From NCBI GenBank assembly GCA_023247415.1, contig JAHFGN010000001.1:10062-74061 (forward strand): 64,000 nucleotides of DNA, read 5' to 3'. This document shows positions 1 to 64,000 of this stretch, in pieces. The position numbers were made by a program, and so were the translations under genes. The notes under the pieces were generated by a model. It saw nothing but the letters and a program-made list of their open reading frames with translations, had not been told where the DNA came from and did no database searches. The stretch is from Candidatus Omnitrophota bacterium (GTDB lineage: Bacteria; Omnitrophota; Gorgyraeia; 2-01-FULL-45-10; JAHFGN01). Positions within the stretch are counted from its first letter, which is position 1, and every line of letters starts with the position of its first letter.

Positions 1-2
1 TG

Positions 3-3000
3 GACGTCGTAAACGGCGTTCCTCTTTCTCCAATCGGCGCCGGCCGCGCAACCTCAAGCGAAACGCGGGATTCTACGACGGGAACGGAAAAGAAAGCCCC
101 AATCGCAACACATAAACGCGTTGAAAGGATCCGAGCGGCATTAAAGGAGTTCGGCGGCAGCGTGGGGTCCGCACAAGCAAAGGGCATTTTTAAAAAACAT
201 GGTCTATCGTGGGATGTGGAGAGAAAATTTGTTAAAGCGTTGCTCGCCGCGCAAGATAGATACAGGCCTCTTGGCGCGAGGCTCAAGCTGTCCGCACTGC
301 CATCAGAGCTCGCGGCAGGAGAGTGGCTTAAATCACTAAGCGGGCTTGAAACTAAGGATGCCCAATTGCGTAAAAAGGCTTCCAAAAAGTCGATTACGCC
401 ATCCAAGGAAGCGAAGGCGAAAGAGAAAGCGCTCGAAATCCTCGAGGCCCTAACCGTAAACAATGTCAACTCGATTATAGGCGAAATGCAAGAAGTGGAG
501 AAAATCGCAAATATAGGTCTGTCAGGGCTCCTATCCGAATATTTAGGTAAAGAGCTCAAACATATTTCCGAAAATGGACCATACGACCCGTATATAGATG
601 TCATGATACAGATTAAGGCCGGGTCATTCAATCCTTTTAACGAAAGAGATGTTGCGGCCCTGCTTGACCTTGTGAGGGGATTAGAATATTCAAAAGAATG
701 GCTCGATTCAACAACGAAAAAGGTAGCAGAGCTTAAGAAAGAGGTAAAAGATATTCGGAAAGCCCTGAAGGCGCCTGCGCTGTCAGTTGATGGCTATGTC
801 AGGCAAGAGGTAGAAAGGGACGATCTCAAAAAGAGAATTAACTTTTTGGAGACTTATCTGGAAACGCTTAAAAAAGGACCCGCATCCAAAGATGCCAGCC
901 GCGACAGCGCAAGCGGGGCGCGGGATTCTACGGCGGGGGGATTGGCCGAACAGCAGGAAGGAAATCGCGCGGACCTGGCGGCGCTGATAGGGGATTATTT
1001 TGAAGAAACGGGCACTACAGAATCAAGGTATATGGATGCGCTTATAGAAATAGCTTCTTCTATGTCTGGAAAACATCTAAATAATATCATTCGGTGCTTA
1101 GCAGACGAGAAACCGCGTGACTTAAATCAGCTTAGGCTGGAGAAAGTCTTGAGCAGCCCAACGCCTTTAGATAGCGCCATATTTAATACAGCTATCACTA
1201 TAATAAAACAAGCGATGTCTACGGCTGAGGATATCTCTGCTGAAATACGCAGACTCAGCAACGGAGATCAAGTTAGAATAAATAAATCGCAGGAATTAAG
1301 CAATAGAATTTTGAAATTGGCCTATGGAAGCAATCCGCAAAAGTTTATGTTATCAGAAGAATTTAAGGGTCTGGTAGACAAGCGCATTTCCGAGAAGAAG
1401 CAAGCGCACGGCAAAGAACGACTCGTGCATGAGCGCGGCACCACGAGCGGCACGGCGGATATATTGGATAAGGCCAAGGCGAATTTGAACGGCCCAAATA
1501 GCGGAATAGTGAATATATATCCGAATAGGGCTAAATTGGGCAAGGCCGAGGCGGAGGATGTCGCCTCTGAGCTGAGGCGGCTCATTAAGGAAAAAGGCAA
1601 AGCCGTTCTGGTCTTCGCCGCAGCGCCGTCGCAGAATGAATTTTTAGACGCGCTGGCGCAAGAGAAAGATATAGGCTGGTCCAAGGTGGTCGCGTTTCAT
1701 CTGGATGAGTATTTCGAACTTCAGCGCGGCCATAAGAATACATTCGAGGTATATCTCAATGACCGCCTCTTCAATAGACTGGCTGCAAAGCCCAAGGTCT
1801 ACTTTATAAAAGATTTGAGCGGCACGCCTGAAGAGATCTGCGCTAAATACGGTGAGCTCATTATGGAAGAAGGCGGGATAGATATAGCCTGCATCGGCGA
1901 AGGCGAGAACGCGCATATAGCGTTCAACGATCCAGGGGCGCTATTTTTTGATGACAAGTTGGTCAGGGTAGTTGCGATGGATGAGATGTGCAGACGCCAG
2001 CAATTCAGGGATTATGCGAACGACCCTGATCCTGAGAAACGTTATAAGACGCTGGAAGATGTGCCGCGCCGGGCCATCACATTGACCATTCCAGCAATCC
2101 TCTCTGCCGGCAGGATATTCTGCTCTGTGCCGGCAATCTCGAAGCAATATGCTGTTAGAAGCTCGATATTGGGGCCGGTTACTCACGCATATCCAGCCAG
2201 CCTATTGAAGAGGCATGAATATGTAAGGTACTATTTTGACAGGGACTCAAGCCTCCTGCTTGGCATGGATTTTGAGCAGGACAAGACCCTCAGCTTTACA
2301 ATCCCGCAGAAGACCAGGGTAGACCATAAGGTTATCGAGCGGTCTGTAAGGTTTGAAAATCTGCCCAGCGCGAAGAGAGTAGCAGTGATAGATTATGATG
2401 GTGAAGCCGCAGGCGGATGTTATGGTCTGATCAGGCGATTGCAATCGATGGGTAACGATGTTGTAATCTATGCGACAAATGGCCTCCCGGATCATATAAG
2501 AACTCTGCAGAACTCTCTTATATACTACAACCCGGAAGTCATCCTCTTTCCCGATAGAACGGACAAGCGGCCTGGGGTTAAGGCGATCGCCACTTTGGTA
2601 GATACTATAATGATAAGTAAGATTTGGGGAGGGAAGAAGGATCTGACACTTATCGAATATGAGACGAGCGGCGCGGCGCTTGGTAATAATCTGTTCCATA
2701 TACTCACAGAAGCCGCTTATACGATGAAGTCGTTTGCGATAAATGCCTATCAATCCCAGCTTAGAAGGCTGAGGTTTGACCTTGTTGCTGACGCGGCCAT
2801 GGCAGTCAATATGGCTAAATTGAGATCGCTGGGCGCAATTCCATATGACGCGGAGGGAGACTATGCGGAGGTCTTTGACCTCGTATATTTTAATAATGGG
2901 CAGCGCTCAAGACCCGACGGCGTAAAGGGATTGAGCAAATTAAATATGAAAAATGGCCATGCCGTCTCTTTATTGCCGCACTATGACGATGAGCTCTCCA

Positions 3001-6000
3001 TCGCCGGGTTAGTGAACGAATTTCTTAATAATGGATTTGACATCACGCCTCTGTATATGACGACAGGCCACCGCGCCGCTATTGTGGATAAGGATGGAAG
3101 GCCGGTTAGCGATAAAGAAGAAAGGGTTAGGATTAGAGAAGCTGAGGCGCTCGAGGCTAACAAGAGGCTCGGGATTAAGACATTGCCGCAATTCCTGCGA
3201 TTTGGTTTTTATGACAGACCACCAGATGCGGACGGAAATCGCGTGGTTAGCGATGAAGAGAAAAAAAGGGTATATGGATTGATCAAATCTGAGTACGCGG
3301 AATTCAAAAAAAGCGGCAAGAAAGAGTCCTTTGTAATATTCGCGCCTCAGGCCAACGATGCCCATCCTGACCATAGGGCGACGCACGATATCGGGACTCA
3401 GGCAGCGGAGAGGCTGTCGAAGGAAGAAAGCGCCAAGATAGCAGTAATATACTATAAAGGAGCGTGGGCTGAAAATTTCAATGCCTACAGCTATATGGAT
3501 GACAAGATTGTTGATGGGAAATTGGGCCAGCCGGTCATGCCAAGCAAAATGCGCGCAAGCCTATTTTCAGGGCTTTTAAACGCGCTCGTTGCGCCGGAAC
3601 TCGTTTCGCTAAAAGGCCACGGTTCAATGCCGCTTAAGCCGGAGCAGTTAGGCGGAGGTTCCGCGGAGAGGTTTAAAGTCACGTATGTAGAACCCAAAGG
3701 AAAAGTTGTTACGCCGAAGGAGGCGTTTATCTTCGTCGACCCCAGCCCGCGCGCGAACGCGAGCGGCACGGCGCCGAAAGGAAAAGAAGAATATTTCTCG
3801 GCAAGGTGTCTGAAGATGGGAGTCAACCCAGCGATTGCAAGCGAGCTCGTCGGATTTATTGAGCCGGAAGGACGTGTCATACTCTCTGATATGATCGCGG
3901 ATCTGAGAAGAAGACGTATAATAGCAGCTGACAGAGCGAATAACAATGACGGTGAGATTATAAAGACGGTGACAGGAAGCAGGACGTTCGGATTTGAAAC
4001 GGTTAAGGCCATCGTGTTCCTTTTGAATGAGAAAGGCCTTTTGACGCCGGTAATCCAAAAAGGCGATAAGAGAAAGTTGGAACTTATATCCACCCACTTT
4101 ATAATCAGCGACAGGCTGCGCAGGGACATGAAACCGCAAGAGAGATTTGACAGCGCGTATCGTATATTGCAGGTGCACAACCCTAAGCTGGCAGTAAAAT
4201 TGAATAGTCTGCGCGGTTTAATTGGCAAGTCCAGAGATTCGAAGATATTCGCGTCTTTGGACAGTTTAGGTCTAACACAGGATGAAAAGATGGTCCTGCT
4301 CCCGGCATTCAGCAATTTTTCCGGCGCGCGTAGCAGCGCGAACGGTGCGCTGATTGGAAGGGCGAGCCCCTATTTTATAGGTATGAGCATGGGCGGGACC
4401 AAGCTGACCGTGATGTTATATAGAATGATAGACGGAAAACCCGAGGCGCTTTACAGCAATAGCTTTATATGGAAGGACTTGCTGAAGCTGGATGACGAAA
4501 GGGATATAGCCGGTCCTAATAAAGATTTGGCAGACACCATCGTCTCAAGGATCGCTGAAATAGTGCGGGATATTCTCAAGACATATGAGCTGGGGATAAA
4601 TAATCTGAACAATATCGGCTGTACCTCGCCTGGGCCGCTCGATGCCGAAACAGGGGTTATCGGGACCGAGTGCAGGACATTCAATATGCCCTTCGATAAG
4701 TATCCGTTTGTGGCGCAGCTGAAAGAGGCGCTTGGGACAGAATTTGTCGATATAAGACATGATTCCCACGCGAGCCTCGAAGCGGAGACAGCATTTGGCG
4801 CGCTCTCTCGAGTCGCTAACGGCTATTACGTAATCCAGGGGACAGGCCTCGGCGGATCGCCGTCTGTGAATGAGAGATATTATACGGAGGTGCCGGAGCT
4901 GACAGAGCCCGGGCATCATATTGTAGGCGCGCCCGATCCATTAAGTCGAAATAAGAGGGGGTACCATTTCAGATTTATACAAAAATATGGCAAAGGCCAT
5001 CCTTATGAGGTGGTTGCAGAGCCGGATCCAAATAAGGAGTATCAGATTAAAGAAAAGGAGGCAGAAGAATTAATAGCATCCGGTAAATACCGAAAAGAAG
5101 ATTTCATCTGGACAATAGAGGGCGAAAAAGACTTCGAAGACATAGTTGCCGGCGTGGGCCTTATTCCCATGCTGAAAGATAAGAATAGGCTCGCTTCAAT
5201 GTTTGGCGGAAAAACAGCCGATTATTCAGGCATAAACGAGCCAAAAGACCTCTCGGAATTGGCTATAAATGGTTCTGAAAATGAAAAATATATAGCTCAG
5301 ATGATGATTATGTATATTGCAGAGCAGGTAGGCAGGGGTTTAGCGTCTCTCATAGCCGCTTCAAATAGGAAGGAATGGCAGCTGCGGAAGATTGTCATGG
5401 GCTCTACCATAGGTGAGAGATTGGGAATCGATTCCAAGGGCAAGATACTCTTGACGCGAGAAGGGAAGGACTTCTACTATTACCGGATCAATGAATGCGC
5501 GAAATTTGAACTTACCAGCGAATTTGGCTGGTCTGACGAGTCCGCGAATTTAATATCTATAGTGCGCTCGAACCTTACGCAGGCCGAGAGGGAGACAGCC
5601 GGATTCAACCGGCAGGAAGCGGAGACAGGCCGGGCAACTCCTAAAGAGCGAACTTCAACCTCAGGATTGAAACCGTCATATCAGGATGTCAAATCTATCG
5701 TTAAAAAAGGCAATAAGGAAGAAATAGCGGCTGTGTTGAAGCGCATCTTGACAGGTGGGGCATCCAGTGTAGACATTGAAGGCCTCTTTAAAGAGTTGAC
5801 GCCAGGCGAGGCCGGATTCCTCTTAAATATAATCATGACTACAACGGAGCTCACACCTCTAATCCCAGCGCGTATCCAACGGTCAGAGCGGATTCGAAAA
5901 GGGTTGGCAGCAATCAACGAAGTAGTTAAGAGTCCGGGGATGATAGCGCCTGCGCAGATAGCGGATTTAGTTAATCTATATCGAGATACCGGCGGCAAGA

Positions 6001-9000
6001 TACGCGTTTCAGGGGTTGAGGCCCAGCACCTCGTCCACTTCTATTCCACCTGTCCGACAGATGTGAAGAACGGACTGCTTAAAGACGCCCTCTTTAGAGA
6101 GTTATTCGCTATGGCCAACCTCGAATGGTTCTTCCTGAAATCCCCAAATCTGGACAGGCGCCATTACGAGGCTACAATAACTTTGGATGAGAATAATCCA
6201 TTAAAACCCGTAAAGGTAGAATACTGGCAGACGCAGGCGCAGGGGACGATGCAGGCGCCAGCGGCAAGATCAAAGGCTAATATCAACTATGGAAAAGGTG
6301 CTCATAACTACAAGGAGAATGGCGGAAAGACACCCTCACCTCAAGATATCAGCGAAAACGATCAGGTTAGCCGCCTTATAGCGTTCATAAATAACGCCGT
6401 GAGTACAGGAGAGGATCTGGGTCAGATATTGGATCACCCTGTCGCGACAGTGCGCGCTATGGGCCGAGGAGCATTTGGATACCACGAGGCTAAGACAGAG
6501 GCAGACAGTGCTGAAAAAATGGCAGATCAAGAATTATATGGATATCTTGCGAAGGTAGACAATCCCGCTGTGATAGGATCAGTACTCAAAAAAATAAGGA
6601 TGCCCATGATATCCGCGCAGAGAGACGTGTCTGAAGGCGGCTCCACATCGCCTGCGATGCGGGTTGCATACAGTAATGCTTATCTCGCCTTAGTCAAAAG
6701 GCGTGAAGAACTTCTTGGCAGACCTGGCTTGGAGTTAAATATAGCATGGAGCTTATATCTTTATAAGTTTAGCGTAAATAGTTACTGTAACAGATATACA
6801 GACGAGCAAAAGCAAGAGAGGATGAAAGAGGAAAAGGGACGCGCCGCAGTCAAGGATGATACGGTGGCAGTGTTCGGGGAGAATTATACACAAGAAGAGG
6901 CGCATAAACAAATAGATGCTGCAGAAGCGCTTGGATACCATGCTCTGATAATCTTTGATCCCAGGAATGGCCGCATAGTAGACTTCGGCCCAACTCAAAA
7001 AGAGATTATGCAGGTAAGTGGGTTGAAGATGCAGGCGCAAAGCGCTTTTTCTTCAACCGAGGAGCGAGACGAGATGATTGCCCTCATAGCCTTCTTAATA
7101 GACCCGACGAAACGCCTTGGTCTCGATAGCTACTCTTTGAAACCAGAATCGCCTGGCGCCATAGCTAATATAAGAGAATCCCTCAAAGCTCTTCTATCAA
7201 ATGACATAGATGCAGCGATTACAAGTTTAGGCAAGGGGATCGAGGCGTTGGAAGCGTGGATAAAGAATACTGCGGTTAACAAGCGGGGCAAAGAGGGAGA
7301 CGAGTTTATGCTTCCAATCGCAAAGCGTAGAAAACTGCAGCTTGAGAACTTCCTGCTGCTTAAGTCGACGCTTTCAACACACCCTGTGATCGGCATATTA
7401 AGCCGTGTCGCAGGTCTAAAAACCGAAGAGATTTTGAAATTTTGTATAAAGAGCGAAATCACATTAGATGATTTAAAACCAAACGGTATCCGGCTTGCCG
7501 CATTCTTAAAAGTGATCGCAGAGAACATGCACCATTTCTCCGGACTTAAAACGAGAGTTCGTTATTCACTCTGTCTTCCGCCAAACGGCAAAACCATATC
7601 CTTCTTAGAACTTCTATTCGGCGAATCGGATGAACGAAGCAGCTTAAAAGGGTTACGCGTTGAACGCGGAGATTCAGCTTGTAAGTATTTTATGGGTAGC
7701 GAGCCATTCCCAGGCAACGAGGCCAAATCCTTCTTGGGCGAAGAGCTGTATGAGGTGGGGGGGCTGGGCAACGCTATGGAAAGATTAAAGGCTATGCCGG
7801 ATGTCAATGACCCGTGGCTTTATATGAGAGCACCAGAAGAATGGAAGTCAGGCGACGTCGGCGCGCAGACTCATGCGGCAGGAATCAAAGGCCTCGATCG
7901 GCATGCAGCGCCGAATTTCGAAGAGGCGTTCGAGGCTCAGATTGAGGCGTTGAGCGGCTTATTGTCAGAATTTGATAGATCGGATTTTTTGCAAAGCCAT
8001 GATTGGGCAGTGCCAGCGGTAATCGCCATCCAAAGCGCATTATTGACCGCTGGATATAATACGAAAGAGCAGATCGATAGATTGGACGAATTACTACAGG
8101 ATGTATATAAGTTAAAGGGCCTACGATACAACTTATTATACAAATATATAATTATCGAGGCCCATGAAGCACTGTTAGGGGCAGGGCACAATCGCCAGGC
8201 ACAAATAGAGAAGTTTGAAAGCGTGCTGAAGGAAGTTACAGCTGACTACTCTGATACCATGATAGTGACCAGAATTCTAAGCGCGTTGATAAGGGGCCGT
8301 CACAATGTAGATGAGAACCACCGCAGGTTGATTGAGGTTGTGTCAGAAAAAGATAAGCCAGGCCCCAAATTTTTAGAGCTCATCTATGAAAGAATAACTA
8401 TGCGCGGCGCGCTGTTAGACGCTGGTTACAAACCAGAAGAGCAGATAAAGATTCTCCTCGAAGAGTTGTCGAAGGTCGACCAGCCAGCCTGGACGGATTT
8501 TAAAAGTGGAGAGATAATAAAAGCGAGAAATGCATTGTTGATGGCTGGTTATAAACCGGAAGAGCAGATCGCCAGATTGAGTGAGATATTGTCGCTGGTA
8601 AACGAGCCAAATCGGCGAAATGATTATATATTCGATATAATCGCCGTCCGCGGCGCTTTATTGCTCTATGCGGCCAAGGCGAAAGGCCGGCTTACCGAGC
8701 GCTTTAGTGCCAGCGGAGAGAACGGAGCGATTGCAGAAATTGCCGCGGTCGTGAAAGAGGCAGGTCTGGAAATTCCTACGCATCCGGGCGAGCGATATAC
8801 CCTGCTTCTGCCGTTTGAGTTTTTCGCCAACGGAGAGTTTGAGGCGCAAAAAGCTAATTATGGAGACAGGTTCAATATCAACAGGGCAAACGGCGCTGAT
8901 AACATCTTGGCGAAGGCAAGAGGCCTTGAGAATAGAACTATAGCCCTTGTGCCGAATGATATGCCCGAGGAAGGGCTCAAGAGGCTGGCAGATGCTGGTC

Positions 9001-9332
9001 TAAGATTTATAAGAACGGATATCGGGAAATTACAGGAGGCGAGAGCGGCCGGGGATAAAGATAGAAAGGCCTTCCAATTGAATACATATGTGATGATGCT
9101 CCTCGCAAGACATATCAAGGACGCCAATAGCGATTCGTCGATATACAAGGTATTGAGCTTTTATCTGAAGTCGCACTTCGAATTGGACAATATAGCGGTT
9201 GCCGATTATATTGAGGCCATAGTAAGCGGCGATATCGCGAGGTTGATCAAGGGTTACCTCTCATATAAACCTGCCGAACAATACCGCGTACCGGAATACG
9301 ACAAGGTCGCGGCAACATTGGTCGCGGCGTAA
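3..9332 (+). CDS. Giant multidomain protein, 5'-partial (frame open to window edge; at least 3100 aa). Domains: NagB/6-phosphogluconolactonase-fold, LmbE/PIG-L-type deacetylase, ROK-family sugar kinase, tandem 'LLxAGYKPEEQI' repeats, family C-terminal module.
   Basis: ORF 162..9332 has no in-frame stop back to nt 3. Motifs seen: 'VVAFHLDEYF...GEGENAHIAFNDPG' (NagB fold), 'LLPHYDDELS...DAHPDHRATHD' (LmbE/PIG-L), 'GMSMGGTKL...GTGLGGS' (ROK). The C-terminus 'TIALVPNDMPEE...' aligns with the C-module of the other giant paralogs. A hairpin terminator follows. Confidence 0.8.
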   Translation, partial: DVVNGVPLSPIGAGRATSSETRDSTTGTEKKAPIATHKRVERIRAALKEFGGSVGSAQAKGIFKKHGLSWDVERKFVKALLAAQDRYRPLGARLKLSALPSELAAGEWLKSLSGLETKDAQLRKKASKKSITPSKEAKAKEKALEILEALTVNNVNSIIGEMQEVEKIANIGLSGLLSEYLGKELKHISENGPYDPYIDVMIQIKAGSFNPFNERDVAALLDLVRGLEYSKEWLDSTTKKVAELKKEVKDIRKALKAPALSVDGYVRQEVERDDLKKRINFLETYLETLKKGPASKDASRDSASGARDSTAGGLAEQQEGNRADLAALIGDYFEETGTTESRYMDALIEIASSMSGKHLNNIIRCLADEKPRDLNQLRLEKVLSSPTPLDSAIFNTAITIIKQAMSTAEDISAEIRRLSNGDQVRINKSQELSNRILKLAYGSNPQKFMLSEEFKGLVDKRISEKKQAHGKERLVHERGTTSGTADILDKAKANLNGPNSGIVNIYPNRAKLGKAEAEDVASELRRLIKEKGKAVLVFAAAPSQNEFLDALAQEKDIGWSKVVAFHLDEYFELQRGHKNTFEVYLNDRLFNRLAAKPKVYFIKDLSGTPEEICAKYGELIMEEGGIDIACIGEGENAHIAFNDPGALFFDDKLVRVVAMDEMCRRQQFRDYANDPDPEKRYKTLEDVPRRAITLTIPAILSAGRIFCSVPAISKQYAVRSSILGPVTHAYPASLLKRHEYVRYYFDRDSSLLLGMDFEQDKTLSFTIPQKTRVDHKVIERSVRFENLPSAKRVAVIDYDGEAAGGCYGLIRRLQSMGNDVVIYATNGLPDHIRTLQNSLIYYNPEVILFPDRTDKRPGVKAIATLVDTIMISKIWGGKKDLTLIEYETSGAALGNNLFHILTEAAYTMKSFAINAYQSQLRRLRFDLVADAAMAVNMAKLRSLGAIPYDAEGDYAEVFDLVYFNNGQRSRPDGVKGLSKLNMKNGHAVSLLPHYDDELSIAGLVNEFLNNGFDITPLYMTTGHRAAIVDKDGRPVSDKEERVRIREAEALEANKRLGIKTLPQFLRFGFYDRPPDADGNRVVSDEEKKRVYGLIKSEYAEFKKSGKKESFVIFAPQANDAHPDHRATHDIGTQAAERLSKEESAKIAVIYYKGAWAENFNAYSYMDDKIVDGKLGQPVMPSKMRASLFSGLLNALVAPELVSLKGHGSMPLKPEQLGGGSAERFKVTYVEPKGKVVTPKEAFIFVDPSPRANASGTAPKGKEEYFSARCLKMGVNPAIASELVGFIEPEGRVILSDMIADLRRRRIIAADRANNNDGEIIKTVTGSRTFGFETVKAIVFLLNEKGLLTPVIQKGDKRKLELISTHFIISDRLRRDMKPQERFDSAYRILQVHNPKLAVKLNSLRGLIGKSRDSKIFASLDSLGLTQDEKMVLLPAFSNFSGARSSANGALIGRASPYFIGMSMGGTKLTVMLYRMIDGKPEALYSNSFIWKDLLKLDDERDIAGPNKDLADTIVSRIAEIVRDILKTYELGINNLNNIGCTSPGPLDAETGVIGTECRTFNMPFDKYPFVAQLKEALGTEFVDIRHDSHASLEAETAFGALSRVANGYYVIQGTGLGGSPSVNERYYTEVPELTEPGHHIVGAPDPLSRNKRGYHFRFIQKYGKGHPYEVVAEPDPNKEYQIKEKEAEELIASGKYRKEDFIWTIEGEKDFEDIVAGVGLIPMLKDKNRLASMFGGKTADYSGINEPKDLSELAINGSENEKYIAQMMIMYIAEQVGRGLASLIAASNRKEWQLRKIVMGSTIGERLGIDSKGKILLTREGKDFYYYRINECAKFELTSEFGWSDESANLISIVRSNLTQAERETAGFNRQEAETGRATPKERTSTSGLKPSYQDVKSIVKKGNKEEIAAVLKRILTGGASSVDIEGLFKELTPGEAGFLLNIIMTTTELTPLIPARIQRSERIRKGLAAINEVVKSPGMIAPAQIADLVNLYRDTGGKIRVSGVEAQHLVHFYSTCPTDVKNGLLKDALFRELFAMANLEWFFLKSPNLDRRHYEATITLDENNPLKPVKVEYWQTQAQGTMQAPAARSKANINYGKGAHNYKENGGKTPSPQDISENDQVSRLIAFINNAVSTGEDLGQILDHPVATVRAMGRGAFGYHEAKTEADSAEKMADQELYGYLAKVDNPAVIGSVLKKIRMPMISAQRDVSEGGSTSPAMRVAYSNAYLALVKRREELLGRPGLELNIAWSLYLYKFSVNSYCNRYTDEQKQERMKEEKGRAAVKDDTVAVFGENYTQEEAHKQIDAAEALGYHALIIFDPRNGRIVDFGPTQKEIMQVSGLKMQAQSAFSSTEERDEMIALIAFLIDPTKRLGLDSYSLKPESPGAIANIRESLKALLSNDIDAAITSLGKGIEALEAWIKNTAVNKRGKEGDEFMLPIAKRRKLQLENFLLLKSTLSTHPVIGILSRVAGLKTEEILKFCIKSEITLDDLKPNGIRLAAFLKVIAENMHHFSGLKTRVRYSLCLPPNGKTISFLELLFGESDERSSLKGLRVERGDSACKYFMGSEPFPGNEAKSFLGEELYEVGGLGNAMERLKAMPDVNDPWLYMRAPEEWKSGDVGAQTHAAGIKGLDRHAAPNFEEAFEAQIEALSGLLSEFDRSDFLQSHDWAVPAVIAIQSALLTAGYNTKEQIDRLDELLQDVYKLKGLRYNLLYKYIIIEAHEALLGAGHNRQAQIEKFESVLKEVTADYSDTMIVTRILSALIRGRHNVDENHRRLIEVVSEKDKPGPKFLELIYERITMRGALLDAGYKPEEQIKILLEELSKVDQPAWTDFKSGEIIKARNALLMAGYKPEEQIARLSEILSLVNEPNRRNDYIFDIIAVRGALLLYAAKAKGRLTERFSASGENGAIAEIAAVVKEAGLEIPTHPGERYTLLLPFEFFANGEFEAQKANYGDRFNINRANGADNILAKARGLENRTIALVPNDMPEEGLKRLADAGLRFIRTDIGKLQEARAAGDKDRKAFQLNTYVMMLLARHIKDANSDSSIYKVLSFYLKSHFELDNIAVADYIEAIVSGDIARLIKGYLSYKPAEQYRVPEYDKVAATLVAA

Positions 9333-9342
9333 TATATAAAAA

Positions 9343-9403
9343 GGGGATAGGCTACTTTTTCTGGCTATACAGTATCTGGAAAAAGTAGCCTATCCCCTTT
9401 TTC
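9343..9403 (+). terminator. Rho-independent terminator (19-bp perfect stem 'ggggataggctactttttc' / 'gaaaaagtagcctatcccc' plus T-tract), A-tract upstream suggests bidirectional action
   Basis: A perfect inverted repeat is followed by 'tttttcgc'. It lies directly after the first giant gene. Confidence 0.7.
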
Positions 9404-9468
9404 GCTTGACAATGGCGGGGTTATAGTGTAAACTTCTATTTCAGAAAGTCATAAATAATTATAATAAA

Positions 9469-10089
9469 ATGAAATACATTGAGTTGTATAAGAGGCTGGA
9501 GGATAGCAGGCTTTATATATTTTCGACTAAGGACTTATTCTGCCTTTTTCCGAAAGAAAAGGAAGGGACCCTGAAGCAGCAAATCCATTATTGGAAGAAG
9601 CGCAATTGGATCAGGGTTATGAAGAATGGACTTTATGAGATAATCTATCCGCAGGAGAGGAATATCCCGGATCTATTTTTGGCAAATAAACTATACAGCC
9701 CATCCTATGTTTCGTTAGAGACAGCGCTTTCTATTTACAATATAATCCCGGAAGTCGCTATGGGGGTCAGCTCTATTACCACTAAACCGACGAGGGAATT
9801 TAAAAATTACCATGGCCTTTTCAGATACAGAAGCGTGAGGACAAAGGCCTTTCTTGGATACAGGATTATAGAAGAAAATAGATTCAAAATTAAAATCGCG
9901 GATCCAGAGAAGGCGTTGGTAGATTACATCTATTTTAAACTCTACGACAGCGATAAAATCGATGTGGAAGAAGAACGCTTCGATCTGCCGGCGATTAGGA
10001 GGTTAAAAAAAGCGAGGCTCTATGATTACGCCTCATATTTTAACAAGTCAACGTATAGGACGGTGAGAAATATTTATGCTCACCTTTGA
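9469..10089 (+). CDS. AbiEi-like antitoxin / COG5340-type transcriptional regulator (type IV TA)
   Basis: About 200 aa, immediately upstream of and overlapping an AbiEii-type nucleotidyltransferase gene. The size and context are typical of AbiEi. Confidence 0.45.
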   Translation: MKYIELYKRLEDSRLYIFSTKDLFCLFPKEKEGTLKQQIHYWKKRNWIRVMKNGLYEIIYPQERNIPDLFLANKLYSPSYVSLETALSIYNIIPEVAMGVSSITTKPTREFKNYHGLFRYRSVRTKAFLGYRIIEENRFKIKIADPEKALVDYIYFKLYDSDKIDVEEERFDLPAIRRLKKARLYDYASYFNKSTYRTVRNIYAHL

Positions 10090-10861
10090 AGCATTGTTAG
10101 AACAAGCCAAAGCAAATCAGATGCCCATCGGCAAGATGCGCGGCATAATGAGAGAATATATCCAGACCCTCATGTTAAAATATCTTTATGCGAGCGTTTG
10201 GGCAGACAGATTCTATTTTCTGGGAGGGACATCTCTAAGGCTGGCCCATGGATTTAAAAGATTCTCCGAGGATTTGGATTTCAACATCGCCAAAGTTGAT
10301 CAACAGGAGTTTGAGAAAGTATCAGAATTCGTGAAAGAGGAATTAAAAAGGGAGAATATCTATTCTGAAGTTTCGTTTGAACATAGAGGAAAACTTTCAT
10401 CGACCACTTTCGTTTTCAAAAATGTTCTGGAATATTACAGAATAATAGATAAGAGGGGAAGCCTCGCGGTTAAATTCGAAGCGAATAGGCCCATCTTTAA
10501 ATTGGAGACAGAATCTGTTACTCTCAGCAGTTTCGGAGAGATTTTTCCAGTCACGATGATGTCCAGGGGCTCTCTATTTGCTGAAAAGATAGACGCCTTG
10601 AGGCATATTAAAAAAGGAAGGCATATCTACGATATTATCATTATGCTTTCTAAAAGATTTCCGATCAGTGAGGACGTATTGAAAGCCAACGGCATTACCG
10701 AAGAGCCCAAAAAAATTATCCTCGAAACCATCGGTGAATTCAGCGCCTCAGAGTTAGAAAGGCTGGCTATCGGGTTGAGGCCCTTTCTTTTTAATGAAGA
10801 GGAATTTAATCTTGTAGTTAACGCTAAAAGGATAGTTAAAGACCTGTTAGACAAATATTAG
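10076..10861 (+). CDS. AbiEii/AbiGii-family nucleotidyltransferase toxin (DUF1814)
   Basis: Motif 'FLGGTSLRLAHGFKRFSEDLDFN' matches the GGT(A/S)L...RxSxDxDF signature of AbiEii. There is a 14-nt overlap with the upstream partner gene. Confidence 0.6.
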   Translation: MLTFEALLEQAKANQMPIGKMRGIMREYIQTLMLKYLYASVWADRFYFLGGTSLRLAHGFKRFSEDLDFNIAKVDQQEFEKVSEFVKEELKRENIYSEVSFEHRGKLSSTTFVFKNVLEYYRIIDKRGSLAVKFEANRPIFKLETESVTLSSFGEIFPVTMMSRGSLFAEKIDALRHIKKGRHIYDIIIMLSKRFPISEDVLKANGITEEPKKIILETIGEFSASELERLAIGLRPFLFNEEEFNLVVNAKRIVKDLLDKY

Positions 10862-10863
10862 AC

Positions 10864-12237
10864 ATGCTGATCGATACGCACTGCCACCTCGACTTCGAGG
10901 ACTTCGATCCTGACAGAGGCGAGGTCATAGCCAGGGCCGAAAAGGCCGGCATAGGATATATAATCAATGTAGGCAGCTCTATTGAGGGAACCACAAGGTC
11001 TTTGGAGCTGGCCAAAGAATACGATATTATATATTCCTCCGTCGGTATCCATCCGCATGACGCCAAGACCGCAACAGACCAAGTAATCTCCTCTTTCGAA
11101 AAACTCGCCGATAATAAGAAGGTTGTTGCTGTCGGCGAGGTAGGGTTGGATTATTATAGAAACCTATCGCCGAAAAATGAGCAGATCAACACATTCAAAA
11201 AATTTATAGTCCTCGCCAAGAAGCTTGGCCTGCCTCTTATTGTACATTCAAGAGATGCCGGGAGCGAAACACTTGACATACTGAAATCTGAATCAGGCGG
11301 CGGTGCCAAAGGCGCCATGCACTGTTTCTCCGGAAATTATACGCTGCTGAAAAGATGCCTCGAGTTAGGATTGTTTATTTCCTTTACCTGCAACCTGACA
11401 TTCAAAAACGCGAAGCCGCTGCAGGCCCTCGCCAAAGAGGTTCCCGTGGAGCGGCTTCTCCTGGAGACTGACGCGCCGTTCCTGGCGCCGGAGGGATTTA
11501 GGGGGAAACGCAACGAACCCGCGCATATAACTTATCTCGTCGAGGAATTGGCGAGGCTCAAGTCGCTGTCAGCCGAAGACATCGGCCGCATCACAACACG
11601 CAATGCCGCAGCCTTGTTCGGCCTGCCGGTCGCGGATGAGGGCAAGGGCAAGGCGGCATATCCGATAAGGGACTCGCTCTACCTCAATATAACAAACAGG
11701 TGCACTGATAATTGCGAGTTCTGTGTGAGGAACTTCACGGATTTCGTCAAAGGTCACAATTTGAGGCTGGCCGGAGAGCCTGCTGTCGAAGACATTTTGA
11801 GAGAGCTAAAGGCAGCCGATAAATATAAAGAGGTCGTATTCTGCGGTTATGGAGAGCCGACTCTGCGGCTCGATGTGATCAAGGCGGTCGCTGGAGAGTT
11901 GAAGAAGAGGGCTATTCCGACGCGGCTTGTCACAAACGGCCACGGCGATCTCATAAACGGCCGTCCTATCGCAGGCGAGCTGAAAGGTCTCGTCGATAAG
12001 GTCTCGGTAAGCCTTCATGTTGATTCAAAGGAGAAGTATAATAAGATATGCCGCCCCAGCTTCGGACCGGATACTTACGATGCTGTCCTGAAATTCGCCA
12101 AGGATTGCGCGGCCAACGGCATCGCGACAGAAGCGACATGCCTCGATCTGCCGGAGACAGACATTGAAAAATGTCGAGCGATCGCCAGGGATATTGGCGC
12201 GACTTTCAGAGAACGGAAATATGGCGCAGCTGGGTGA
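10864..12237 (+). CDS. TatD-family hydrolase fused to a TatD-associated radical SAM domain
   Basis: N-terminus 'LIDTHCHLDFEDF...LLETDAPFLAP' is TatD. The C-terminal half carries 'CTDNCEFC' (CxxxCxxC) and 'GYGEPTL', which is a radical SAM core. Confidence 0.75.
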   Translation: MLIDTHCHLDFEDFDPDRGEVIARAEKAGIGYIINVGSSIEGTTRSLELAKEYDIIYSSVGIHPHDAKTATDQVISSFEKLADNKKVVAVGEVGLDYYRNLSPKNEQINTFKKFIVLAKKLGLPLIVHSRDAGSETLDILKSESGGGAKGAMHCFSGNYTLLKRCLELGLFISFTCNLTFKNAKPLQALAKEVPVERLLLETDAPFLAPEGFRGKRNEPAHITYLVEELARLKSLSAEDIGRITTRNAAALFGLPVADEGKGKAAYPIRDSLYLNITNRCTDNCEFCVRNFTDFVKGHNLRLAGEPAVEDILRELKAADKYKEVVFCGYGEPTLRLDVIKAVAGELKKRAIPTRLVTNGHGDLINGRPIAGELKGLVDKVSVSLHVDSKEKYNKICRPSFGPDTYDAVLKFAKDCAANGIATEATCLDLPETDIEKCRAIARDIGATFRERKYGAAG

Positions 12238-12242
12238 GATTG

Positions 12243-12343
12243 CCCCTCACCCTTTTTCCCTCTCCCCGAAAGGCGAGAGAGGGTAGCCGTAGGGCAGACT
12301 TAAGTCTGCCCTACGGTCATGGGGAGAGGGTAGGGTGAGGGGG
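12243..12343. repeat. Palindromic repeat family 'PAL' copy 1 (ccctcaccc...ctctcccc / ccgtagggcagacttaagtctgccctacgg / ggggagagggtagggtgaggg)
   Basis: It has a perfect 30-bp core palindrome flanked by inverted C-rich and G-rich arms. It lies downstream of the TatD-rSAM gene. Confidence 0.7.
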
Positions 12344-12360
12344 CAAGAGTGCGGGACTAA

Positions 12361-13443
12361 ATGGGTAAGCGATTAGAAAAAATCAGGGAGCTCGCGAAGA
12401 AAGACAGTATATACATACTGCTCCTTGCGTTCATAATAGTTTTCAACGTCCTCGCCGCGGTTTCGAGCATGCCGGCGGATAAGGCGAAGGCAAGAAAAGA
12501 CTCGCAGGCGCTTTTGGCGAAGCGCGAGGCGATCGATAAGACGGATGAGCTCATGCTGCGCCGTGAAGAAGTTGAAAAGGCGTTCGCGAAGAAGCCGCTT
12601 CTTTCTTTGGCGCTGAATCTAACAAGCCTGGCGTTCCTTCTCATTGTTGCTCTGGGATTTTTGTTAGACGGCGCGCTTCTTGCTTTTAGATTTAAAGGAA
12701 GGACATTCGACATAAGCACGTATAGGCACGGCCGCGTTGGATGGTCTATCGCGGACGTGGCGAGGGTGGCCATATTATTCTTATTCTTCGCGTATCTTAT
12801 GGTTATAATAGATGCCTTCCTTTATCGGATATTGCCCGTCTTAAAGAATGACAATTTCAGGATGATGTTCAACTCCTCGATATCAGATTGTATCGCCGCG
12901 ATGTTTGTGGTATACTTCGCTGTTTACAAAAATCGCGCGGGCTTGATTGAGCTTGGACTCACCTTAAAGAATCTCTTCCGGAATATATTTTATGGGATCG
13001 CCGGTTATATCGCGGCTGTGCCCGTTTTTTTAATCGCGGCATTTTTGGTCCTTATCGCGGTTAAGCTCGTTGGGTACGCGCCGCGGAAACAGCCGGTTGT
13101 CGAACTATTCATGAGGGAGGGGAATCCCGCGTTCCTGGTATTTTCGAGCCTGTTCACGTCGATATTCGGGCCCGTGATAGAGGAGTTGTTTTTCAGGGGA
13201 TTTATGTATAACGCGGTGAAGAAGCTGACGGGCATATTCTGGGCAACGATGCTGACAGCGGCGGTTTTCGCCGCGCTCCATACGAATGTAGTCGGATTCC
13301 TTCCGATAATGGTCCTCGGCGTATTATTGGCGCATATGTATGAGAAGACCGGCAGCTTAGTTTCATCCATAACGATTCACATCATCCATAACCTCGCGAT
13401 GGTATATGTCGTATTTTTGGTAAAAGGGATAAAGGCCATATGA
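12361..13443 (+). CDS. CPBP-family (CAAX/Abi) intramembrane metalloprotease
   Basis: It is a multi-TM hydrophobic protein with 'EELFFRGFM', 'FAALH' and 'HIIHN' (CPBP motifs 1-3). The annotated start lies at the edge of a palindromic repeat and the true start may be downstream. Confidence 0.65.
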   Translation: MGKRLEKIRELAKKDSIYILLLAFIIVFNVLAAVSSMPADKAKARKDSQALLAKREAIDKTDELMLRREEVEKAFAKKPLLSLALNLTSLAFLLIVALGFLLDGALLAFRFKGRTFDISTYRHGRVGWSIADVARVAILFLFFAYLMVIIDAFLYRILPVLKNDNFRMMFNSSISDCIAAMFVVYFAVYKNRAGLIELGLTLKNLFRNIFYGIAGYIAAVPVFLIAAFLVLIAVKLVGYAPRKQPVVELFMREGNPAFLVFSSLFTSIFGPVIEELFFRGFMYNAVKKLTGIFWATMLTAAVFAALHTNVVGFLPIMVLGVLLAHMYEKTGSLVSSITIHIIHNLAMVYVVFLVKGIKAI

Positions 13444-14552
13444 GCGCCAAGGTCGCGTTGGTCCGGTGCGAAGATTACGATAGCGCAAAGGTTGAGTCGT
13501 CTGTGAGGCGCGCGGTAGAGCTTTTAGGAGGGCTTGGCGGCCTCATCAAGCCGGGCTCCCGGGTTCTGTTGAAACCGAATCTCCTATCGGCCCGTCTGCC
13601 TGAGGAAGGTGTGGATACGCATCCCGAGGTAGTGAAGGCTGCCGCGCGGCTTGCGAAGGAAGCCGGCGGGCTTATCTGGGTCGGGGATTCGCCCGGAGGT
13701 TACGGGAAGAATATGGATGAGATATTCGAGAAGTCCGGCATGCGAAAAGCGGCCTCTGAAGAAGGCGTGGAACTTGTGAAGTTCAATTCCTCGCGGAGCG
13801 TGAACGGCCTGCCTGTGAGCCGCTATCTCCTGGACGCCGACGCGGTTATATCCATTCCAAAATTCAAGACCCACGGTATCACCACCATAACAGCGGGCGT
13901 AAAGAACATGTTCGGCGCGATCACGGGGATGTTCAAGGCCGGCTGCCATTCTAGAGCCCCGAAAGAAGGGGATTTTGTAAAGATCCTGGCTGAAGTCTAT
14001 TCCGTCGCGAAGCCCGGCCTCACGATTCTGGACGCGGTTGTTTCTATGGAGGGAGACGGCCCCGCGAGCGGGACTTTGAGGAATACGGGATTTATATTGG
14101 CGTCTCTTGACGCGGTCGCCCTTGACGCGGTCGCGGCAAAGATGATAGGATTGGATCCGCTGGCTGTAGCCTCGACAAGGAGCTGTTACGAACGCGGACT
14201 TGGCGAGGCGGACTTGGCGAAGATCGAAATCGTCGGAGACGATATTGGCTCCTTTTCGCTCTCTGACTTCAAACTCCCGCAGACCAAGGCCAAGGTGTTG
14301 AAGATAATTCCGAAGGCTGTCGCGAACAGCGTCGCCTCGCTTGTGAAATTTAGGCCCGTCATAGACGAAGAGGCGTGCAAGAGGTGCAACCTTTGCAAGC
14401 TCTCTTGTCCGGTTGACTGCATTACTATAGAGCGCGACAGGTGCGAGATCGATTACAAGAAGTGCATCAACTGCCTGTGCTGTCACGAGGTCTGTCCTTA
14501 TAGGGCGGTGTATATAAAGCGGAGTATGTTGGCGAAAGTAGTTTGGGGTTAA
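13440..14552 (+). CDS. DUF362-domain protein with C-terminal 2x[4Fe-4S] ferredoxin domain
   Basis: Two CxxCxxCxxxCP clusters near the C-terminus: 'CKRCNLCKLSCP' and 'CINCLCCHEVCP'. Confidence 0.6.
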   Translation: MSAKVALVRCEDYDSAKVESSVRRAVELLGGLGGLIKPGSRVLLKPNLLSARLPEEGVDTHPEVVKAAARLAKEAGGLIWVGDSPGGYGKNMDEIFEKSGMRKAASEEGVELVKFNSSRSVNGLPVSRYLLDADAVISIPKFKTHGITTITAGVKNMFGAITGMFKAGCHSRAPKEGDFVKILAEVYSVAKPGLTILDAVVSMEGDGPASGTLRNTGFILASLDAVALDAVAAKMIGLDPLAVASTRSCYERGLGEADLAKIEIVGDDIGSFSLSDFKLPQTKAKVLKIIPKAVANSVASLVKFRPVIDEEACKRCNLCKLSCPVDCITIERDRCEIDYKKCINCLCCHEVCPYRAVYIKRSMLAKVVWG

Positions 14553-14556
14553 CGTA

Positions 14557-14609
14557 TCCCCTCACCCTTTATCCCTCTCCCCTTTAGGGGAGAGGGTAGG
14601 GTGAGGGGG
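14557..14609. repeat. PAL-family copy 2 (arms only, no 30-bp core)
   Basis: 'cccctcaccctttatccctctcccctttaggggagagggtagggtgaggggg'. Confidence 0.65.
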
Positions 14610-14622
14610 AAGAGAGACGAAT

Positions 14623-15657
14623 ATGCCGGTTGAGACGATTAAGTGGGAAGATGGCAGGGTTAAATTGATAGATCAGACGCTCCTGCCGCATAGATTCAAG
14701 TATTTGGTCTGCCGCGATGTAAAGACGCTCTGGAATGCGATAAAGAAACTGCAGGTGCGCGGCGCGCCGGCAATCGGCATAGCCGGGGCGCTCGGCGTGG
14801 TCCTGGGCGTCAAAGATTCTAAGGCGAAGAATCGCGGGGAGTTTATTAGAAAGGTGCGGAAGGCCGCGAAGTATCTTGCCTCATCGCGCCCGACGGCCGT
14901 GAATCTATTCTGGGCGCTCGCGAGGATGGAGCGTGTTGCTGAGAATTGTCAGACTGAGGATGTAAATGTTATAAAGAAGGCCCTCCTGCGCGAGGCGCTT
15001 TTGATGATAGAAGAGGACAAGAAGATATGCCGCTCGATGGCGAAATTCGGCGCGGCGCTGGTTAAAAACGGCGACAGGATACTTACCCACTGCAATGCAG
15101 GAGGGCTTGCCACAGCGGATTACGGGACAGCGCTCGGGGTATTGTTTGAGGCGAAGGCTAAAGGAAAAAAGATCAGGGTATATGTCGACGAGACCCGTCC
15201 GCTCCTTCAAGGCGCGCGGCTTACGACATGGGAACTGATGAGAGAGGGTATCGATGCCACGCTTATTTGCGACAATATGGCAGCGAGCCTGATGGAAAAG
15301 GGCAGGATTGATAAGATATTCGTGGGCGCTGACAGGGTTGTGTCCAATGGGGACTTCGCGAACAAGATAGGGACTTATGGCCTGGCCGTCCTGGCCAGGT
15401 ACCACAAGGTTCCATTCTACGTTGTCGCGCCGATCTCGACATTCGATTTGTTTCTCGCGCGCGGCAGCCAGATACCGGTTGAAGAACGCGGGGCCAACGA
15501 AGTTAGGAAGGTTCTGGGAACGCCTATCGCGCCGAAAGACGTTAAGGTATATAATCCAGCTTTCGATGTGACGCCGGCTAATCTTGTTACGGCGTTTGTA
15601 ACTGAAGTAGGAATATTCCGCAAACCATATGACTTCAAAAATAAAAAATTTAGGTGA
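14623..15657 (+). CDS. mtnA: S-methyl-5-thioribose-1-phosphate isomerase / eIF-2B-family protein
   Basis: 'KWEDGRVKLIDQTLLPHRFKYL...GAPAIGIAGALG' is typical of the MtnA/e2B2 family. Confidence 0.7.
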   Translation: MPVETIKWEDGRVKLIDQTLLPHRFKYLVCRDVKTLWNAIKKLQVRGAPAIGIAGALGVVLGVKDSKAKNRGEFIRKVRKAAKYLASSRPTAVNLFWALARMERVAENCQTEDVNVIKKALLREALLMIEEDKKICRSMAKFGAALVKNGDRILTHCNAGGLATADYGTALGVLFEAKAKGKKIRVYVDETRPLLQGARLTTWELMREGIDATLICDNMAASLMEKGRIDKIFVGADRVVSNGDFANKIGTYGLAVLARYHKVPFYVVAPISTFDLFLARGSQIPVEERGANEVRKVLGTPIAPKDVKVYNPAFDVTPANLVTAFVTEVGIFRKPYDFKNKKFR

Positions 15658-16549
15658 GATAGGTTTAATCGAGCGCCTGACGAAAAGGATTAAACTCGAT
15701 AAGTCGGTCGTCCTGGGCGCTGGCGATGACGCCGCTGTAATCAGGTGGACGAGGGACAGGTATCTTCTATACACATGCGACATGATTATAGAGGATGTCC
15801 ATTTTAGATTAAAGGACGCAGCGCCGTTTCAGATAGGTCGGAAGGCGCTCGCTGTCAACATAAGCGATATCGCGGCCATGGGAGGCGTTCCAAGATACGC
15901 GGTTATCTCCATTGGGATAAATCCGGCCACGCCGGTTTCATTTGTAGATCGCCTGTATAGAGGTATAGAGGCGCTCGCGAAGCGTTTCAAGATAAATATC
16001 GTCGGCGGAGACACGAACTCTTCCCGAAAGCTGGTCATAGATATCTCGCTCCTTGGCGAGGTGGAGAAGGAAAATCTGGTTACCCGTTCCGGCGCGAAGA
16101 GAGGAGATCTCATCCTCATAACAGGGGCGATCGGAGGCTCTATAAAGGGGAGGCATTTAAATTTTATGCCGCGATTGGCAGAATCAAGAAGACTGGTAAA
16201 GAATTTTAAGATAAATTCAATGATCGATGTGTCTGATGGGTTGATCCTGGATCTGGGCCGGATCCTGAAGGCGTCCTCCTGCGGCGCTGTAATCTATGAA
16301 ATGGCTGTCCCTCTTTCGAAAGATGCCAGTTCCTTTGCCAGCGCGATAAAAAACGGCGAGGATTTCGAGCTCCTCTTCACGATGGGCCAGAAAGAGGCGG
16401 CGAGATTCTTCAAGACCGAACTGGCGCGATTCGGGACAGATGTAAGCATGATCGGAGAGGTGGTCGAAAAGCGAAACGGGATCAAGCTGGTAGATGGAAC
16501 CGGCCGGATACGAAATATCAAAGCGAAAGGCTACACGCACTTTGATTAA
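15629..16549 (+). CDS. thiL: Thiamine-monophosphate kinase
   Basis: 'LGEIGLIERL...GDDAAV...CDMIIEDVHF' is the AIR-synthase-related ThiL N-terminus. Confidence 0.75.
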   Translation: MTSKIKNLGEIGLIERLTKRIKLDKSVVLGAGDDAAVIRWTRDRYLLYTCDMIIEDVHFRLKDAAPFQIGRKALAVNISDIAAMGGVPRYAVISIGINPATPVSFVDRLYRGIEALAKRFKINIVGGDTNSSRKLVIDISLLGEVEKENLVTRSGAKRGDLILITGAIGGSIKGRHLNFMPRLAESRRLVKNFKINSMIDVSDGLILDLGRILKASSCGAVIYEMAVPLSKDASSFASAIKNGEDFELLFTMGQKEAARFFKTELARFGTDVSMIGEVVEKRNGIKLVDGTGRIRNIKAKGYTHFD

Positions 16550-16964
16550 GGCTATATCCAGGACTCGAGATGAGACGATCGCGCTTGGGGAGAAGTTGGC
16601 GCGGCGGATGAAAAAAGGGGTTGTCGTCGCGCTGATAGGCGACCTGGGCGCGGGCAAGACCGTGTTGGTTAAGGGCATCGCGAAAGGTTTAGGCGTAACC
16701 GACACAAGATATGTCAACAGCCCATCGTTTGTCATTGTCAAAGAACACAGGGGCAGGATCCCGCTCTATCATTTCGATATATACAGGCTTGAGGGGCCGG
16801 CATCGCTTGAGACTATCGGTTACGACGAATATTTTTACGGAAACGGCGTAACGATCATCGAATGGGCCGATAAGATTAAGGGGCTTCTGCCGAAACGCCA
16901 TATAGAGGTAAGGTTTTCCATCAGGGATGATGGGTCGAGGGAGATTAAAATAAAAGGCCTATGA
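16542..16964 (+). CDS. tsaE: tRNA t6A biosynthesis ATPase TsaE (YjeE)
   Basis: 'GDLGAGKTVLVKGIAKGLG...SPSFVIV...YHFDIYRL'. The likely TTG start overlaps the thiL stop; the ORF track opens further upstream at 16494. Confidence 0.7.
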   Translation: MIKAISRTRDETIALGEKLARRMKKGVVVALIGDLGAGKTVLVKGIAKGLGVTDTRYVNSPSFVIVKEHRGRIPLYHFDIYRLEGPASLETIGYDEYFYGNGVTIIEWADKIKGLLPKRHIEVRFSIRDDGSREIKIKGL

Positions 16965-17599
16965 TAATTTTAGCGATAGATACATCGACAAAATTTTTAA
17001 GTGTGGCGATCACCGATGGTGAAAAGGTCCTATCTTCATATCATCGCCAGGCCCACATGAACCATTCATCGCGGCTCGTGCCGACTATAGGCGCGTGTTT
17101 AAAAAAGGCGCGGTTAAAATTAAAAGACATAGACGGTTTCGCGATAAGCATCGGGCCGGGCTCGTTCACGGGCCTGCGGATCGGCGTAACGACCGTTAAA
17201 ACCTTAGCGTTTATCCTGAAGAAGCCTGTAGTCGCGGTCCCGACTCTCGACGCCATAGCCGAAGGCGCGAAAAGGTTCAAGGGCATAATATGCCCGATCC
17301 TCGACGCCAAGAAAAATAAAGTCTACGCGTGTTTTTATGAATCTGACGGGAAGAAGGTGAAGAGGAGCTCGAAGTATCTGTTGATCGAACCGGACAGACT
17401 TGCGAAAAAGATGAAAAAGTACGATAATATCTTGCGCTTGGGAGATGGGGTGGAGAAAGACTCGAATAATTGGCAGCCGCGGGCGGGTATTGTGGCGGCC
17501 CTTGCCCGCGAGAAGTTCAAGAGGAGGCGATTTTCCAATGTCTTCGATCTCGTCCCCATGTATCTCTATTCGCGGGAATGCGATATAAAAGGACGGTAG
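16961..17599 (+). CDS. tsaB: tRNA t6A biosynthesis protein TsaB (YeaZ)
   Basis: 'ILAIDTST...GPGSFTGLRIGV'. Confidence 0.75.
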   Translation: MIILAIDTSTKFLSVAITDGEKVLSSYHRQAHMNHSSRLVPTIGACLKKARLKLKDIDGFAISIGPGSFTGLRIGVTTVKTLAFILKKPVVAVPTLDAIAEGAKRFKGIICPILDAKKNKVYACFYESDGKKVKRSSKYLLIEPDRLAKKMKKYDNILRLGDGVEKDSNNWQPRAGIVAALAREKFKRRRFSNVFDLVPMYLYSRECDIKGR

Positions 17600-17600
17600 C

Positions 17601-18737
17601 ATGATCAGGCTGGGGCCCGGAAAAGTGAATTACAGGCCTACATGGGCCGAGGTTGACCTGAAGGCCATAAAGTTCAATCTGCGGCAGATCAGGCGGCTCA
17701 TCGGCAAAGGCATCGCTGTCATGCCTGTCGTGAAGGCGAACGCCTACGGGCACGGCATAGTCGAGGTATCGAGCGCGCTCCGAGATGAGGGTGTGGAATA
17801 TCTCGGCGTAGCGACGATAGACGAAGCGCTTCGCCTCAGGGAGCGGCATATCAATATTCCGATACTTATCCTGGGTTCGGTCCTTGAGGAAGAAGCCGAG
17901 ATTGCTATTAAGAATGACATAACCCTGACGCTGGCTGGCTGCGAACTCTTAAAAACGATTTCGAAGGTATGCGGCGACACAGCCAGGAGGGCAAAGGTCC
18001 ATATAAAAGTCGACACAGGCATGGGCAGGATCGGCATCTGGCACGAGGAGGCGCTCGACTTTATCAAAAAGGCGGTTTGCGAAAAGGATGTCATTATAGA
18101 CGGTATCTACACGCATTTCTCGAGCGCGGCGCGGGACGATTTCTTCACGCAGTACCAGATAGACTCTTTCAAGAATCTATTGGAACGGATAGAGAACAAC
18201 GGGATCGAGATCAAGTACAAACATGCAGCGAACAGCATCGCGACAATCGCCATAAAAGACGCGTATTTAAATCTGGTGCGGCCCGGGATCATCATATACG
18301 GCATGTACCCCAAGAAAGGTTTTGAAAAACTTATAAAGTTGAAACCAGCGCTCTCGCTAAAAACCAGGGTTACTTATCTGAAAGATACGCCGGAAGGCAG
18401 GTCCATAAGTTACGGGAGGACTTATATTACCCAGAAACATACCAGGATAGCTACTCTGCCGATCGGCTATGCCGACGGTTATGGCAGGATTCTATCGAAC
18501 AAGGCCGAGGTCCTTATAAGAGGCAAACGCGCCCCTGTCGTTGGAAAAGTCACCATGGACCAAACCATGGTAGACGTCGGAGAAATCCGCGGTGTCAAAG
18601 TCGGCGACGAAGTTGTCCTGATAGGTAAACAGGGTTTCGAGGAGATTCGCACAGAGAATCTCGCCCGCTTAGCCGGCTCAATAGCCTACGAAGTCGTCTG
18701 CTCCATCTCCAACCGCGTCCCCCGCATTTATAAATAG
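17601..18737 (+). CDS. alr: Alanine racemase
   Basis: PLP-site motif 'VVKANAYGHG' and overall length of about 378 aa. Confidence 0.85.
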   Translation: MIRLGPGKVNYRPTWAEVDLKAIKFNLRQIRRLIGKGIAVMPVVKANAYGHGIVEVSSALRDEGVEYLGVATIDEALRLRERHINIPILILGSVLEEEAEIAIKNDITLTLAGCELLKTISKVCGDTARRAKVHIKVDTGMGRIGIWHEEALDFIKKAVCEKDVIIDGIYTHFSSAARDDFFTQYQIDSFKNLLERIENNGIEIKYKHAANSIATIAIKDAYLNLVRPGIIIYGMYPKKGFEKLIKLKPALSLKTRVTYLKDTPEGRSISYGRTYITQKHTRIATLPIGYADGYGRILSNKAEVLIRGKRAPVVGKVTMDQTMVDVGEIRGVKVGDEVVLIGKQGFEEIRTENLARLAGSIAYEVVCSISNRVPRIYK

Positions 18738-18800
18738 GGACGGTTCTGGTTGTAATCTCAGACCTGTCCCTCGTCCAATCCCAGACCTGTCCCCAACCTA

Positions 18801-18862
18801 AAAAGACACTTTCCAGCTTGAGGGTAAGACACTTTCCCGATGCAATTGGAAAGCGTCTCTAA
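18801..18862 (+). repeat. Conserved ~60-bp intergenic element copy A (aaaagacactttccagcttgagg..agacactttcccgat..ttggaaagcgtctctaa)
   Basis: It is near-identical to the element at 57895-57955. It lies downstream of alr and upstream of the promoter of the 18954 giant gene. Confidence 0.6.
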
Positions 18863-18893
18863 GTTAAGGTTTAAAATAGTTGGATTTTGGCAC

Positions 18894-18947
18894 TTGACTA
18901 CGCAAATATATTGGGTATACTAATGTGGTTTAGGGTTAATAAAAAAC
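18894..18947 (+). promoter_or_regulatory. Sigma70-type promoter (TTGACT-16-TATACT) plus conserved leader 'aATGTGGTTTagGGTTAATAAAA' upstream of the 18954 giant gene
   Basis: -35 at 18894-18899 and -10 at 18916-18921. The leader motif is shared with the 22271 and 32114 promoters. Confidence 0.55.
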
Positions 18948-18953
18948 TTGAAG

Positions 18954-21900
18954 ATGCATATGAAAAAAATTATAATTATTTTAGCTATAGCAGCATTTTT
19001 ATCTTCCAATATAGCGTTGGCTGAGCCGGCCAATACCCTCGCCCCGTCACTGCGATTCCAGAGTTCATTTCCACATGAGCGGCCACAGACGCAAGGCGAC
19101 TCTGTACTCTCCGACGTAAAATTATTCACCGTCCTATTTGCAATAGGTAAACAACTCCTGATCGATAACAGGCCTATCCGCGCCATTCCGCGCGCAATAA
19201 GAAATAAATTCGTATTCGATCCGTCATTTCTCGCGGGCATAGAACCTGATGGTATACGGCGGGATGGCAGTACGATAATCGTACCTTATTCGAAGGGCAC
19301 GAAGGATTATGAAATAAGGATAAGGCCGAAAGAGCTGTTGAAGGGATCGAGCGCCGGATGGAAGATCTCCGACAGATTCGGGGTGCAGGCTGTGGAAATC
19401 AAGAAAGCAGCCGCTGATTCCAGTTTCAGGATGGCGGCCGGGGGCGGCGGCCCATCTGCGCACCAGGATGCTCGAACAGCGATGCTGGCTGATGGCGGCT
19501 GGTCGCCGCTTCTTGAGGAGCTTCGATCCAGCCTGCAGCAGGCAGCGCAAAATCAGGACCAATCCAGGCTTTTCATCTTCCTGGACGCCTGCAATGAGGC
19601 CCAGGCGAGCGACCGAAAAAATCCGATCGAAAACCGATATCCGATACTGCATGCGGTAACCCTGCTTTCGAAAGAGGAGAAGCGTCAACTGATTGATATA
19701 TTACTTCAGCAGAACAATCAGGAGAAGCGTTACCAGTCAGCCGTAACAGATTCTATCCTTTTGATGCTGGCCAAAAACATCCCTCAGGAATGGCTGAACA
19801 GATGGGCCGGTAACATGGAAGGCCGCACCATCTGGGATGTATCCAGCGAGGCCTGGAATGCCGGCGGCGGTCTGGGCCGTGTCATACAGTATCGCGTCCT
19901 CGCCATGCTGAACCTCCTAAAAGGGCACAATACGCGCATTCGCACCGTCGAGCCGCACTATCAGGAAAATAGAGACGGCACAAAACTGTCCTACGAATCC
20001 CTCCCCCTGCCAATCGAGAATAAACAGAAGATAGACGAATTTGAAGTAAAGTTTGGGATGAAGAAGGCAAAGGCGATCTGTTATCGCGGCATAGTCCATT
20101 ATAAAGCGGAGGATAACCAGACATATGAAGTCGAGGCGTATCGGATTGAAGACGAAGGCGGGTACTATACAAAGTGCATGTATAAATACGGCTCGGGAGG
20201 CCATAATGACCCTATAGTCACATGGGAAGACTTCTCCGCGTTCTTCTCCACGGCATCCTTAGAACTGATGAAGCGCGTCGAAGAAAAAGAGATGAGAGAA
20301 AGACAGGGCAGAAAGCCCCCTGTCATCCACTTCAACGATTCCCAGTTAGCGCCCGCAGTGGAATATTACCTGCAGGATTATTACAGGGAACCCTCCTTGA
20401 GAGACGCCCTGGTTGTATTTCAAACGCACACTATACCAAACCGGCAGGACTATATTTGGGAAAGGGGAGTGCAGGCTGTGAAAGATATGGGCATACACGG
20501 CGAGGCCTATGCTAAAATTTGGCTGCACTTCGGGCATCACAGGCCAAAACAGGGAGGCGGTTGGGAGGCCGTTGTAGATTGGGCTTCAGCAGGCATACGC
20601 GACGCCGGTTTAGCGTTAGGCGTAAGCAGACAGCAGTTGAGTGTTATCGGCCCGTTTGATGAATGGAAAGTGGAAGAACAGGGGAAGCCGTATGTTGATC
20701 TTATTGCGGCGACAAACGGAGATCTGCGCGAATTGACAGCGATAGAGTTCAGGCGGATTATGCGGCAGGTATGCGGCAATGATGTCGATGTGGAGGAGCC
20801 GACCGTAGAACAGGTTTTAAAGACCAAACAAGCGGCAAAAAAGGCATTGGGGAGCGAGCTGAAGAGGTTGAAAAATAACACGATGTTAACATTAAACCCT
20901 GACCAGTATGTTGTATCTTATTCAGGAAGGCTTGTCCCTGAGAAGGTCAGCAGAACGCGGGCATTTACAAATGAAAATATCGAAGCGCTCGTAAAAATGG
21001 GTGTTCAAGTAATCATATACGGCAATGTTCAAAATAGCGATCCGAGCCGCGCGATAGAGCGAGAGCTGTTAGGCCTGGAAAGAGATCTTAAGGAAAAGGG
21101 TTATCTCGGGAAATTTATCTTCATCCCAAGTTTCACTCCGGGGGATCAGAGGCTGCTTCTGGCCGCAACAGATATTCAGGCGCAGGTTTCGGATCCAAAT
21201 ACCGAAGCCGCTGGCGCCACAGAATCTGATATTGCCGCCTGCGCCGGGTTAGAGCTCGCGCCGCACTGGCGTGAGGGGATATTGCAGGCCCAGGGCATTC
21301 CAATAAATCTGGATGAGACAGGCGAAGGCAGCATACTCATACCTCGGGAAGACAAGCCGGAATCATACCTGGAAATTTTGACCGGGGTTTTAAGCAAGAA
21401 ACCGCCGGAGCTCGCGGAATACCAGGCGACATCGGTTCGCTTAAGCCGCGTCTTAGAGGCTGTGCTCACATCGGCCGAGAATCTCAGGCAATACGACGCA
21501 GCCTTATCCAGGAGGGATATGAGCAGAAAAACGGCCAGTGGAGTGAGCGGGGTGATGAAAGAAATCCACAGGATCAACCTCGATATAGGCGTCTATCATG
21601 AAGCAGGCAGGACCTTCTGGCACGTGATACCGATAGAGCTTGTCCCGTATCCTATAAGGAATAAGTTTATAGATATTGTTGCCAGGATGAACCGCGATTA
21701 TCCGGACGCGCCTGAAAAGATAAAGATAGTGACTGAACACCAGGACCTGTTTGACATAGCAGGGAGGCTCTCGGCAGATAATGACGTAGACGTTGCCCTA
21801 TCCCGGCGCGGCGATATAGACAAACTGCCGGATGGAGTAAAGGCGCTCGTCTTTGAAGGCGAATTGGGAAACTTCAGACAGCTGGAGGGGGTGCTCGCCT

Positions 21901-22124
21901 GTTTGAGAGCGTTGTCCATAAAGAATAGCGCGGAAAGATCAGATAAGTTGTCAAGGCTTTATAAACTTTTGACCGGCGAAGATCCGAAAAAAATACCGGA
22001 TATATCCGACCCGAAAACATTTGCCCGAAACTTTATATTCATCCTGCCGCCCATTGCAGTCGAGAATTACGAATACCTGCGAAAGTTAAACTCCAACCTT
22101 CTCCACCTCATCGAATCCGCATAG
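18954..22124 (+). CDS. Giant-family protein (about 1056 aa): signal peptide, TLAP N-domain, GT-B glucan phosphorylase/glycogen-synthase-like domain, family C-module
   Basis: 'MKKIIIILAIAAFLSSNIALAEPANTLAPS' (leader). 'VSSEAWNAGGGLGRV' and 'YSGRLVPEKV' are GT5/GT35-like. The C-terminus 'FIFILPPIAVENYEYLRK' matches the family C-module. A sigma70 promoter and shared leader lie upstream. Confidence 0.75.
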   Translation: MHMKKIIIILAIAAFLSSNIALAEPANTLAPSLRFQSSFPHERPQTQGDSVLSDVKLFTVLFAIGKQLLIDNRPIRAIPRAIRNKFVFDPSFLAGIEPDGIRRDGSTIIVPYSKGTKDYEIRIRPKELLKGSSAGWKISDRFGVQAVEIKKAAADSSFRMAAGGGGPSAHQDARTAMLADGGWSPLLEELRSSLQQAAQNQDQSRLFIFLDACNEAQASDRKNPIENRYPILHAVTLLSKEEKRQLIDILLQQNNQEKRYQSAVTDSILLMLAKNIPQEWLNRWAGNMEGRTIWDVSSEAWNAGGGLGRVIQYRVLAMLNLLKGHNTRIRTVEPHYQENRDGTKLSYESLPLPIENKQKIDEFEVKFGMKKAKAICYRGIVHYKAEDNQTYEVEAYRIEDEGGYYTKCMYKYGSGGHNDPIVTWEDFSAFFSTASLELMKRVEEKEMRERQGRKPPVIHFNDSQLAPAVEYYLQDYYREPSLRDALVVFQTHTIPNRQDYIWERGVQAVKDMGIHGEAYAKIWLHFGHHRPKQGGGWEAVVDWASAGIRDAGLALGVSRQQLSVIGPFDEWKVEEQGKPYVDLIAATNGDLRELTAIEFRRIMRQVCGNDVDVEEPTVEQVLKTKQAAKKALGSELKRLKNNTMLTLNPDQYVVSYSGRLVPEKVSRTRAFTNENIEALVKMGVQVIIYGNVQNSDPSRAIERELLGLERDLKEKGYLGKFIFIPSFTPGDQRLLLAATDIQAQVSDPNTEAAGATESDIAACAGLELAPHWREGILQAQGIPINLDETGEGSILIPREDKPESYLEILTGVLSKKPPELAEYQATSVRLSRVLEAVLTSAENLRQYDAALSRRDMSRKTASGVSGVMKEIHRINLDIGVYHEAGRTFWHVIPIELVPYPIRNKFIDIVARMNRDYPDAPEKIKIVTEHQDLFDIAGRLSADNDVDVALSRRGDIDKLPDGVKALVFEGELGNFRQLEGVLACLRALSIKNSAERSDKLSRLYKLLTGEDPKKIPDISDPKTFARNFIFILPPIAVENYEYLRKLNSNLLHLIESA

Positions 22125-22236
22125 CGCATTAGTAACAGATTAGCGTAGAGAAGTATCCCGACGATGTCGTAGGGGACATTTAAATGTCCCCTACGACGGA
22201 AGCACTTCTTTTGGCTAATCTATTACGCGCATTAGC
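22124..22236. repeat. Long imperfect palindrome with perfect 30-bp core 'tcgtaggggacatttaaatgtcccctacga' (PAL-core variant), probable terminator
   Basis: The core at 22167-22196 is related to the PAL core 'cgtagggcagacttaagtctgccctacg'. The outer arms 'gcgcattagtaacagattagc' and 'gctaatctattacgcgcattagc' are partly complementary. Confidence 0.55.
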
Positions 22237-22270
22237 AGAATTAAGATTTAAAAAAGTTATATGTTGGCTA

Positions 22271-22324
22271 TTGACAATGTCTAATTTATCATTATACTTA
22301 TGTGGTTTTAAGTTAATAAAATAG
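22271..22324 (+). promoter_or_regulatory. Sigma70-type promoter (TTGACA-16-TATACT) plus conserved leader 'tATGTGGTTTtaaGTTAATAAAA' upstream of the 22359 giant gene
   Basis: -35 at 22271-22276 and -10 at 22293-22298. Confidence 0.55.
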
Positions 22325-22358
22325 TTTAACAAAGACATATATAAAAAGGAGCCAAAAG

Positions 22359-25300
22359 ATGAGTAAGCGGGCAATAGCCAAAATCGTATCTCTGCTGTTA
22401 ATTCCTTCTTTTTTCGCCTCTGATATCGCCTTTGCGGCGAATATCAGGGACGCGCTTGCGCCATATTCCGGTCTAGAGCTTGCAAATGGTAAGGATGAGG
22501 AAAATCCTGTCCTTGCCGCAAGGCAAAATAAGGTACGGGCCCTGGTGAAAGCGAAGATGGCAGAGTCTCTGGCAAGGGCCATGTATGGAAGGTTGAAGAA
22601 ACATAACGATATATCTGCCGAAGTTATAAGACAGACAGTTGCCGCTGATGTAAAGAACTGGAGCGTTATGCGCCAAGCGGCGAGCGGCAGCAGCATAACC
22701 GTTAAGAGATTTAGGGGCGCAGATAAGGAAATAGATAAAGGCAATACCTTTGTCATCGCAACCGGCGGCGGAGACTGCGCAGGGCTCAATCCAGCGATAG
22801 CGGCATTCATTCGCGAGATGCAGAAAGAGGGAAAAAACGTCCTGGGTGTTAAGGAGGGCTACAAAGGAGTCGCATCGCCGGAATTCTTGAAGAAGTACGC
22901 CGTCTTATTGGAAAATGAGGATGCCGGCCATATCCAAGGCCTGGCCTCTACGGTCCTCGCATCCTCCAGAGAGAATCCTTACGAGATAGATGCCGCCGGC
23001 GAATTAAAAGATCCGAATAGGATCGAAAACTGCCGGAAAAACCTCGATGGGTTCGCTGGATTCGCGATAATAGGCGGTGAGGACAATATGGGTGTCGCAG
23101 GGCAATTCTCTACGGATGAGAAATTGCCCAAGCAGGTAGCGGCCATTCCAAAGAGCATCGACAATGACGTGGATACGCAGATGCTCGGTTTCCATACAGC
23201 TTGGACTGAAGCGAGGGATATATTCTACGCGCCGCGCCTTGAGGGCGCGATGGCGCAAGCCGAGAAAGAATTTGATGAGATTATAGAAAGATTTGTAAGC
23301 ACAGCGGTATCCGCCGATGCCCACAAAAAATATAATGTGACGCTTGCGCAGGGCGACCAGGCCAAAAAAGCCGGCGCCTGGCTGGCCAACTTCATACACA
23401 GCGCGAATCCTAACGCCGACCCCATATTTCAGAGACTGCCTGCGCCGCTTAAGATTCACCTTCTGCATTTAAGGGATTCCATCGTGGTCCTGACCCCAGA
23501 CGAACCCCGCAGCCTAAAGGATATAGTGGCAACCTCATATAATATTTATAAGAAGAAACGGACGGCGAACGTCTTATTAGTCGATGGATTTGTGTTTGGC
23601 AAGGATGAAGATGGCTATACGAAAGAGGCTATAGCTAAGGACCATCTCCTAAAGGCGTTGTACGAAGGACAAGAACCGCCGTATGCCCCTGATTTTATTG
23701 AACACAAGGCGCATCTTGTGAGAAGGGGCATGATATACCACCTCGCAAAACTGCCTCATGCTAATGTGAAGGGCGGTCAAGATGTGCGGTTTTCAATGGT
23801 TGGACGGATGGATGTCAGTAGATCCAAGTATTCTGTGACTGAGATCATGGGCCGTAAGGCAGGATGGCTTGCCCTATATGCGGGATCGAAATATCCAAAG
23901 GACTTTGAGGAGCTGCCGATTGAACTGCAAAAGGCCGTCGAAGAGAAGAGGGCCCATGTGCTTATATTGACGCCGGAAAAGCCCGCGACTCTAAAAGAAA
24001 TTGTTGATGAGGCTGGCCGGATATGGAAGGATACAGGCCGATGCGACATATTAGTGGCAGAAGGGCTCTCTTTTTCTAAAGACGATGAGTATCTCAAAAA
24101 ATTACTTGAAAATAACAAAGTCCTGAATGCCTATTATGATGAGCAGGTGGTCCACCCTGCCTATGACAGCCACGGCCACCCGAAGTTGGAAGGCATAGGC
24201 TGGTTTGTGAGGTGGGCTATATCGCATTTTCTTCATGAAGAGCTGGCGTATATCCCTGAATGGAAGATGAGTTATGAATTAAGGGGGCTTGCGCCGGATG
24301 AGTATGACACGCGTTTAGGCGAGGCATTTGGAAGAAAGGCCGCAGAGCTTCTCTTATCCGGCTCAAGCGGCAAAGCTGTAACACTGCCTGATGGACTGGA
24401 ACCAATATACGAAAACATACAGGTTCGGCCGATAGCGGATGCAGTGCGGCAGAAGAACATAACAACACAGGTTGAACGCGGACTCCTCACCGAGGAAGAG
24501 TTGAGGCGGCAGGGCGTTTTTCAAAATTTACGCCGGGCAGCCAGCGGCAGCGCCAACGTAGAACGTTTCAAACGTGAAAGAGAGATTATTAAAAATATAT
24601 TGAAGGCGCAAAATATCAGCTTGCCAGCCGGCATAAGCGCAGGCGAGGTCCTCTCCATGCTAGAATTCGCTGACGCGAAGGGCCACGTCGCGATCGTCGC
24701 GCTCGACCAGGGAACGCTTATACAATGGGTGGATCCGAAGGCCGATAAAAAAGATCCGTCACAGGAGTCTATAGATAAAGGCACTGTGGTCAGGTTGACG
24801 ATCATGTACTATTTGGCCAATGGGATGCGAGCTAAAAACAGACGCGTCGGTTTTCTGCTGGATAAGCCCGCTTTGCAGGCAATCTCTAACGAAGGATCTG
24901 AAGGGGCTCGCGCCGCTAAACTGATCGCCAGAGGCACTCTGCCTCCGGATTTCATGGATGTTATAAAGGATATGCCGCTTGTGGCGCAGATAGAAGAAGC
25001 AAGAGGAGAGCGCGGAGTGGCAAAAGGCGTTTACTACACTGCCAAAAAGCGGGATGGCAACTTTAGCGTAGAAGAGGCGGTCAAGCTTGGCAGTCGCCTG
25101 ATAAAATCGAATGTCTTCTTCTATTGCGGCGGCGAACTGACAGAGGAAGAAAAGGAGTTTAATAAAAAACAGTGGGAGTTTATAGGAGAAGTCGCGAAGG
25201 AATGCCGGGAATTTGGCATAGGATATGTCAGTGAGCTCTTATATCTGGTGCCGCCGGAGATGTTAACGAGGCATAATACAGACGAGAAGTCATACAGGGC

Positions 25301-28300
25301 TACGCCGGAATTTATGAATGCCCACAAAGCGGCTACAATTATAGCGGCTGAAAGGATGCTCAAGATACCAGGCCTTACGCTTGCCAAATCAGCCCACCCA
25401 TATCCCGGAGAGGCCGGTTGGAAAAGTGTGAGCCCTGCTGAAAGGAAAGAAGCCCTCAAGCAGGTCGCCAATGTTGCTGGCAATAGATGGCTCATCTTAA
25501 GCGCGGATGAGCCTTGGGAGACATTCCGTCTTAAAGTAGAAGAAGCGGCTATATATGGTCAGATGGCAGGCATACTTGTCGGCCGTTCTCCCATTAAGAA
25601 CATCACACAAAAGGTTACAATAGACGGCAAGAATATAGATATGCTTAAGCCGGATGACGCAGTCAAGGATATTCTACAAACCGAAGGCGTGGAGAAACTA
25701 TTGGAGCTTCTCGGCTATATCGATAACGCGCCGGCGAACGTATGGAGAGGCCTCGGCTTCGGCGATAATTTCCATCCGCAAGCGATAAAAGATCAACTCG
25801 ACTATGCCCGCTATTCAGGAAGCGGTTTCACGTATGTCTATACGCCGGAGGACTTAATCGGAGATCCTGATGTTGTGAAAGGGCCTGAACAGGGATATAG
25901 CTGGGCAGGATACGGCATCTCAGCCTTTTTTGGGCTGGCGAAAAGGTTAATAGCGGAGATATGGTACCACTCTGTGCAGAAAGACGGACTTTCCAAGGTT
26001 CCTGGCGCAACACACGACAAGCTTCGTGAAGATATCGAAGGCGAGAAATCCGTATTCGCCAAGATTATGGGAAAAGACGAAACCCAGCCGCAGGTGGTTC
26101 ATATAGGCTTTAATGAGAAGATAGGGCCGGGCGGCGAACAGAAGCAACTATTTGTAGATCTGTGCGTAAGAGAGCGCAGATTGGTGAAAAGGCTAAAGAG
26201 AGAGTTGGAGAAATATATACATACCGAAGCCGAATTCGTTCGGTATCAAAAGGCATACGCGGCGTGGGTCAGCAGGCAGAGCGCTATCGGAGTCAAGTGG
26301 ACAAACCCCGGACTGCCAGAGCTTCCTGAGTTTATGGCGGGATTCGACATGCCAATATTCGAGGCGATACAAAATGTCAGGGCAGAGATAGTGCGCTATT
26401 TTAATGAGATCGAATTAAAGCCCGGACAGTTTATCCGTTCCCCGGTTGGATTTATCCATTCCATAGTTGGCTCTTATCAGGGGCATCCCTTGAGCGGCAA
26501 AAAGGCAAAGAATGAGGCGTGGTATATCTTCTCAATCGGCAAAGACGCCGAAGGACATGACAGGCTGCTGTATTTCGAGCCGCAGCAAACATCGAATACA
26601 ACCTATAGTCCGCTCGATTTTCCTACTCCTATAGTCTGGAAGAATGGAGGGGCGGAGATGAGAAAAGATATAGGCGCGGGGATAGATAAGGATATAGATG
26701 AATTGCTGCAAGACGGAGATAGCACGCCGGCGAATGATGAAGACGCGGTCAAAGTAATCGCCGAGAGGGCATTCTACTATAGGCCGGCAAACCCGGATGA
26801 GTTCGTAGTAAATAGCTTCGAAAATGTCACGAGCGGCGGGTTATACGCGTATCCGAAAAACGCGCGGGCAGAGTCTTTGATAGAAGGGAAAAACGCGTAT
26901 CCGAATTGGCCGGAAGACCTATTTACGCTTCACAGAATTATCTTAGTAGGCGACAGCAAGAAAAAAGAGTATGCCTTAATAACAGTCAGGCCGCCGCCAG
27001 AAGCGTATAGGTTCGACGAATTCTTCGTCATAAAAGGCAAGGTGAAGGCCAGGATAGGCGGGCAATGGTATCCGCAAGTTCTCGCTCCAGGGGCTTCTAT
27101 CTTAGTGACTGATCCGCGCAGCCAAATCGAGATACGGGCCGAAGGCGAGGCCGAGGTCCTAAGGCTGTATCATACAAAGCAAGGGCCATCACCGCGTTTG
27201 GCAAAAGCAGGCGAGGCTGTGGGGACTTCGAAAGCAGCGGAGTGGGTGAAACTTATTAAAGATCCAAATTCTTCTGAAGGCATCCGTCGTAAAGCAGCCG
27301 ATGATTTGGGCCTAATCGAATCTGTCCCGGAAGAGGCTGTCACAAGCCTTATTGAAATGTTAGACAGCGAAGACAAAGGAGTTCTAAAATATGTGGTTAT
27401 GGCATTAGGAAACATCAGGGTAAAGCGCGTTGTCCAAGGGCTTGTAGATATGCTTTCTCAAGAGGATTTTGACATGGAGGTGCGAATAGAACTTATTATC
27501 GCGCTGGGAAAAATCGGCGAACGTATGAGTGATGATTCGCAAATAAGAGCGGCCCTGGAAAATATTCTGAAGAATTTAAGCCAGATAGACCTTAACCATG
27601 CCGCCCGGTACACTCTGACTAATATGGACGCCGCTAAAAAGATGGCCGAACTCCTTAAAGATCGTACCAGCGCAAATGGAACTGATCTTCAACAGGAGAC
27701 GGCTGAAGAAGACGTAGAGACTAAAGTTGCCGGATGGAACAAAATTGATGCAGACTCCTTGCTGGGGACTCTCGCCGCCATCAGGGTAAGAAATGGGCAA
27801 TTGCGAAAGGGCCCTATCCTCATAGCCTATGACACCGGATTAGAGGAATTCCCCACCGGCCATGTAGCTCAGGCAGCGGATGCCAAGATAAATGAATATC
27901 TGGATGGAGGGCTCGTCAGTGTTCGCGGCACAGGGGAGAAGCTGCTTGAGGCCATTAAAGAGGTTGTCGCGGCTAAAGGTTTGAATCCAAAAGATGTGGT
28001 AGTCATAGCCGGAGACAATACCGCGGAGGCAGCGCGTAAATTTGGGACTGTCATCCATGTCAAAAATACAGATGGCCAGTTCCTGCCCATAATAGAATTC
28101 TACAACCTCGCGTTGAAGATACTATACGGCCTCGGCGAAGATGAGATCCTGGAATCCCTCAAGCGTATAGGCGGGGCGGAGTCATTCACAACAGAAGATG
28201 TGCGAAAGCTGTTTAGCGCGGGAATCATCAGGATACTGCCGAAGACGTTCCCGATAAGACATGCGGATGCTGTCGAGGCGTACAGAGCTACTCGCCGCGC

Positions 28301-28316
28301 GTTAGAATCGTTGTAA
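22359..28316 (+). CDS. Giant-family protein (1985 aa): signal peptide, TLAP N-domain, phosphofructokinase-like domain, DeoC/LacD/DhnA-type class I aldolase-like domain, HEAT-like repeats, family C-module
   Basis: 'ATGGGDCAGLNPAIAAF', 'IIGGEDNMG' and 'EIMGRKAGWLALYAG' are PFK GGD/MGR motifs. 'VAIVALDQG' is LacD/DhnA-like. The C-terminus is 'IIRILPKTFPIRHADAVEAYRATRRALESL'. An AAGGAG RBS sits 8 nt upstream. Confidence 0.8.
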   Translation: MSKRAIAKIVSLLLIPSFFASDIAFAANIRDALAPYSGLELANGKDEENPVLAARQNKVRALVKAKMAESLARAMYGRLKKHNDISAEVIRQTVAADVKNWSVMRQAASGSSITVKRFRGADKEIDKGNTFVIATGGGDCAGLNPAIAAFIREMQKEGKNVLGVKEGYKGVASPEFLKKYAVLLENEDAGHIQGLASTVLASSRENPYEIDAAGELKDPNRIENCRKNLDGFAGFAIIGGEDNMGVAGQFSTDEKLPKQVAAIPKSIDNDVDTQMLGFHTAWTEARDIFYAPRLEGAMAQAEKEFDEIIERFVSTAVSADAHKKYNVTLAQGDQAKKAGAWLANFIHSANPNADPIFQRLPAPLKIHLLHLRDSIVVLTPDEPRSLKDIVATSYNIYKKKRTANVLLVDGFVFGKDEDGYTKEAIAKDHLLKALYEGQEPPYAPDFIEHKAHLVRRGMIYHLAKLPHANVKGGQDVRFSMVGRMDVSRSKYSVTEIMGRKAGWLALYAGSKYPKDFEELPIELQKAVEEKRAHVLILTPEKPATLKEIVDEAGRIWKDTGRCDILVAEGLSFSKDDEYLKKLLENNKVLNAYYDEQVVHPAYDSHGHPKLEGIGWFVRWAISHFLHEELAYIPEWKMSYELRGLAPDEYDTRLGEAFGRKAAELLLSGSSGKAVTLPDGLEPIYENIQVRPIADAVRQKNITTQVERGLLTEEELRRQGVFQNLRRAASGSANVERFKREREIIKNILKAQNISLPAGISAGEVLSMLEFADAKGHVAIVALDQGTLIQWVDPKADKKDPSQESIDKGTVVRLTIMYYLANGMRAKNRRVGFLLDKPALQAISNEGSEGARAAKLIARGTLPPDFMDVIKDMPLVAQIEEARGERGVAKGVYYTAKKRDGNFSVEEAVKLGSRLIKSNVFFYCGGELTEEEKEFNKKQWEFIGEVAKECREFGIGYVSELLYLVPPEMLTRHNTDEKSYRATPEFMNAHKAATIIAAERMLKIPGLTLAKSAHPYPGEAGWKSVSPAERKEALKQVANVAGNRWLILSADEPWETFRLKVEEAAIYGQMAGILVGRSPIKNITQKVTIDGKNIDMLKPDDAVKDILQTEGVEKLLELLGYIDNAPANVWRGLGFGDNFHPQAIKDQLDYARYSGSGFTYVYTPEDLIGDPDVVKGPEQGYSWAGYGISAFFGLAKRLIAEIWYHSVQKDGLSKVPGATHDKLREDIEGEKSVFAKIMGKDETQPQVVHIGFNEKIGPGGEQKQLFVDLCVRERRLVKRLKRELEKYIHTEAEFVRYQKAYAAWVSRQSAIGVKWTNPGLPELPEFMAGFDMPIFEAIQNVRAEIVRYFNEIELKPGQFIRSPVGFIHSIVGSYQGHPLSGKKAKNEAWYIFSIGKDAEGHDRLLYFEPQQTSNTTYSPLDFPTPIVWKNGGAEMRKDIGAGIDKDIDELLQDGDSTPANDEDAVKVIAERAFYYRPANPDEFVVNSFENVTSGGLYAYPKNARAESLIEGKNAYPNWPEDLFTLHRIILVGDSKKKEYALITVRPPPEAYRFDEFFVIKGKVKARIGGQWYPQVLAPGASILVTDPRSQIEIRAEGEAEVLRLYHTKQGPSPRLAKAGEAVGTSKAAEWVKLIKDPNSSEGIRRKAADDLGLIESVPEEAVTSLIEMLDSEDKGVLKYVVMALGNIRVKRVVQGLVDMLSQEDFDMEVRIELIIALGKIGERMSDDSQIRAALENILKNLSQIDLNHAARYTLTNMDAAKKMAELLKDRTSANGTDLQQETAEEDVETKVAGWNKIDADSLLGTLAAIRVRNGQLRKGPILIAYDTGLEEFPTGHVAQAADAKINEYLDGGLVSVRGTGEKLLEAIKEVVAAKGLNPKDVVVIAGDNTAEAARKFGTVIHVKNTDGQFLPIIEFYNLALKILYGLGEDEILESLKRIGGAESFTTEDVRKLFSAGIIRILPKTFPIRHADAVEAYRATRRALESL

Positions 28317-28328
28317 AAATGCCTAAAA

Positions 28329-31300
28329 ATGTCGAGAAATTTTAACAAATTTTGTGCTGCAGGGTGCCAACTTGTGGGACGTCCCCTTTTGGTCCTCGTA
28401 TTTCTCCTCAATGATCTGGGATTTGCCAGCGGCCACGATGCGCTGGCGCCTCACTATATCTCCGGGCTCCGCGAAGACGACGATAATGGCGCCGCGGTTC
28501 TTGACGCCCGCGCCAGCAGGGTCAAACAGGAGATGAGGGCGGCCGCATCGGGCGCGCTTGCCGAAAAGATACGCGCCAAATTACATGAGAAAAACATACC
28601 CGTAACCAGCGAAGAACTCGAGGAGATAGTCAGCGACAACGTCCGATCCGGCGGCCTGCGCCAGGCAGGGAGCGGTGAGTATACGCCGTCGCCGCAGGAA
28701 CTCGGGCTCATGGACAGCCTCGGCTTTGAGTTGGCTGATAAACAGGGCAGGGTCCGGTATAAGCGCGATTATAAACCGCCGGAGCTGGGTGTCGATCTCT
28801 GGTATATGACGCATGGCGCAACGGACGGAAATAAAGCGGCACTGCTTCAAGGGAGCCGTTCAGACGGAGAGCAAAGGTTTTATCTGAATGAGGAGGGGCA
28901 TAAACAGGCGAAAGAGGGCGCGGAGAAACTGTGGAATATTTTAGGCGTTCGCCTTATGACTGGCGAGAAGATCGTATTTTTGACAAGTCCGATAAGCCGC
29001 GCCCGCCAGACAGCAGATCATTTCATAAAGTTTGTCGAGATCAAAAGCGAGGGTAAGTTAAATATTGAATTAGTCCCTCTGGAAATACTTAAAGAGGTTG
29101 ACCATGGATTCTGGGATGGCAAGAAGAGAGAAGAGTTGCCGGAAGATGAGAAAATCCTGGCAGGGCAGAATTATGCAAGAAATGTCTTTGTAAAATCTCA
29201 AATTCTTCCGGGAGAAAACTTCCTCGAATTCATAAAACGTGTCCGCACCGCCGTCGAATTCATCAACCGCGAGTATAAAGGTAAGACGGTCATTATATTC
29301 GGACACGGTTTCTATTCAGCCGCAATCAAGATTGTCCTCAAGACCCAAGAGGTGGACCAAATAATCGCTGAAAAAGGATATATCGACTGGTCAAAACCTC
29401 TCCAACCCCATACTCACGAACGCTGCCAGCCGATCCATTTCGCTGCGACAGCAGGCGAGCGCAAGGCGACGAGCGGGGATGAGATTGAGCAATTTAAGCC
29501 AGTGGAATTGAGCCCGCAAAATATAGAGCGAGAAACGCCGCGGCAATTGGATGGCCTGCCAGCCAATACAGCGATGCTTCTTCGGGTCATACCGAAAACG
29601 CCCCAGGAAGCCCAGGAATGTAAAGATCTTGTCGAGCTCAATATCGGGCTAAGGCCCCTTATGACTTATGAAGGACTGTTAAAAATATACACTCAAGAGG
29701 CTCTCGCGCATAGGATCTCGAAGGGCGAAGGATCTCTGACAATATTGCTTCCCTTTAGACTTAAGGTCCCGGGCCTCAAAGGTCTCTCAGAGTTGAAGGC
29801 GGTATTAGGCATTGAAAAAACATGGGGAATGCTTCCAGATGAATTTCAATCGGACTTCAATCTTTTAGGAACAAGGAGAGATACAGTCGAAGTGCGAAGA
29901 AGATTGTTGACAGAGGCATTTAAACTACTTTCTGCCGGGGAGTTGCGCCTCGAAAATATAGCGGGATTTCCTATCGGCCTTCCAGAGAAAGCGGATAAAG
30001 AGTACTTCGCGAACGAGATGAAACTGGACCCGAATAGACTCTTCTCAGAGACTGAAGCGAATGAGATTTCAAGTCGGCTCGCAGCCGCAAAGGCCGAGCA
30101 GGAAGCTGAGAAATTACAAGAAAAACTGCAAAAAGAGCGAGATAGGGATGCCGCCCTGGCCGCTGCCAGGCTCGATCCAATTATTCAAAAGGCGAAGGCG
30201 GATCTAAACAGCATGCTCGATGAACTGGCCTCCTCTTCAGTCCCTCCGGCGCCGGATGAAGTGGAGGCCTTAAGAGGCGACATCGCTAAATTATCGGATG
30301 CCGAGCCGCTAGATAGAGGCAATTTTCAGCAGGCGGGCGCGAGCCTGAAAGGGCGCCCAGATGGTTTGCGTCGGAGGATCAAGAAGCTGGAAGAAAAATA
30401 TAGAGAAGAGCGAGAGATAACAGATTTGCTCTTGCGAATAATCTATTTAATAGACGCGAAAGATTGGCCAAAATTTTTGGCGCAGGATGTGCCGAACGCG
30501 TTCAGCTCTAATATTCTTGGGGAATATCCAAAGCTGAGCGATCGAACAGTCGAGCGCTTAAACCAGATAGTTCACTCTATCCATCAGGCGCTGCATTCTC
30601 AACACTTCGATGACCCAATAATTTATTCTACCTTAAGGACCATCCAGGCCATGATTGTGAACGCCTTAGCAGCCGCTGGAAGGATATCAGAGTCAGCGGC
30701 GCAAGTTTTCTGCGAAGACAACCTCTCAACTCAAGGCGATGTGTGGGTTCGCCAGAGAAATATTTGGTCAGAACGGCTTAAGCGAAGATTGGAAAGGGGT
30801 GGATTAGTCAAGGGCGGCCTTCCGCCTCCTCCTCCGCAGTCTATACTAAAGGCTATGGGGGCTAGAGGCAAGACGGGTGAGATAGCGTCCCGCTGCCTTG
30901 GGGTGTTTGACCTTCTCATTCTCTCAAGCAGGAGAGAGCAGTTCTCTGAGCCTGCGGCCCGGGATATCACTTTAGGGCCATTCACAGCTCTTTACTGCTC
31001 TATGCTCCGTATTGAAAAGGCTGACAATGGCGCGATTGCCGGTGTCTCCGACTATTTAAAATCGTTGTATCTACGCGTTGGCGAGGTGCCGGCAGATATA
31101 AAAAAGGGCGTCCTCTTAGGCAAGGCGGCCTATCTTGTTAATCTCGGGATGGTCGAGGTTTCGCTCGCCAGCATGGCGTCAGACCATTTCGGCGCTAAAG
31201 ACTTTGCGGCTGAATTTATGGATGTCGCCAGAGGGATATCCAAGTGGTTACCCAAAAAATACCCAGAATACAAGCCTTGGTATCCGCCGCTTCTGGCCGC

Positions 31301-32033
31301 GTATCTGAATGAGCCTGGCAGGCCCGCGCCTGAGGCGCAGGCTGGCGGCCAGACCGCGCCAACAACATCTGACCGAAAATCTACGAGCGGGATAAGGCAG
31401 GGCCTCGCCGCCGGTCCGGCAGTTCGCGCTGCAATGAGCGGAAGGGAAAAGAAAGAGGCGCGGGGGGCTAACATTCCCCAATCCCTAAGCGGCAAGATGG
31501 CTTTGCGCAAGACTCTCTTGACTTTGGTCTCTAAAGAATTGCAAAAAGGGCCTGTCGTGATAGCCACTGACACTGAACTTGTGCCAATTGAGATTGCCCA
31601 GATGGCTGAGAAGGTGACGAAGAGGTACTTAGGCGGCAGCGTGATGCATATAAGAGGCGCTGGTGAGAAGCTTCTTGAAGCTATCAGGGCCAAAGGCCTA
31701 AACCCGAAAGATGTTGTGATAATAGCCGGAGACAACACTGCGGGAGAGGCCCGAAAATTAGGGACTGTCATCCATGTCAAAAATCCGGAAGGAGAGTTCT
31801 TACCTATATTAATAGAGCTCTATGACCTCGCCCTGAAGATACTATATGGCCTGGGCGAGGAGAAGATATTGGAGTCTCTTAAGGGTATCAGCGCGGATAG
31901 ATGTGATGAGGCGGATGTGAAGAGGCTGCTCATTGAAGGCATAATCAGGATTCTGCCGAAGACAATTAAGATATCTGGCGCGGAGAAGCTAGAGGCGTAC
32001 AGCGCGACTCAAGCCGCCCTCCAATCGCTGTAA
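28329..32033 (+). CDS. Giant-family protein (about 1234 aa): TLAP N-domain, histidine-phosphatase (phosphoglycerate-mutase-like) domain, coiled coil, family C-module
   Basis: 'LWYMTHGATDGN' and 'VIIFGHGFYSAA' are branch-1 histidine-phosphatase motifs with a THG core. The C-module is about 70% identical to that of the preceding gene. The annotated 5' end is encoded by a REP element, so the true start is uncertain; an in-frame TTG lies before 'VLVFLLNDLGFASG'. Confidence 0.75.
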   Translation: MSRNFNKFCAAGCQLVGRPLLVLVFLLNDLGFASGHDALAPHYISGLREDDDNGAAVLDARASRVKQEMRAAASGALAEKIRAKLHEKNIPVTSEELEEIVSDNVRSGGLRQAGSGEYTPSPQELGLMDSLGFELADKQGRVRYKRDYKPPELGVDLWYMTHGATDGNKAALLQGSRSDGEQRFYLNEEGHKQAKEGAEKLWNILGVRLMTGEKIVFLTSPISRARQTADHFIKFVEIKSEGKLNIELVPLEILKEVDHGFWDGKKREELPEDEKILAGQNYARNVFVKSQILPGENFLEFIKRVRTAVEFINREYKGKTVIIFGHGFYSAAIKIVLKTQEVDQIIAEKGYIDWSKPLQPHTHERCQPIHFAATAGERKATSGDEIEQFKPVELSPQNIERETPRQLDGLPANTAMLLRVIPKTPQEAQECKDLVELNIGLRPLMTYEGLLKIYTQEALAHRISKGEGSLTILLPFRLKVPGLKGLSELKAVLGIEKTWGMLPDEFQSDFNLLGTRRDTVEVRRRLLTEAFKLLSAGELRLENIAGFPIGLPEKADKEYFANEMKLDPNRLFSETEANEISSRLAAAKAEQEAEKLQEKLQKERDRDAALAAARLDPIIQKAKADLNSMLDELASSSVPPAPDEVEALRGDIAKLSDAEPLDRGNFQQAGASLKGRPDGLRRRIKKLEEKYREEREITDLLLRIIYLIDAKDWPKFLAQDVPNAFSSNILGEYPKLSDRTVERLNQIVHSIHQALHSQHFDDPIIYSTLRTIQAMIVNALAAAGRISESAAQVFCEDNLSTQGDVWVRQRNIWSERLKRRLERGGLVKGGLPPPPPQSILKAMGARGKTGEIASRCLGVFDLLILSSRREQFSEPAARDITLGPFTALYCSMLRIEKADNGAIAGVSDYLKSLYLRVGEVPADIKKGVLLGKAAYLVNLGMVEVSLASMASDHFGAKDFAAEFMDVARGISKWLPKKYPEYKPWYPPLLAAYLNEPGRPAPEAQAGGQTAPTTSDRKSTSGIRQGLAAGPAVRAAMSGREKKEARGANIPQSLSGKMALRKTLLTLVSKELQKGPVVIATDTELVPIEIAQMAEKVTKRYLGGSVMHIRGAGEKLLEAIRAKGLNPKDVVIIAGDNTAGEARKLGTVIHVKNPEGEFLPILIELYDLALKILYGLGEEKILESLKGISADRCDEADVKRLLIEGIIRILPKTIKISGAEKLEAYSATQAALQSL
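28353..28390 (+). repeat. REP element copy (tgtgctgcagggtgccaacttgtgggacgtcccctttt)
   Basis: It is the same roughly 38-bp sequence as the two REPs flanking the RAYT gene. It contains the palindromes ctgcag and ggggacgtcccc. Confidence 0.75.
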
Positions 32034-32035
32034 AT

Positions 32036-32090
32036 TTTGTGCGGCAGGCACCCTGCCGCAGAGAGCAGGGTGCCTGCACACGGTTAAGAT
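32036..32090. repeat. Degenerate REP-like palindrome (possible REP pair/terminator)
   Basis: 'ttttgtgcggcaggcaccctgccgcagagagcagggtgcctgcacac' shares 'ttttgtgc.gcaggg.gcc' with the REP and folds as a long hairpin. Confidence 0.45.
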
Positions 32091-32113
32091 TGCAAAAATT
32101 TTGTTTTCGACCC

Positions 32114-32167
32114 TTGACAAGTGAAAGAATATCAGTATACTTATGTGGCTTTAAAATTAAAAAAATG
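32114..32167 (+). promoter_or_regulatory. Sigma70-type promoter (TTGACA-16-TATACT) plus conserved leader 'tATGTGGcTTtaaaaTTAAAAAAA' upstream of the 32216 giant gene
   Basis: -35 at 32114-32119 and -10 at 32136-32141. An AAGGAG RBS lies at about 32203-32208. Confidence 0.55.
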
Positions 32168-32215
32168 TTTACAAAGAATATGAGGAAGAAAAACAGCAAA
32201 CATAAGGAGAAGACC

Positions 32216-35200
32216 ATGGTCTCAGGCCGTAGATTATTTTTGAAGGTCATAGCATTAGCATTGGTTCCTACATTTATATCTTCCAGCATCACATTCGCCC
32301 AACCGATTCCGGATAACCGAAGCACGCTCGCTCCGGCATCGAGGACCGACGCCGTTGATGACAGCAACAGGGGTAGGGGGGATGTCCTCACCAATACCGT
32401 CGCGAAAAACTTCACTGATCAATGGTTTGAGGCATACGGCAGTAAGATTGCCAGAAAACTGTTCCTGGCATTGAGCCGGCCCGCAACGCCAGAAGTCGCC
32501 GAGGCTGTAGTCAAACACAATACTATAGGTATGGATGGCAAGACACAGCTTAGGTTCATCAACGCCGTAAAAGCGCGCATTGCGCCAACAACAACAGGCC
32601 TGCGCATGGCAGGGAGCGGAACCAGCCGCACTGCAACAAACGGCGAGACTGTCACGCCTCCGGGGAATATAAAACTGCTTGTTGCTCGAAATAAAGAGGC
32701 GATGGCGCGAGAGATGGCGGAGAGGATCGTGGTTAAAGTTCGTGAGGCAAACAGGGCGGGCCAACGGATGACGCTTGGTCTTGCAACAGGCGGCACGATG
32801 GAGCGCGTATATGAGCTCGTAGTTGAGATAACGAAAAACGAGAGACTCGACTGGTCTGGGGTCGTCACATTTAACCTCGATGAATATAAAGGTCTTTTGT
32901 CTACCCATAAACAGAGCTACAGGGCTTTCATGGATAAGCATCTATTCACCCCCCTCGTTCAATTTGGACTTAAGATTGAGGATACACATGTCTTTGACGG
33001 CACAGCGAGTGTTCCAGATGATGAGCTTCGTAAATTCCTTGGCATGATAAAACGACATGGCGGCGTAGACCTGCAGATCTTAGGCATCGGAAGCGACGGC
33101 CACTATGCATTCCACGAACCAGCAGTGGTAGTGGATGATGCCATGGCGAGCGCTATTTATAACGGTGAGCTCTCTCCAGAACAGACCGAAAAGGTTGGCG
33201 GATTCAACGAATTCATCATAACAGGTAAAGATCTTGCAGCGAAAAGCAATGCGATACAACGTGTAATACATGCCAAGTCAGTTTGGCTGACAGCGCTGGA
33301 GAGTAATGAAAGTATTCTCGCCAAAGTTAAAGAAGCGTGGACAAAGGAGAAAAGAGAGGTAAATGAAGCGGATATAAGAGGACAGCTGCGGCAGTTAGGC
33401 AAAAAACTGCTTCTTGGACAAACTCTTCATTTCTACATCGACGGATTGGATAAGGAAGCAAAGAAAAATCTTCTTTCTCACATAAGCTCGGACGAATTGT
33501 ACCGTATGTCATACGTGGGGAGAGTCGAATTGCATGATGCAAAAGAGTTCTTTGACAGCAAAGCAAAGGTCGTTGACCTTGCCCTCTCCACTATAATAGA
33601 CAATTCGCGGTACTTCCCGAGCCTGCTCGATGTGCCGACCCAGGCCTATACGCTGACAGGCGTTGTAAGAGAGGCAAAAGAGATATTGCTGGCCGCAAGC
33701 GGAGAAAACAAGGCCGAGGCAATAGCCGGCGCGCTCGGCAAGACCATATCACAGGAGGTCACATCGAGCATCCTGCAGACCCACCCAAATACGACCTTTA
33801 TCATCGCTGAAGACGCGCTCACCAAGGTGCCGTCCGAGGTAGTGACGAAAGCCGATAAAAATCGTGTCTTCGCCTCAGCCGCCCGCTCCGCGCTGAGCGG
33901 ATATACGCGAGAGGACGCGAAGCGAGAGGTGCCGGTAGCATTTGCCGAGCATCGCGCTTTTTGTATTGGGGAGCCGATAGTTGAGAATGAGTTGGGGATG
34001 TATATCCCGAGCTTTAATAAATGGACAGAATCTGATGTGAAGGCGTTTGAAGAGACGCTCAAAGATCTGCCCAATCTTGAAGGTATAGGTATAGACGGCG
34101 ATGGGAAGGCTGCTCTTACTATCAAGAAGGAGAAGTTTATATCCGACAGCCAGGTCCTGACCGGATTGATCAAATTTTTGTTTGACTGGGCCCAAAAGAG
34201 GGAAGAACGGGAAAAGAGCGAAGCGGTTTCGAATAACGAGGTGCTCGCGGCGTTTAAAGATCTGGTAAATTCGATCGCGCTTATAAGGACGAGCATCGGC
34301 TCGATGGCAAAGCCCGAGATAGAAGAAGATTCCGCCGCCAAACGATATGTCCTCGTCCTGGACGATACGCAGGCGCCTGCTACTGTGGACCAGCTCAAGA
34401 AAGAGGCCCGCCTGACAGCCATGTTCACAGGCATTGAGCCTCCTATACATTATGAATACGGCAGGGGTACTCCATGGGTAGGATTTACAGGATCGCATGC
34501 GGGCGCGGCGTCAATCTACACCAGCGTCGCGAGAACGAAGCAGTATGTTAAATTGATCGAGGAAGCGGTAAGGGACGGCCACAGCCAATATGCAGAATTG
34601 TTAAAGATGGCCTTTATCCAGTCGCTTAGCGGCAATATGGAAGCGAAAAACAAGATAGTTGAAACTATCATCGTCGCGGAACATGAAAATGATAATAAAA
34701 AAGCGCTTGAGAAGATAAAGGCGGAGGATAAGGACCGCTTCACCGAGACATTCGTATCCGTGGACCTGTCCAGGGCGCTTGGCCAACTCGCGCAGATACC
34801 GGAAGCGATCGCCAAGTCAGCCGAAAATTATCTCCTCACAGCGATTGACAAAGGCGAGATAAATGATTTTGTCGTAAAGAGATTTGGAGAGCTCCTGATA
34901 TTCGACGTGACGCATAACAATCCTATATACGACATCCACCTTCGGGCTCAAGAGATTATAGCCGCATCCATCAGAGAGGCGTTTGCTGAAGTGATAAGGC
35001 TTGGCTATTACAAGATTGAGCAAGAAAAGATAGATTTCACCAAGGCCAGCCTTCAGGAATTGGCGAAGGCGCTTGACTGGAATACGGATGAAATAAGATA
35101 TACGAAAGGACAGAGTAATAAACGAAAGTCCCAGCCCACCATGCGCCAGTTCATATTCGGCGCTGACGAGCGCGCGTTCAACAGTATCCTGTTCAACCTC

Positions 35201-38104
35201 TATGGTTCACCGAATATTACGACTATGCAGGCTATTGAAGGAAGCGCGGGCATCTATTTCAAGAATCAGAAGGTGGCTGACCTGCGCCGGGATTCATTTA
35301 CGCGGCTTGTAAGAGGAGAGGCGCTTGACACTACAGGAAGGAACGAGATCGCCCAGCATCTTCCGCGAGAGCTGTTTAAATTGGTAAACCTCAATAAAGG
35401 TCCGGACCCTGATTTTGGATCGGATTCAGGGTATGCGACCAAGGCCATCTACTCCGGTAAAGAGTCGCGTTTCCCGCAAGATGAGCCGATGGTAGTCGTC
35501 ATGAATCTGGGCAAGGTGCAGGTCGCTGTATACCAATCGCAGGCCGGCGCTGAGGCTGTGGGCGGAATCCTCGGGGTGGGCGTTAAAGAACAGAGCGTTG
35601 ATGGTCTGGGAGGCGACCGGCAGGACTTGCGTCCCGTTACATGGGAAGAGGCCGCTTCTCAAACGTTGGATTCGCTAAAGGGGCGAAAGATCGCGCCCAC
35701 CACATTCACCGCGAGCCAGATGAACCGCGGAAGATTCGGCGAGGTGATCGATCCTGTTAAGGAGAGCCCGGAGTTTCGCGTAAGAAATCTCGCCAGGAAG
35801 GTGAAGGGCGAAATAGATTTTGAGGAAGTTTACAGGGCGCACTGGCCGATCCAGCCGGGCACCAATGCCGTCACAGCGGAGGATATATCGGCAAAGGCGT
35901 GGAATGAACTGAAGGAACAGGGCAGCGCCGAAGAAGATGTTGTTTCAATCATTTACGGCAAGCTCAAGAAAGAAAAGCGCGTCAAGATGATAAGGCGCTG
36001 GAAAGACGCCAGCGAGAACCGCGAGGAATTCACCATGAGCGTGTTCAAGGCCGATATAGGCAGTTCCCTTGGCCATACGATCCCGCCAAAGCTCCTCATG
36101 ACCCTGATAAGGGCGTATCTGGAATACGCGAAGGCCAAGGGCTGGATACAGGATTACCTTGTTCAAAAAGAGCTTCCCATGTTCAGGGTTGGAGACGATA
36201 TAGAGATAGTCATATCGCACAAGAAAGGCATTGAGGACAGCGATATACACAGGCTCGCGGTCCGCGCCTTCTACTTCGCGCTCTACTTCGCCGATGCCGC
36301 GAAACGCGACGAATATTACGGGTTTGGGCAGGACCTGCCGCTCGATGTCGACTACTTCCTGGCCTTTGCCAAGATCTATACGGGCGAGGATCAGCAGAAT
36401 ACGGAAAGTTTCGTAGTAGATAAAAGCATAACATCTTTAATGGAAGACTATGTCAAACCCAGAGTGGAAGCATTGTCGCGGGAAGACAGGTATACTATCA
36501 CACAAGCTGAAATCAGCGCCGTATATAACCATTTCAATAACGCATATATGGAATTAAAAACAGACGTATATCAGTCCAAGAAAGAGACTAAGATCGCGGC
36601 TGGGGCAACCGGCAACGTCAGCGGTTCCGGTATAGGTTTCGCTGAGCTAAGCCGCGCTAAGCTCGCGCCGGGCAGGTCCTACACATTCTTCGCGTTCGAC
36701 AAGGCCAGCCCAGGCGCATTCTCCTTACCTTATTATGAGGCTGCCTTGGTCGCTTTGAGGGCCGGAGATTATGATAACCTCAGCTTTGAGGTGGAAGTTG
36801 TGAAGCCGCTTGATAAGCATGAAATTGGGCAGAAGATTATGCTCATAGATGTCGCGGAACAGCCGGAGCTTCTAAAAAATGTCCTTTCTTCAGTGAACGA
36901 CTTCCAGATAAAGGCTGTATGGACAAAGGACCGGGATGGTTCATTCAGGATGGTAGCCGCGAATTCCACGGAACGGCTATATCAGTCTGAGAAGGCTCAT
37001 GGCGCGTATCTTGGCAAGGACGACCCAGCCGCCATGATGGAACAGGCATTCGCGAACCGCGTCATCGAATGGATGGCCGCGAATCCTTATATAATTCAGG
37101 GTGACGAGCGTGGATCTCATATGGCGTTTGTCCTGCTCACATCAGCAACACAGTCCTCCCCCGGCACATTCAGCATACCTGTGGCTGTGGCTGTCTCCTT
37201 TACGCTGGGGCTGAACGGGGAGCTTAGAGATATAATAGACGTATTCGGAGCCCCCAAGTTTGAATTGCCCATGGCTAAAGCTGTGGCGGCCAATGAGCTT
37301 TATATCGAAAGGCATGGTAATAACGCGAATCGCGGCGAGATAGGGCTAATCGAAGAGTCATATCCCGGCCGCAGGCTGCACAGGAAGATACTCAAAGACG
37401 CTAACCCCGCTCTTTCTATAGGCGAGATCATGGCCGAACGCGGCCGTCAGGCAGCGAGCGGCGGGGCCAACGAAGCCGTCGCCGGCGGCTGGCTGTATGA
37501 TAAGGTTACTGTTCCTGATGCTGAAAATTTAGGTGATACCCTGCGCGTTATCAAGGCCTCCAGCGTGTTGAATAAGGAAACGGACAATCGCGTGCTGATC
37601 CTGGCCCTGCCCAATGAGGTGGTGCCAAGCGATATGGCGGTGAAGTTTGGACAATTGGCGGATCGCTATCTTGGAACAGGCGCGGTCCAGATTATCCGCG
37701 CGAACCAGGATTCGCTCTACGGAAAAGCCGTCTCAATAGCGGGACAGGTAAAGCAAGCCGGGAAAGAGGCCATAGTCGTATCTATGGTAAGCGCCGGAGC
37801 CGGCGAAAGCGTTGTCAATGACCTGGCGAGGTTAGGCAAGGTCATGAAGATAGCGGATGGAAGCTTTGTCTCTCCGGGCTTCGTGGACCTGGCCCTTCGA
37901 ATAGCGTATGGCACGCAGGGAGAGGTCCTCGCTTGCCTGAACAGGATAGCGACTCATGAGAAGGGGTTGGCGTTCAGCGAAGAGGATATCGCGCGTGTCT
38001 TCAAGGGCCTTGTGATCATACTGCCGAGAGCAGGTTCAGTTGACCTCAAGACAGCCCGGGAAGCCTACACCGCGGCGAAAAAGTACATCGATACATCGCT
38101 GTAA
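32216..38104 (+). CDS. Giant-family protein (about 1962 aa): signal peptide, TLAP N-domain, glucosamine-6-phosphate deaminase (NagB)-like domain, family C-module
   Basis: ATG 32216 is preceded by AAGGAG. The leader is 'MVSGRRLFLKVIALALVPTFISSSITFAQP...STLAPASR'. 'LGLATGGT...VVTFNLDEYKGL...ILGIGSDGHYAFHEP' matches NagB catalytic motifs. The ORF-track start at 32039 lies in a palindromic repeat upstream of the promoter. Confidence 0.75.
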   Translation: MVSGRRLFLKVIALALVPTFISSSITFAQPIPDNRSTLAPASRTDAVDDSNRGRGDVLTNTVAKNFTDQWFEAYGSKIARKLFLALSRPATPEVAEAVVKHNTIGMDGKTQLRFINAVKARIAPTTTGLRMAGSGTSRTATNGETVTPPGNIKLLVARNKEAMAREMAERIVVKVREANRAGQRMTLGLATGGTMERVYELVVEITKNERLDWSGVVTFNLDEYKGLLSTHKQSYRAFMDKHLFTPLVQFGLKIEDTHVFDGTASVPDDELRKFLGMIKRHGGVDLQILGIGSDGHYAFHEPAVVVDDAMASAIYNGELSPEQTEKVGGFNEFIITGKDLAAKSNAIQRVIHAKSVWLTALESNESILAKVKEAWTKEKREVNEADIRGQLRQLGKKLLLGQTLHFYIDGLDKEAKKNLLSHISSDELYRMSYVGRVELHDAKEFFDSKAKVVDLALSTIIDNSRYFPSLLDVPTQAYTLTGVVREAKEILLAASGENKAEAIAGALGKTISQEVTSSILQTHPNTTFIIAEDALTKVPSEVVTKADKNRVFASAARSALSGYTREDAKREVPVAFAEHRAFCIGEPIVENELGMYIPSFNKWTESDVKAFEETLKDLPNLEGIGIDGDGKAALTIKKEKFISDSQVLTGLIKFLFDWAQKREEREKSEAVSNNEVLAAFKDLVNSIALIRTSIGSMAKPEIEEDSAAKRYVLVLDDTQAPATVDQLKKEARLTAMFTGIEPPIHYEYGRGTPWVGFTGSHAGAASIYTSVARTKQYVKLIEEAVRDGHSQYAELLKMAFIQSLSGNMEAKNKIVETIIVAEHENDNKKALEKIKAEDKDRFTETFVSVDLSRALGQLAQIPEAIAKSAENYLLTAIDKGEINDFVVKRFGELLIFDVTHNNPIYDIHLRAQEIIAASIREAFAEVIRLGYYKIEQEKIDFTKASLQELAKALDWNTDEIRYTKGQSNKRKSQPTMRQFIFGADERAFNSILFNLYGSPNITTMQAIEGSAGIYFKNQKVADLRRDSFTRLVRGEALDTTGRNEIAQHLPRELFKLVNLNKGPDPDFGSDSGYATKAIYSGKESRFPQDEPMVVVMNLGKVQVAVYQSQAGAEAVGGILGVGVKEQSVDGLGGDRQDLRPVTWEEAASQTLDSLKGRKIAPTTFTASQMNRGRFGEVIDPVKESPEFRVRNLARKVKGEIDFEEVYRAHWPIQPGTNAVTAEDISAKAWNELKEQGSAEEDVVSIIYGKLKKEKRVKMIRRWKDASENREEFTMSVFKADIGSSLGHTIPPKLLMTLIRAYLEYAKAKGWIQDYLVQKELPMFRVGDDIEIVISHKKGIEDSDIHRLAVRAFYFALYFADAAKRDEYYGFGQDLPLDVDYFLAFAKIYTGEDQQNTESFVVDKSITSLMEDYVKPRVEALSREDRYTITQAEISAVYNHFNNAYMELKTDVYQSKKETKIAAGATGNVSGSGIGFAELSRAKLAPGRSYTFFAFDKASPGAFSLPYYEAALVALRAGDYDNLSFEVEVVKPLDKHEIGQKIMLIDVAEQPELLKNVLSSVNDFQIKAVWTKDRDGSFRMVAANSTERLYQSEKAHGAYLGKDDPAAMMEQAFANRVIEWMAANPYIIQGDERGSHMAFVLLTSATQSSPGTFSIPVAVAVSFTLGLNGELRDIIDVFGAPKFELPMAKAVAANELYIERHGNNANRGEIGLIEESYPGRRLHRKILKDANPALSIGEIMAERGRQAASGGANEAVAGGWLYDKVTVPDAENLGDTLRVIKASSVLNKETDNRVLILALPNEVVPSDMAVKFGQLADRYLGTGAVQIIRANQDSLYGKAVSIAGQVKQAGKEAIVVSMVSAGAGESVVNDLARLGKVMKIADGSFVSPGFVDLALRIAYGTQGEVLACLNRIATHEKGLAFSEEDIARVFKGLVIILPRAGSVDLKTAREAYTAAKKYIDTSL

Positions 38105-38159
38105 CGCAAGAGCGAAAAGCGTAGAGCGAAAAGCGTAAAGTTAAAACTTAAAGTTCAAA

Positions 38160-40931
38160 ATGAAAATACAACATCCAAAACATATGCAAAAGACGATATC
38201 GATATTGTTGATACTGACATTCCTTCCCTATAATCTAGCATTTGCGCTCGCGCCGTCTTATGTCTCCAGGCCTTTCGGCAAAGAGGACCCGCGGAGCGCC
38301 AAGCAGGCCGAGATATTAGCGACGGCAAAGAAGGCTCTGGCAGTCAAGATGGAGCGGCGTTTGTACGAGCTGCAGAAAAAGACCGCGCCTCAAGATTATC
38401 TGCCCGCGGGACTTCGTCTGGCCGCAAGCGGCGGCTCGAATGGCGGGAATGTCGCAGGGCCGTTTACGCTGAAGGAAGCGAAAGAAGCAATCAATGTCAT
38501 AAATGTTGTTAAGAGTAGGACTGCAGCCGCGCCCCGCGGCTCGAAGGCAGGCGGCGCTCCAGGTTCTGCTAAGGCTGGCGTTTCGCCTGAAGAGGCATTG
38601 AAGGCGATGGCAGATGAGTATCTGGACCGATTTAGGCAATATATGTTAACTCTCCACCCCGTCACTCGTAACATACTTATAAAAAAGAGAACGGCGATGA
38701 TAAGACAGGCCTTGAAATGCGCAAACGATGATCCAAGGGATGCGCTTACACTACTGCAAAATAGTTTGAGCGAATGTGAAATGTGGGAAAAGCTGCGAGA
38801 GGTTTCGCTGATGCAAACAGAAAGAAAAGAAGTAGAGGCCTCTATCCGGGAGATGGCAGCGCAGAATGAGGCAGCTGGAGACCAGACCGCAGTTACAATC
38901 CTCGGCGAAGACGGCAAGGCCATAACTGGTCAGAACAGGCAGGCCCAGGCCGGCCGCGACGCGAGGGGCGGCGGAACGCCTGAAGCGGCGACTGGGTCTA
39001 ATATCGTGCTCCTACAATACCCGTCCAAGCCGACACTGGATGCATATTTTGATGCCCGTTCTGGAGGCGATGGAGAAACATTGAAAAAGGCGAGGGACAA
39101 GGCGGCAAAACAGGCAGTTGCCGCAACATCTAAATTGGATCCAACAGGCAGGCAAGCTCTGTCATTAGTATTGAATCTTATGGAGCAGAGAGGGTGGGAC
39201 GTCAATCAGGACCGCCGTGAATTCGAAGCGCTAAGCAGTAGAATTGACTATTGGACCAATAAGTTTTCGCCTAAGTCTCAACAAGCAAAAAAGATTGTCC
39301 CCGCTAATAGAAGAGAGCTGATAAAAGCAGCCAAAGATAGCGGGTTTCCTGATAATATCAGGCAGGATTTTGAGCGCAAGCAGCGTGGTATACAGCTTCT
39401 ACAGGTGAGGCAATTGAGGGATGGTGAGGTCGTGTTGATATATTCTACCGGATATCCAGTGATGGAGAATATGGCAAGTGGTAGTTTCACGACTATTTGC
39501 TACACACTGCTTCATTCAGATGGAAAATATCATATGCTTCCGGTCAGCTATCACAATACCAGCAAAGGGCTGGAGGCATCCATAGACTTAGATGATGTGG
39601 TGGAGGGTATTAAATATCGCGATCTCATAATAAGGAGCAGGTTGTTGGCCGGCACAGAAGAGCCGTTATTATGGAAAGCGCTTGGGAGTGCGGCCGATAT
39701 AGTTGATATGGCTGTCAGACAAAATGTTCAATTAGGTGAATCGCCATCCCCTGAAATAGTCCGCGGCTCAAAGGCCGGCATTGCCGCGCTGCCTGCCGCG
39801 CCGGTCGTCTCGCCGGCAGGGAGATTCGCGGATGGATACAAGACCTGGGGGGAGGTGCCGGGGATAAATGTATTTACCTTCTATCCGCGGGAAGGGGAGA
39901 GAGTTTATGTCATGTTCTTGAGCGACGCTGAAAGGAATGACCCTACTCTCCCCTCGCATGGCAGAGCGGATTTCAGTAACGGCCAGTTCGCGGCATATGT
40001 GATGCAAAAAGACATCGTGCATTCGGCTCAAAGAGTACCGATGCCTGAGGTTTGCAATAAAGTTATCGCGTTCCTAAAAAATGCGACAACAGGAAGCAAA
40101 GACTTATATGCGCGCAGGACAGTAGAACATGAATATGTAATAGGTTCAACGAAAATTGGGGAGATCGCGGCCATCTTCGCTGAAAAAGGAAAGATAACCG
40201 TAACCTTCGGCGATAGACAGGAGGAATTCTCCGACACTGCCGCCGCAGCCCAGGTTCGCGAGGCCAATAGCGGAATCGCGGAGCGCAATATCGCTGTGGA
40301 TTGGAGAAGCTATCACGAAGCCCGGGCGGCTGAATTCAGATCCGGGCTTATTCGCACGTTGACTGAACATCCTGATAAAGAATTTGTCCTGGCTGTTGAT
40401 ACTGACATCGGAGGCGCGCATAAGGCTCAAATCATGCCGATATGGAATGCGTTCGATGATATCAGAAAGCTCGCCTACAAAGACGGCAAGCCGCTATTTC
40501 CGAATCTGTCAATAATAAGGGGGGCCGGCCTCACCCTCGCGTCGAAGATAGCTAGAGCCAGAAACGAGAAGAGTGTTGACTTAGGCAGTATCTTCGTCGT
40601 CGCCAAAAAGGCCAATGTTGACAATAGGGCCTTTGAGCCGCTTACAGGGGCGTGGATAGCCGCGATAGACGATTCAGCGGCCGGCGAAGGCGTCTACATG
40701 CCTGTATTTGAGGCCGCGACAATCACGATGATGGCCGCGCTGAATGTCGATTCGGCCGCCATCAAGACGTTCTGCGACTCTATAACCGACAAGCCGATAG
40801 ACCCTAAAGCCATAGACGAATTTAAACGCGGCAGGATCCTGTATCTGATGCCGAGGGCAGCGAGATTCGACACAGAAAAAGCCCTCCGCGACGTCTACGA
40901 ACTCGCGAGGATTACGTATACAGCGGCGTAA
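38160..40931 (+). CDS. Giant-family protein (923 aa) with family leader and C-module but no recognisable enzyme domain
   Basis: The leader is 'MQKTISILLILTFLPYNLAFALAPSYVSRP'. The C-terminus 'RILYLMPRAARFDTEKALRDVYELARITYTAA' matches the family C-module signature. Confidence 0.65.
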   Translation: MKIQHPKHMQKTISILLILTFLPYNLAFALAPSYVSRPFGKEDPRSAKQAEILATAKKALAVKMERRLYELQKKTAPQDYLPAGLRLAASGGSNGGNVAGPFTLKEAKEAINVINVVKSRTAAAPRGSKAGGAPGSAKAGVSPEEALKAMADEYLDRFRQYMLTLHPVTRNILIKKRTAMIRQALKCANDDPRDALTLLQNSLSECEMWEKLREVSLMQTERKEVEASIREMAAQNEAAGDQTAVTILGEDGKAITGQNRQAQAGRDARGGGTPEAATGSNIVLLQYPSKPTLDAYFDARSGGDGETLKKARDKAAKQAVAATSKLDPTGRQALSLVLNLMEQRGWDVNQDRREFEALSSRIDYWTNKFSPKSQQAKKIVPANRRELIKAAKDSGFPDNIRQDFERKQRGIQLLQVRQLRDGEVVLIYSTGYPVMENMASGSFTTICYTLLHSDGKYHMLPVSYHNTSKGLEASIDLDDVVEGIKYRDLIIRSRLLAGTEEPLLWKALGSAADIVDMAVRQNVQLGESPSPEIVRGSKAGIAALPAAPVVSPAGRFADGYKTWGEVPGINVFTFYPREGERVYVMFLSDAERNDPTLPSHGRADFSNGQFAAYVMQKDIVHSAQRVPMPEVCNKVIAFLKNATTGSKDLYARRTVEHEYVIGSTKIGEIAAIFAEKGKITVTFGDRQEEFSDTAAAAQVREANSGIAERNIAVDWRSYHEARAAEFRSGLIRTLTEHPDKEFVLAVDTDIGGAHKAQIMPIWNAFDDIRKLAYKDGKPLFPNLSIIRGAGLTLASKIARARNEKSVDLGSIFVVAKKANVDNRAFEPLTGAWIAAIDDSAAGEGVYMPVFEAATITMMAALNVDSAAIKTFCDSITDKPIDPKAIDEFKRGRILYLMPRAARFDTEKALRDVYELARITYTAA

Positions 40932-40947
40932 AAAAAGTTTAAAAATA

Positions 40948-41022
40948 TCCCCTCACCCTACCCTCTCCCCATGACCGTAGGGCAGACTTAAGTCTGCCCT
41001 ACGGCTCCCTGGGAGAGGGTAG
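40948..41022. repeat. PAL-family copy 3
   Basis: 'cccctcaccctaccctctccccatgaccgtagggcagacttaagtctgccctacggctccctgggagagggtag'. Confidence 0.7.
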
Positions 41023-41037
41023 AAGAAGGATGGAATC

Positions 41038-44000
41038 ATGCGTTCGCATTTCACGCTCAAAATCATCTCGCTCGTATTAATCCCCACTTTCCTCTTCTCA
41101 AACCTGACATTCGCGCAAGGCCCGGACCAGGAGAATAAAAATACCCGGACATTAGCGCCCCATTCCATATTCAAGCTTCGCGACAGCGGCAAGAATGGAA
41201 ACGCGAATCTCGACGAACGCGCGGAGCGTGTCTGGGCCGATATGCGGAAGACAACTGCCAGAAGCCTCGCCGGAAAAATGGCAAGACGCCTCGCCGAGAT
41301 GCGGGAGCGCGGGATCAGCGTCACAGCCCAGGCCGGCCAGGAGATATTAGCCAACCAGATTAATGTTTTGTCCAGAAGGAACGGCGTATTGCCGGACGCA
41401 AAACTGATCAGGGCGGTAGGGGAGCGCCTCGCTGCGAGCGGAACCGAAACAGCAGAGAGGGCTGGATTTATCGCGCAGCGCGTGGCTGTCGTAGGGGATT
41501 CCGAGCGGACGCGCCTTGTGATCCCGGAATTGGTGAAGAACGGGATAGTTGTCGCGGCGTGGGCCGCAGATACGCCGCCGTCTAAGAGGTTGAATTTTAT
41601 GGCGAGGAGCGCGACACACGATGTATACGGCCCAAAATATATCACCATCATCGGCGATATGGCAAGGGAGAATATCGTCTTGAAGATAGGCCAGCAAAGC
41701 ACGCATATACGTCCGCTTGTCTTTAGACCGGGCAGGGGGACTAAATCTTCCAATAAGTTGATAGAAGTCCTGGCTGGCATGCAGGTGGATACAGTAGTTT
41801 TAGACAGCCCGGGATTAGTTGACGAGGAAGAACTTGTTAAGAGGGGAATCCACGTTGTAGTGATGGACAAAGAGGCGGAGCCGGACAGCAAGGTTGTGCC
41901 AATCGCCGCTATCGCGAATCAGGCGGCGTTTCATATTGGTCAAGCCTTCCGGGAATTGGCCCAGAAGCAGAAGAAAGTCGCCGAGGTTCAATTTGCCCAA
42001 TTAAAGGTGATAGAGCCCAATGGCTCATCTTTCCCGGCCACCCACAGCAATCGAAGCGCGGCTGAACCCAATGTGACGCAGACCAAAGATTATCAGAAAG
42101 AGCTGCGTGAAGGATTGGGCATCTCTGGCGAAGACGGCGCCCGCGTTCTGGAGACTATCCGATTTGGCTACCCCATCCCCGAGGGGCTCATCATAAACGC
42201 CACAATAGCGATGAATCGCGATGTCGATGCCAACGAAGTGCGGGCCCATCTCATCGATTTGGCTAAACGCGACGGCTTTTTTAAAATTCTGGAGGATGAT
42301 CCCCTGACCAATACGAGGCGTGTGGTGGCTGATTCAGGCGTCCAGCTTTACAGCGAGCCGCTTGTTCAGACGACTGACGACGGACGAAGCCTGATCCAGG
42401 TGAGCTTTATCGCGGATCCTCTTACCACACAGGTCGAGCAATTAGTTCAGATACTGCAGGGCAAAAACCGCCCGCGTATTTCAGACGCTATTATACAATA
42501 CGAGGAGATACGCGCGGAGATAGAGACGCCGCCTCAAGAAGCTCAACTCGCGGATGCCCTCAAGACAGACCTGGCTAATAATGAGGTAGCGAAACTCGCG
42601 GAGAGGTTCAAAAGAAGATGGGGTGTCACAGAGACCAAGAGGCTGCTTCGCAAAAAGGAGATTGAACCGGAAGATGCTGCCTTCATCCTCTTTGGCAGGA
42701 AAAAGGAGGATTTTACCTCATTCGAATTTTTAGAAGACGCCGCTCATAACCGCATCGGGCTTATGGCCATTTCAGGGAGCGGAGATATCTGGGCCACAAC
42801 GCTCCTTACCCCTGTTGAGCCCGAACAGGTCGCGCCTCTGCAGAAGAATTATTATGACGCCCTCCGTCAGCATGCCATGCGGAAAATATATAGCCGGGTG
42901 CGCGATGTCTATCATCCGGCAGAACGGCTGTCCTGCGTATGGCAGATCGAGTCAGAAAATAGATTCATTCTACGAGAGGTTCTGCAGGTTCAGCCAGATG
43001 GCGCGGATAAGGTCTTATCGCGTCCAATGACGGCATTTAACCCGTTTGCGGCCGACGAGTTAGGCGTCTTCGTGAATGGCGCAGGCGGCCGCATTGGAAG
43101 CGAGGTAGCGCGCATCATAGCCGGAGATGAGATAGATCCGAAGGAAGGCCTTGCGCCGCGGCTCTCCGGGAAACTTGTCCTCATAGGCCTTGGGGTATCT
43201 GATTTTGAAGAAGAGAATGGAAGAGTGTGGGGCGGTGAAGGGTTTGTCAGGCTTATACGACAGGGGGAAGACCTTTCGAGCGGGCCTTTTAGCGGCAAGG
43301 TCAGGCATGGCCATGAAGATGGCAGGGGAGAGGATTGGGTTGAACTGACAGATAAGAGAGGAAAGACAGTCAGGGTCCCTGTATTCAGCGATCTGATATT
43401 CAGAAACCCTGAGAATTATCCGCTCGTCTCATTCCTGTTCGCAGGCGTGCCCATAGCGGCTCTAGATGGGACAGGACTGAAGGAACTTACTGAGCGTTCA
43501 GGTTTAAGCAAGTATTTGTGGGCAGGGGCTGACCGCGTAACACTTCCAAACCCGGGGGCCTCCCAAGAGGACCATTGGAAGACCCATACCTTTATATACG
43601 GCGTCAATGACAAGGAATTTCATGCGACGAAGAAGATGACCTCAACAGCCTCCTGCACTACAGCCGCGGCAGCGACTCTGGCCAAGAAGATCCTGCGCGT
43701 GGCAGCCTGCGTCCTTGCCGGCGCGGAGCTTCCAGACCACCTGAAGGATGAATATATGAATCAGGCAGCAGGCATACTGCTGACAGGCCATCCATACACA
43801 CGCGATGAAGTGCTTGGCGATGAGGGCAATTACGATATGAGTGCGAAGAATCAATCTAGACAGGTCGCAAAAGGCGCCGCATACGGCGGTCCCACTGGCG
43901 CGGCGAAGACAGCGTCTCTGGTGCTTCCGGAGGTGAAGGCAACGGGCGAGGCGATTCGGGGGCCATGGCTTACCGGCTCTGTGTTAAGCTATGTGATGGA

Positions 44001-47000
44001 TGTGCCGGGCCATTTGAAATTAGAAGATTTGCTGCGTCTCCTTAAAGAAGACGAAGCCGTAAAAAGCGGCAGGGGACGCGCCCCTGCGTTCAAGCTCGCC
44101 AAAGGCGTGTCGAGCTCCGCCCATATCCGGCGCGCATCTGGAGAACTTGCCGCCTACAGCGCTGTGCTCGATGAGACCCATATACAGATTGTTCATACAA
44201 AAGACAACTTCGGCAGGCCCAGGTCAATAATATCCACCCTGGCATGGTATGAGAATGAGTGGGGATTTTCTGTTGGGGTCGCGCGGTTCCTCGATGATGT
44301 GGTGCGGCCAGGCTCAGCGCTTGAGGCGCAGCCGGATTTGAGGCTCGATAGATTTCCAGAAAGACTCTCCGCTATTCCAGAGGAGGAGAACGCAAGGGAA
44401 GAGGGCGCGCTCTATTCTGACCGCGTCTATTTGGACCAGATGAGCGAAGTAGAGTTAGAGAGGATTTTTAAAGACAAAACCGTGTTTGTGAAGGCGGATT
44501 ACAATATAGTGCAGCCTGTATCTAAGGATAAAGGCGGCGGCAAATTTGAAGATGAGGCAGAGATAATAGAAGACTTCCGGATTCTCGCGACCCTTTCTGA
44601 TATACAGCGCCTGCGCAAGGCAGGGGCTAAGATAGTCTTGGCTTCGCATAACGGCAGGTTCAGAGACATCGTGAAGAATAGGGCAGGATACACGCTTGAG
44701 CCTGTCGCAAAGCGCCTCTCCGAGCTCTTGGGTATAGAGGTGAAGTTCTCTCCCGAGACTGTAGGCCAGAATGCCATGGACAAGGTTGATTCGCTAAAGG
44801 AGGGGGATGTCCTCCTGCTTGAAAATCTAAGGAATAACCCTGCGGAAGAGGACGGCAGCCCAGGATACGCGGAGGAGATTGCTGAGACGGTGAGGCCGGA
44901 TGCCTACGTGTTCCTCGCCTTCGGAGCAGCCCATCGCGGAAAACACGCCTCCATAAGCCCGCTGATAGATTATCTTCGAGCGAAGCGTCCCGGCATACCT
45001 GTAATCGGAGGAGGGATTATCCGCAAAGAGCTGGAAGGGCTAAAGAAGTTTCTTACCCACAACAAAGAGGAGGAGACATCTGTCGCGATTCTTGGCGGCG
45101 CGAAGATAGAGGATAAGATAGAGGTGATGCGGAAGCTGATATCGAACAGGATGATTGACAAGATCGCTGTTGTCGGCGCGATGTCGTTCTATTTTTACCT
45201 CGCCAAAGGATACAGCGTCGGCAACTCATTCTTAGATGACAATATTCAGGATGCGGTGAGGTCGACTCAGCTGGCATTCGAGATCATGCTCCTGGCAGAA
45301 GAGAACGGTGTGGAGATTGTGCTGCCTAAAGGTTACCGGGGCCTCTTGCATCGTTCCATCGACAAGACAAAACCCGTTCATATAAAAGACGGCGAGCTAA
45401 AGAGGTTTCCGATGGGAAAAGAGGGCCTGCCCCCAGAGTTCTATGCCTACAGCGTGGATCAGGATACGGTTGATGAAATTGTCAAGATGTGCAAACAGGC
45501 GATGTGGATTATTGTCAATGGGACAGCAGGGGTGGTGGAGATCGATGCCTTTCGATATGAGAACGATCTCATCCTGCATGCTGTGCATAATGAGGTGGAT
45601 TTGTTACCTGGGACAAGAGCGGTGATATTGGGAGGGGACGGTGTCGCGGCATTTAGTAGATGGGCGGAGAATAGATGGGGAGAAGAATATCTCGCTAAAG
45701 TCCAGGATACGGGATACACGCTCTCGACAGGCGGCGGCGCCAGCCTGGAGTTCTTATCGCGTCTGGTCTTGAGCGGTCTTGAGCCCTTGGATTTTAAGGT
45801 CCGGAAGCGAGGCGCGAGGGGGAAGACAGGAAAGATCGGCCTTTATGGAAATCTCAAGCGGCGTATCCACACTCAAGAAGGCCTTCGAAACCATCTCAAG
45901 GATATCGTCGCAAGCGCCAGGGCAGTCGAAGGGGTAGACAATATCGAGGTCGTCATATTCGTCCCCTCTGACCTTGCCAATGATAAAGAGCTGGTCGAAA
46001 TCGTAAAGGGCTCGCCTGTTAAACTCGGTGTTCAGAATATAAGGCTTGAAAGCGAAGAAGACAGTCCTGAACTGACTGCTGAAGAGGCGAAGGCCCTCGG
46101 CTTTACGCATGTCATGATAGGCCATTCAGATATGAGAAGCGGCTCGCTCACGTTGGACCGCAGGCCGCAGACGAATCAGGATGTCAATGCGCGGTTGCGC
46201 GCAACCCTCAAAGCCGGGCTCATCCCGCTGTTTCTGTTTGGGGAGACCCTCGATGCGCGTTTGAGGGAGATCGCGGATTCAAACCAGAGATGGAAGTTCA
46301 TCGATAAGCAGCTGCGCGAAGGGATGGAAGGCGTGGCAGGAGAAGAGGCCGGCAATATCCTATTTGGTTTAGAGCCTGTTTGGGCCATAGGAAAACAGGC
46401 TGCCAGCCCATTTTACGCCAATGTCCAGCTTAGGCATGCGCGTAGGGTTCTGGCAGACATCTTTGGGGAAGGGACAGCCAGGCAGCTTGCCCTGGGCTAT
46501 GGCGGCGGCACAAATGAACGGAATATAATCTCCTACATCTCCGGCGAGAGTGATCTGGTGGTCCCTGGCCGGCCTTCTGCTGATGCCAGGTCTTTTTCAG
46601 AGATGATTACGCAGACAGTAAGATTTTCCAAGGAGCATTGCGCGGGCCGTTCGTCCACGAACGGCAGCAGACCAGCGCGCGACTCGACAAACGGGCTGTC
46701 TGCTGAAGCGATAAAGGAGCAATCGACCGTGCCTGATACCGAGGCATTGAAAAAGCTTCTCGTGTCGCTTGGGTTGTATGCGAAGGAGACTGAACGCGGC
46801 GCTGTCATAGTCGCGTTTGATACCGGCATCTTCCCTGTCAATGTCTCATCTGTGCTGAAGGCCGGTAAAGACGGCATAAACCGCTATCTTGAAGGCAAGG
46901 TTATTGATATACGGGCCCAAGGCCCTGATCTTCTCACTAAGATACAAGATGAGATAGGCCGGCTGAAAGGCGCTGGCATACCATTGGCCGGAGTGGTTGC

Positions 47001-47352
47001 AATAGCCGGCGACGCTACGGTTGAGGCTATGCGCAGCCAGCCGTTAGAACTGGAGGCAGGCAAAGTAGCAGTTATAAATGTCCAGAAGCCTGAGAATAGA
47101 TACATACCGGTAATAGGCCTATACGACCTCGCGTTGAGGATAGTATATAATCCTGATGATAAGCCTGCCATTCTCGAGTGCCTGAAGCAAATAGCCTTAA
47201 ATCCGGATAACAAGCCGTTTGGGTTGGATGATGTTGAGGAGTTGTTAAAGAGCCGCATCATCAGGATACTGCCGAAGATAATACCGATGGATATGGACTT
47301 AACAATCCGCGAGGCCTACAGAGCCGCGCAGGCCGCCCTCACCGCGCTGTAA
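41038..47352 (+). CDS. Giant-family protein (2104 aa): signal peptide, TLAP N-domain, contiguous GAPDH-like, phosphoglycerate kinase and triosephosphate isomerase domains, family C-module
   Basis: 'VFVNGAGGRIGSEVARI', 'STASCTT' and 'WYENEWGFSVGVARFLDDV' are GAPDH motifs. 'LASHNGRF', 'AILGGAKIEDKIEVM' and 'TGGGASLEFL' are PGK motifs. 'GNLK', 'VMIGHSDMR', 'FLFGETL', 'EPVWAIGKQ' and 'LGYGGGT' are TIM motifs. The C-terminus is 'RIIRILPKIIPMDMDLTIREAYRAAQAALTAL'. Confidence 0.85.
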   Translation: MRSHFTLKIISLVLIPTFLFSNLTFAQGPDQENKNTRTLAPHSIFKLRDSGKNGNANLDERAERVWADMRKTTARSLAGKMARRLAEMRERGISVTAQAGQEILANQINVLSRRNGVLPDAKLIRAVGERLAASGTETAERAGFIAQRVAVVGDSERTRLVIPELVKNGIVVAAWAADTPPSKRLNFMARSATHDVYGPKYITIIGDMARENIVLKIGQQSTHIRPLVFRPGRGTKSSNKLIEVLAGMQVDTVVLDSPGLVDEEELVKRGIHVVVMDKEAEPDSKVVPIAAIANQAAFHIGQAFRELAQKQKKVAEVQFAQLKVIEPNGSSFPATHSNRSAAEPNVTQTKDYQKELREGLGISGEDGARVLETIRFGYPIPEGLIINATIAMNRDVDANEVRAHLIDLAKRDGFFKILEDDPLTNTRRVVADSGVQLYSEPLVQTTDDGRSLIQVSFIADPLTTQVEQLVQILQGKNRPRISDAIIQYEEIRAEIETPPQEAQLADALKTDLANNEVAKLAERFKRRWGVTETKRLLRKKEIEPEDAAFILFGRKKEDFTSFEFLEDAAHNRIGLMAISGSGDIWATTLLTPVEPEQVAPLQKNYYDALRQHAMRKIYSRVRDVYHPAERLSCVWQIESENRFILREVLQVQPDGADKVLSRPMTAFNPFAADELGVFVNGAGGRIGSEVARIIAGDEIDPKEGLAPRLSGKLVLIGLGVSDFEEENGRVWGGEGFVRLIRQGEDLSSGPFSGKVRHGHEDGRGEDWVELTDKRGKTVRVPVFSDLIFRNPENYPLVSFLFAGVPIAALDGTGLKELTERSGLSKYLWAGADRVTLPNPGASQEDHWKTHTFIYGVNDKEFHATKKMTSTASCTTAAAATLAKKILRVAACVLAGAELPDHLKDEYMNQAAGILLTGHPYTRDEVLGDEGNYDMSAKNQSRQVAKGAAYGGPTGAAKTASLVLPEVKATGEAIRGPWLTGSVLSYVMDVPGHLKLEDLLRLLKEDEAVKSGRGRAPAFKLAKGVSSSAHIRRASGELAAYSAVLDETHIQIVHTKDNFGRPRSIISTLAWYENEWGFSVGVARFLDDVVRPGSALEAQPDLRLDRFPERLSAIPEEENAREEGALYSDRVYLDQMSEVELERIFKDKTVFVKADYNIVQPVSKDKGGGKFEDEAEIIEDFRILATLSDIQRLRKAGAKIVLASHNGRFRDIVKNRAGYTLEPVAKRLSELLGIEVKFSPETVGQNAMDKVDSLKEGDVLLLENLRNNPAEEDGSPGYAEEIAETVRPDAYVFLAFGAAHRGKHASISPLIDYLRAKRPGIPVIGGGIIRKELEGLKKFLTHNKEEETSVAILGGAKIEDKIEVMRKLISNRMIDKIAVVGAMSFYFYLAKGYSVGNSFLDDNIQDAVRSTQLAFEIMLLAEENGVEIVLPKGYRGLLHRSIDKTKPVHIKDGELKRFPMGKEGLPPEFYAYSVDQDTVDEIVKMCKQAMWIIVNGTAGVVEIDAFRYENDLILHAVHNEVDLLPGTRAVILGGDGVAAFSRWAENRWGEEYLAKVQDTGYTLSTGGGASLEFLSRLVLSGLEPLDFKVRKRGARGKTGKIGLYGNLKRRIHTQEGLRNHLKDIVASARAVEGVDNIEVVIFVPSDLANDKELVEIVKGSPVKLGVQNIRLESEEDSPELTAEEAKALGFTHVMIGHSDMRSGSLTLDRRPQTNQDVNARLRATLKAGLIPLFLFGETLDARLREIADSNQRWKFIDKQLREGMEGVAGEEAGNILFGLEPVWAIGKQAASPFYANVQLRHARRVLADIFGEGTARQLALGYGGGTNERNIISYISGESDLVVPGRPSADARSFSEMITQTVRFSKEHCAGRSSTNGSRPARDSTNGLSAEAIKEQSTVPDTEALKKLLVSLGLYAKETERGAVIVAFDTGIFPVNVSSVLKAGKDGINRYLEGKVIDIRAQGPDLLTKIQDEIGRLKGAGIPLAGVVAIAGDATVEAMRSQPLELEAGKVAVINVQKPENRYIPVIGLYDLALRIVYNPDDKPAILECLKQIALNPDNKPFGLDDVEELLKSRIIRILPKIIPMDMDLTIREAYRAAQAALTAL

Positions 47353-47389
47353 AAAGGGGACGTCCCACTACAAGGCACCCTGCAGCACA
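47352..47389 (-). repeat. REP element copy (reverse orientation), 3' flank of RAYT
   Basis: 'aaaaggggacgtcccactacaaggcaccctgcagcaca' is the reverse complement of the REP consensus. Confidence 0.75.
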
Positions 47390-47393
47390 AATC

Positions 47394-48002
47394 TCAATAA
47401 AATTTTGACAGTTTTTTTAGCTCTTTATCCAATATTCTGTCATAGGGCCTATCCGCTAAAACGTACTCTTTGTATAACTTGCGTCGGGCCATAGGCGTTG
47501 AAGCTAAGTCTAGATATGCAGGACTTGGCGTGATAACGCTGTTTGGCGTCCCAAATGCGTAAAACCTATAGCTGCTCCAAGGATAATCGGCAGGATCGCG
47601 GACTATGCCAGCCCTAACCGGGTTCCTTTCTACGTATCTTCCGCATTCCAAAAGGTACGCGTCGTCCTCTATCAGTAAACTTTTATACCTGCCCTGCCAG
47701 AGATATCCGGAATAAATATACTTTTTCCTATAATAGTGAGCGTAAGATTGGTTTATTCCCTGCATTGCCTTAGGGAATTCCGCGGCCACGATGATCTTTA
47801 TAATCATGTGGACGTGTGTTTTCATAAGGGCATAGTGATGAAGCAGCCAACCGAGCTTATTTTGATATTTCCTTATAAGCCTCTCGTAACAGCTGAAATC
47901 ATCAGCATCTTTAAATACTTCTATCCCGTTATTGCCCTTAGTAATGATATGACAAACAGCGCTATCATAGATTCCCCTTTGAAATCTAGACATACACACC
48001 AC
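47394..48002 (-). CDS. REP-associated tyrosine transposase (RAYT; IS200/IS605-like Y1 HUH transposase)
   Basis: It carries the HUH motif 'THVHMII' and the 'YLWQGRY...YVERNPVRAGIV' Tyr/Gln motif. It is 202 aa and is flanked on both sides by inverted copies of the same REP. Confidence 0.8.
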   Translation of the reverse strand: MVCMSRFQRGIYDSAVCHIITKGNNGIEVFKDADDFSCYERLIRKYQNKLGWLLHHYALMKTHVHMIIKIIVAAEFPKAMQGINQSYAHYYRKKYIYSGYLWQGRYKSLLIEDDAYLLECGRYVERNPVRAGIVRDPADYPWSSYRFYAFGTPNSVITPSPAYLDLASTPMARRKLYKEYVLADRPYDRILDKELKKLSKFY

Positions 48003-48063
48003 CTCCCTCTACTATATAAGACGAAAAAAATAGCGAAATTATTGCAAATATTTTTAAATTTTT

Positions 48064-48102
48064 TGTGCTGCAGGGTGCCAACTTGTGGGACGTCCCCTTT
48101 TT
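48064..48102 (+). repeat. REP element copy, 5' flank of RAYT
   Basis: 'tgtgctgcagggtgccaacttgtgggacgtccccttttt'. Confidence 0.75.
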
Positions 48103-48104
48103 AT

Positions 48105-48134
48105 TTGACAAGATTGGACAGGATTTGTTATACT
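48105..48134 (+). promoter_or_regulatory. Candidate sigma70 promoter (TTGACA-18-TATACT) for the ilv-leu operon
   Basis: It sits between the RAYT-flanking REP and the ilvD RBS. Confidence 0.4.
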
Positions 48135-48184
48135 TAATGTTCTGATTATACCATTAAGGTAGAGTCCCTATCATGGGAGGTACT

Positions 48185-49840
48185 ATGCGGAGCGATAAGA
48201 TTAAGAAGGGTGTTGAGAGGGCAGGGGCGAGGTCGCTTTTATACGCGACAGGCCTGTCTAGAGAGGATATGGCGAAGCCTTTCATAGGGATTGCCACGTC
48301 CAGGACAGACCTTATCCCGGGCCATATAGGGATGGAACGGCTGGAGAGGTTCATTGAGCGGGGGGTTGCGGCAGGCGGGGGTGTGCCGCTATTCTTTGGA
48401 ATTCCGGGGATATGCGACGGAATCGCCATGGGCCACACAGGGATGAAATATTCTCTGGCATCGCGCGAGCTGATCGCGGACATGATAGAAACTATAATGA
48501 AGGCCCATTCGTTAGACGGTTTTGTCGCGCTCACGAACTGCGATAAGATTACGCCGGGCATGTTGATGGCGATCGCGCGGCTGAATGTCCCGTCCATCGT
48601 TGTCACGGCAGGGCCGATGTTCTCCGGGAATTTGAAGGGCAGACGCCTGTCGCTGGTTAAAGATACGTTCGAGGCTGTAGGCCGTTTCAAGGCAGGAGAT
48701 ATTTCGCAGGAGGAATTGAATAATCTGGAGATGTGCGCATGCCCTGGCGCAGGCGCATGTCAAGGCTTATATACCGCAAACACGATGGCCTGCGTCACTG
48801 AGGCTATGGGTATGAGCCTGCCCGGATGCGCGACAGCGCTCGCGCTGCAGGCAAAGAAGGACAGGATTGCCTACGCCTCCGGGGAGAAGATTGTCAACTT
48901 AGTTAAGCGTAATGTCCTGCCGCGGACGATTATGCGGCGCGAGGCGTTCGAGAACGCCATCAAGATCGATATGGCGCTCGGAGGCTCGACTAATGCGGTT
49001 ATGCATCTGATCGCGATCGCGAAAGAGGCCGGGATAGACCTGCCGCTAAATCTATTCGATGAGATATCGCGGCAAACACCGCACATAGCCAATATACTGC
49101 CTGGCGGCGAGCATTTCATGGAGGATCTCGAGTGGGCCGGCGGAATCCCGGCTGTCATGAAGAGGATGAGGAATTCGCTCTATGACATTATGACTTCGAG
49201 CGGGAAACTTATAAGCCAGATAGCGAACGACGCCCAGATCTTGAATGAGGATGTGATCAGGGATTCGAAGAACGCCTATCATGCGGAAGGCGGCATAGCC
49301 ATATTGGGAGGTAATCTTGCGCCTGACGGCGCGGTTGTGAAGCAGACAGCGGTCTCGAAAGAGGCGCTGAAATTTAAAGGCAAGGCGCGGGTCTTCGATT
49401 CAGAGGAAACTGCCATGCTGGCTATTATGGCTGGAAAGATAAAGAAGGGTCACGTTGTCGTCATCCGATATGAGGGACCGAAAGGCGGGCCTGGCATGAG
49501 AGAGATGCTGTCTCCAACATCCGCGATCGTGGGAATGGGCCTTGCCGATGACGTCGCGCTTATTACGGACGGAAGGTTCTCCGGCGGGACTCAAGGGCCG
49601 TGCATCGGGCATATCTCGCCTGAGGCGGCTTGCGGAGGGCCGATCGCGATTGTGCAGGATGACGATGAGATAACCATAGATATCCCGGAGAGGAAGCTCA
49701 ACGTGAAGTTGAGCGAGGATGAGATTGCCGGGCGGCTTTCGAGCTGGAAGGCGCCTGATGCGAACATAAAGGAAGGTTATCTGGCGCGTTACGCGAAGAT
49801 GGTATCATCCGCTTCGGAAGGAGCAGTATTGAAAGAATAA
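48185..49840 (+). CDS. ilvD: Dihydroxy-acid dehydratase
   Basis: '[17 protein letters not shown]' and '[19 protein letters not shown]'. The GGGAGG RBS favours ATG 48185; the ORF track starts at 48173. Confidence 0.9.
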
Positions 49841-49847
49841 CCTGAAC

Positions 49848-49893
49848 GGGACACCCTACAGCATCAGTGTAAACGCAGGCTGTAGAGTGTCCC
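49848..49893. repeat. Hairpin repeat 'gggacaccctacagc...gctgtagagtgtccc' (ilvD-ilvB intergenic)
   Basis: It has a 15-bp stem with one mismatch and no T-tract. Confidence 0.6.
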
Positions 49894-49894
49894 G

Positions 49895-51583
49895 ATGCTC
49901 GATATGAAAATGACCGGCGCGCAGATATTGATTGAGGCATTGAAGAAGGAGGATGTCGAGGTGATGTTCGGCTACCCCGGCGGGGTAGTCCTGCCCATCT
50001 TCGACAGGCTCTACGATGCGCCTATTAAGTTCATCCTGACGAGGCATGAACAGGGCGCCGCTCACGCCGCTGACGGTTACGCGAGGGCGACCGGAAAGGT
50101 CGGGGTCTGCCTCGCGACATCCGGGCCAGGCGCGACGAATCTCGTTACAGGGATCGCGAACGCCTACATGGATTCGATCCCAATGGTCGCTGTAACAGGC
50201 CAGGTCAAGACGCGGCTCATCGGCAATGACGCGTTTCAGGAGGCGGATATAACAGGCATAACGAGGCCGATCACGAAGCACAACTATCTGGTGAAGGACG
50301 TCAAAGATCTGGCTGTGACCATAAAAGAGGCGTTTCATATCGCGCGGACCGGCAGGCCAGGGCCTGTCCTGATAGACTTTCCCGTGGATATCCAGCAGGC
50401 AGAGACCGAGTTTCATTATCCGGAGAAGGTTGAGATAAAAGGATATAAACCGACTTACGCCGGCCACCCCGGCCAGATAAAGAGGGCGGCAAAGGCGATC
50501 TCTTCTGCCAAGAGGCCGATACTATACACCGGCGGGGGCGTGATAACATCCAACGCGTCTGGCGAGCTCAGAGAATTCGCGATAAAGAATAAAATCCCCG
50601 TCACTACCACGCTGTTGGGACTCGGCGCGTTTTCGTCCGACAATCCGCTGCATCTTGGAATGCCGGGCATGCACGGGACGGCGTACGCGAACCACGCCAT
50701 AATGGAATCGGATCTGATCATCGCCGTCGGCGCCAGATTCGATGACCGCGTCACCGGCAAGGTTGAGGCATTCGCCCCGCATGCCGATATAATTCATATC
50801 GACATCGACCCGGCGAGCGTCTCGAAGACTGTTGAGGTGGATATTCCGATAGTCGGCGACGCGAAGCATATATTGAAAGGGCTTTTGAAATATACGAAAA
50901 AACCGGACACAGACGCCTGGCTCGCGAAGATAGACGAGATGAAGAAGAAATATCCGCTCAAATATGAGAATAGCGACGGCAAGCTAAGGCCGCAGTATGT
51001 CGTTGAGGAAATCTCGAATATCACGAAGGGCGAGGCCATCATCTGCACAGAGGTCGGCCAGAATCAGATGTGGGCGGCGATGTTCTACAAATTCACAAAG
51101 CCGCGCACGATGATCTCAAGCGGCGGGCTCGGGACCATGGGTTTCGGCTTTCCGGCTGCGATAGGCGCGCAGATGGGAAGACCCGATGCGGTTGTTTTCG
51201 ATATTGCCGGAGACGGCTCCATCCAGATGAATATACAGGAACTCGCGACAGCGGTCTATAATAAACTGCCGGTCAAGGTCGCTATCTTAAACAACTGCTA
51301 CCTCGGAATGGTGAGGCAGTGGCAGGAGCTATTTTATAAAAAGAGATATTCGTATACGTGCCTTGAGGATGGCCAGCCGGATTTTGTGAAGCTCGCGGAA
51401 AGCTACGGCGCGGTTGGGATGAGGGTTGTCAGACCCGAGGACGCGCGGCCCGCTATCGAGCGGTCGCTTGAGATTACAGACAGGCCGACATTCATAGATT
51501 TTCGAGTTGAGAAGGAGGAGAACGTTTTTCCGATGGTTCCGGCAGGCGAAGCGATCAACCGGATGATTGGGGGCATGGCGTAA
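49895..51583 (+). CDS. ilvB: Acetolactate synthase large subunit (biosynthetic type)
   Basis: TPP-enzyme N-terminus '[23 protein letters not shown]' and '[16 protein letters not shown]'. Confidence 0.9.
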
Positions 51584-52100
51584 CGTGAAGCATACCATAT
51601 CAGTTCTAGTTGAGAATAAATTCGGGGTGCTCGCGAGGATCGCGGGGCTGTTCAGCGCGCGGGGGTTCAATATCGAATCGCTCGCTGTCGGCGAGACAGA
51701 GGACGCGGCTGTCTCCCGGATGACTATAGTTACCGACGGTGACGAGAGGACGCTCGATCAGATCAAGAAGCAGTTGAATAAGCTGATAGACGTCATAAAG
51801 GTGAGCGACTTCACGGATAAGAAATATCTGGAGAAGGAGCTCATGCTCATCAAGGTGGCTGTGAACGCCAAGACTAAAAAAGAGGTAACAGAGGCTGTGG
51901 ATTCATGCGGCGCGGAGGTTGTTAACACCGGCGAGAAGTCGCTTGCCATAGAGATGACAGGCGATGCCGGGAAGATAATCTCGCTCCTTGAGCTGTTGAG
52001 GCCTTTCGGCATACTTGAGGTTGTGCGCACAGGCAGGATCGCGATGGGTATCGATGATAAAGAGATGAAGACGCCGGGAAAGCCGGAGGTAAATGAATAG
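51567..52100 (+). CDS. ilvN: Acetolactate synthase small (regulatory) subunit
   Basis: ACT domain '[32 protein letters not shown]'. It overlaps the ilvB end; an alternative GTG start lies at about 51585. Confidence 0.8.
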
Positions 52101-52109
52101 GAGGAGGCA

Positions 52110-53096
52110 ATGGCGAAGATTTATTATGACAAAGACGCGGATTTGAATGTTTTGAAAGGCAGGAAGATAGCGATTATCGGATACGGGATCCAGGGCAGGG
52201 CGCAGGCCCTGAATCTGAAGGATTCAGGAGTGGATGTGATCGTAAGCGAATTGGCCGGCACGCCGAACTATGAGCAGGCGAAGAAGGACGGCTTCAATCC
52301 GGTCTCCGCAAGCGAAGCGGCCCTGGGAGCGGACATAATTCAGATATTGACGCAGGACCATGTCCAGGCAAAGGTCTATAAAGAGTCCGTCAAATCCAAT
52401 CTGAAGAAGGACAAGGCGATCGCCTTCTCCCACGGATTCAATATACATTTCAAGCAGATAAAGCCGCCGAAGAAGGTCGACGTCTTTATGGTAGCGCCGA
52501 AAGGCCCGGGGGCCCTGGTCCGCGCAATGTATGAAAAAGGAGGCGGCGTCCCGTGTCTCGTTGCCGTCTATCAAAACGCAAGCGGCGGCGCGCTGAAAGT
52601 CGCGCTGGCTTACGCGAAAGGGATCGGCGGGACAAGGGCCGGCGTCATAGAGACGACCTTCAAAGAAGAGACGGAGACCGACCTGTTCGGAGAGCAGGCT
52701 GTCCTTTGCGGAGGGGTGACAGAGCTCGTCAAGGCAGGATTCGATACGCTCGTCAGCGCGGGTTATCAGCCTGAGATAGCGTATTTTGAAGTCCTGCATG
52801 AGTTGAAGCTGATCACAGACCTGATCCAGAAATTCGGGATAAACGGGATGAGGTGCAGGGTCTCCAATACAGCCTGTTACGGCGATGTAACAAGGGGAAA
52901 AAAGATTATCAGCGAAAAGACCAGAAAGGTCATGCGGAAGATGCTAAAAGAGATCCAATCCGGAAAATTTGCCAGGGAGTGGATCAGGGAGAATGAGGCC
53001 GGCCGTCCGAATTTCAATTCCATATTGAAGAAGGAGTGCGAGCATCCTATCGAGAAGGTGGGGGAGAATCTGCGCGGCATGATGCCGTGGCTGTAA
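52110..53096 (+). CDS. ilvC: Ketol-acid reductoisomerase
   Basis: '[25 protein letters not shown]'. Confidence 0.9.
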
Positions 53097-53104
53097 CAAG
53101 CATC

Positions 53105-53153
53105 GGGACACCCTACCATGATTAGCAATTGGTCTAAAGACGTAGAGTGTCCC
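53105..53153. repeat. Hairpin repeat 'gggacaccctac...gtagagtgtccc' (ilvC-leuA intergenic)
   Basis: It has the same stem sequence as the 49848 copy. Confidence 0.6.
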
Positions 53154-53170
53154 GCTCACGGGTTGCACTT

Positions 53171-54676
53171 ATGAATAAAATAATTATATTCGACACTACA
53201 CTGCGCGATGGGGAGCAGTCGCCGGGGGCGAGCCTCAATAAGATGGAGAAACTCGAGATAGCGAAGCAGCTCGCTGTCCTCGGCGTAGACGTCATTGAGG
53301 CGGGGTTTCCGATAGCCAGCGCGGGAGACTTTCAGGCCGTTAAGAAAACGGCTGAAGAGGTTAAAGGGCCCATCATATGCGGGCTTGCCAGGGCGCTGAA
53401 AAAGGATATCGACGCCGCGTGCATGGCCGTTAAATATTCCAGGCGGCCGCGCATACATGTATTCCTGGCGACCTCGAAGATACATATGAAATATAAGCTG
53501 AAGAAAGCCGAAGACGAAATACTAAGGACAGCGGTGTGGGCCGTGAAATACGCGAGGGATAAGGTTGGCGATGTGGAATTTTCGCCTGAGGATGCTTCGA
53601 GGACTGAGAAAGATTTCCTGTATAGGGTGGTAGAATCTGTCATAGATGCCGGCGCCAGAACGGTGAATATCCCCGATACTGTCGGCTACGCCGCGCCATT
53701 CGAATTCGGAGAGTTGATAAAAGGGATAAAAGAGTCTGTCCCGAATATCGATAAAGCGGTAATAAGCGTACACTGCCATAATGACCTGGGCCTGGCGGTC
53801 TCAAATTCGCTCGCGGCTGTTTTGAACGGCGCGGGCCAGATTGAATGCACCATGAACGGTCTCGGCGAGCGGGCAGGCAACGCCTCTTTAGAAGAGGTGG
53901 TTATGGCCATCAAGACGCGGCGCGACATATTCTCCGGGATGTCCACTTCTATCAACGCGAAAGAGCTCTACAGGACAAGCCGGCTTGTCTCGAAATTGAC
54001 CGGCATGCCGGTCCAGCCGAATAAGGCGATTGTGGGAATAAACGCCTTTTCGCACGAGTCAGGCATACACCAGGACGGCGTCTTAAAGAAGCGCGTCACC
54101 TACGAAATCATAGACCCGTCCGATGTGGGTTTCGGCGATACCAGGATTGTTCTGGGAAAACACTCCGGAAGGCACGCGTTCAGGGAGCGGCTTAAAAAAC
54201 TTGGATTTGAGTTGAATGACCGCGAGCTGGAGAAGGCCTTTCGGCAGTTCAAGTCCCTGGCAGACAAGAAGAAGGCGATATTCGACGAAGACATCGAGGC
54301 GATAGCCGAAGACCAGATAAGGGCGGTCCCTGAAGTCTATCATCTTCAGCGTTTCTATGTGGCCTCCGGCAGTCAGGTCAAACCGCAGGCGGAAGTCGCG
54401 CTGGGGTTCAGGAAGAAAATTTTGAACGCCTCTTCTGGCGGCGATGGGCCGGTTGACGCGTGTTATAAGGCAATAGACAAGATAACCGGGATGAAAGGCA
54501 GGCTCGTGGATTATCAGCTCCACTCCATAACAGGCGGCAAGGACGCGCTTGGCGAGGTGACAGTCAAGGTTGAATCGGGTGGGAAGGTTGTCAGCGGCCG
54601 CGGTTCTTCTACCGATATAATAGAGGCGAGCGTCAAGGCGTACCTCAACGCCATGAATAAGCTCGCGAAGAGGTAA
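53171..54676 (+). CDS. leuA: 2-isopropylmalate synthase
   Basis: 'IIFDTTLRDGEQSPGASL' and 'HCHNDLGLAV'. The ATG at 53171 is preferred over the ORF-track start at 53147. Confidence 0.9.
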   Translation: MNKIIIFDTTLRDGEQSPGASLNKMEKLEIAKQLAVLGVDVIEAGFPIASAGDFQAVKKTAEEVKGPIICGLARALKKDIDAACMAVKYSRRPRIHVFLATSKIHMKYKLKKAEDEILRTAVWAVKYARDKVGDVEFSPEDASRTEKDFLYRVVESVIDAGARTVNIPDTVGYAAPFEFGELIKGIKESVPNIDKAVISVHCHNDLGLAVSNSLAAVLNGAGQIECTMNGLGERAGNASLEEVVMAIKTRRDIFSGMSTSINAKELYRTSRLVSKLTGMPVQPNKAIVGINAFSHESGIHQDGVLKKRVTYEIIDPSDVGFGDTRIVLGKHSGRHAFRERLKKLGFELNDRELEKAFRQFKSLADKKKAIFDEDIEAIAEDQIRAVPEVYHLQRFYVASGSQVKPQAEVALGFRKKILNASSGGDGPVDACYKAIDKITGMKGRLVDYQLHSITGGKDALGEVTVKVESGGKVVSGRGSSTDIIEASVKAYLNAMNKLAKR

Positions 54677-54691
54677 AATTGGGAAAATGGG

Positions 54692-54751
54692 GACAGGCTA
54701 CTTTTTCCATATACCATAATATCCAGAAAAAGTAGCCTGTTTCTATTTTTT
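54692..54751 (+). terminator. Rho-independent terminator after leuA sharing stem 'aggctactttttc' with the 9343 terminator
   Basis: 'gacaggctactttttc...gaaaaagtagcctgt' is followed by 'ttctatttttt'. Confidence 0.65.
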
Positions 54752-54754
54752 ATT

Positions 54755-55597
54755 ATGAAAAAGATATACGGCATAATCGGCCATCCTATTGGCCACACCC
54801 TGTCGCCCGCGATGCACAATGCGGCGTTCGCGCATCTTAAGATAAACGCCGAATACAGGATATTCGATGTTGAGCCGAAAGGCCTGGTAGAATTTTTGTC
54901 TACGCTGGCGGCAGGGGGCATCTCCGGCATAAACGTTACAATACCTCATAAGATCGAGGCGTGGCGTTACATCGAGAAGAACGGCTCTCTTGACAAAGAG
55001 GCGGCGAAGCTTGGCGCGGTCAACACAATCAACGTAGAGGGCGGCCGGCTCAAAGGTTATAATACCGACGGCGCGGGATTCTACCGGTCGCTGGTAACAG
55101 ACCTGAAGCTTGAGCCCGAAGGAAAGACCGTCTTTGTCTTGGGCGCGGGCGGGGCCGCCACGGCGATTGTGATGTATCTTGGCGTGGGACCTGGGAGGAT
55201 ATTTGTTATGGACGAAGATGTCTCGAAGGCCGGGGAGTTGGCAGACCGTTACAAGAAATATTTTAACAGCGATAAGCTGCGCGTATGCGAAAAAAAGACT
55301 TCGGCGGCCGTCTTGAACGAGTCAGACTTATTCATAAACGCCACTCCTATTGGCATGAAAGACGGTGATCCTTCTCCTGTGGATGTCAAGGCGCTGCGGC
55401 CCGGATTGTATGTGTATGATTTAGTCTACAACAGATCTAAGACAGCGCTTGTGAAGGAGGCGAACGCCAAAAAACTTCACGCTGTGACGGGCATGGGTAT
55501 GTTGCTGTGTCAGGGCGCTATCGCTTTTGAGATATGGACGGGTGGGAAGGCGCCAATTCAAGTTATGAAGAAAGCGCTTCTGGACAATTTACGATGA
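54755..55597 (+). CDS. aroE: Shikimate dehydrogenase
   Basis: 'IYGIIGHPIGHTLSPAMHNAAF'. Confidence 0.85.
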   Translation: MKKIYGIIGHPIGHTLSPAMHNAAFAHLKINAEYRIFDVEPKGLVEFLSTLAAGGISGINVTIPHKIEAWRYIEKNGSLDKEAAKLGAVNTINVEGGRLKGYNTDGAGFYRSLVTDLKLEPEGKTVFVLGAGGAATAIVMYLGVGPGRIFVMDEDVSKAGELADRYKKYFNSDKLRVCEKKTSAAVLNESDLFINATPIGMKDGDPSPVDVKALRPGLYVYDLVYNRSKTALVKEANAKKLHAVTGMGMLLCQGAIAFEIWTGGKAPIQVMKKALLDNLR

Positions 55598-56343
55598 CAA
55601 AATTCATAGTATTTATTGCAGGCTCCATCGTAGGAAGTTTCCTGAATGTATGCATCCATCGGCTGCCAAGGGGCGAATCCATAATAAGGCCGTCGTCGCG
55701 CTGTCCTGGTTGCGGCAAGGCCATACCCTGGTATGACAATATACCTATTTTTAGTTTTTTGCTGCTCGGCGCCAGGTGCAGGTTCTGCAAGACGAGAATC
55801 CGCATCAGGTATTTTATAGTTGAGGTCCTGACAGCGGCTCTTTTTCTGATTTTGTATCTGTATTTTGGACTTTCAGCGAAGTTTTTTGCTAATCTCGTCT
55901 TTGCGTCGCTCTTAATAATCGCGACGTTTGCGGACTTTGAACATCAGGAGATACCCGATCAGGTCTCTATCGGCGGGATTTGCGCCGGCGTTATGTCAAG
56001 CCTTTTCACAGGCCTGACATTTTTAGGTTCATTGATCGGGGCGCTCACCGGAGGAGCCATCATATATCTGGCCGGAGTTTTAGGCAAGGCGGCCTTCAAG
56101 AAAGAGGCGATGGGCGGCGGCGATGTGAAGCTCATGGCGATGATAGGCGCGTTTTTAGGATGGAAGCTCGTCATCTTGACATTTTTCATCGCCCCTTTCT
56201 TCGGCGCGATAGTCGGGATAACATTGAAGATCAGGACAGGCCAAGAGGTGATTCCGTACGGTCCGTATCTTTCGCTTGGCGCGTTAATAGCGCTCTTCTT
56301 CGGAGACGCGGTATTGCGATTGTTATTTTCAGGATTGTTATAA
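55594..56343 (+). CDS. pilD: Prepilin (type IV pilin leader) peptidase, A24 family
   Basis: Zn-finger 'CPGCGKAIPWYDNIPIFSFLLLGARCRFCKTRI' and 'GGGDVKLMAMIGAFLGW'. The ATG overlaps the aroE stop (ATGA). Confidence 0.8.
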   Translation: MTKFIVFIAGSIVGSFLNVCIHRLPRGESIIRPSSRCPGCGKAIPWYDNIPIFSFLLLGARCRFCKTRIRIRYFIVEVLTAALFLILYLYFGLSAKFFANLVFASLLIIATFADFEHQEIPDQVSIGGICAGVMSSLFTGLTFLGSLIGALTGGAIIYLAGVLGKAAFKKEAMGGGDVKLMAMIGAFLGWKLVILTFFIAPFFGAIVGITLKIRTGQEVIPYGPYLSLGALIALFFGDAVLRLLFSGLL

Positions 56344-56358
56344 ACATGGGAGGCTGCA

Positions 56359-57405
56359 ATGCTGAGATATATGACAGGCGGTGAATCGCATGGAAAGTGT
56401 CTGGTCGCCATACTGGATGGCATGCCCGCTGGTTTGAAATTGGAGAAGCGGGCTATAGATAAGGAGTTGGCCAGGCGCAAGATAGGTTTTGGAAGAGGCA
56501 GGAGGATGGCGATAGAGAAGGACTCTGTCGAGATTCTCTCAGGCGCCAGGCATTCCTATACTATTGGGAGCCCGATAACACTGTTGATAAAGAATGTAGA
56601 CTGTTCTGGCGACAGGCTCGGCGTCATTCTGGAACCGAGACCGGCCCATGCGGATCTATCAGGCGCCCTGAAGTACGACCATCACGACATCAGGAATGTG
56701 CTTGAGCGCGCGAGCGCCCGCGACACAGCCTCAAGGGTTGCTGTCGGCGCAATCGCGAAGACCCTGCTCGGGGAATTTGGGATTGGAGTAACAAGCCGCG
56801 TTATTATGATCGGCGGCATCAAGGCGAAGGCGCTTATGGAGCGCGAGATAGCGGATGCCGCCAGGTCAGGCGACACGCTCGGAGGAATATTCGAGGTTGT
56901 CGCAAAAGGCGTTCCCGCGGGACTTGGAAGCTACTCCCAGTGGGACAGGCGGCTGGACGGCATTCTGGCGAAGGCCGTTATGTCCATTCAGGCTGTTAAG
57001 GGTGTGAGCTTTGGGATCGGGTTTCTCTATGCCTCCAAGAGAGGATCAGCTGTCCATGATGAGATATTCTACGACAGAAAGAAAGGTTTCTACAGAAAGA
57101 CGAATTCAGCCGGAGGCATAGAAGGCGGCATGTCAAATGGCGAAGAAATTGTAATACGCGCTGTGATGAAGCCTATCGCGACGCTTAAGAAGCCGCTTGC
57201 GAGCGTCAACATAAATACCAAAAAGGCCGTGAAGGCGGCTGTTGAGCGGTCCGATACTTGCGCTGTCCCGGCCTGCGGCATTGTGGCTGAAGGCGTGGTC
57301 GCGCTTGAGCTGGCCAGCGCGTTTCTTGAGAAATTCGGCGGCGATTCTATCCGCGAGGTCAGGCGAAATTACGACGGATATATAAAGCAGGTCAAGGCTT
57401 TCTAA
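56359..57405 (+). CDS. aroC: Chorismate synthase
   Basis: 'MLRYMTGGESHGKCLVAILDGMPAGL'. Confidence 0.9.
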   Translation: MLRYMTGGESHGKCLVAILDGMPAGLKLEKRAIDKELARRKIGFGRGRRMAIEKDSVEILSGARHSYTIGSPITLLIKNVDCSGDRLGVILEPRPAHADLSGALKYDHHDIRNVLERASARDTASRVAVGAIAKTLLGEFGIGVTSRVIMIGGIKAKALMEREIADAARSGDTLGGIFEVVAKGVPAGLGSYSQWDRRLDGILAKAVMSIQAVKGVSFGIGFLYASKRGSAVHDEIFYDRKKGFYRKTNSAGGIEGGMSNGEEIVIRAVMKPIATLKKPLASVNINTKKAVKAAVERSDTCAVPACGIVAEGVVALELASAFLEKFGGDSIREVRRNYDGYIKQVKAF

Positions 57406-57915
57406 ATGAAAAACATCGTCCTCGTCGGATTTATGGGGACAGGCAAGACGGCTGTCGCGAAGGCGCTTTCGAAGGCCCTCAAGTTTAAATATGTCTCTAC
57501 CGATGAGCTTATTGAAGCGCGGGAGGGCATGCCGATAAGCGACATATTCGCGAAGAAAGGCGAGCCGTATTTTAGGGATATTGAAACGCAGGTTGCGAAA
57601 GAAGCCTCTGCCATGTCCGACGTTGTCATCGATGCAGGCGGCGGGATAGTTATAAGAGACGAGAATGTCGCGGCGCTTAAGAAAAACGGGATACTCGTCT
57701 GTCTTACGGCGAGCCCGGACAGTATATTGGCGAGGACAAGGCGGCTGAAGACCAGGCCTCTCCTGAATGTGAAAGATCCAAAGGCGAAAATAGAGGAACT
57801 GCTGAAGGCGCGCGCATCGTTTTACGCAAAAGCGGATTATCAGATTGACACAAGCAAACTGTCAGTTTCTGACGTTGCGGCTGAGATTATTAGGAAAAGA
57901 CACTGTCCAGCTTGA
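57406..57915 (+). CDS. aroK: Shikimate kinase
   Basis: P-loop 'LVGFMGTGKTAVAKAL'. The last few codons are encoded by a repeated 60-bp intergenic element. Confidence 0.85.
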   Translation: MKNIVLVGFMGTGKTAVAKALSKALKFKYVSTDELIEAREGMPISDIFAKKGEPYFRDIETQVAKEASAMSDVVIDAGGGIVIRDENVAALKKNGILVCLTASPDSILARTRRLKTRPLLNVKDPKAKIEELLKARASFYAKADYQIDTSKLSVSDVAAEIIRKRHCPA

Positions 57916-57955
57916 GGTGGAGACACTGTCCCGATTGGATTGGAAAGCGTCTCTA
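57895..57955 (+). repeat. Conserved ~60-bp intergenic element copy B
   Basis: 'aaaagacactgtccagcttgaggtggagacactgtcccgattggattggaaagcgtctctaa' lies between aroK and dprA. Confidence 0.6.
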
Positions 57956-57959
57956 ATAC

Positions 57960-58877
57960 ATGATGATTCGAAAAGTTACTGTAAATGACAGAGAATACCC
58001 GGAGAATTTGAAGAATATATACGATCCGCCGAAGGCCTTATATGTGAACGGCGCGCTGGAGGCTGATGATAAGATGGCAGTGGCGCTTGTGGGCTCGAGG
58101 CGGGCATCGATATACGGGTTGGAGGCATGCGAGGACCTGGCGTATGAGCTTGCCTGCCGAGGCGTAACTGTAGTGAGCGGAATGGCGAGGGGCATAGATT
58201 CAGCCGCGCACAGAGGGGCGCTTAAGGCCAACGGCAGGACCATTGCTGTGATGGGCAGCGGGCATAATGAGATATACCCGCCTGAAAATAAAAGATTATA
58301 CGAAGATATCGCAAAGGCCGGCGCTGTTGTGACTGAATTCGAGGATGACGCGCCGCCGCTTCCTGCCAATTTTCCCCGGCGCAACCGCATAATAAGCGGG
58401 CTGGCTTTGGGTGTTGTCGTAGTTGAGGCGGCAAAAAATTCCGGGGCGCTCATAACGGCGAATTTCGCTCTTGAACAGGGCAGGGAGGTATTCGCCGTCC
58501 CCGGGAAGATATCGTCGCATACGAGCGCCGGGGCGAACGAACTTATAAAAGACGGCGCGAGGCTGGTTCAGTCTGTTGACGACATACTCGAGGAGCTGCA
58601 TATGGCTGAAATCAGGCCAGTATCAGGCGAGAATAAAGAAAAGTTGGACGATTCAATCGCGAAGAAGACGAGAGCCTATATCTATAATTCGCTCACCGAA
58701 AAAGAGAGGAAGGTCTACAAGGCGATGTCGGATGATTCGATCACGATAGATGAAGTTTTAGAAAAGACCAGCCTATCGCCTCAAGAGGCCAGGGACGTTT
58801 TGTTAAAACTGGAACTTAAGAAGTTGATCAGGCGTCTACCAGGGGAAAACTACGTTTTGAAAGGAGATTTGAGTTAA
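57960..58877 (+). CDS. dprA: DNA-processing protein DprA (Smf)
   Basis: 'ALVGSRRASIYGLEACEDLAYELACRGVTVVSGMARGIDSAAHRGAL'. Confidence 0.85.
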   Translation: MMIRKVTVNDREYPENLKNIYDPPKALYVNGALEADDKMAVALVGSRRASIYGLEACEDLAYELACRGVTVVSGMARGIDSAAHRGALKANGRTIAVMGSGHNEIYPPENKRLYEDIAKAGAVVTEFEDDAPPLPANFPRRNRIISGLALGVVVVEAAKNSGALITANFALEQGREVFAVPGKISSHTSAGANELIKDGARLVQSVDDILEELHMAEIRPVSGENKEKLDDSIAKKTRAYIYNSLTEKERKVYKAMSDDSITIDEVLEKTSLSPQEARDVLLKLELKKLIRRLPGENYVLKGDLS

Positions 58878-60883
58878 TGGCGAAGAATCTGGTTATAGTT
58901 GAGTCGCCGGCAAAGGCGAAGACGATAAATAAATTTCTCGGGAAGAACTATGAGGTGGTATCGAGCATGGGCCATATCATAGACCTGCCGAAAAATAGGA
59001 TGGGCATAGATGTTGAACATAATTTTAAAGCCGAATATATAGTTATAACCGACAGAAAGAAATATCTCGATGTCCTGAAGAAGGCCTCCAAAGACAAGGC
59101 CGCCATATATCTAGCCCCTGACCCGGACAGGGAGGGAGAGGCGATAGCATGGCACATCAGAGATGCCCTGAAGGACAAGAAGAAGAAATTTTTCAGGGTG
59201 ACATTCGACGAGATAACCCAGGCCGCTGTCCTCGAGGCGTTCAAGCACCCACGCGACATAGATATGAAATTAGTCAACGCCCAGCAGGCAAGGCGCATCT
59301 TAGACAGAATAGTGGGATACAGCTTAAGCCCGCTCCTCTGGAGGAAGGTCAGTCGGGGCTTGAGCGCAGGCAGGGTCCAGTCTGTGGCCGTGCGGCTTGT
59401 GGTAGACCGGGAACGCGAAATACAAAAATTCATCCCGAAAGAGTATTGGGAGGTAATCGCTGACCTGAAACGTCCCCCAGATTCCGCCATCGACAGCTTC
59501 AAGGCCAAGCTTGATAAGTTCGAGGATAAGAAGGCGGAGATAAATACCAAAGAAGAAGTCGACACGATTGTAGAGGAGCTGAAGCGGCAGGACTTCATAG
59601 TAAGTGATATCAAGGAGTTTAAGAAGAAGAAAAACCCGTTTCCGCCGTTTACCACAAGCAAGATGCAGCAGGAGGCGTTCAACAGGCTGCGTTTTCCCGT
59701 CAATAAGACGATGCATGTCGCGCAGACGCTCTACGAAGGGGTTGAACTCGGTAAAGAAGGCGCAGTCGGCCTTATTACCTATATGCGGACAGACTCTGTC
59801 AGGATATCAAAGGACGCCCAGACCGCGGCGAGGACATATATATTGGATAGATACGGCAAAAAATATTACCCCGAAACCCCGAATTTCTATAAATCGAAAA
59901 AGGGGGCTCAGGACGCCCATGAGGCGATCAGGCCGGCCCTGCCGCTCAGGCCGCCTGAAAAGGTCAAGTCCTTCCTGACGCCGGACCAGCTAAAACTCTA
60001 CGAACTCATATGGAACAGGTTCCTCTCCAGCCAGATGGCGCAGGCCCTCTACGCGGTTACAAGCGTGGACATAAAGGCCGGCCGGTTTATCTTCAAGACC
60101 TCGGACACAAAGGTAATCTTTGACGGCTTCATGGCGGTCTATGGGGAAGTGGAACTCGAGGAGGGCGAAAAATCAAAAAACAAAATGCCCGTGTTGAAGG
60201 TTGGCGAGAAACTGAATCTCTTAAGCCTTATCCCGAGCCAGCACTTCACAAAACCGCCTCCGAGATACTCTGACGCGTCGCTGGTAAAGGCATTGGAAGA
60301 GAAAGGGATAGGCCGGCCTTCTACATACGCGCCCATCATACACACGATAATCGCCAGAGATTATTGCATGAGAGAGTCCGGGTATCTGAAACCCACAGAG
60401 CTTGGATTCATAGTGACAGACCTCCTGGTGAAGCATTTCGATAAGGTCATAGACGAAAAGTTCACAGCGAAGATGGAAGATGAGCTCGACGGTATAGAGG
60501 AGGGCGAGATAGATTACCTGGTTGCCTTAAAGAGCTTCTACAGCCCGTTCATGCATCTCGTGGAAAAGGCGAAGACCGAGATGAAGAATGTGAAGCGCGA
60601 GGCCGTGGCGACAAATGAATCCTGCGAGTCCTGCGGCAAGCCTATGGTGATAAAGTGGGGCAGACGCGGAAAATTTTTGAGCTGTTCGGATTACCCAAGA
60701 TGCAAAAACGCCAAATCCATAACGACCGGAGTGAAGTGCCCGAATCCAGGATGCGCAGGCGAGCTCATCGCGCGCAGGTCCAGACGCGGTTCGTTCTACG
60801 GTTGTTCCAAATACCCGAACTGCACGTATATAACGAAGAAACTGCCGGAGGATACAACCCCTCACCCTACCCTCTCCCCATGA
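58877..60883 (+). CDS. topA: DNA topoisomerase I with C-terminal zinc ribbons
   Basis: 'MAKNLVIVESPAKAKTINKFLG' (Toprim) and C-terminal 'CESCGKPMVIKW...CSDYPRCKN'. The final 8 codons and the stop lie inside a palindromic repeat. Confidence 0.9.
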   Translation: MAKNLVIVESPAKAKTINKFLGKNYEVVSSMGHIIDLPKNRMGIDVEHNFKAEYIVITDRKKYLDVLKKASKDKAAIYLAPDPDREGEAIAWHIRDALKDKKKKFFRVTFDEITQAAVLEAFKHPRDIDMKLVNAQQARRILDRIVGYSLSPLLWRKVSRGLSAGRVQSVAVRLVVDREREIQKFIPKEYWEVIADLKRPPDSAIDSFKAKLDKFEDKKAEINTKEEVDTIVEELKRQDFIVSDIKEFKKKKNPFPPFTTSKMQQEAFNRLRFPVNKTMHVAQTLYEGVELGKEGAVGLITYMRTDSVRISKDAQTAARTYILDRYGKKYYPETPNFYKSKKGAQDAHEAIRPALPLRPPEKVKSFLTPDQLKLYELIWNRFLSSQMAQALYAVTSVDIKAGRFIFKTSDTKVIFDGFMAVYGEVELEEGEKSKNKMPVLKVGEKLNLLSLIPSQHFTKPPPRYSDASLVKALEEKGIGRPSTYAPIIHTIIARDYCMRESGYLKPTELGFIVTDLLVKHFDKVIDEKFTAKMEDELDGIEEGEIDYLVALKSFYSPFMHLVEKAKTEMKNVKREAVATNESCESCGKPMVIKWGRRGKFLSCSDYPRCKNAKSITTGVKCPNPGCAGELIARRSRRGSFYGCSKYPNCTYITKKLPEDTTPHPTLSP

Positions 60884-60944
60884 CCGTAGGGCAGACTTAA
60901 GTCTGCCCTACGGCTCCCCAAAGGGGAGAGGGAAGGGTGAGGGG
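60857..60944. repeat. PAL-family copy 4 (encodes topA C-terminus, abuts xerC start)
   Basis: 'cccctcaccctaccctctccccatgaccgtagggcagacttaagtctgccctacggctccccaaaggggagagggaagggtgagggg'. Confidence 0.7.
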
Positions 60945-60951
60945 AATAGCT

Positions 60952-61815
60952 ATGCAGCGCTACATTGATAAATTCATAAACTATCTGAAGATCGAGAAGA
61001 ACGCCGCGGACCATACTATTACCAGCTATTCGCGCGATCTGCGGGACTTCCGCTCTTTTTTAGGCGAAGGAGACATAGCCAAGGTTGACCATCTGGCCAT
61101 AAGAAGGTTTCTCGCCCAGGCCCGTTCAAGAAATTTATCCAAGCGCACAATGGCCAGACAACTCTCCGCGTTAAGGACTTTCTTCAGGTTTCTTACAAGA
61201 GAAGGCTATCTGAAGGCCAATCCCATAGCGGCTGTCTCGACGCCGAAGCTCGATAAATACCTGCCGGTATTTCTGGATGTCAATAAAATCCTTAGGCTTC
61301 TCGGCTCGCCCGCGGCTGACAGCGAGGAAGGCTTAAGGGACAGGGCGATATTGGAGACATTGTATTCCACCGGGATAAGGGTGAGCGAGCTTGTGGGGTT
61401 GGATTACGGCAGTGTGGATTTTATAAGCGGCGTTGTGAAGGTGCGCGGCAAGGGTAGAAAGGAGAGGATGGTGCCCATAGGCGACTCCGCCATCTCCGCT
61501 ATACGACAATATCTCGACGCCAGAATAAAAAAAGACGAGGACGCGGTCTTCCTGAACAGATTCGGCTCGAGGCTTACCGACAGAGGCATAAGGCGCCTGC
61601 TGGACAAATATATCAAAAAATGCAGTATAGACCAGAAGGTATCGCCGCATTCTCTAAGGCACTCCTTCGCGACCCATCTATTGGATCGGGGGGCGGATTT
61701 GAGGAGCGTCCAGGAACTCCTCGGCCACGTCAACCTTTCCACGACCCAGATCTACACGCACGTCACCGCGGACCGGCTTAAATCGGTTTACGACAAGGCG
61801 CATCCACGGGCGTAA
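60952..61815 (+). CDS. xerC: Tyrosine site-specific recombinase, XerC/XerD type
   Basis: 'HSLRHSFATHLLDRGADLRSVQELLGHVNLSTTQIYTHV'. The ORF-track start at 60937 lies inside the repeat, so ATG 60952 is preferred. Confidence 0.8.
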   Translation: MQRYIDKFINYLKIEKNAADHTITSYSRDLRDFRSFLGEGDIAKVDHLAIRRFLAQARSRNLSKRTMARQLSALRTFFRFLTREGYLKANPIAAVSTPKLDKYLPVFLDVNKILRLLGSPAADSEEGLRDRAILETLYSTGIRVSELVGLDYGSVDFISGVVKVRGKGRKERMVPIGDSAISAIRQYLDARIKKDEDAVFLNRFGSRLTDRGIRRLLDKYIKKCSIDQKVSPHSLRHSFATHLLDRGADLRSVQELLGHVNLSTTQIYTHVTADRLKSVYDKAHPRA

Positions 61816-61821
61816 CTCAAA

Positions 61822-63096
61822 ATGAAAATTTTTTACAACATAATATTTTCCATCTACGCGATCTTTTACCTTCCGGCGCTTCTATTCAGAGGGCGGCTCC
61901 ATAGATATTTTTTAGAGCGCTTCGGGATATTCTCATGCGAAAGGCTTGAGGGCTTCAGCGTATATCAAAGGACTATATGGGTCCACGCGGTCAGTGTCGG
62001 CGAGGTTTCCGCCGCGAAGCCGGTTATCGATGGATTCAGGAAGGAATTTCATTCCTATAACATGGTAATCTCCACGACAACAAGGGCGGGCCATCACCTC
62101 GCCAAGTACCTGTTTTCCAATATCGCGACCATCATCTATTCGCCGCTCGACTTTAGTTTGATAACAAGCCGGGTTGCGCGCCTCGTCAAGCCCAACATAT
62201 TCTGCATGATGGAGACAGAGCTCTGGCCAAACCTCATATTATCTCTTTCGAAAGCGAATGCGCCCATTATCCTTTTAAACGGCAGGATTTCCGACAGGTC
62301 TCTTGGGGCCTACATGGCCGCATCGCCCTTCATGAGGCCGATATTGGCGCGGATAAGCGCGTTCTGCATGCAGTCTGAAACCGACGCCAGGAGGATCGAG
62401 GCGATTGGCGCGAACCCCGGGAAGATTACAGTGACAGGGAATCTGAAGTTTGATATCCCGATGAACAAAGTCGACGTGGACAGGAAGGATTTGGGGATAG
62501 GGCCGGACGAAGACCTGATAATAGCCGGAAGCACGCATCACGGCGAGGAGGCCGCGATATTGAAGGTATATAAGGCCTTATCGCGTAAGCGTAAAAACCT
62601 GCGGCTGTTGATAGCGCCCAGGCATGTCGAGCGCGCAAGGTCAGCGGAGATAGCGGCCCATAAATACGGCTTCAAGACCATGAGGGTCTCCCGGCTCGCG
62701 AGGATGCCAGCCGGAGCGGAAGGCAATGCGGTCCTGATTCTGGACACTGTAGGCCGGTTGAAGGACATATACGCCGCCGCGGCCATTGTATTTGTAGGAG
62801 GCAGTCTTATCAAAAAAGGCGGCCACAACCTCGTCGAGCCAGCCATGCACGCGAGGCCCATAGTATTCGGACCTCATATGTTCAACTTCAGGGACATGTC
62901 CGAGGCGTTTCTAAAAAATAACGCGGCGGCGCAGGTAAAGAACCCCCAGGAGCTGTTAGAGGTCTTTGAAAGACTTTTGACGAACCTAAAGGAGCGCGAG
63001 GCTCTCGGTAATAACGCGAAGAGGCTCATCGAGGCGAATTCCGGCGCGACAAAAAAGACCTTAGCCGTGATTCGCAATATAGCAGCTCAAAAATAA
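61822..63096 (+). CDS. waaA: 3-deoxy-D-manno-octulosonic-acid (Kdo) transferase
   Basis: GT30 family, about 424 aa, with N-terminal membrane anchor 'IFYNIIFSIYAIFYLPALLFRGRL'. It sits immediately upstream of lpxK. Confidence 0.75.
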   Translation: MKIFYNIIFSIYAIFYLPALLFRGRLHRYFLERFGIFSCERLEGFSVYQRTIWVHAVSVGEVSAAKPVIDGFRKEFHSYNMVISTTTRAGHHLAKYLFSNIATIIYSPLDFSLITSRVARLVKPNIFCMMETELWPNLILSLSKANAPIILLNGRISDRSLGAYMAASPFMRPILARISAFCMQSETDARRIEAIGANPGKITVTGNLKFDIPMNKVDVDRKDLGIGPDEDLIIAGSTHHGEEAAILKVYKALSRKRKNLRLLIAPRHVERARSAEIAAHKYGFKTMRVSRLARMPAGAEGNAVLILDTVGRLKDIYAAAAIVFVGGSLIKKGGHNLVEPAMHARPIVFGPHMFNFRDMSEAFLKNNAAAQVKNPQELLEVFERLLTNLKEREALGNNAKRLIEANSGATKKTLAVIRNIAAQK

Positions 63097-63142
63097 AAAT
63101 CGATAAAATCGATAAAAAAACCATGAAAATTTTCATAGAATC

Positions 63143-63180
63143 TGTGCTGCAGGGTGCCCTCTTGTGGGACGTCCCCTTTT
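63143..63180 (+). repeat. REP element copy between waaA and lpxK
   Basis: 'tgtgctgcagggtgccctcttgtgggacgtcccctttt'. Confidence 0.7.
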
Positions 63181-63222
63181 ACCCTTTTACTTTTACACAT
63201 GCGGGAATATATACATTCGATA

Positions 63223-64000
63223 ATGCTGGATAAAAACAGGTCTTTGATCGCGAAGGCGGCCGCGGCCGTTTTATGGCTTGCGTCGATTATCTATGCGTTT
63301 ATCATATTTAAGCAAAAGGCGCTGTACCGCTCGAACATATTCAAAACGCACAGTGTTGGCGCGAAGGTGATAAGCGTCGGAAACCTCACATTGGGCGGAA
63401 CCGGCAAGACGCCGTTTACTATCATGCTGGCGAAGCTCCTGAAGAACGCGATGAACAGAAATCCGGCTGTATTGATCCGGGGCTATGGCCTTGACGAACA
63501 GGCGATGCTGCTGGACGCGCTTCGGCCGGACAACATACCTCTATTCGTGGGCAGGAACAGGTTGAAAAGCGCGCATATGGCAATAGCCTCTAAAAAAGCG
63601 GATACGATCCTTTTGGATGACGGATTCCAGCGATGGAGCCTGTCAAGAGATCTGGACATAGTCCTCATAGATACGAGAAATCCGTTCGGCGGCAATCAAC
63701 TCTTTCCCCGCGGGATATTGAGAGAGCCTGTCTCCAGCATAGAGAGGGCCGATGTGGTGGTCCTGACCAAGACAGATAAGAGCCTGGTCGATAGGGCTGA
63801 AGTTATGAGCCGGATAAGGGCGTTTAAAGAGGATATCGTCTTCGTTGAGGCCGAACACAGGCCGTCCGGCCTATGGGAGATCAGGACCGGAATACACCTC
63901 AATCTGGAGATGCTGAAAGGCCGCGGCGTCCATCTCGCCTCGAGTATCGGCGATCCTGACTACTTCGAAGAGACTGTGAAGGGTTTGGGGGCCAGGGTGC
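63223..64000 (+). CDS. lpxK: Tetraacyldisaccharide 4'-kinase, 3'-partial (runs off window)
   Basis: Translation gives 'MLDKNRSLIAKAAAAVLWLAS...VISVGNLTLGGTGKTPFTIMLAKLL', which includes the LpxK P-loop. An alternative in-frame ATG lies at 63199. Confidence 0.75.
   Translation, partial: MLDKNRSLIAKAAAAVLWLASIIYAFIIFKQKALYRSNIFKTHSVGAKVISVGNLTLGGTGKTPFTIMLAKLLKNAMNRNPAVLIRGYGLDEQAMLLDALRPDNIPLFVGRNRLKSAHMAIASKKADTILLDDGFQRWSLSRDLDIVLIDTRNPFGGNQLFPRGILREPVSSIERADVVVLTKTDKSLVDRAEVMSRIRAFKEDIVFVEAEHRPSGLWEIRTGIHLNLEMLKGRGVHLASSIGDPDYFEETVKGLGARV

Follow-up and report, generated by a model that had tools for sequence, protein, structure and literature searches.

The 2104-aa protein P0001, encoded within the window (the whole 64,000-nt stretch of DNA that was analysed), is truly one polypeptide in which a type-I-like GAPDH is fused with phosphoglycerate kinase (PGK) and triosephosphate isomerase (TIM). 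The three domains are consecutive in one frame, and the full order of the protein is leader, LAP/helical spacer, region A, an α+β domain, GAPDH-like, PGK, TIM and C-module (Table 1). The ATG is preceded by an SD-like GAAGGA at a distance of 7-12 nt. With moderate confidence, we favor the explanation that the tri-enzyme block is the cargo of a co-targeted Omnitrophota carrier and would act as a working triose-phosphate module.

Table 1. Features of the array and of the tri-enzyme protein P0001, in window positions
Feature	nt positions	Strand	Residues	Description
Upstream giant gene	162..9332	+	3056 aa	NagB-like, PIG-L/BshB-like deacetylase, ROK kinase; four RxAASG
Array gene 1	18948..22124	+	1058 aa	leader + LAP; glycogen/starch-synthase-like (GT5) cargo
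Array gene 2	22359..28316	+	1985 aa	leader + LAP; PFK; class-I aldolase-like (aa 901-1133); conserved block with no assigned function (aa 1143-1627); HEAT repeats; C-module subtype A
Array gene 3	28329..32033	+	1234 aa	leader + LAP; histidine-phosphatase (PGAM-like); C-module subtype A
Array gene 4	32039..38104	+	2021-aa ORF	leader + LAP; NagB-like deaminase, followed by unassigned block; FBP aldolase/phosphatase (about aa 1331-1761); C-module subtype A
Array gene 5	38160..40931	+	923 aa	leader + LAP; C-module subtype B
Whole tri-enzyme gene (P0001)	41038..47352	+	2104 aa	uninterrupted frame; ORF list
N-terminal leader	41038..41115	+	1-26	predicted Sec type-I signal peptide (rule-based), cleavage between MRSHFTLKIISLVLIPTFLFSNLTFA and QG
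LAP motif	41152..41160	+	39-41	TLAPHS; after leader; common to window paralogs
First RxAASG	41425..41442	+	130-135	RLAASG; directly before cargo
Region A	41443..42492	+	136-485	
α+β domain	42493..43053	+	486-672	no assigned function; kept in P0002; pLDDT about 60-84 (aa ~535-672)
GAPDH-like domain	43054..44322	+	673-1095	profile matches, solved structures, motif table; several insertions
PGK domain	44467..45807	+	1144-1590	Pfam, structure alignment, motif table
TIM domain	45829..46626	+	1598-1863	Pfam, alignment to 1b9b and 7rmn, motif table
Two RxAASG boundary motifs	46648..46695	+	1871; 1881	RSSTNG and RDSTNG; between TIM and C-module
C-module	46726..47349	+	1897-2104	~190-aa three-layer α/β domain

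The three enzyme domains of P0001

A preliminary description of this DNA had proposed that GAPDH, PGK and TIM are fused contiguously, with catalytic motifs kept, in a protein with a signal-peptide-like N-terminus. Profile matches, structure alignments and the motif table agreed with this, and every motif quoted there was found in the translation. The block had been placed at nt 43060-46560 (aa 675-1841), which located it correctly but stopped short of the end of TIM at ~aa 1863 (nt 46626).

HMM searches returned PGK and TIM matches significant far beyond chance and a weaker but significant GAPDH match. The PGK domain matched Pfam PF00162 with 233 bits (E=7e-69), aligned residue by residue with T. 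maritima PGK (1vpe; E=3e-46) and contained every motif expected for 3-PG and nucleotide binding, including SHNGRF at 1203, LGGAKIEDKIEV at 1352 and STGGGASLE at 1563; the nearest stand-alone PGKs were 33-37% identical to it. The TIM domain (PF00121, 77.5 bits, E=1.5e-21) kept the catalytic Lys (YGNLK, 1603), His (GHSDMR, 1695) and Glu (EPVWAIGKQ, 1779). Its phosphate-binding loops 6, 7 and 8 depart from the near-universal GTG, YGGS and GGAS, with loop 6 one residue short, YGGG in loop 7 and PGRPS in loop 8.

The GAPDH-like domain matched solved GAPDHs (E=1.4e-15) and NCBIfam TIGR01534 (84 bits, E=8e-24, model positions 79-327), and only just exceeded the cut-off for Pfam Gp_dh_C (28.1 bits against 24.4). 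Motifs kept are NGAGGRIG (680), TASCTT with the catalytic Cys (870-875), HPYTRDE (918), PTGAAK (952), AIRGPW (972) and WYENEWGFS (1070). The Pfam profile for the NAD-binding half, Gp_dh_N, had no match in P0001; in a local GAPDH profile the glycine-rich motif alone aligned in this half, at the correct place and with one extra residue. Between region A and this domain lies the α+β domain. Region A has AIANQAA at the site of the canonical GAPDH SNASCTTN, lacks the catalytic Cys and is probably a degenerate second GAPDH/ASADH-superfamily module.

Judged by profile scores, all three domains are highly divergent. The NCBIfam bifunctional PGK/TIM model PRK13962 aligned over positions 11-641 of 645 and scored 336 bits, where the equivalog cut-off is 883; the corresponding values were 84 against 367 for GAPDH and 77 against 293 for TIM. 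The hallmark motifs had been called intact; this is true for the catalytic residues alone and not for the whole active-site architecture, because Gp_dh_N is unrecognized and TIM loops 6, 7 and 8 are altered.

The sole ortholog found, P0002, comes from another sample and is 53% identical to P0001, collinear end to end and of the same uninterrupted architecture. Because the exact architecture is known from just these two sequences, conservation statistics are thin. Nonetheless, 19/19 of the catalytic and binding motifs checked were present in both proteins, with the catalytic motifs identical, the linkers between domains were conserved, and the enzyme domains were the best conserved parts (50-68% identity, compared with 23-26% for the C-module), a contrast that points to constraint on the enzymes.

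Leader, C-module and the carrier family

The leader of P0001 combines a positive n-region with a hydrophobic core of 12-15 aa and T-F-A ahead of the likely cleavage site, and by these rules fits a Sec type-I signal peptide, in line with the signal peptide originally suggested. A leader was found in 75/93 full-length family members, with a net positive n-region in 97%, A/G/S at -1 and A/V/S at -3, statistics that fit a Sec signal peptide as predicted by rule. The LAP of P0001 is the start of a family motif, LAPSLVSDxDINPxRS.

The C-module is predicted with confidence to fold as an autonomous domain, and it ends in an amphipathic helix (…IIRILPK…EAYRAAQAALTAL). It had no relative in Pfam, NCBIfam or PDB, and no informative structural relative. 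The family comprises at least 258 clusters, with the module C-terminal in all of them, and those members that bear a name are all Candidatus Omnitrophota. Relationships among the C-modules do not track cargo orthology, as expected for a generic handle, and from its position and evolutionary behavior we infer that the module may be such an interchangeable handle, for assembly, anchoring or sorting. Cargo across the family consists mostly of sugar-phosphate enzymes. One member, P0040, carries TIM (260 bits) and GAPDH (128+192 bits) with canonical scores, fused to FBP aldolase/phosphatase. Tandem arrays likewise occur on other contigs (L011 and L015).

The gene array and the proposed explanation

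The tri-enzyme gene is the last in a tight plus-strand array of giant genes lying 5-234 nt apart, and one of 6-7 neighboring giant enzyme-carrier genes, made up of five or six carriers plus one related giant gene. Neither leader nor C-module was detected in the 3056-aa upstream giant. Array gene 1 had no detectable C-module; its homolog P0100 (393 bits), named as an Omnitrophota protein, has one. The true start of array gene 4 is probably an ATG near nt 32216, and array gene 5 had no recognizable cargo. The window also encodes a Kdo transferase, and thus the organism is diderm. Neither the neighboring enzyme-carrier genes nor the Omnitrophota family with a common leader and C-module figured in the preliminary description.

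We hypothesize that a modular carrier, with an N-terminal Sec-type leader and LAP and a C-terminal α/β module, has the tri-enzyme module as its cargo. The block would most likely convert DHAP to GAP, 1,3-bisphosphoglycerate and 3-phosphoglycerate with production of NADH and ATP, or run in reverse. Because the GAPDH-like domain adjoins PGK, labile 1,3-bisphosphoglycerate would be handed over locally. The array cargo would combine amino-sugar entry (ROK kinase, deacetylase, NagB-like), PFK, aldolase and FBP aldolase/phosphatase with the tri-enzyme module, the PGAM-like phosphatase and the glycogen-synthase-like domain, and taken jointly suggests that the array specifies a sugar-phosphate pathway whose enzymes are co-targeted. 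The leader would take the carriers across or into the inner membrane. The RxAASG motifs on either side of each cargo would probably be sites of processing or modification, and the tri-enzyme block would stay whole. Export of NAD+- and ADP-dependent enzymes to the periplasm or surface is bioenergetically odd, which speaks against this explanation, and the export reading raises the question of whether sugars are broken down outside the cytoplasm in Omnitrophota cells.

It is possible, if rather unlikely, that P0001 is a polyprotein precursor, the fusion being a transient biosynthetic form from which cutting at RxAASG, and perhaps elsewhere, frees the enzymes. RxAASG is strongly enriched at domain boundaries, which it marks (20 observed compared with 0.3 expected; Arg at -2 in 20/25 core sites, P=4e-20), and none was found in normal-sized proteins. 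A-x-S followed by G would fit the -3/-1 rule of signal peptidase I, and West-Roberts et al. (2023) propose post-translational cleavage of Omnitrophota giant proteins. However, RxAASG flanks the tri-enzyme block without splitting it: no copy separates GAPDH, PGK and TIM from one another or region A from GAPDH, and any cutting at these sites would therefore leave aa 136-1870 in one piece. Moreover, P0002 has no RxAASG motifs, and profile searches detected no protease domain in P0001.

Glycolytic enzymes moonlight at the cell surface in other bacteria. The domains of P0001 could similarly be non-catalytic for glycolysis and, within a secreted or surface protein, bind sugar phosphates or nucleotides, mediate adhesion or play a structural part. 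The scores far under the equivalog cut-offs, an NAD-binding half unrecognizable to Pfam, the changed TIM loops and region A, which looks like a GAPDH-type module whose catalytic Cys is already gone, all favor a pseudo-enzyme or binding scaffold, as does a predicted extracytoplasmic site that would be without ATP and NAD. We nevertheless consider it improbable: GAPDH Cys/His, PGK Arg/His/Lys/Asp/Glu and TIM Lys/His/Glu persist in two orthologs despite differences at 47% of positions, no other part of P0001 is as well conserved as the enzyme domains, relatives such as P0040 have canonical-scoring enzymes, and the whole array reads as a coherent pathway.

A cytoplasmic, membrane-tethered metabolon, in which the hydrophobic N-terminus stays in place as an anchor or plays no part in export, would reconcile the architecture with the need for ATP and NAD+. 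West-Roberts et al. warn that domain localization may be mispredicted, and the second preprint (10.64898/2026.06.07.730766) predicts that 46% of Omnitrophota long proteins are TM-anchored with a cytoplasmic bulk. This reading is quite improbable for P0001, where the positive n-region, the short Pro-containing core and the acidic stretch after an AxA-type site predict an N-in/C-out orientation and cleavage. The leader is also the most hydrophobic 15-mer of the protein, and no second hydrophobic or TM-like segment that could return the bulk to the inside was found across its 2104 aa.

An assembly or annotation artefact, with a chimeric contig or frameshift errors merging a gap-pgk-tpi operon, is effectively refuted: that operon order is common, and a metagenome match (L008) seemingly across the GAPDH-PGK junction turned out to be two separate genes, but independent assemblies (a 194,841-nt ENA contig and Logan SRR14366766, locus L001) yield the identical protein, and P0002 shares its uninterrupted architecture and linkers.

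Relation to known fusions and giant proteins

Many bacteria carry a gap-pgk-tpiA operon of separate genes with cytoplasmic products. The order of functions is identical to that of P0001 and suggests that P0001 arose through gene fusion. L008 was ruled out as a GAPDH-PGK fusion and is an ordinary example of the unfused arrangement.

No GAPDH-PGK-TIM triple fusion was reported in a 2020 PGK review or the literature searched, where described fusions are PGK-TIM in Thermotoga and TPI-GAPDH in stramenopiles (PMC3527533). The Thermotoga protein (fus product; PRK13962) also has PGK followed directly by TIM in one polypeptide, and T. maritima 1vpe and 1b9b are the best solved-structure matches of the P0001 PGK and TIM. 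In contrast to it, P0001 scores far below the equivalog cut-off, has a GAPDH-like domain ahead of PGK and, over its 2104 aa, also includes a leader, a degenerate GAPDH-like module and a C-module; its TIM phosphate loops are altered. The stramenopile fusions carry mitochondrial targeting signals (PMC3527533) and resemble P0001 in that fused triose-phosphate enzymes with an N-terminal targeting peptide move part of glycolysis elsewhere. Unlike P0001, they are eukaryotic, have TPI before GAPDH and no PGK, use another targeting system and lack a C-terminal module; P0040 (TIM-GAPDH-…-FBPA/P) is nearer to their order.

The arrangement had been judged highly unusual, a view to be tempered because two preprints (West-Roberts et al. 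2023; 10.64898/2026.06.07.730766) note sugar-metabolism or glycolytic domains in signal-peptide- or TM-bearing Omnitrophota giant proteins. Those giants ('Archaeovorins'; 'multi-enzyme metabolic clusters') and the carrier family have in common the phylum, frequent signal peptides, clustered genes and a domain repertoire of GT5 starch synthase, PGM/PMM, ROK, hexokinase, GPI, FBPase, TIM and HEAT. The published proteins have lengths of at least 10 to 147 kaa, many with numerous TM helices, dockerins or TSP3 repeats, whereas the carriers are 0.9-3.8 kaa and signal-peptide-only, with one to few enzymes each and a common leader and C-module. PGK, the GAPDH-PGK-TIM trio, the C-module family and RxAASG are not reported in the available text of either preprint. 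The tri-enzyme fusion is real, sugar enzymes in Omnitrophota giants were already known, and the trio, the family and the motif are new relative to that text.

Cellulosomal dockerin enzymes and T9SS C-terminal-domain cargo are analogous in working principle only, with an N-terminal Sec signal, variable enzyme cargo and, at the extreme C-terminus, a conserved autonomous domain that many different cargos have in common and that evolves independently of them. The C-module differs from both in being a three-layer α/β sandwich, not a dockerin EF-hand pair or T9SS β-sandwich. Its cargo is cytoplasmic-type central metabolism and not glycoside hydrolases or proteases.

A GAPDH-PGK-TIM fusion in one reading frame

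The preliminary description placed a contiguous GAPDH-PGK-TIM fusion within a 2104-aa ORF, and this was borne out by Pfam, NCBIfam and solved-structure matches, all in one frame. The ATG of the gene, whose product we call P0001, follows a Shine-Dalgarno-like GAAGGA located 7-12 nt upstream. A promoter and terminator scan around the ORF returned nothing informative, and an Rfam search of the whole window gave no match. Because an identical P0001 is encoded on a 194,841-nt ENA contig (ERZ27297570) and in an independent Logan assembly (SRR14366766, locus L001), an assembly artefact was excluded.

We identified a collinear ortholog, P0002 (2223 aa, Logan SRR22388205), that aligns with P0001 from the leader to the C-terminus at 53% identity, with 50-68% in the enzyme domains and ~25% in the last 200 residues. 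When 5.8 billion proteins were searched through a word index, full-length P0001 retrieved only itself and P0002; its PGK domain retrieved only ordinary ~400-aa PGKs (33-37% identity) and no further fusions, and an alignment of the ~190-aa α/β module at the extreme C-terminus (the C-module) retrieved one match. A contig scan of GTDB representatives with the P0001/P0002 alignment yielded no ortholog, the sole match being an ordinary Rhodobacteraceae GAPDH. From a metagenome scan we obtained five ordinary GAPDH loci and locus L008, which was rejected as a GAPDH-PGK junction because its gap and pgk proved to be separate operon genes read in two frames. The window's own proteins are singletons, for which no close relatives were found.

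Each of the three enzymes has a Pfam match above its cut-off, GAPDH by its C-terminal domain. PF00162 matches aa 1144-1574 of P0001 (233 bits, cut-off 27) over model positions 6-377 of 379, a full-length, two-lobe PGK, and the closest solved PGK is that of Thermotoga maritima (1vpe, E=3e-46). The TIM model PF00121 matches aa 1604-1858 (77.5 bits, cut-off 20.1), again with a T. maritima enzyme as the closest solved structure (1b9b, E=6e-22). PGK is followed directly by TIM, and aa 1144-1857 cover positions 11-641 of 645 in the NCBIfam model for bifunctional PGK/TIM (NF010569/PRK13962). For GAPDH, the C-terminal model PF02800 (Gp_dh_C) matches aa 912-1019 marginally (28.1 bits, cut-off 24.4), but PF00044 (Gp_dh_N), the NAD-binding half, has no match in P0001. 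The GAPDH segment also matches solved GAPDHs (E=1.4e-15) and a local GAPDH profile (68-77 bits), of which positions ~30-95 could not be aligned. All NCBIfam enzyme scores fall far under their equivalog cut-offs (335.8 bits against 883 for PRK13962). The type-I GAPDH model TIGR01534 scores only 84.4 bits against 367 (aa 789-1080), so the domain is, judged by sequence, a divergent homolog and not an equivalog.

The hallmark motifs had been described as intact, which holds for the catalytic residues of all three enzymes but not for TIM loops 6, 7 and 8 or the GAPDH glycine motif. In PGK, the basic patch for 3-PG (Arg38, His62, Arg65, Arg122 and Arg170) and the nucleotide and transfer residues (Lys219, Asn336, Glu343, Asp374 and the GGG loop) are all found in both P0001 and P0002. 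The two proteins likewise keep the motifs EDFRI, SHNGRF, LLENLR, FGAAHR, LGGAKIEDKI, NGTAGVVE, LGGDG and STGGGASLE, with small changes beside key residues (WNGPxGxFE to VNGTAGVVE and GGGD[ST] to LGGDG). In the GAPDH domain, TASCTT, HPYTRDE, PTGAAK and AIRGPW align with canonical motifs and are kept in P0002, as is WYENEWGFS. The equivalents of Cys149 and His176 and the phosphate-site residues (Thr179, TGAAK and Arg231) are present. The glycine motif NGAGGRIG is one residue longer than the canonical NGFGRIGR (GxGxxG); it lies in register with the profile and is not significant on its own. In TIM, the catalytic Asn/Lys, His and Glu (GNLK, GHSDMR and EPVW, the last as EPVWAIGKQ in P0001) occur in both proteins. 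Loop 6 reads AIGK(Q/E), one residue shorter than the canonical AIGTG, loop 7 reads YGGG in place of YGGS, and loop 8 reads PGR(P/T)(S/A) in place of GGAS.

A main alternative to active enzymes is that the domains are pseudo-enzymes. The low equivalog scores and altered loops are what such a reading would lean on, and the retained catalytic residues in both orthologs speak for activity. From these residues, PGK and GAPDH activities appear likely. TIM activity is plausible but uncertain, as is its substrate specificity, because the phosphate-gripper loops 6, 7 and 8 are non-canonical. Upstream of the GAPDH-like domain lies region A, probably a degenerate second module of this kind, which could serve as an intramolecular pseudo-subunit.

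An Omnitrophota carrier family defined by its termini

The N-terminus had been described as a signal peptide, and aa 1-26, the sole strongly hydrophobic stretch of P0001, indeed resemble a type-I Sec signal peptide. P0001 has both the leader, with the LAP motif that follows it, and the C-module of a carrier family that we delimited by the C-module profile, leader and LAP. Searched against 1.84 billion representatives, the C-module profile gave 258 matches, 169 of them below 1e-10, always at the extreme C-terminus, in host proteins of up to 3815 aa. The named (NCBI) members are all Candidatus Omnitrophota. A hydrophobic N-terminal leader is present in 75 of the 93 full-length members (>=700 aa). 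Of these leaders, 97% have an n-region with a net positive charge, the -1 position is A/G/S, the -3 position is A/V/S and acidic residues follow the site, which by sequence is the classical Sec signal-peptide pattern.

In many members the leader is followed by an N-domain of ~210 aa (LAPSLVSDxDINPxRS…EPGAIGNGxPL…YLLGFN…HECVPE…DRDDHR) with an invariant His/Glu/His cluster, seen in P0053, P0069, P0107, P0113 and others. This domain (PGAIGNG…HECVPE…DRDDHR) has no relatives in Pfam or PDB; it is present in P0002 (aa 25-270) and largely lost from P0001. The largest members carry a second N-terminal type (…TTDPEKIVIPRDYGLVKSKYxG…IQDAHCNYEAQ). In a Pfam census of 29 members, sugar-phosphate enzymes dominate (PGM/PMM, TIM, GAPDH, FBPase_3, GPI, PGK, PFK, inositol-phosphatase/FBPase, GlpX, ROK, UDPGP and transaldolase). 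Another member, P0040, combines TIM and GAPDH domains; its N-terminus is probably truncated because the gene begins at a contig edge. Tandem arrays of family genes were also found on loci L011 and L015.

Similarity among C-modules departs from cargo orthology. P0001 and P0002 share 53% identity in the cargo and 26% in the module, and the C-module of P0001 shares 35-44% identity with the modules encoded by neighbouring genes. A second C-module subtype (w38160, P0033, P0040, P0100 and P0052) shows 43-73% identity across unrelated cargos. Such behaviour would suit a generic handle for docking, anchoring or sorting that binds either itself or a shared partner.

The giant array and its boundary motif

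The P0001 gene is the last in a plus-strand row of giant ORFs separated by gaps of 5-234 nt (Table). Six window giants have a common leader, K-I-I-S-L-x-L-I-P-T-F-x-S-x-x-x-F-A followed by (T/A)LAP, and five have the C-module. The domains of the window giants are all highly divergent. Together with TIM, GAPDH and PGK, the predicted domains of these giants would lead from the entry of amino sugars or hexoses to 3-PG and 2-PG, with glycogen metabolism in addition. A ~480-aa block in the PFK-containing giant matches many family members at 240-390 bits (found in P0077, P0143, P0060, P0121, P0124, P0009 and P0105) and has no sequence relative in Pfam or PDB; aa 715-1330 of ORF 32039, a cargo block, have none in PDB. 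For ORF 32039, the listed GTG is probably not the true start: an ATG close to nt 32216, after AAGGAG, puts the shared leader at the N-terminus, and the public gene call (1996 aa) differs from the listed ORF.

Features of the window and of related loci (aa positions refer to the protein named)
Feature	Location	Strand	Content
Further giant ORF	162-9332		NagB-like deaminase, PIG-L/BshB-like deacetylase, ROK kinase
Array ORF	18948-22124	+	Glycogen/starch-synthase-like GT5
Array ORF	22359-28316	+	PFK, class-I (tagatose-bisphosphate-type) aldolase-like domain, HEAT repeats
Shared block of ORF 22359	25785-27239 (aa 1143-1627)		~480 aa
Array ORF	28329-32033	+	PGAM-like histidine phosphatase
Array ORF	32039-38104	+	NagB-like deaminase, FBP aldolase/phosphatase
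Array ORF	38160-40931	+	923 aa; leader, LAP, subtype-B C-module, no recognisable cargo; repeated 'GSKAG' strings
Array ORF (P0001)	41038-47352	+	2104 aa, uninterrupted (ORF list)
RxAASG in P0001	41425-41442 (aa 130)		
Region A of P0001	41443-42492 (aa 136-485)	+	Probable degenerate second GAPDH/ASADH-like module without catalytic Cys
α+β domain of P0001	aa 486-672		
RxAASG in P0001	46648-46695 (aa 1871 and 1881)		
C-module of P0001	aa 1897-2104		254.8 bits to family profile
P0040	L010, 4-5592		TIM (260 bits), GAPDH (128+192 bits), further block, FBP aldolase/phosphatase, C-module; canonical-scoring domains
L015, giant 1	JGI Ga0598270_0000168 (68 kb), first of four consecutive giant genes		2618 aa; HATPase_c, hexokinase, HEAT, DUF218
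L015, giant 2	Second		3278 aa; B12-binding radical SAM, DegT aminotransferase, HAD
L015, giant 3	Third		2793 aa; CofD, C-module
L015, giant 4	Fourth		Truncated gene

The giant proteins carry a motif, R-x-[AS]-[ASTGN]-[SN]-G (RxAASG), at domain boundaries. It occurs 20 times in the seven giants, against about 0.3 expected; 20 of the 25 core occurrences have Arg at -2 (P=4e-20), and the motif is absent from the window's 20 normal-sized proteins (7,454 residues). P0002 lacks the motif and it is rare in the wider family, so it is lineage-specific. A processing site would explain the motif most economically, given that A-x-S|G conforms to the -3/-1 rule of signal peptidase I; a modification site is the alternative. 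Another main rival reading is polyprotein processing. In P0001 the sites flank the stretch that runs from region A to TIM, and none falls between GAPDH, PGK and TIM; processing would be compatible with a tri-enzyme block that remains fused.

The array is flanked by ordinary housekeeping genes (ilv/leu, aro, TopA, DprA and an XerC/D-type recombinase) and a Kdo transferase gene, which marks the organism as a diderm. An IS200/Y1-type transposase gene (47394-48002), one of very few on the minus strand, lies directly 3' of the array. Nearly all window genes are on the plus strand, all 2-kb bins have positive GC skew and cumulative skew rises monotonically, consistent with the leading strand of a single replichore. 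Between ORF 162 and the array (9469-13443) are a hypothetical gene with an AbiEii toxin (type IV TA), a TatD-radical SAM fusion (457 aa) and an intramembrane protease of the Rce1/CPBP type (12361-13443). This last protein is a conceivable processing enzyme, but nothing links it to the array.

Predicted cargo activity and location, and known Omnitrophota giants

As the best explanation, we consider it reasonably probable that the triose-phosphate tri-enzyme cargo of P0001 is active and that its Omnitrophota carrier is exported, as part of a co-targeted sugar-phosphate pathway array. In textbook form, glycolysis is a cytoplasmic pathway of soluble, separate enzymes. P0001 instead holds the substrate-level-phosphorylation core (TIM, GAPDH and PGK) in one chain that bears a predicted export signal and, at its C-terminus, a putative handle specific to the family, and its gene lies next to those of carriers for most other sugar-phosphate steps. 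The remaining main rival, a cytoplasmic membrane-tethered metabolon, would keep the pathway in its usual compartment with the hydrophobic leader as a tether; the Sec-type pattern across the family's leaders points to export.

A bolder reading, which we regard as rather unlikely, is that Omnitrophota run the part of glycolysis that yields ATP and NADH beyond the cytoplasm (in the periplasm, at the cell surface or at a prey/host contact site) on Sec-exported carriers docking by the C-module. If so, bacteria would have their own form of compartmentalised glycolysis, glycosome-like or an 'exo-glycolysis' with P0001 as its energy-conserving core, which could draw on sugar phosphates, ADP and NAD+ set free when host cells are lysed or tapped. 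An active and exported P0001 would be a clonable ~190 kDa test case for extracytoplasmic or host-directed energy metabolism in suspected predators or epibionts, for 1,3-BPG channelling and for a new sorting or assembly module. The main value lies in making such glycolysis and this module directly testable. Were P0001 cytoplasmic or inactive, there would still stand a large uncharacterised Omnitrophota family of at least 258 clusters, with two domains and a boundary motif that are all new.

Thermotoga is known to have PGK-TIM fusions; no GAPDH-PGK-TIM fusion is named in a review of PGK from 2020. TPI-GAPDH fusions with mitochondrial targeting occur in stramenopiles (PMC3527533). Sugar-metabolism domains in Omnitrophota giants are already on record as a general phenomenon in two preprints. 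One reports that 'Archaeovorins', for which an extracellular location is predicted, contain TIM, GPI, FBPase, PGM/PMM, aldolase, GT5 and HEAT domains (West-Roberts et al. 2023). The other, from 2026, deals with proteins of at least 10 kaa that it terms 'multi-enzyme metabolic cluster'; these contain a sugar-metabolism Pfam module, and 94% of them carry either a signal peptide or TM helices (10.64898/2026.06.07.730766). According to the same source, GAPDH and PGK pass a strict threshold in each of 176 complete Omnitrophota genomes. The divergent P0001 fusion would probably fail this threshold, and the universal occurrence of strict-threshold copies suggests that carrier-borne copies like those of P0001 form an additional set. 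In the accessible parts of this literature we found no report of the GAPDH-PGK-TIM trio, the mid-size leader/C-module family, pathway-forming tandem arrays, the independence of C-module from cargo or the RxAASG motif.

Unlike the giants described in the two preprints, the window giants and the 29 census members have no detected dockerin, TSP3, C39-peptidase or SecA-like domains. The published giants have at least 10,000 aa ('giant genes' at least 30,000), whereas P0001 has 2104 aa and the largest carrier-family member seen 3815 aa. Like them, the carrier family tiles sugar-metabolism enzymes and HEAT scaffolding on polypeptides bearing a signal peptide or TM segments, and helps to explain how 'multi-enzyme' Omnitrophota giants of 10-147 kaa might be assembled from smaller units.
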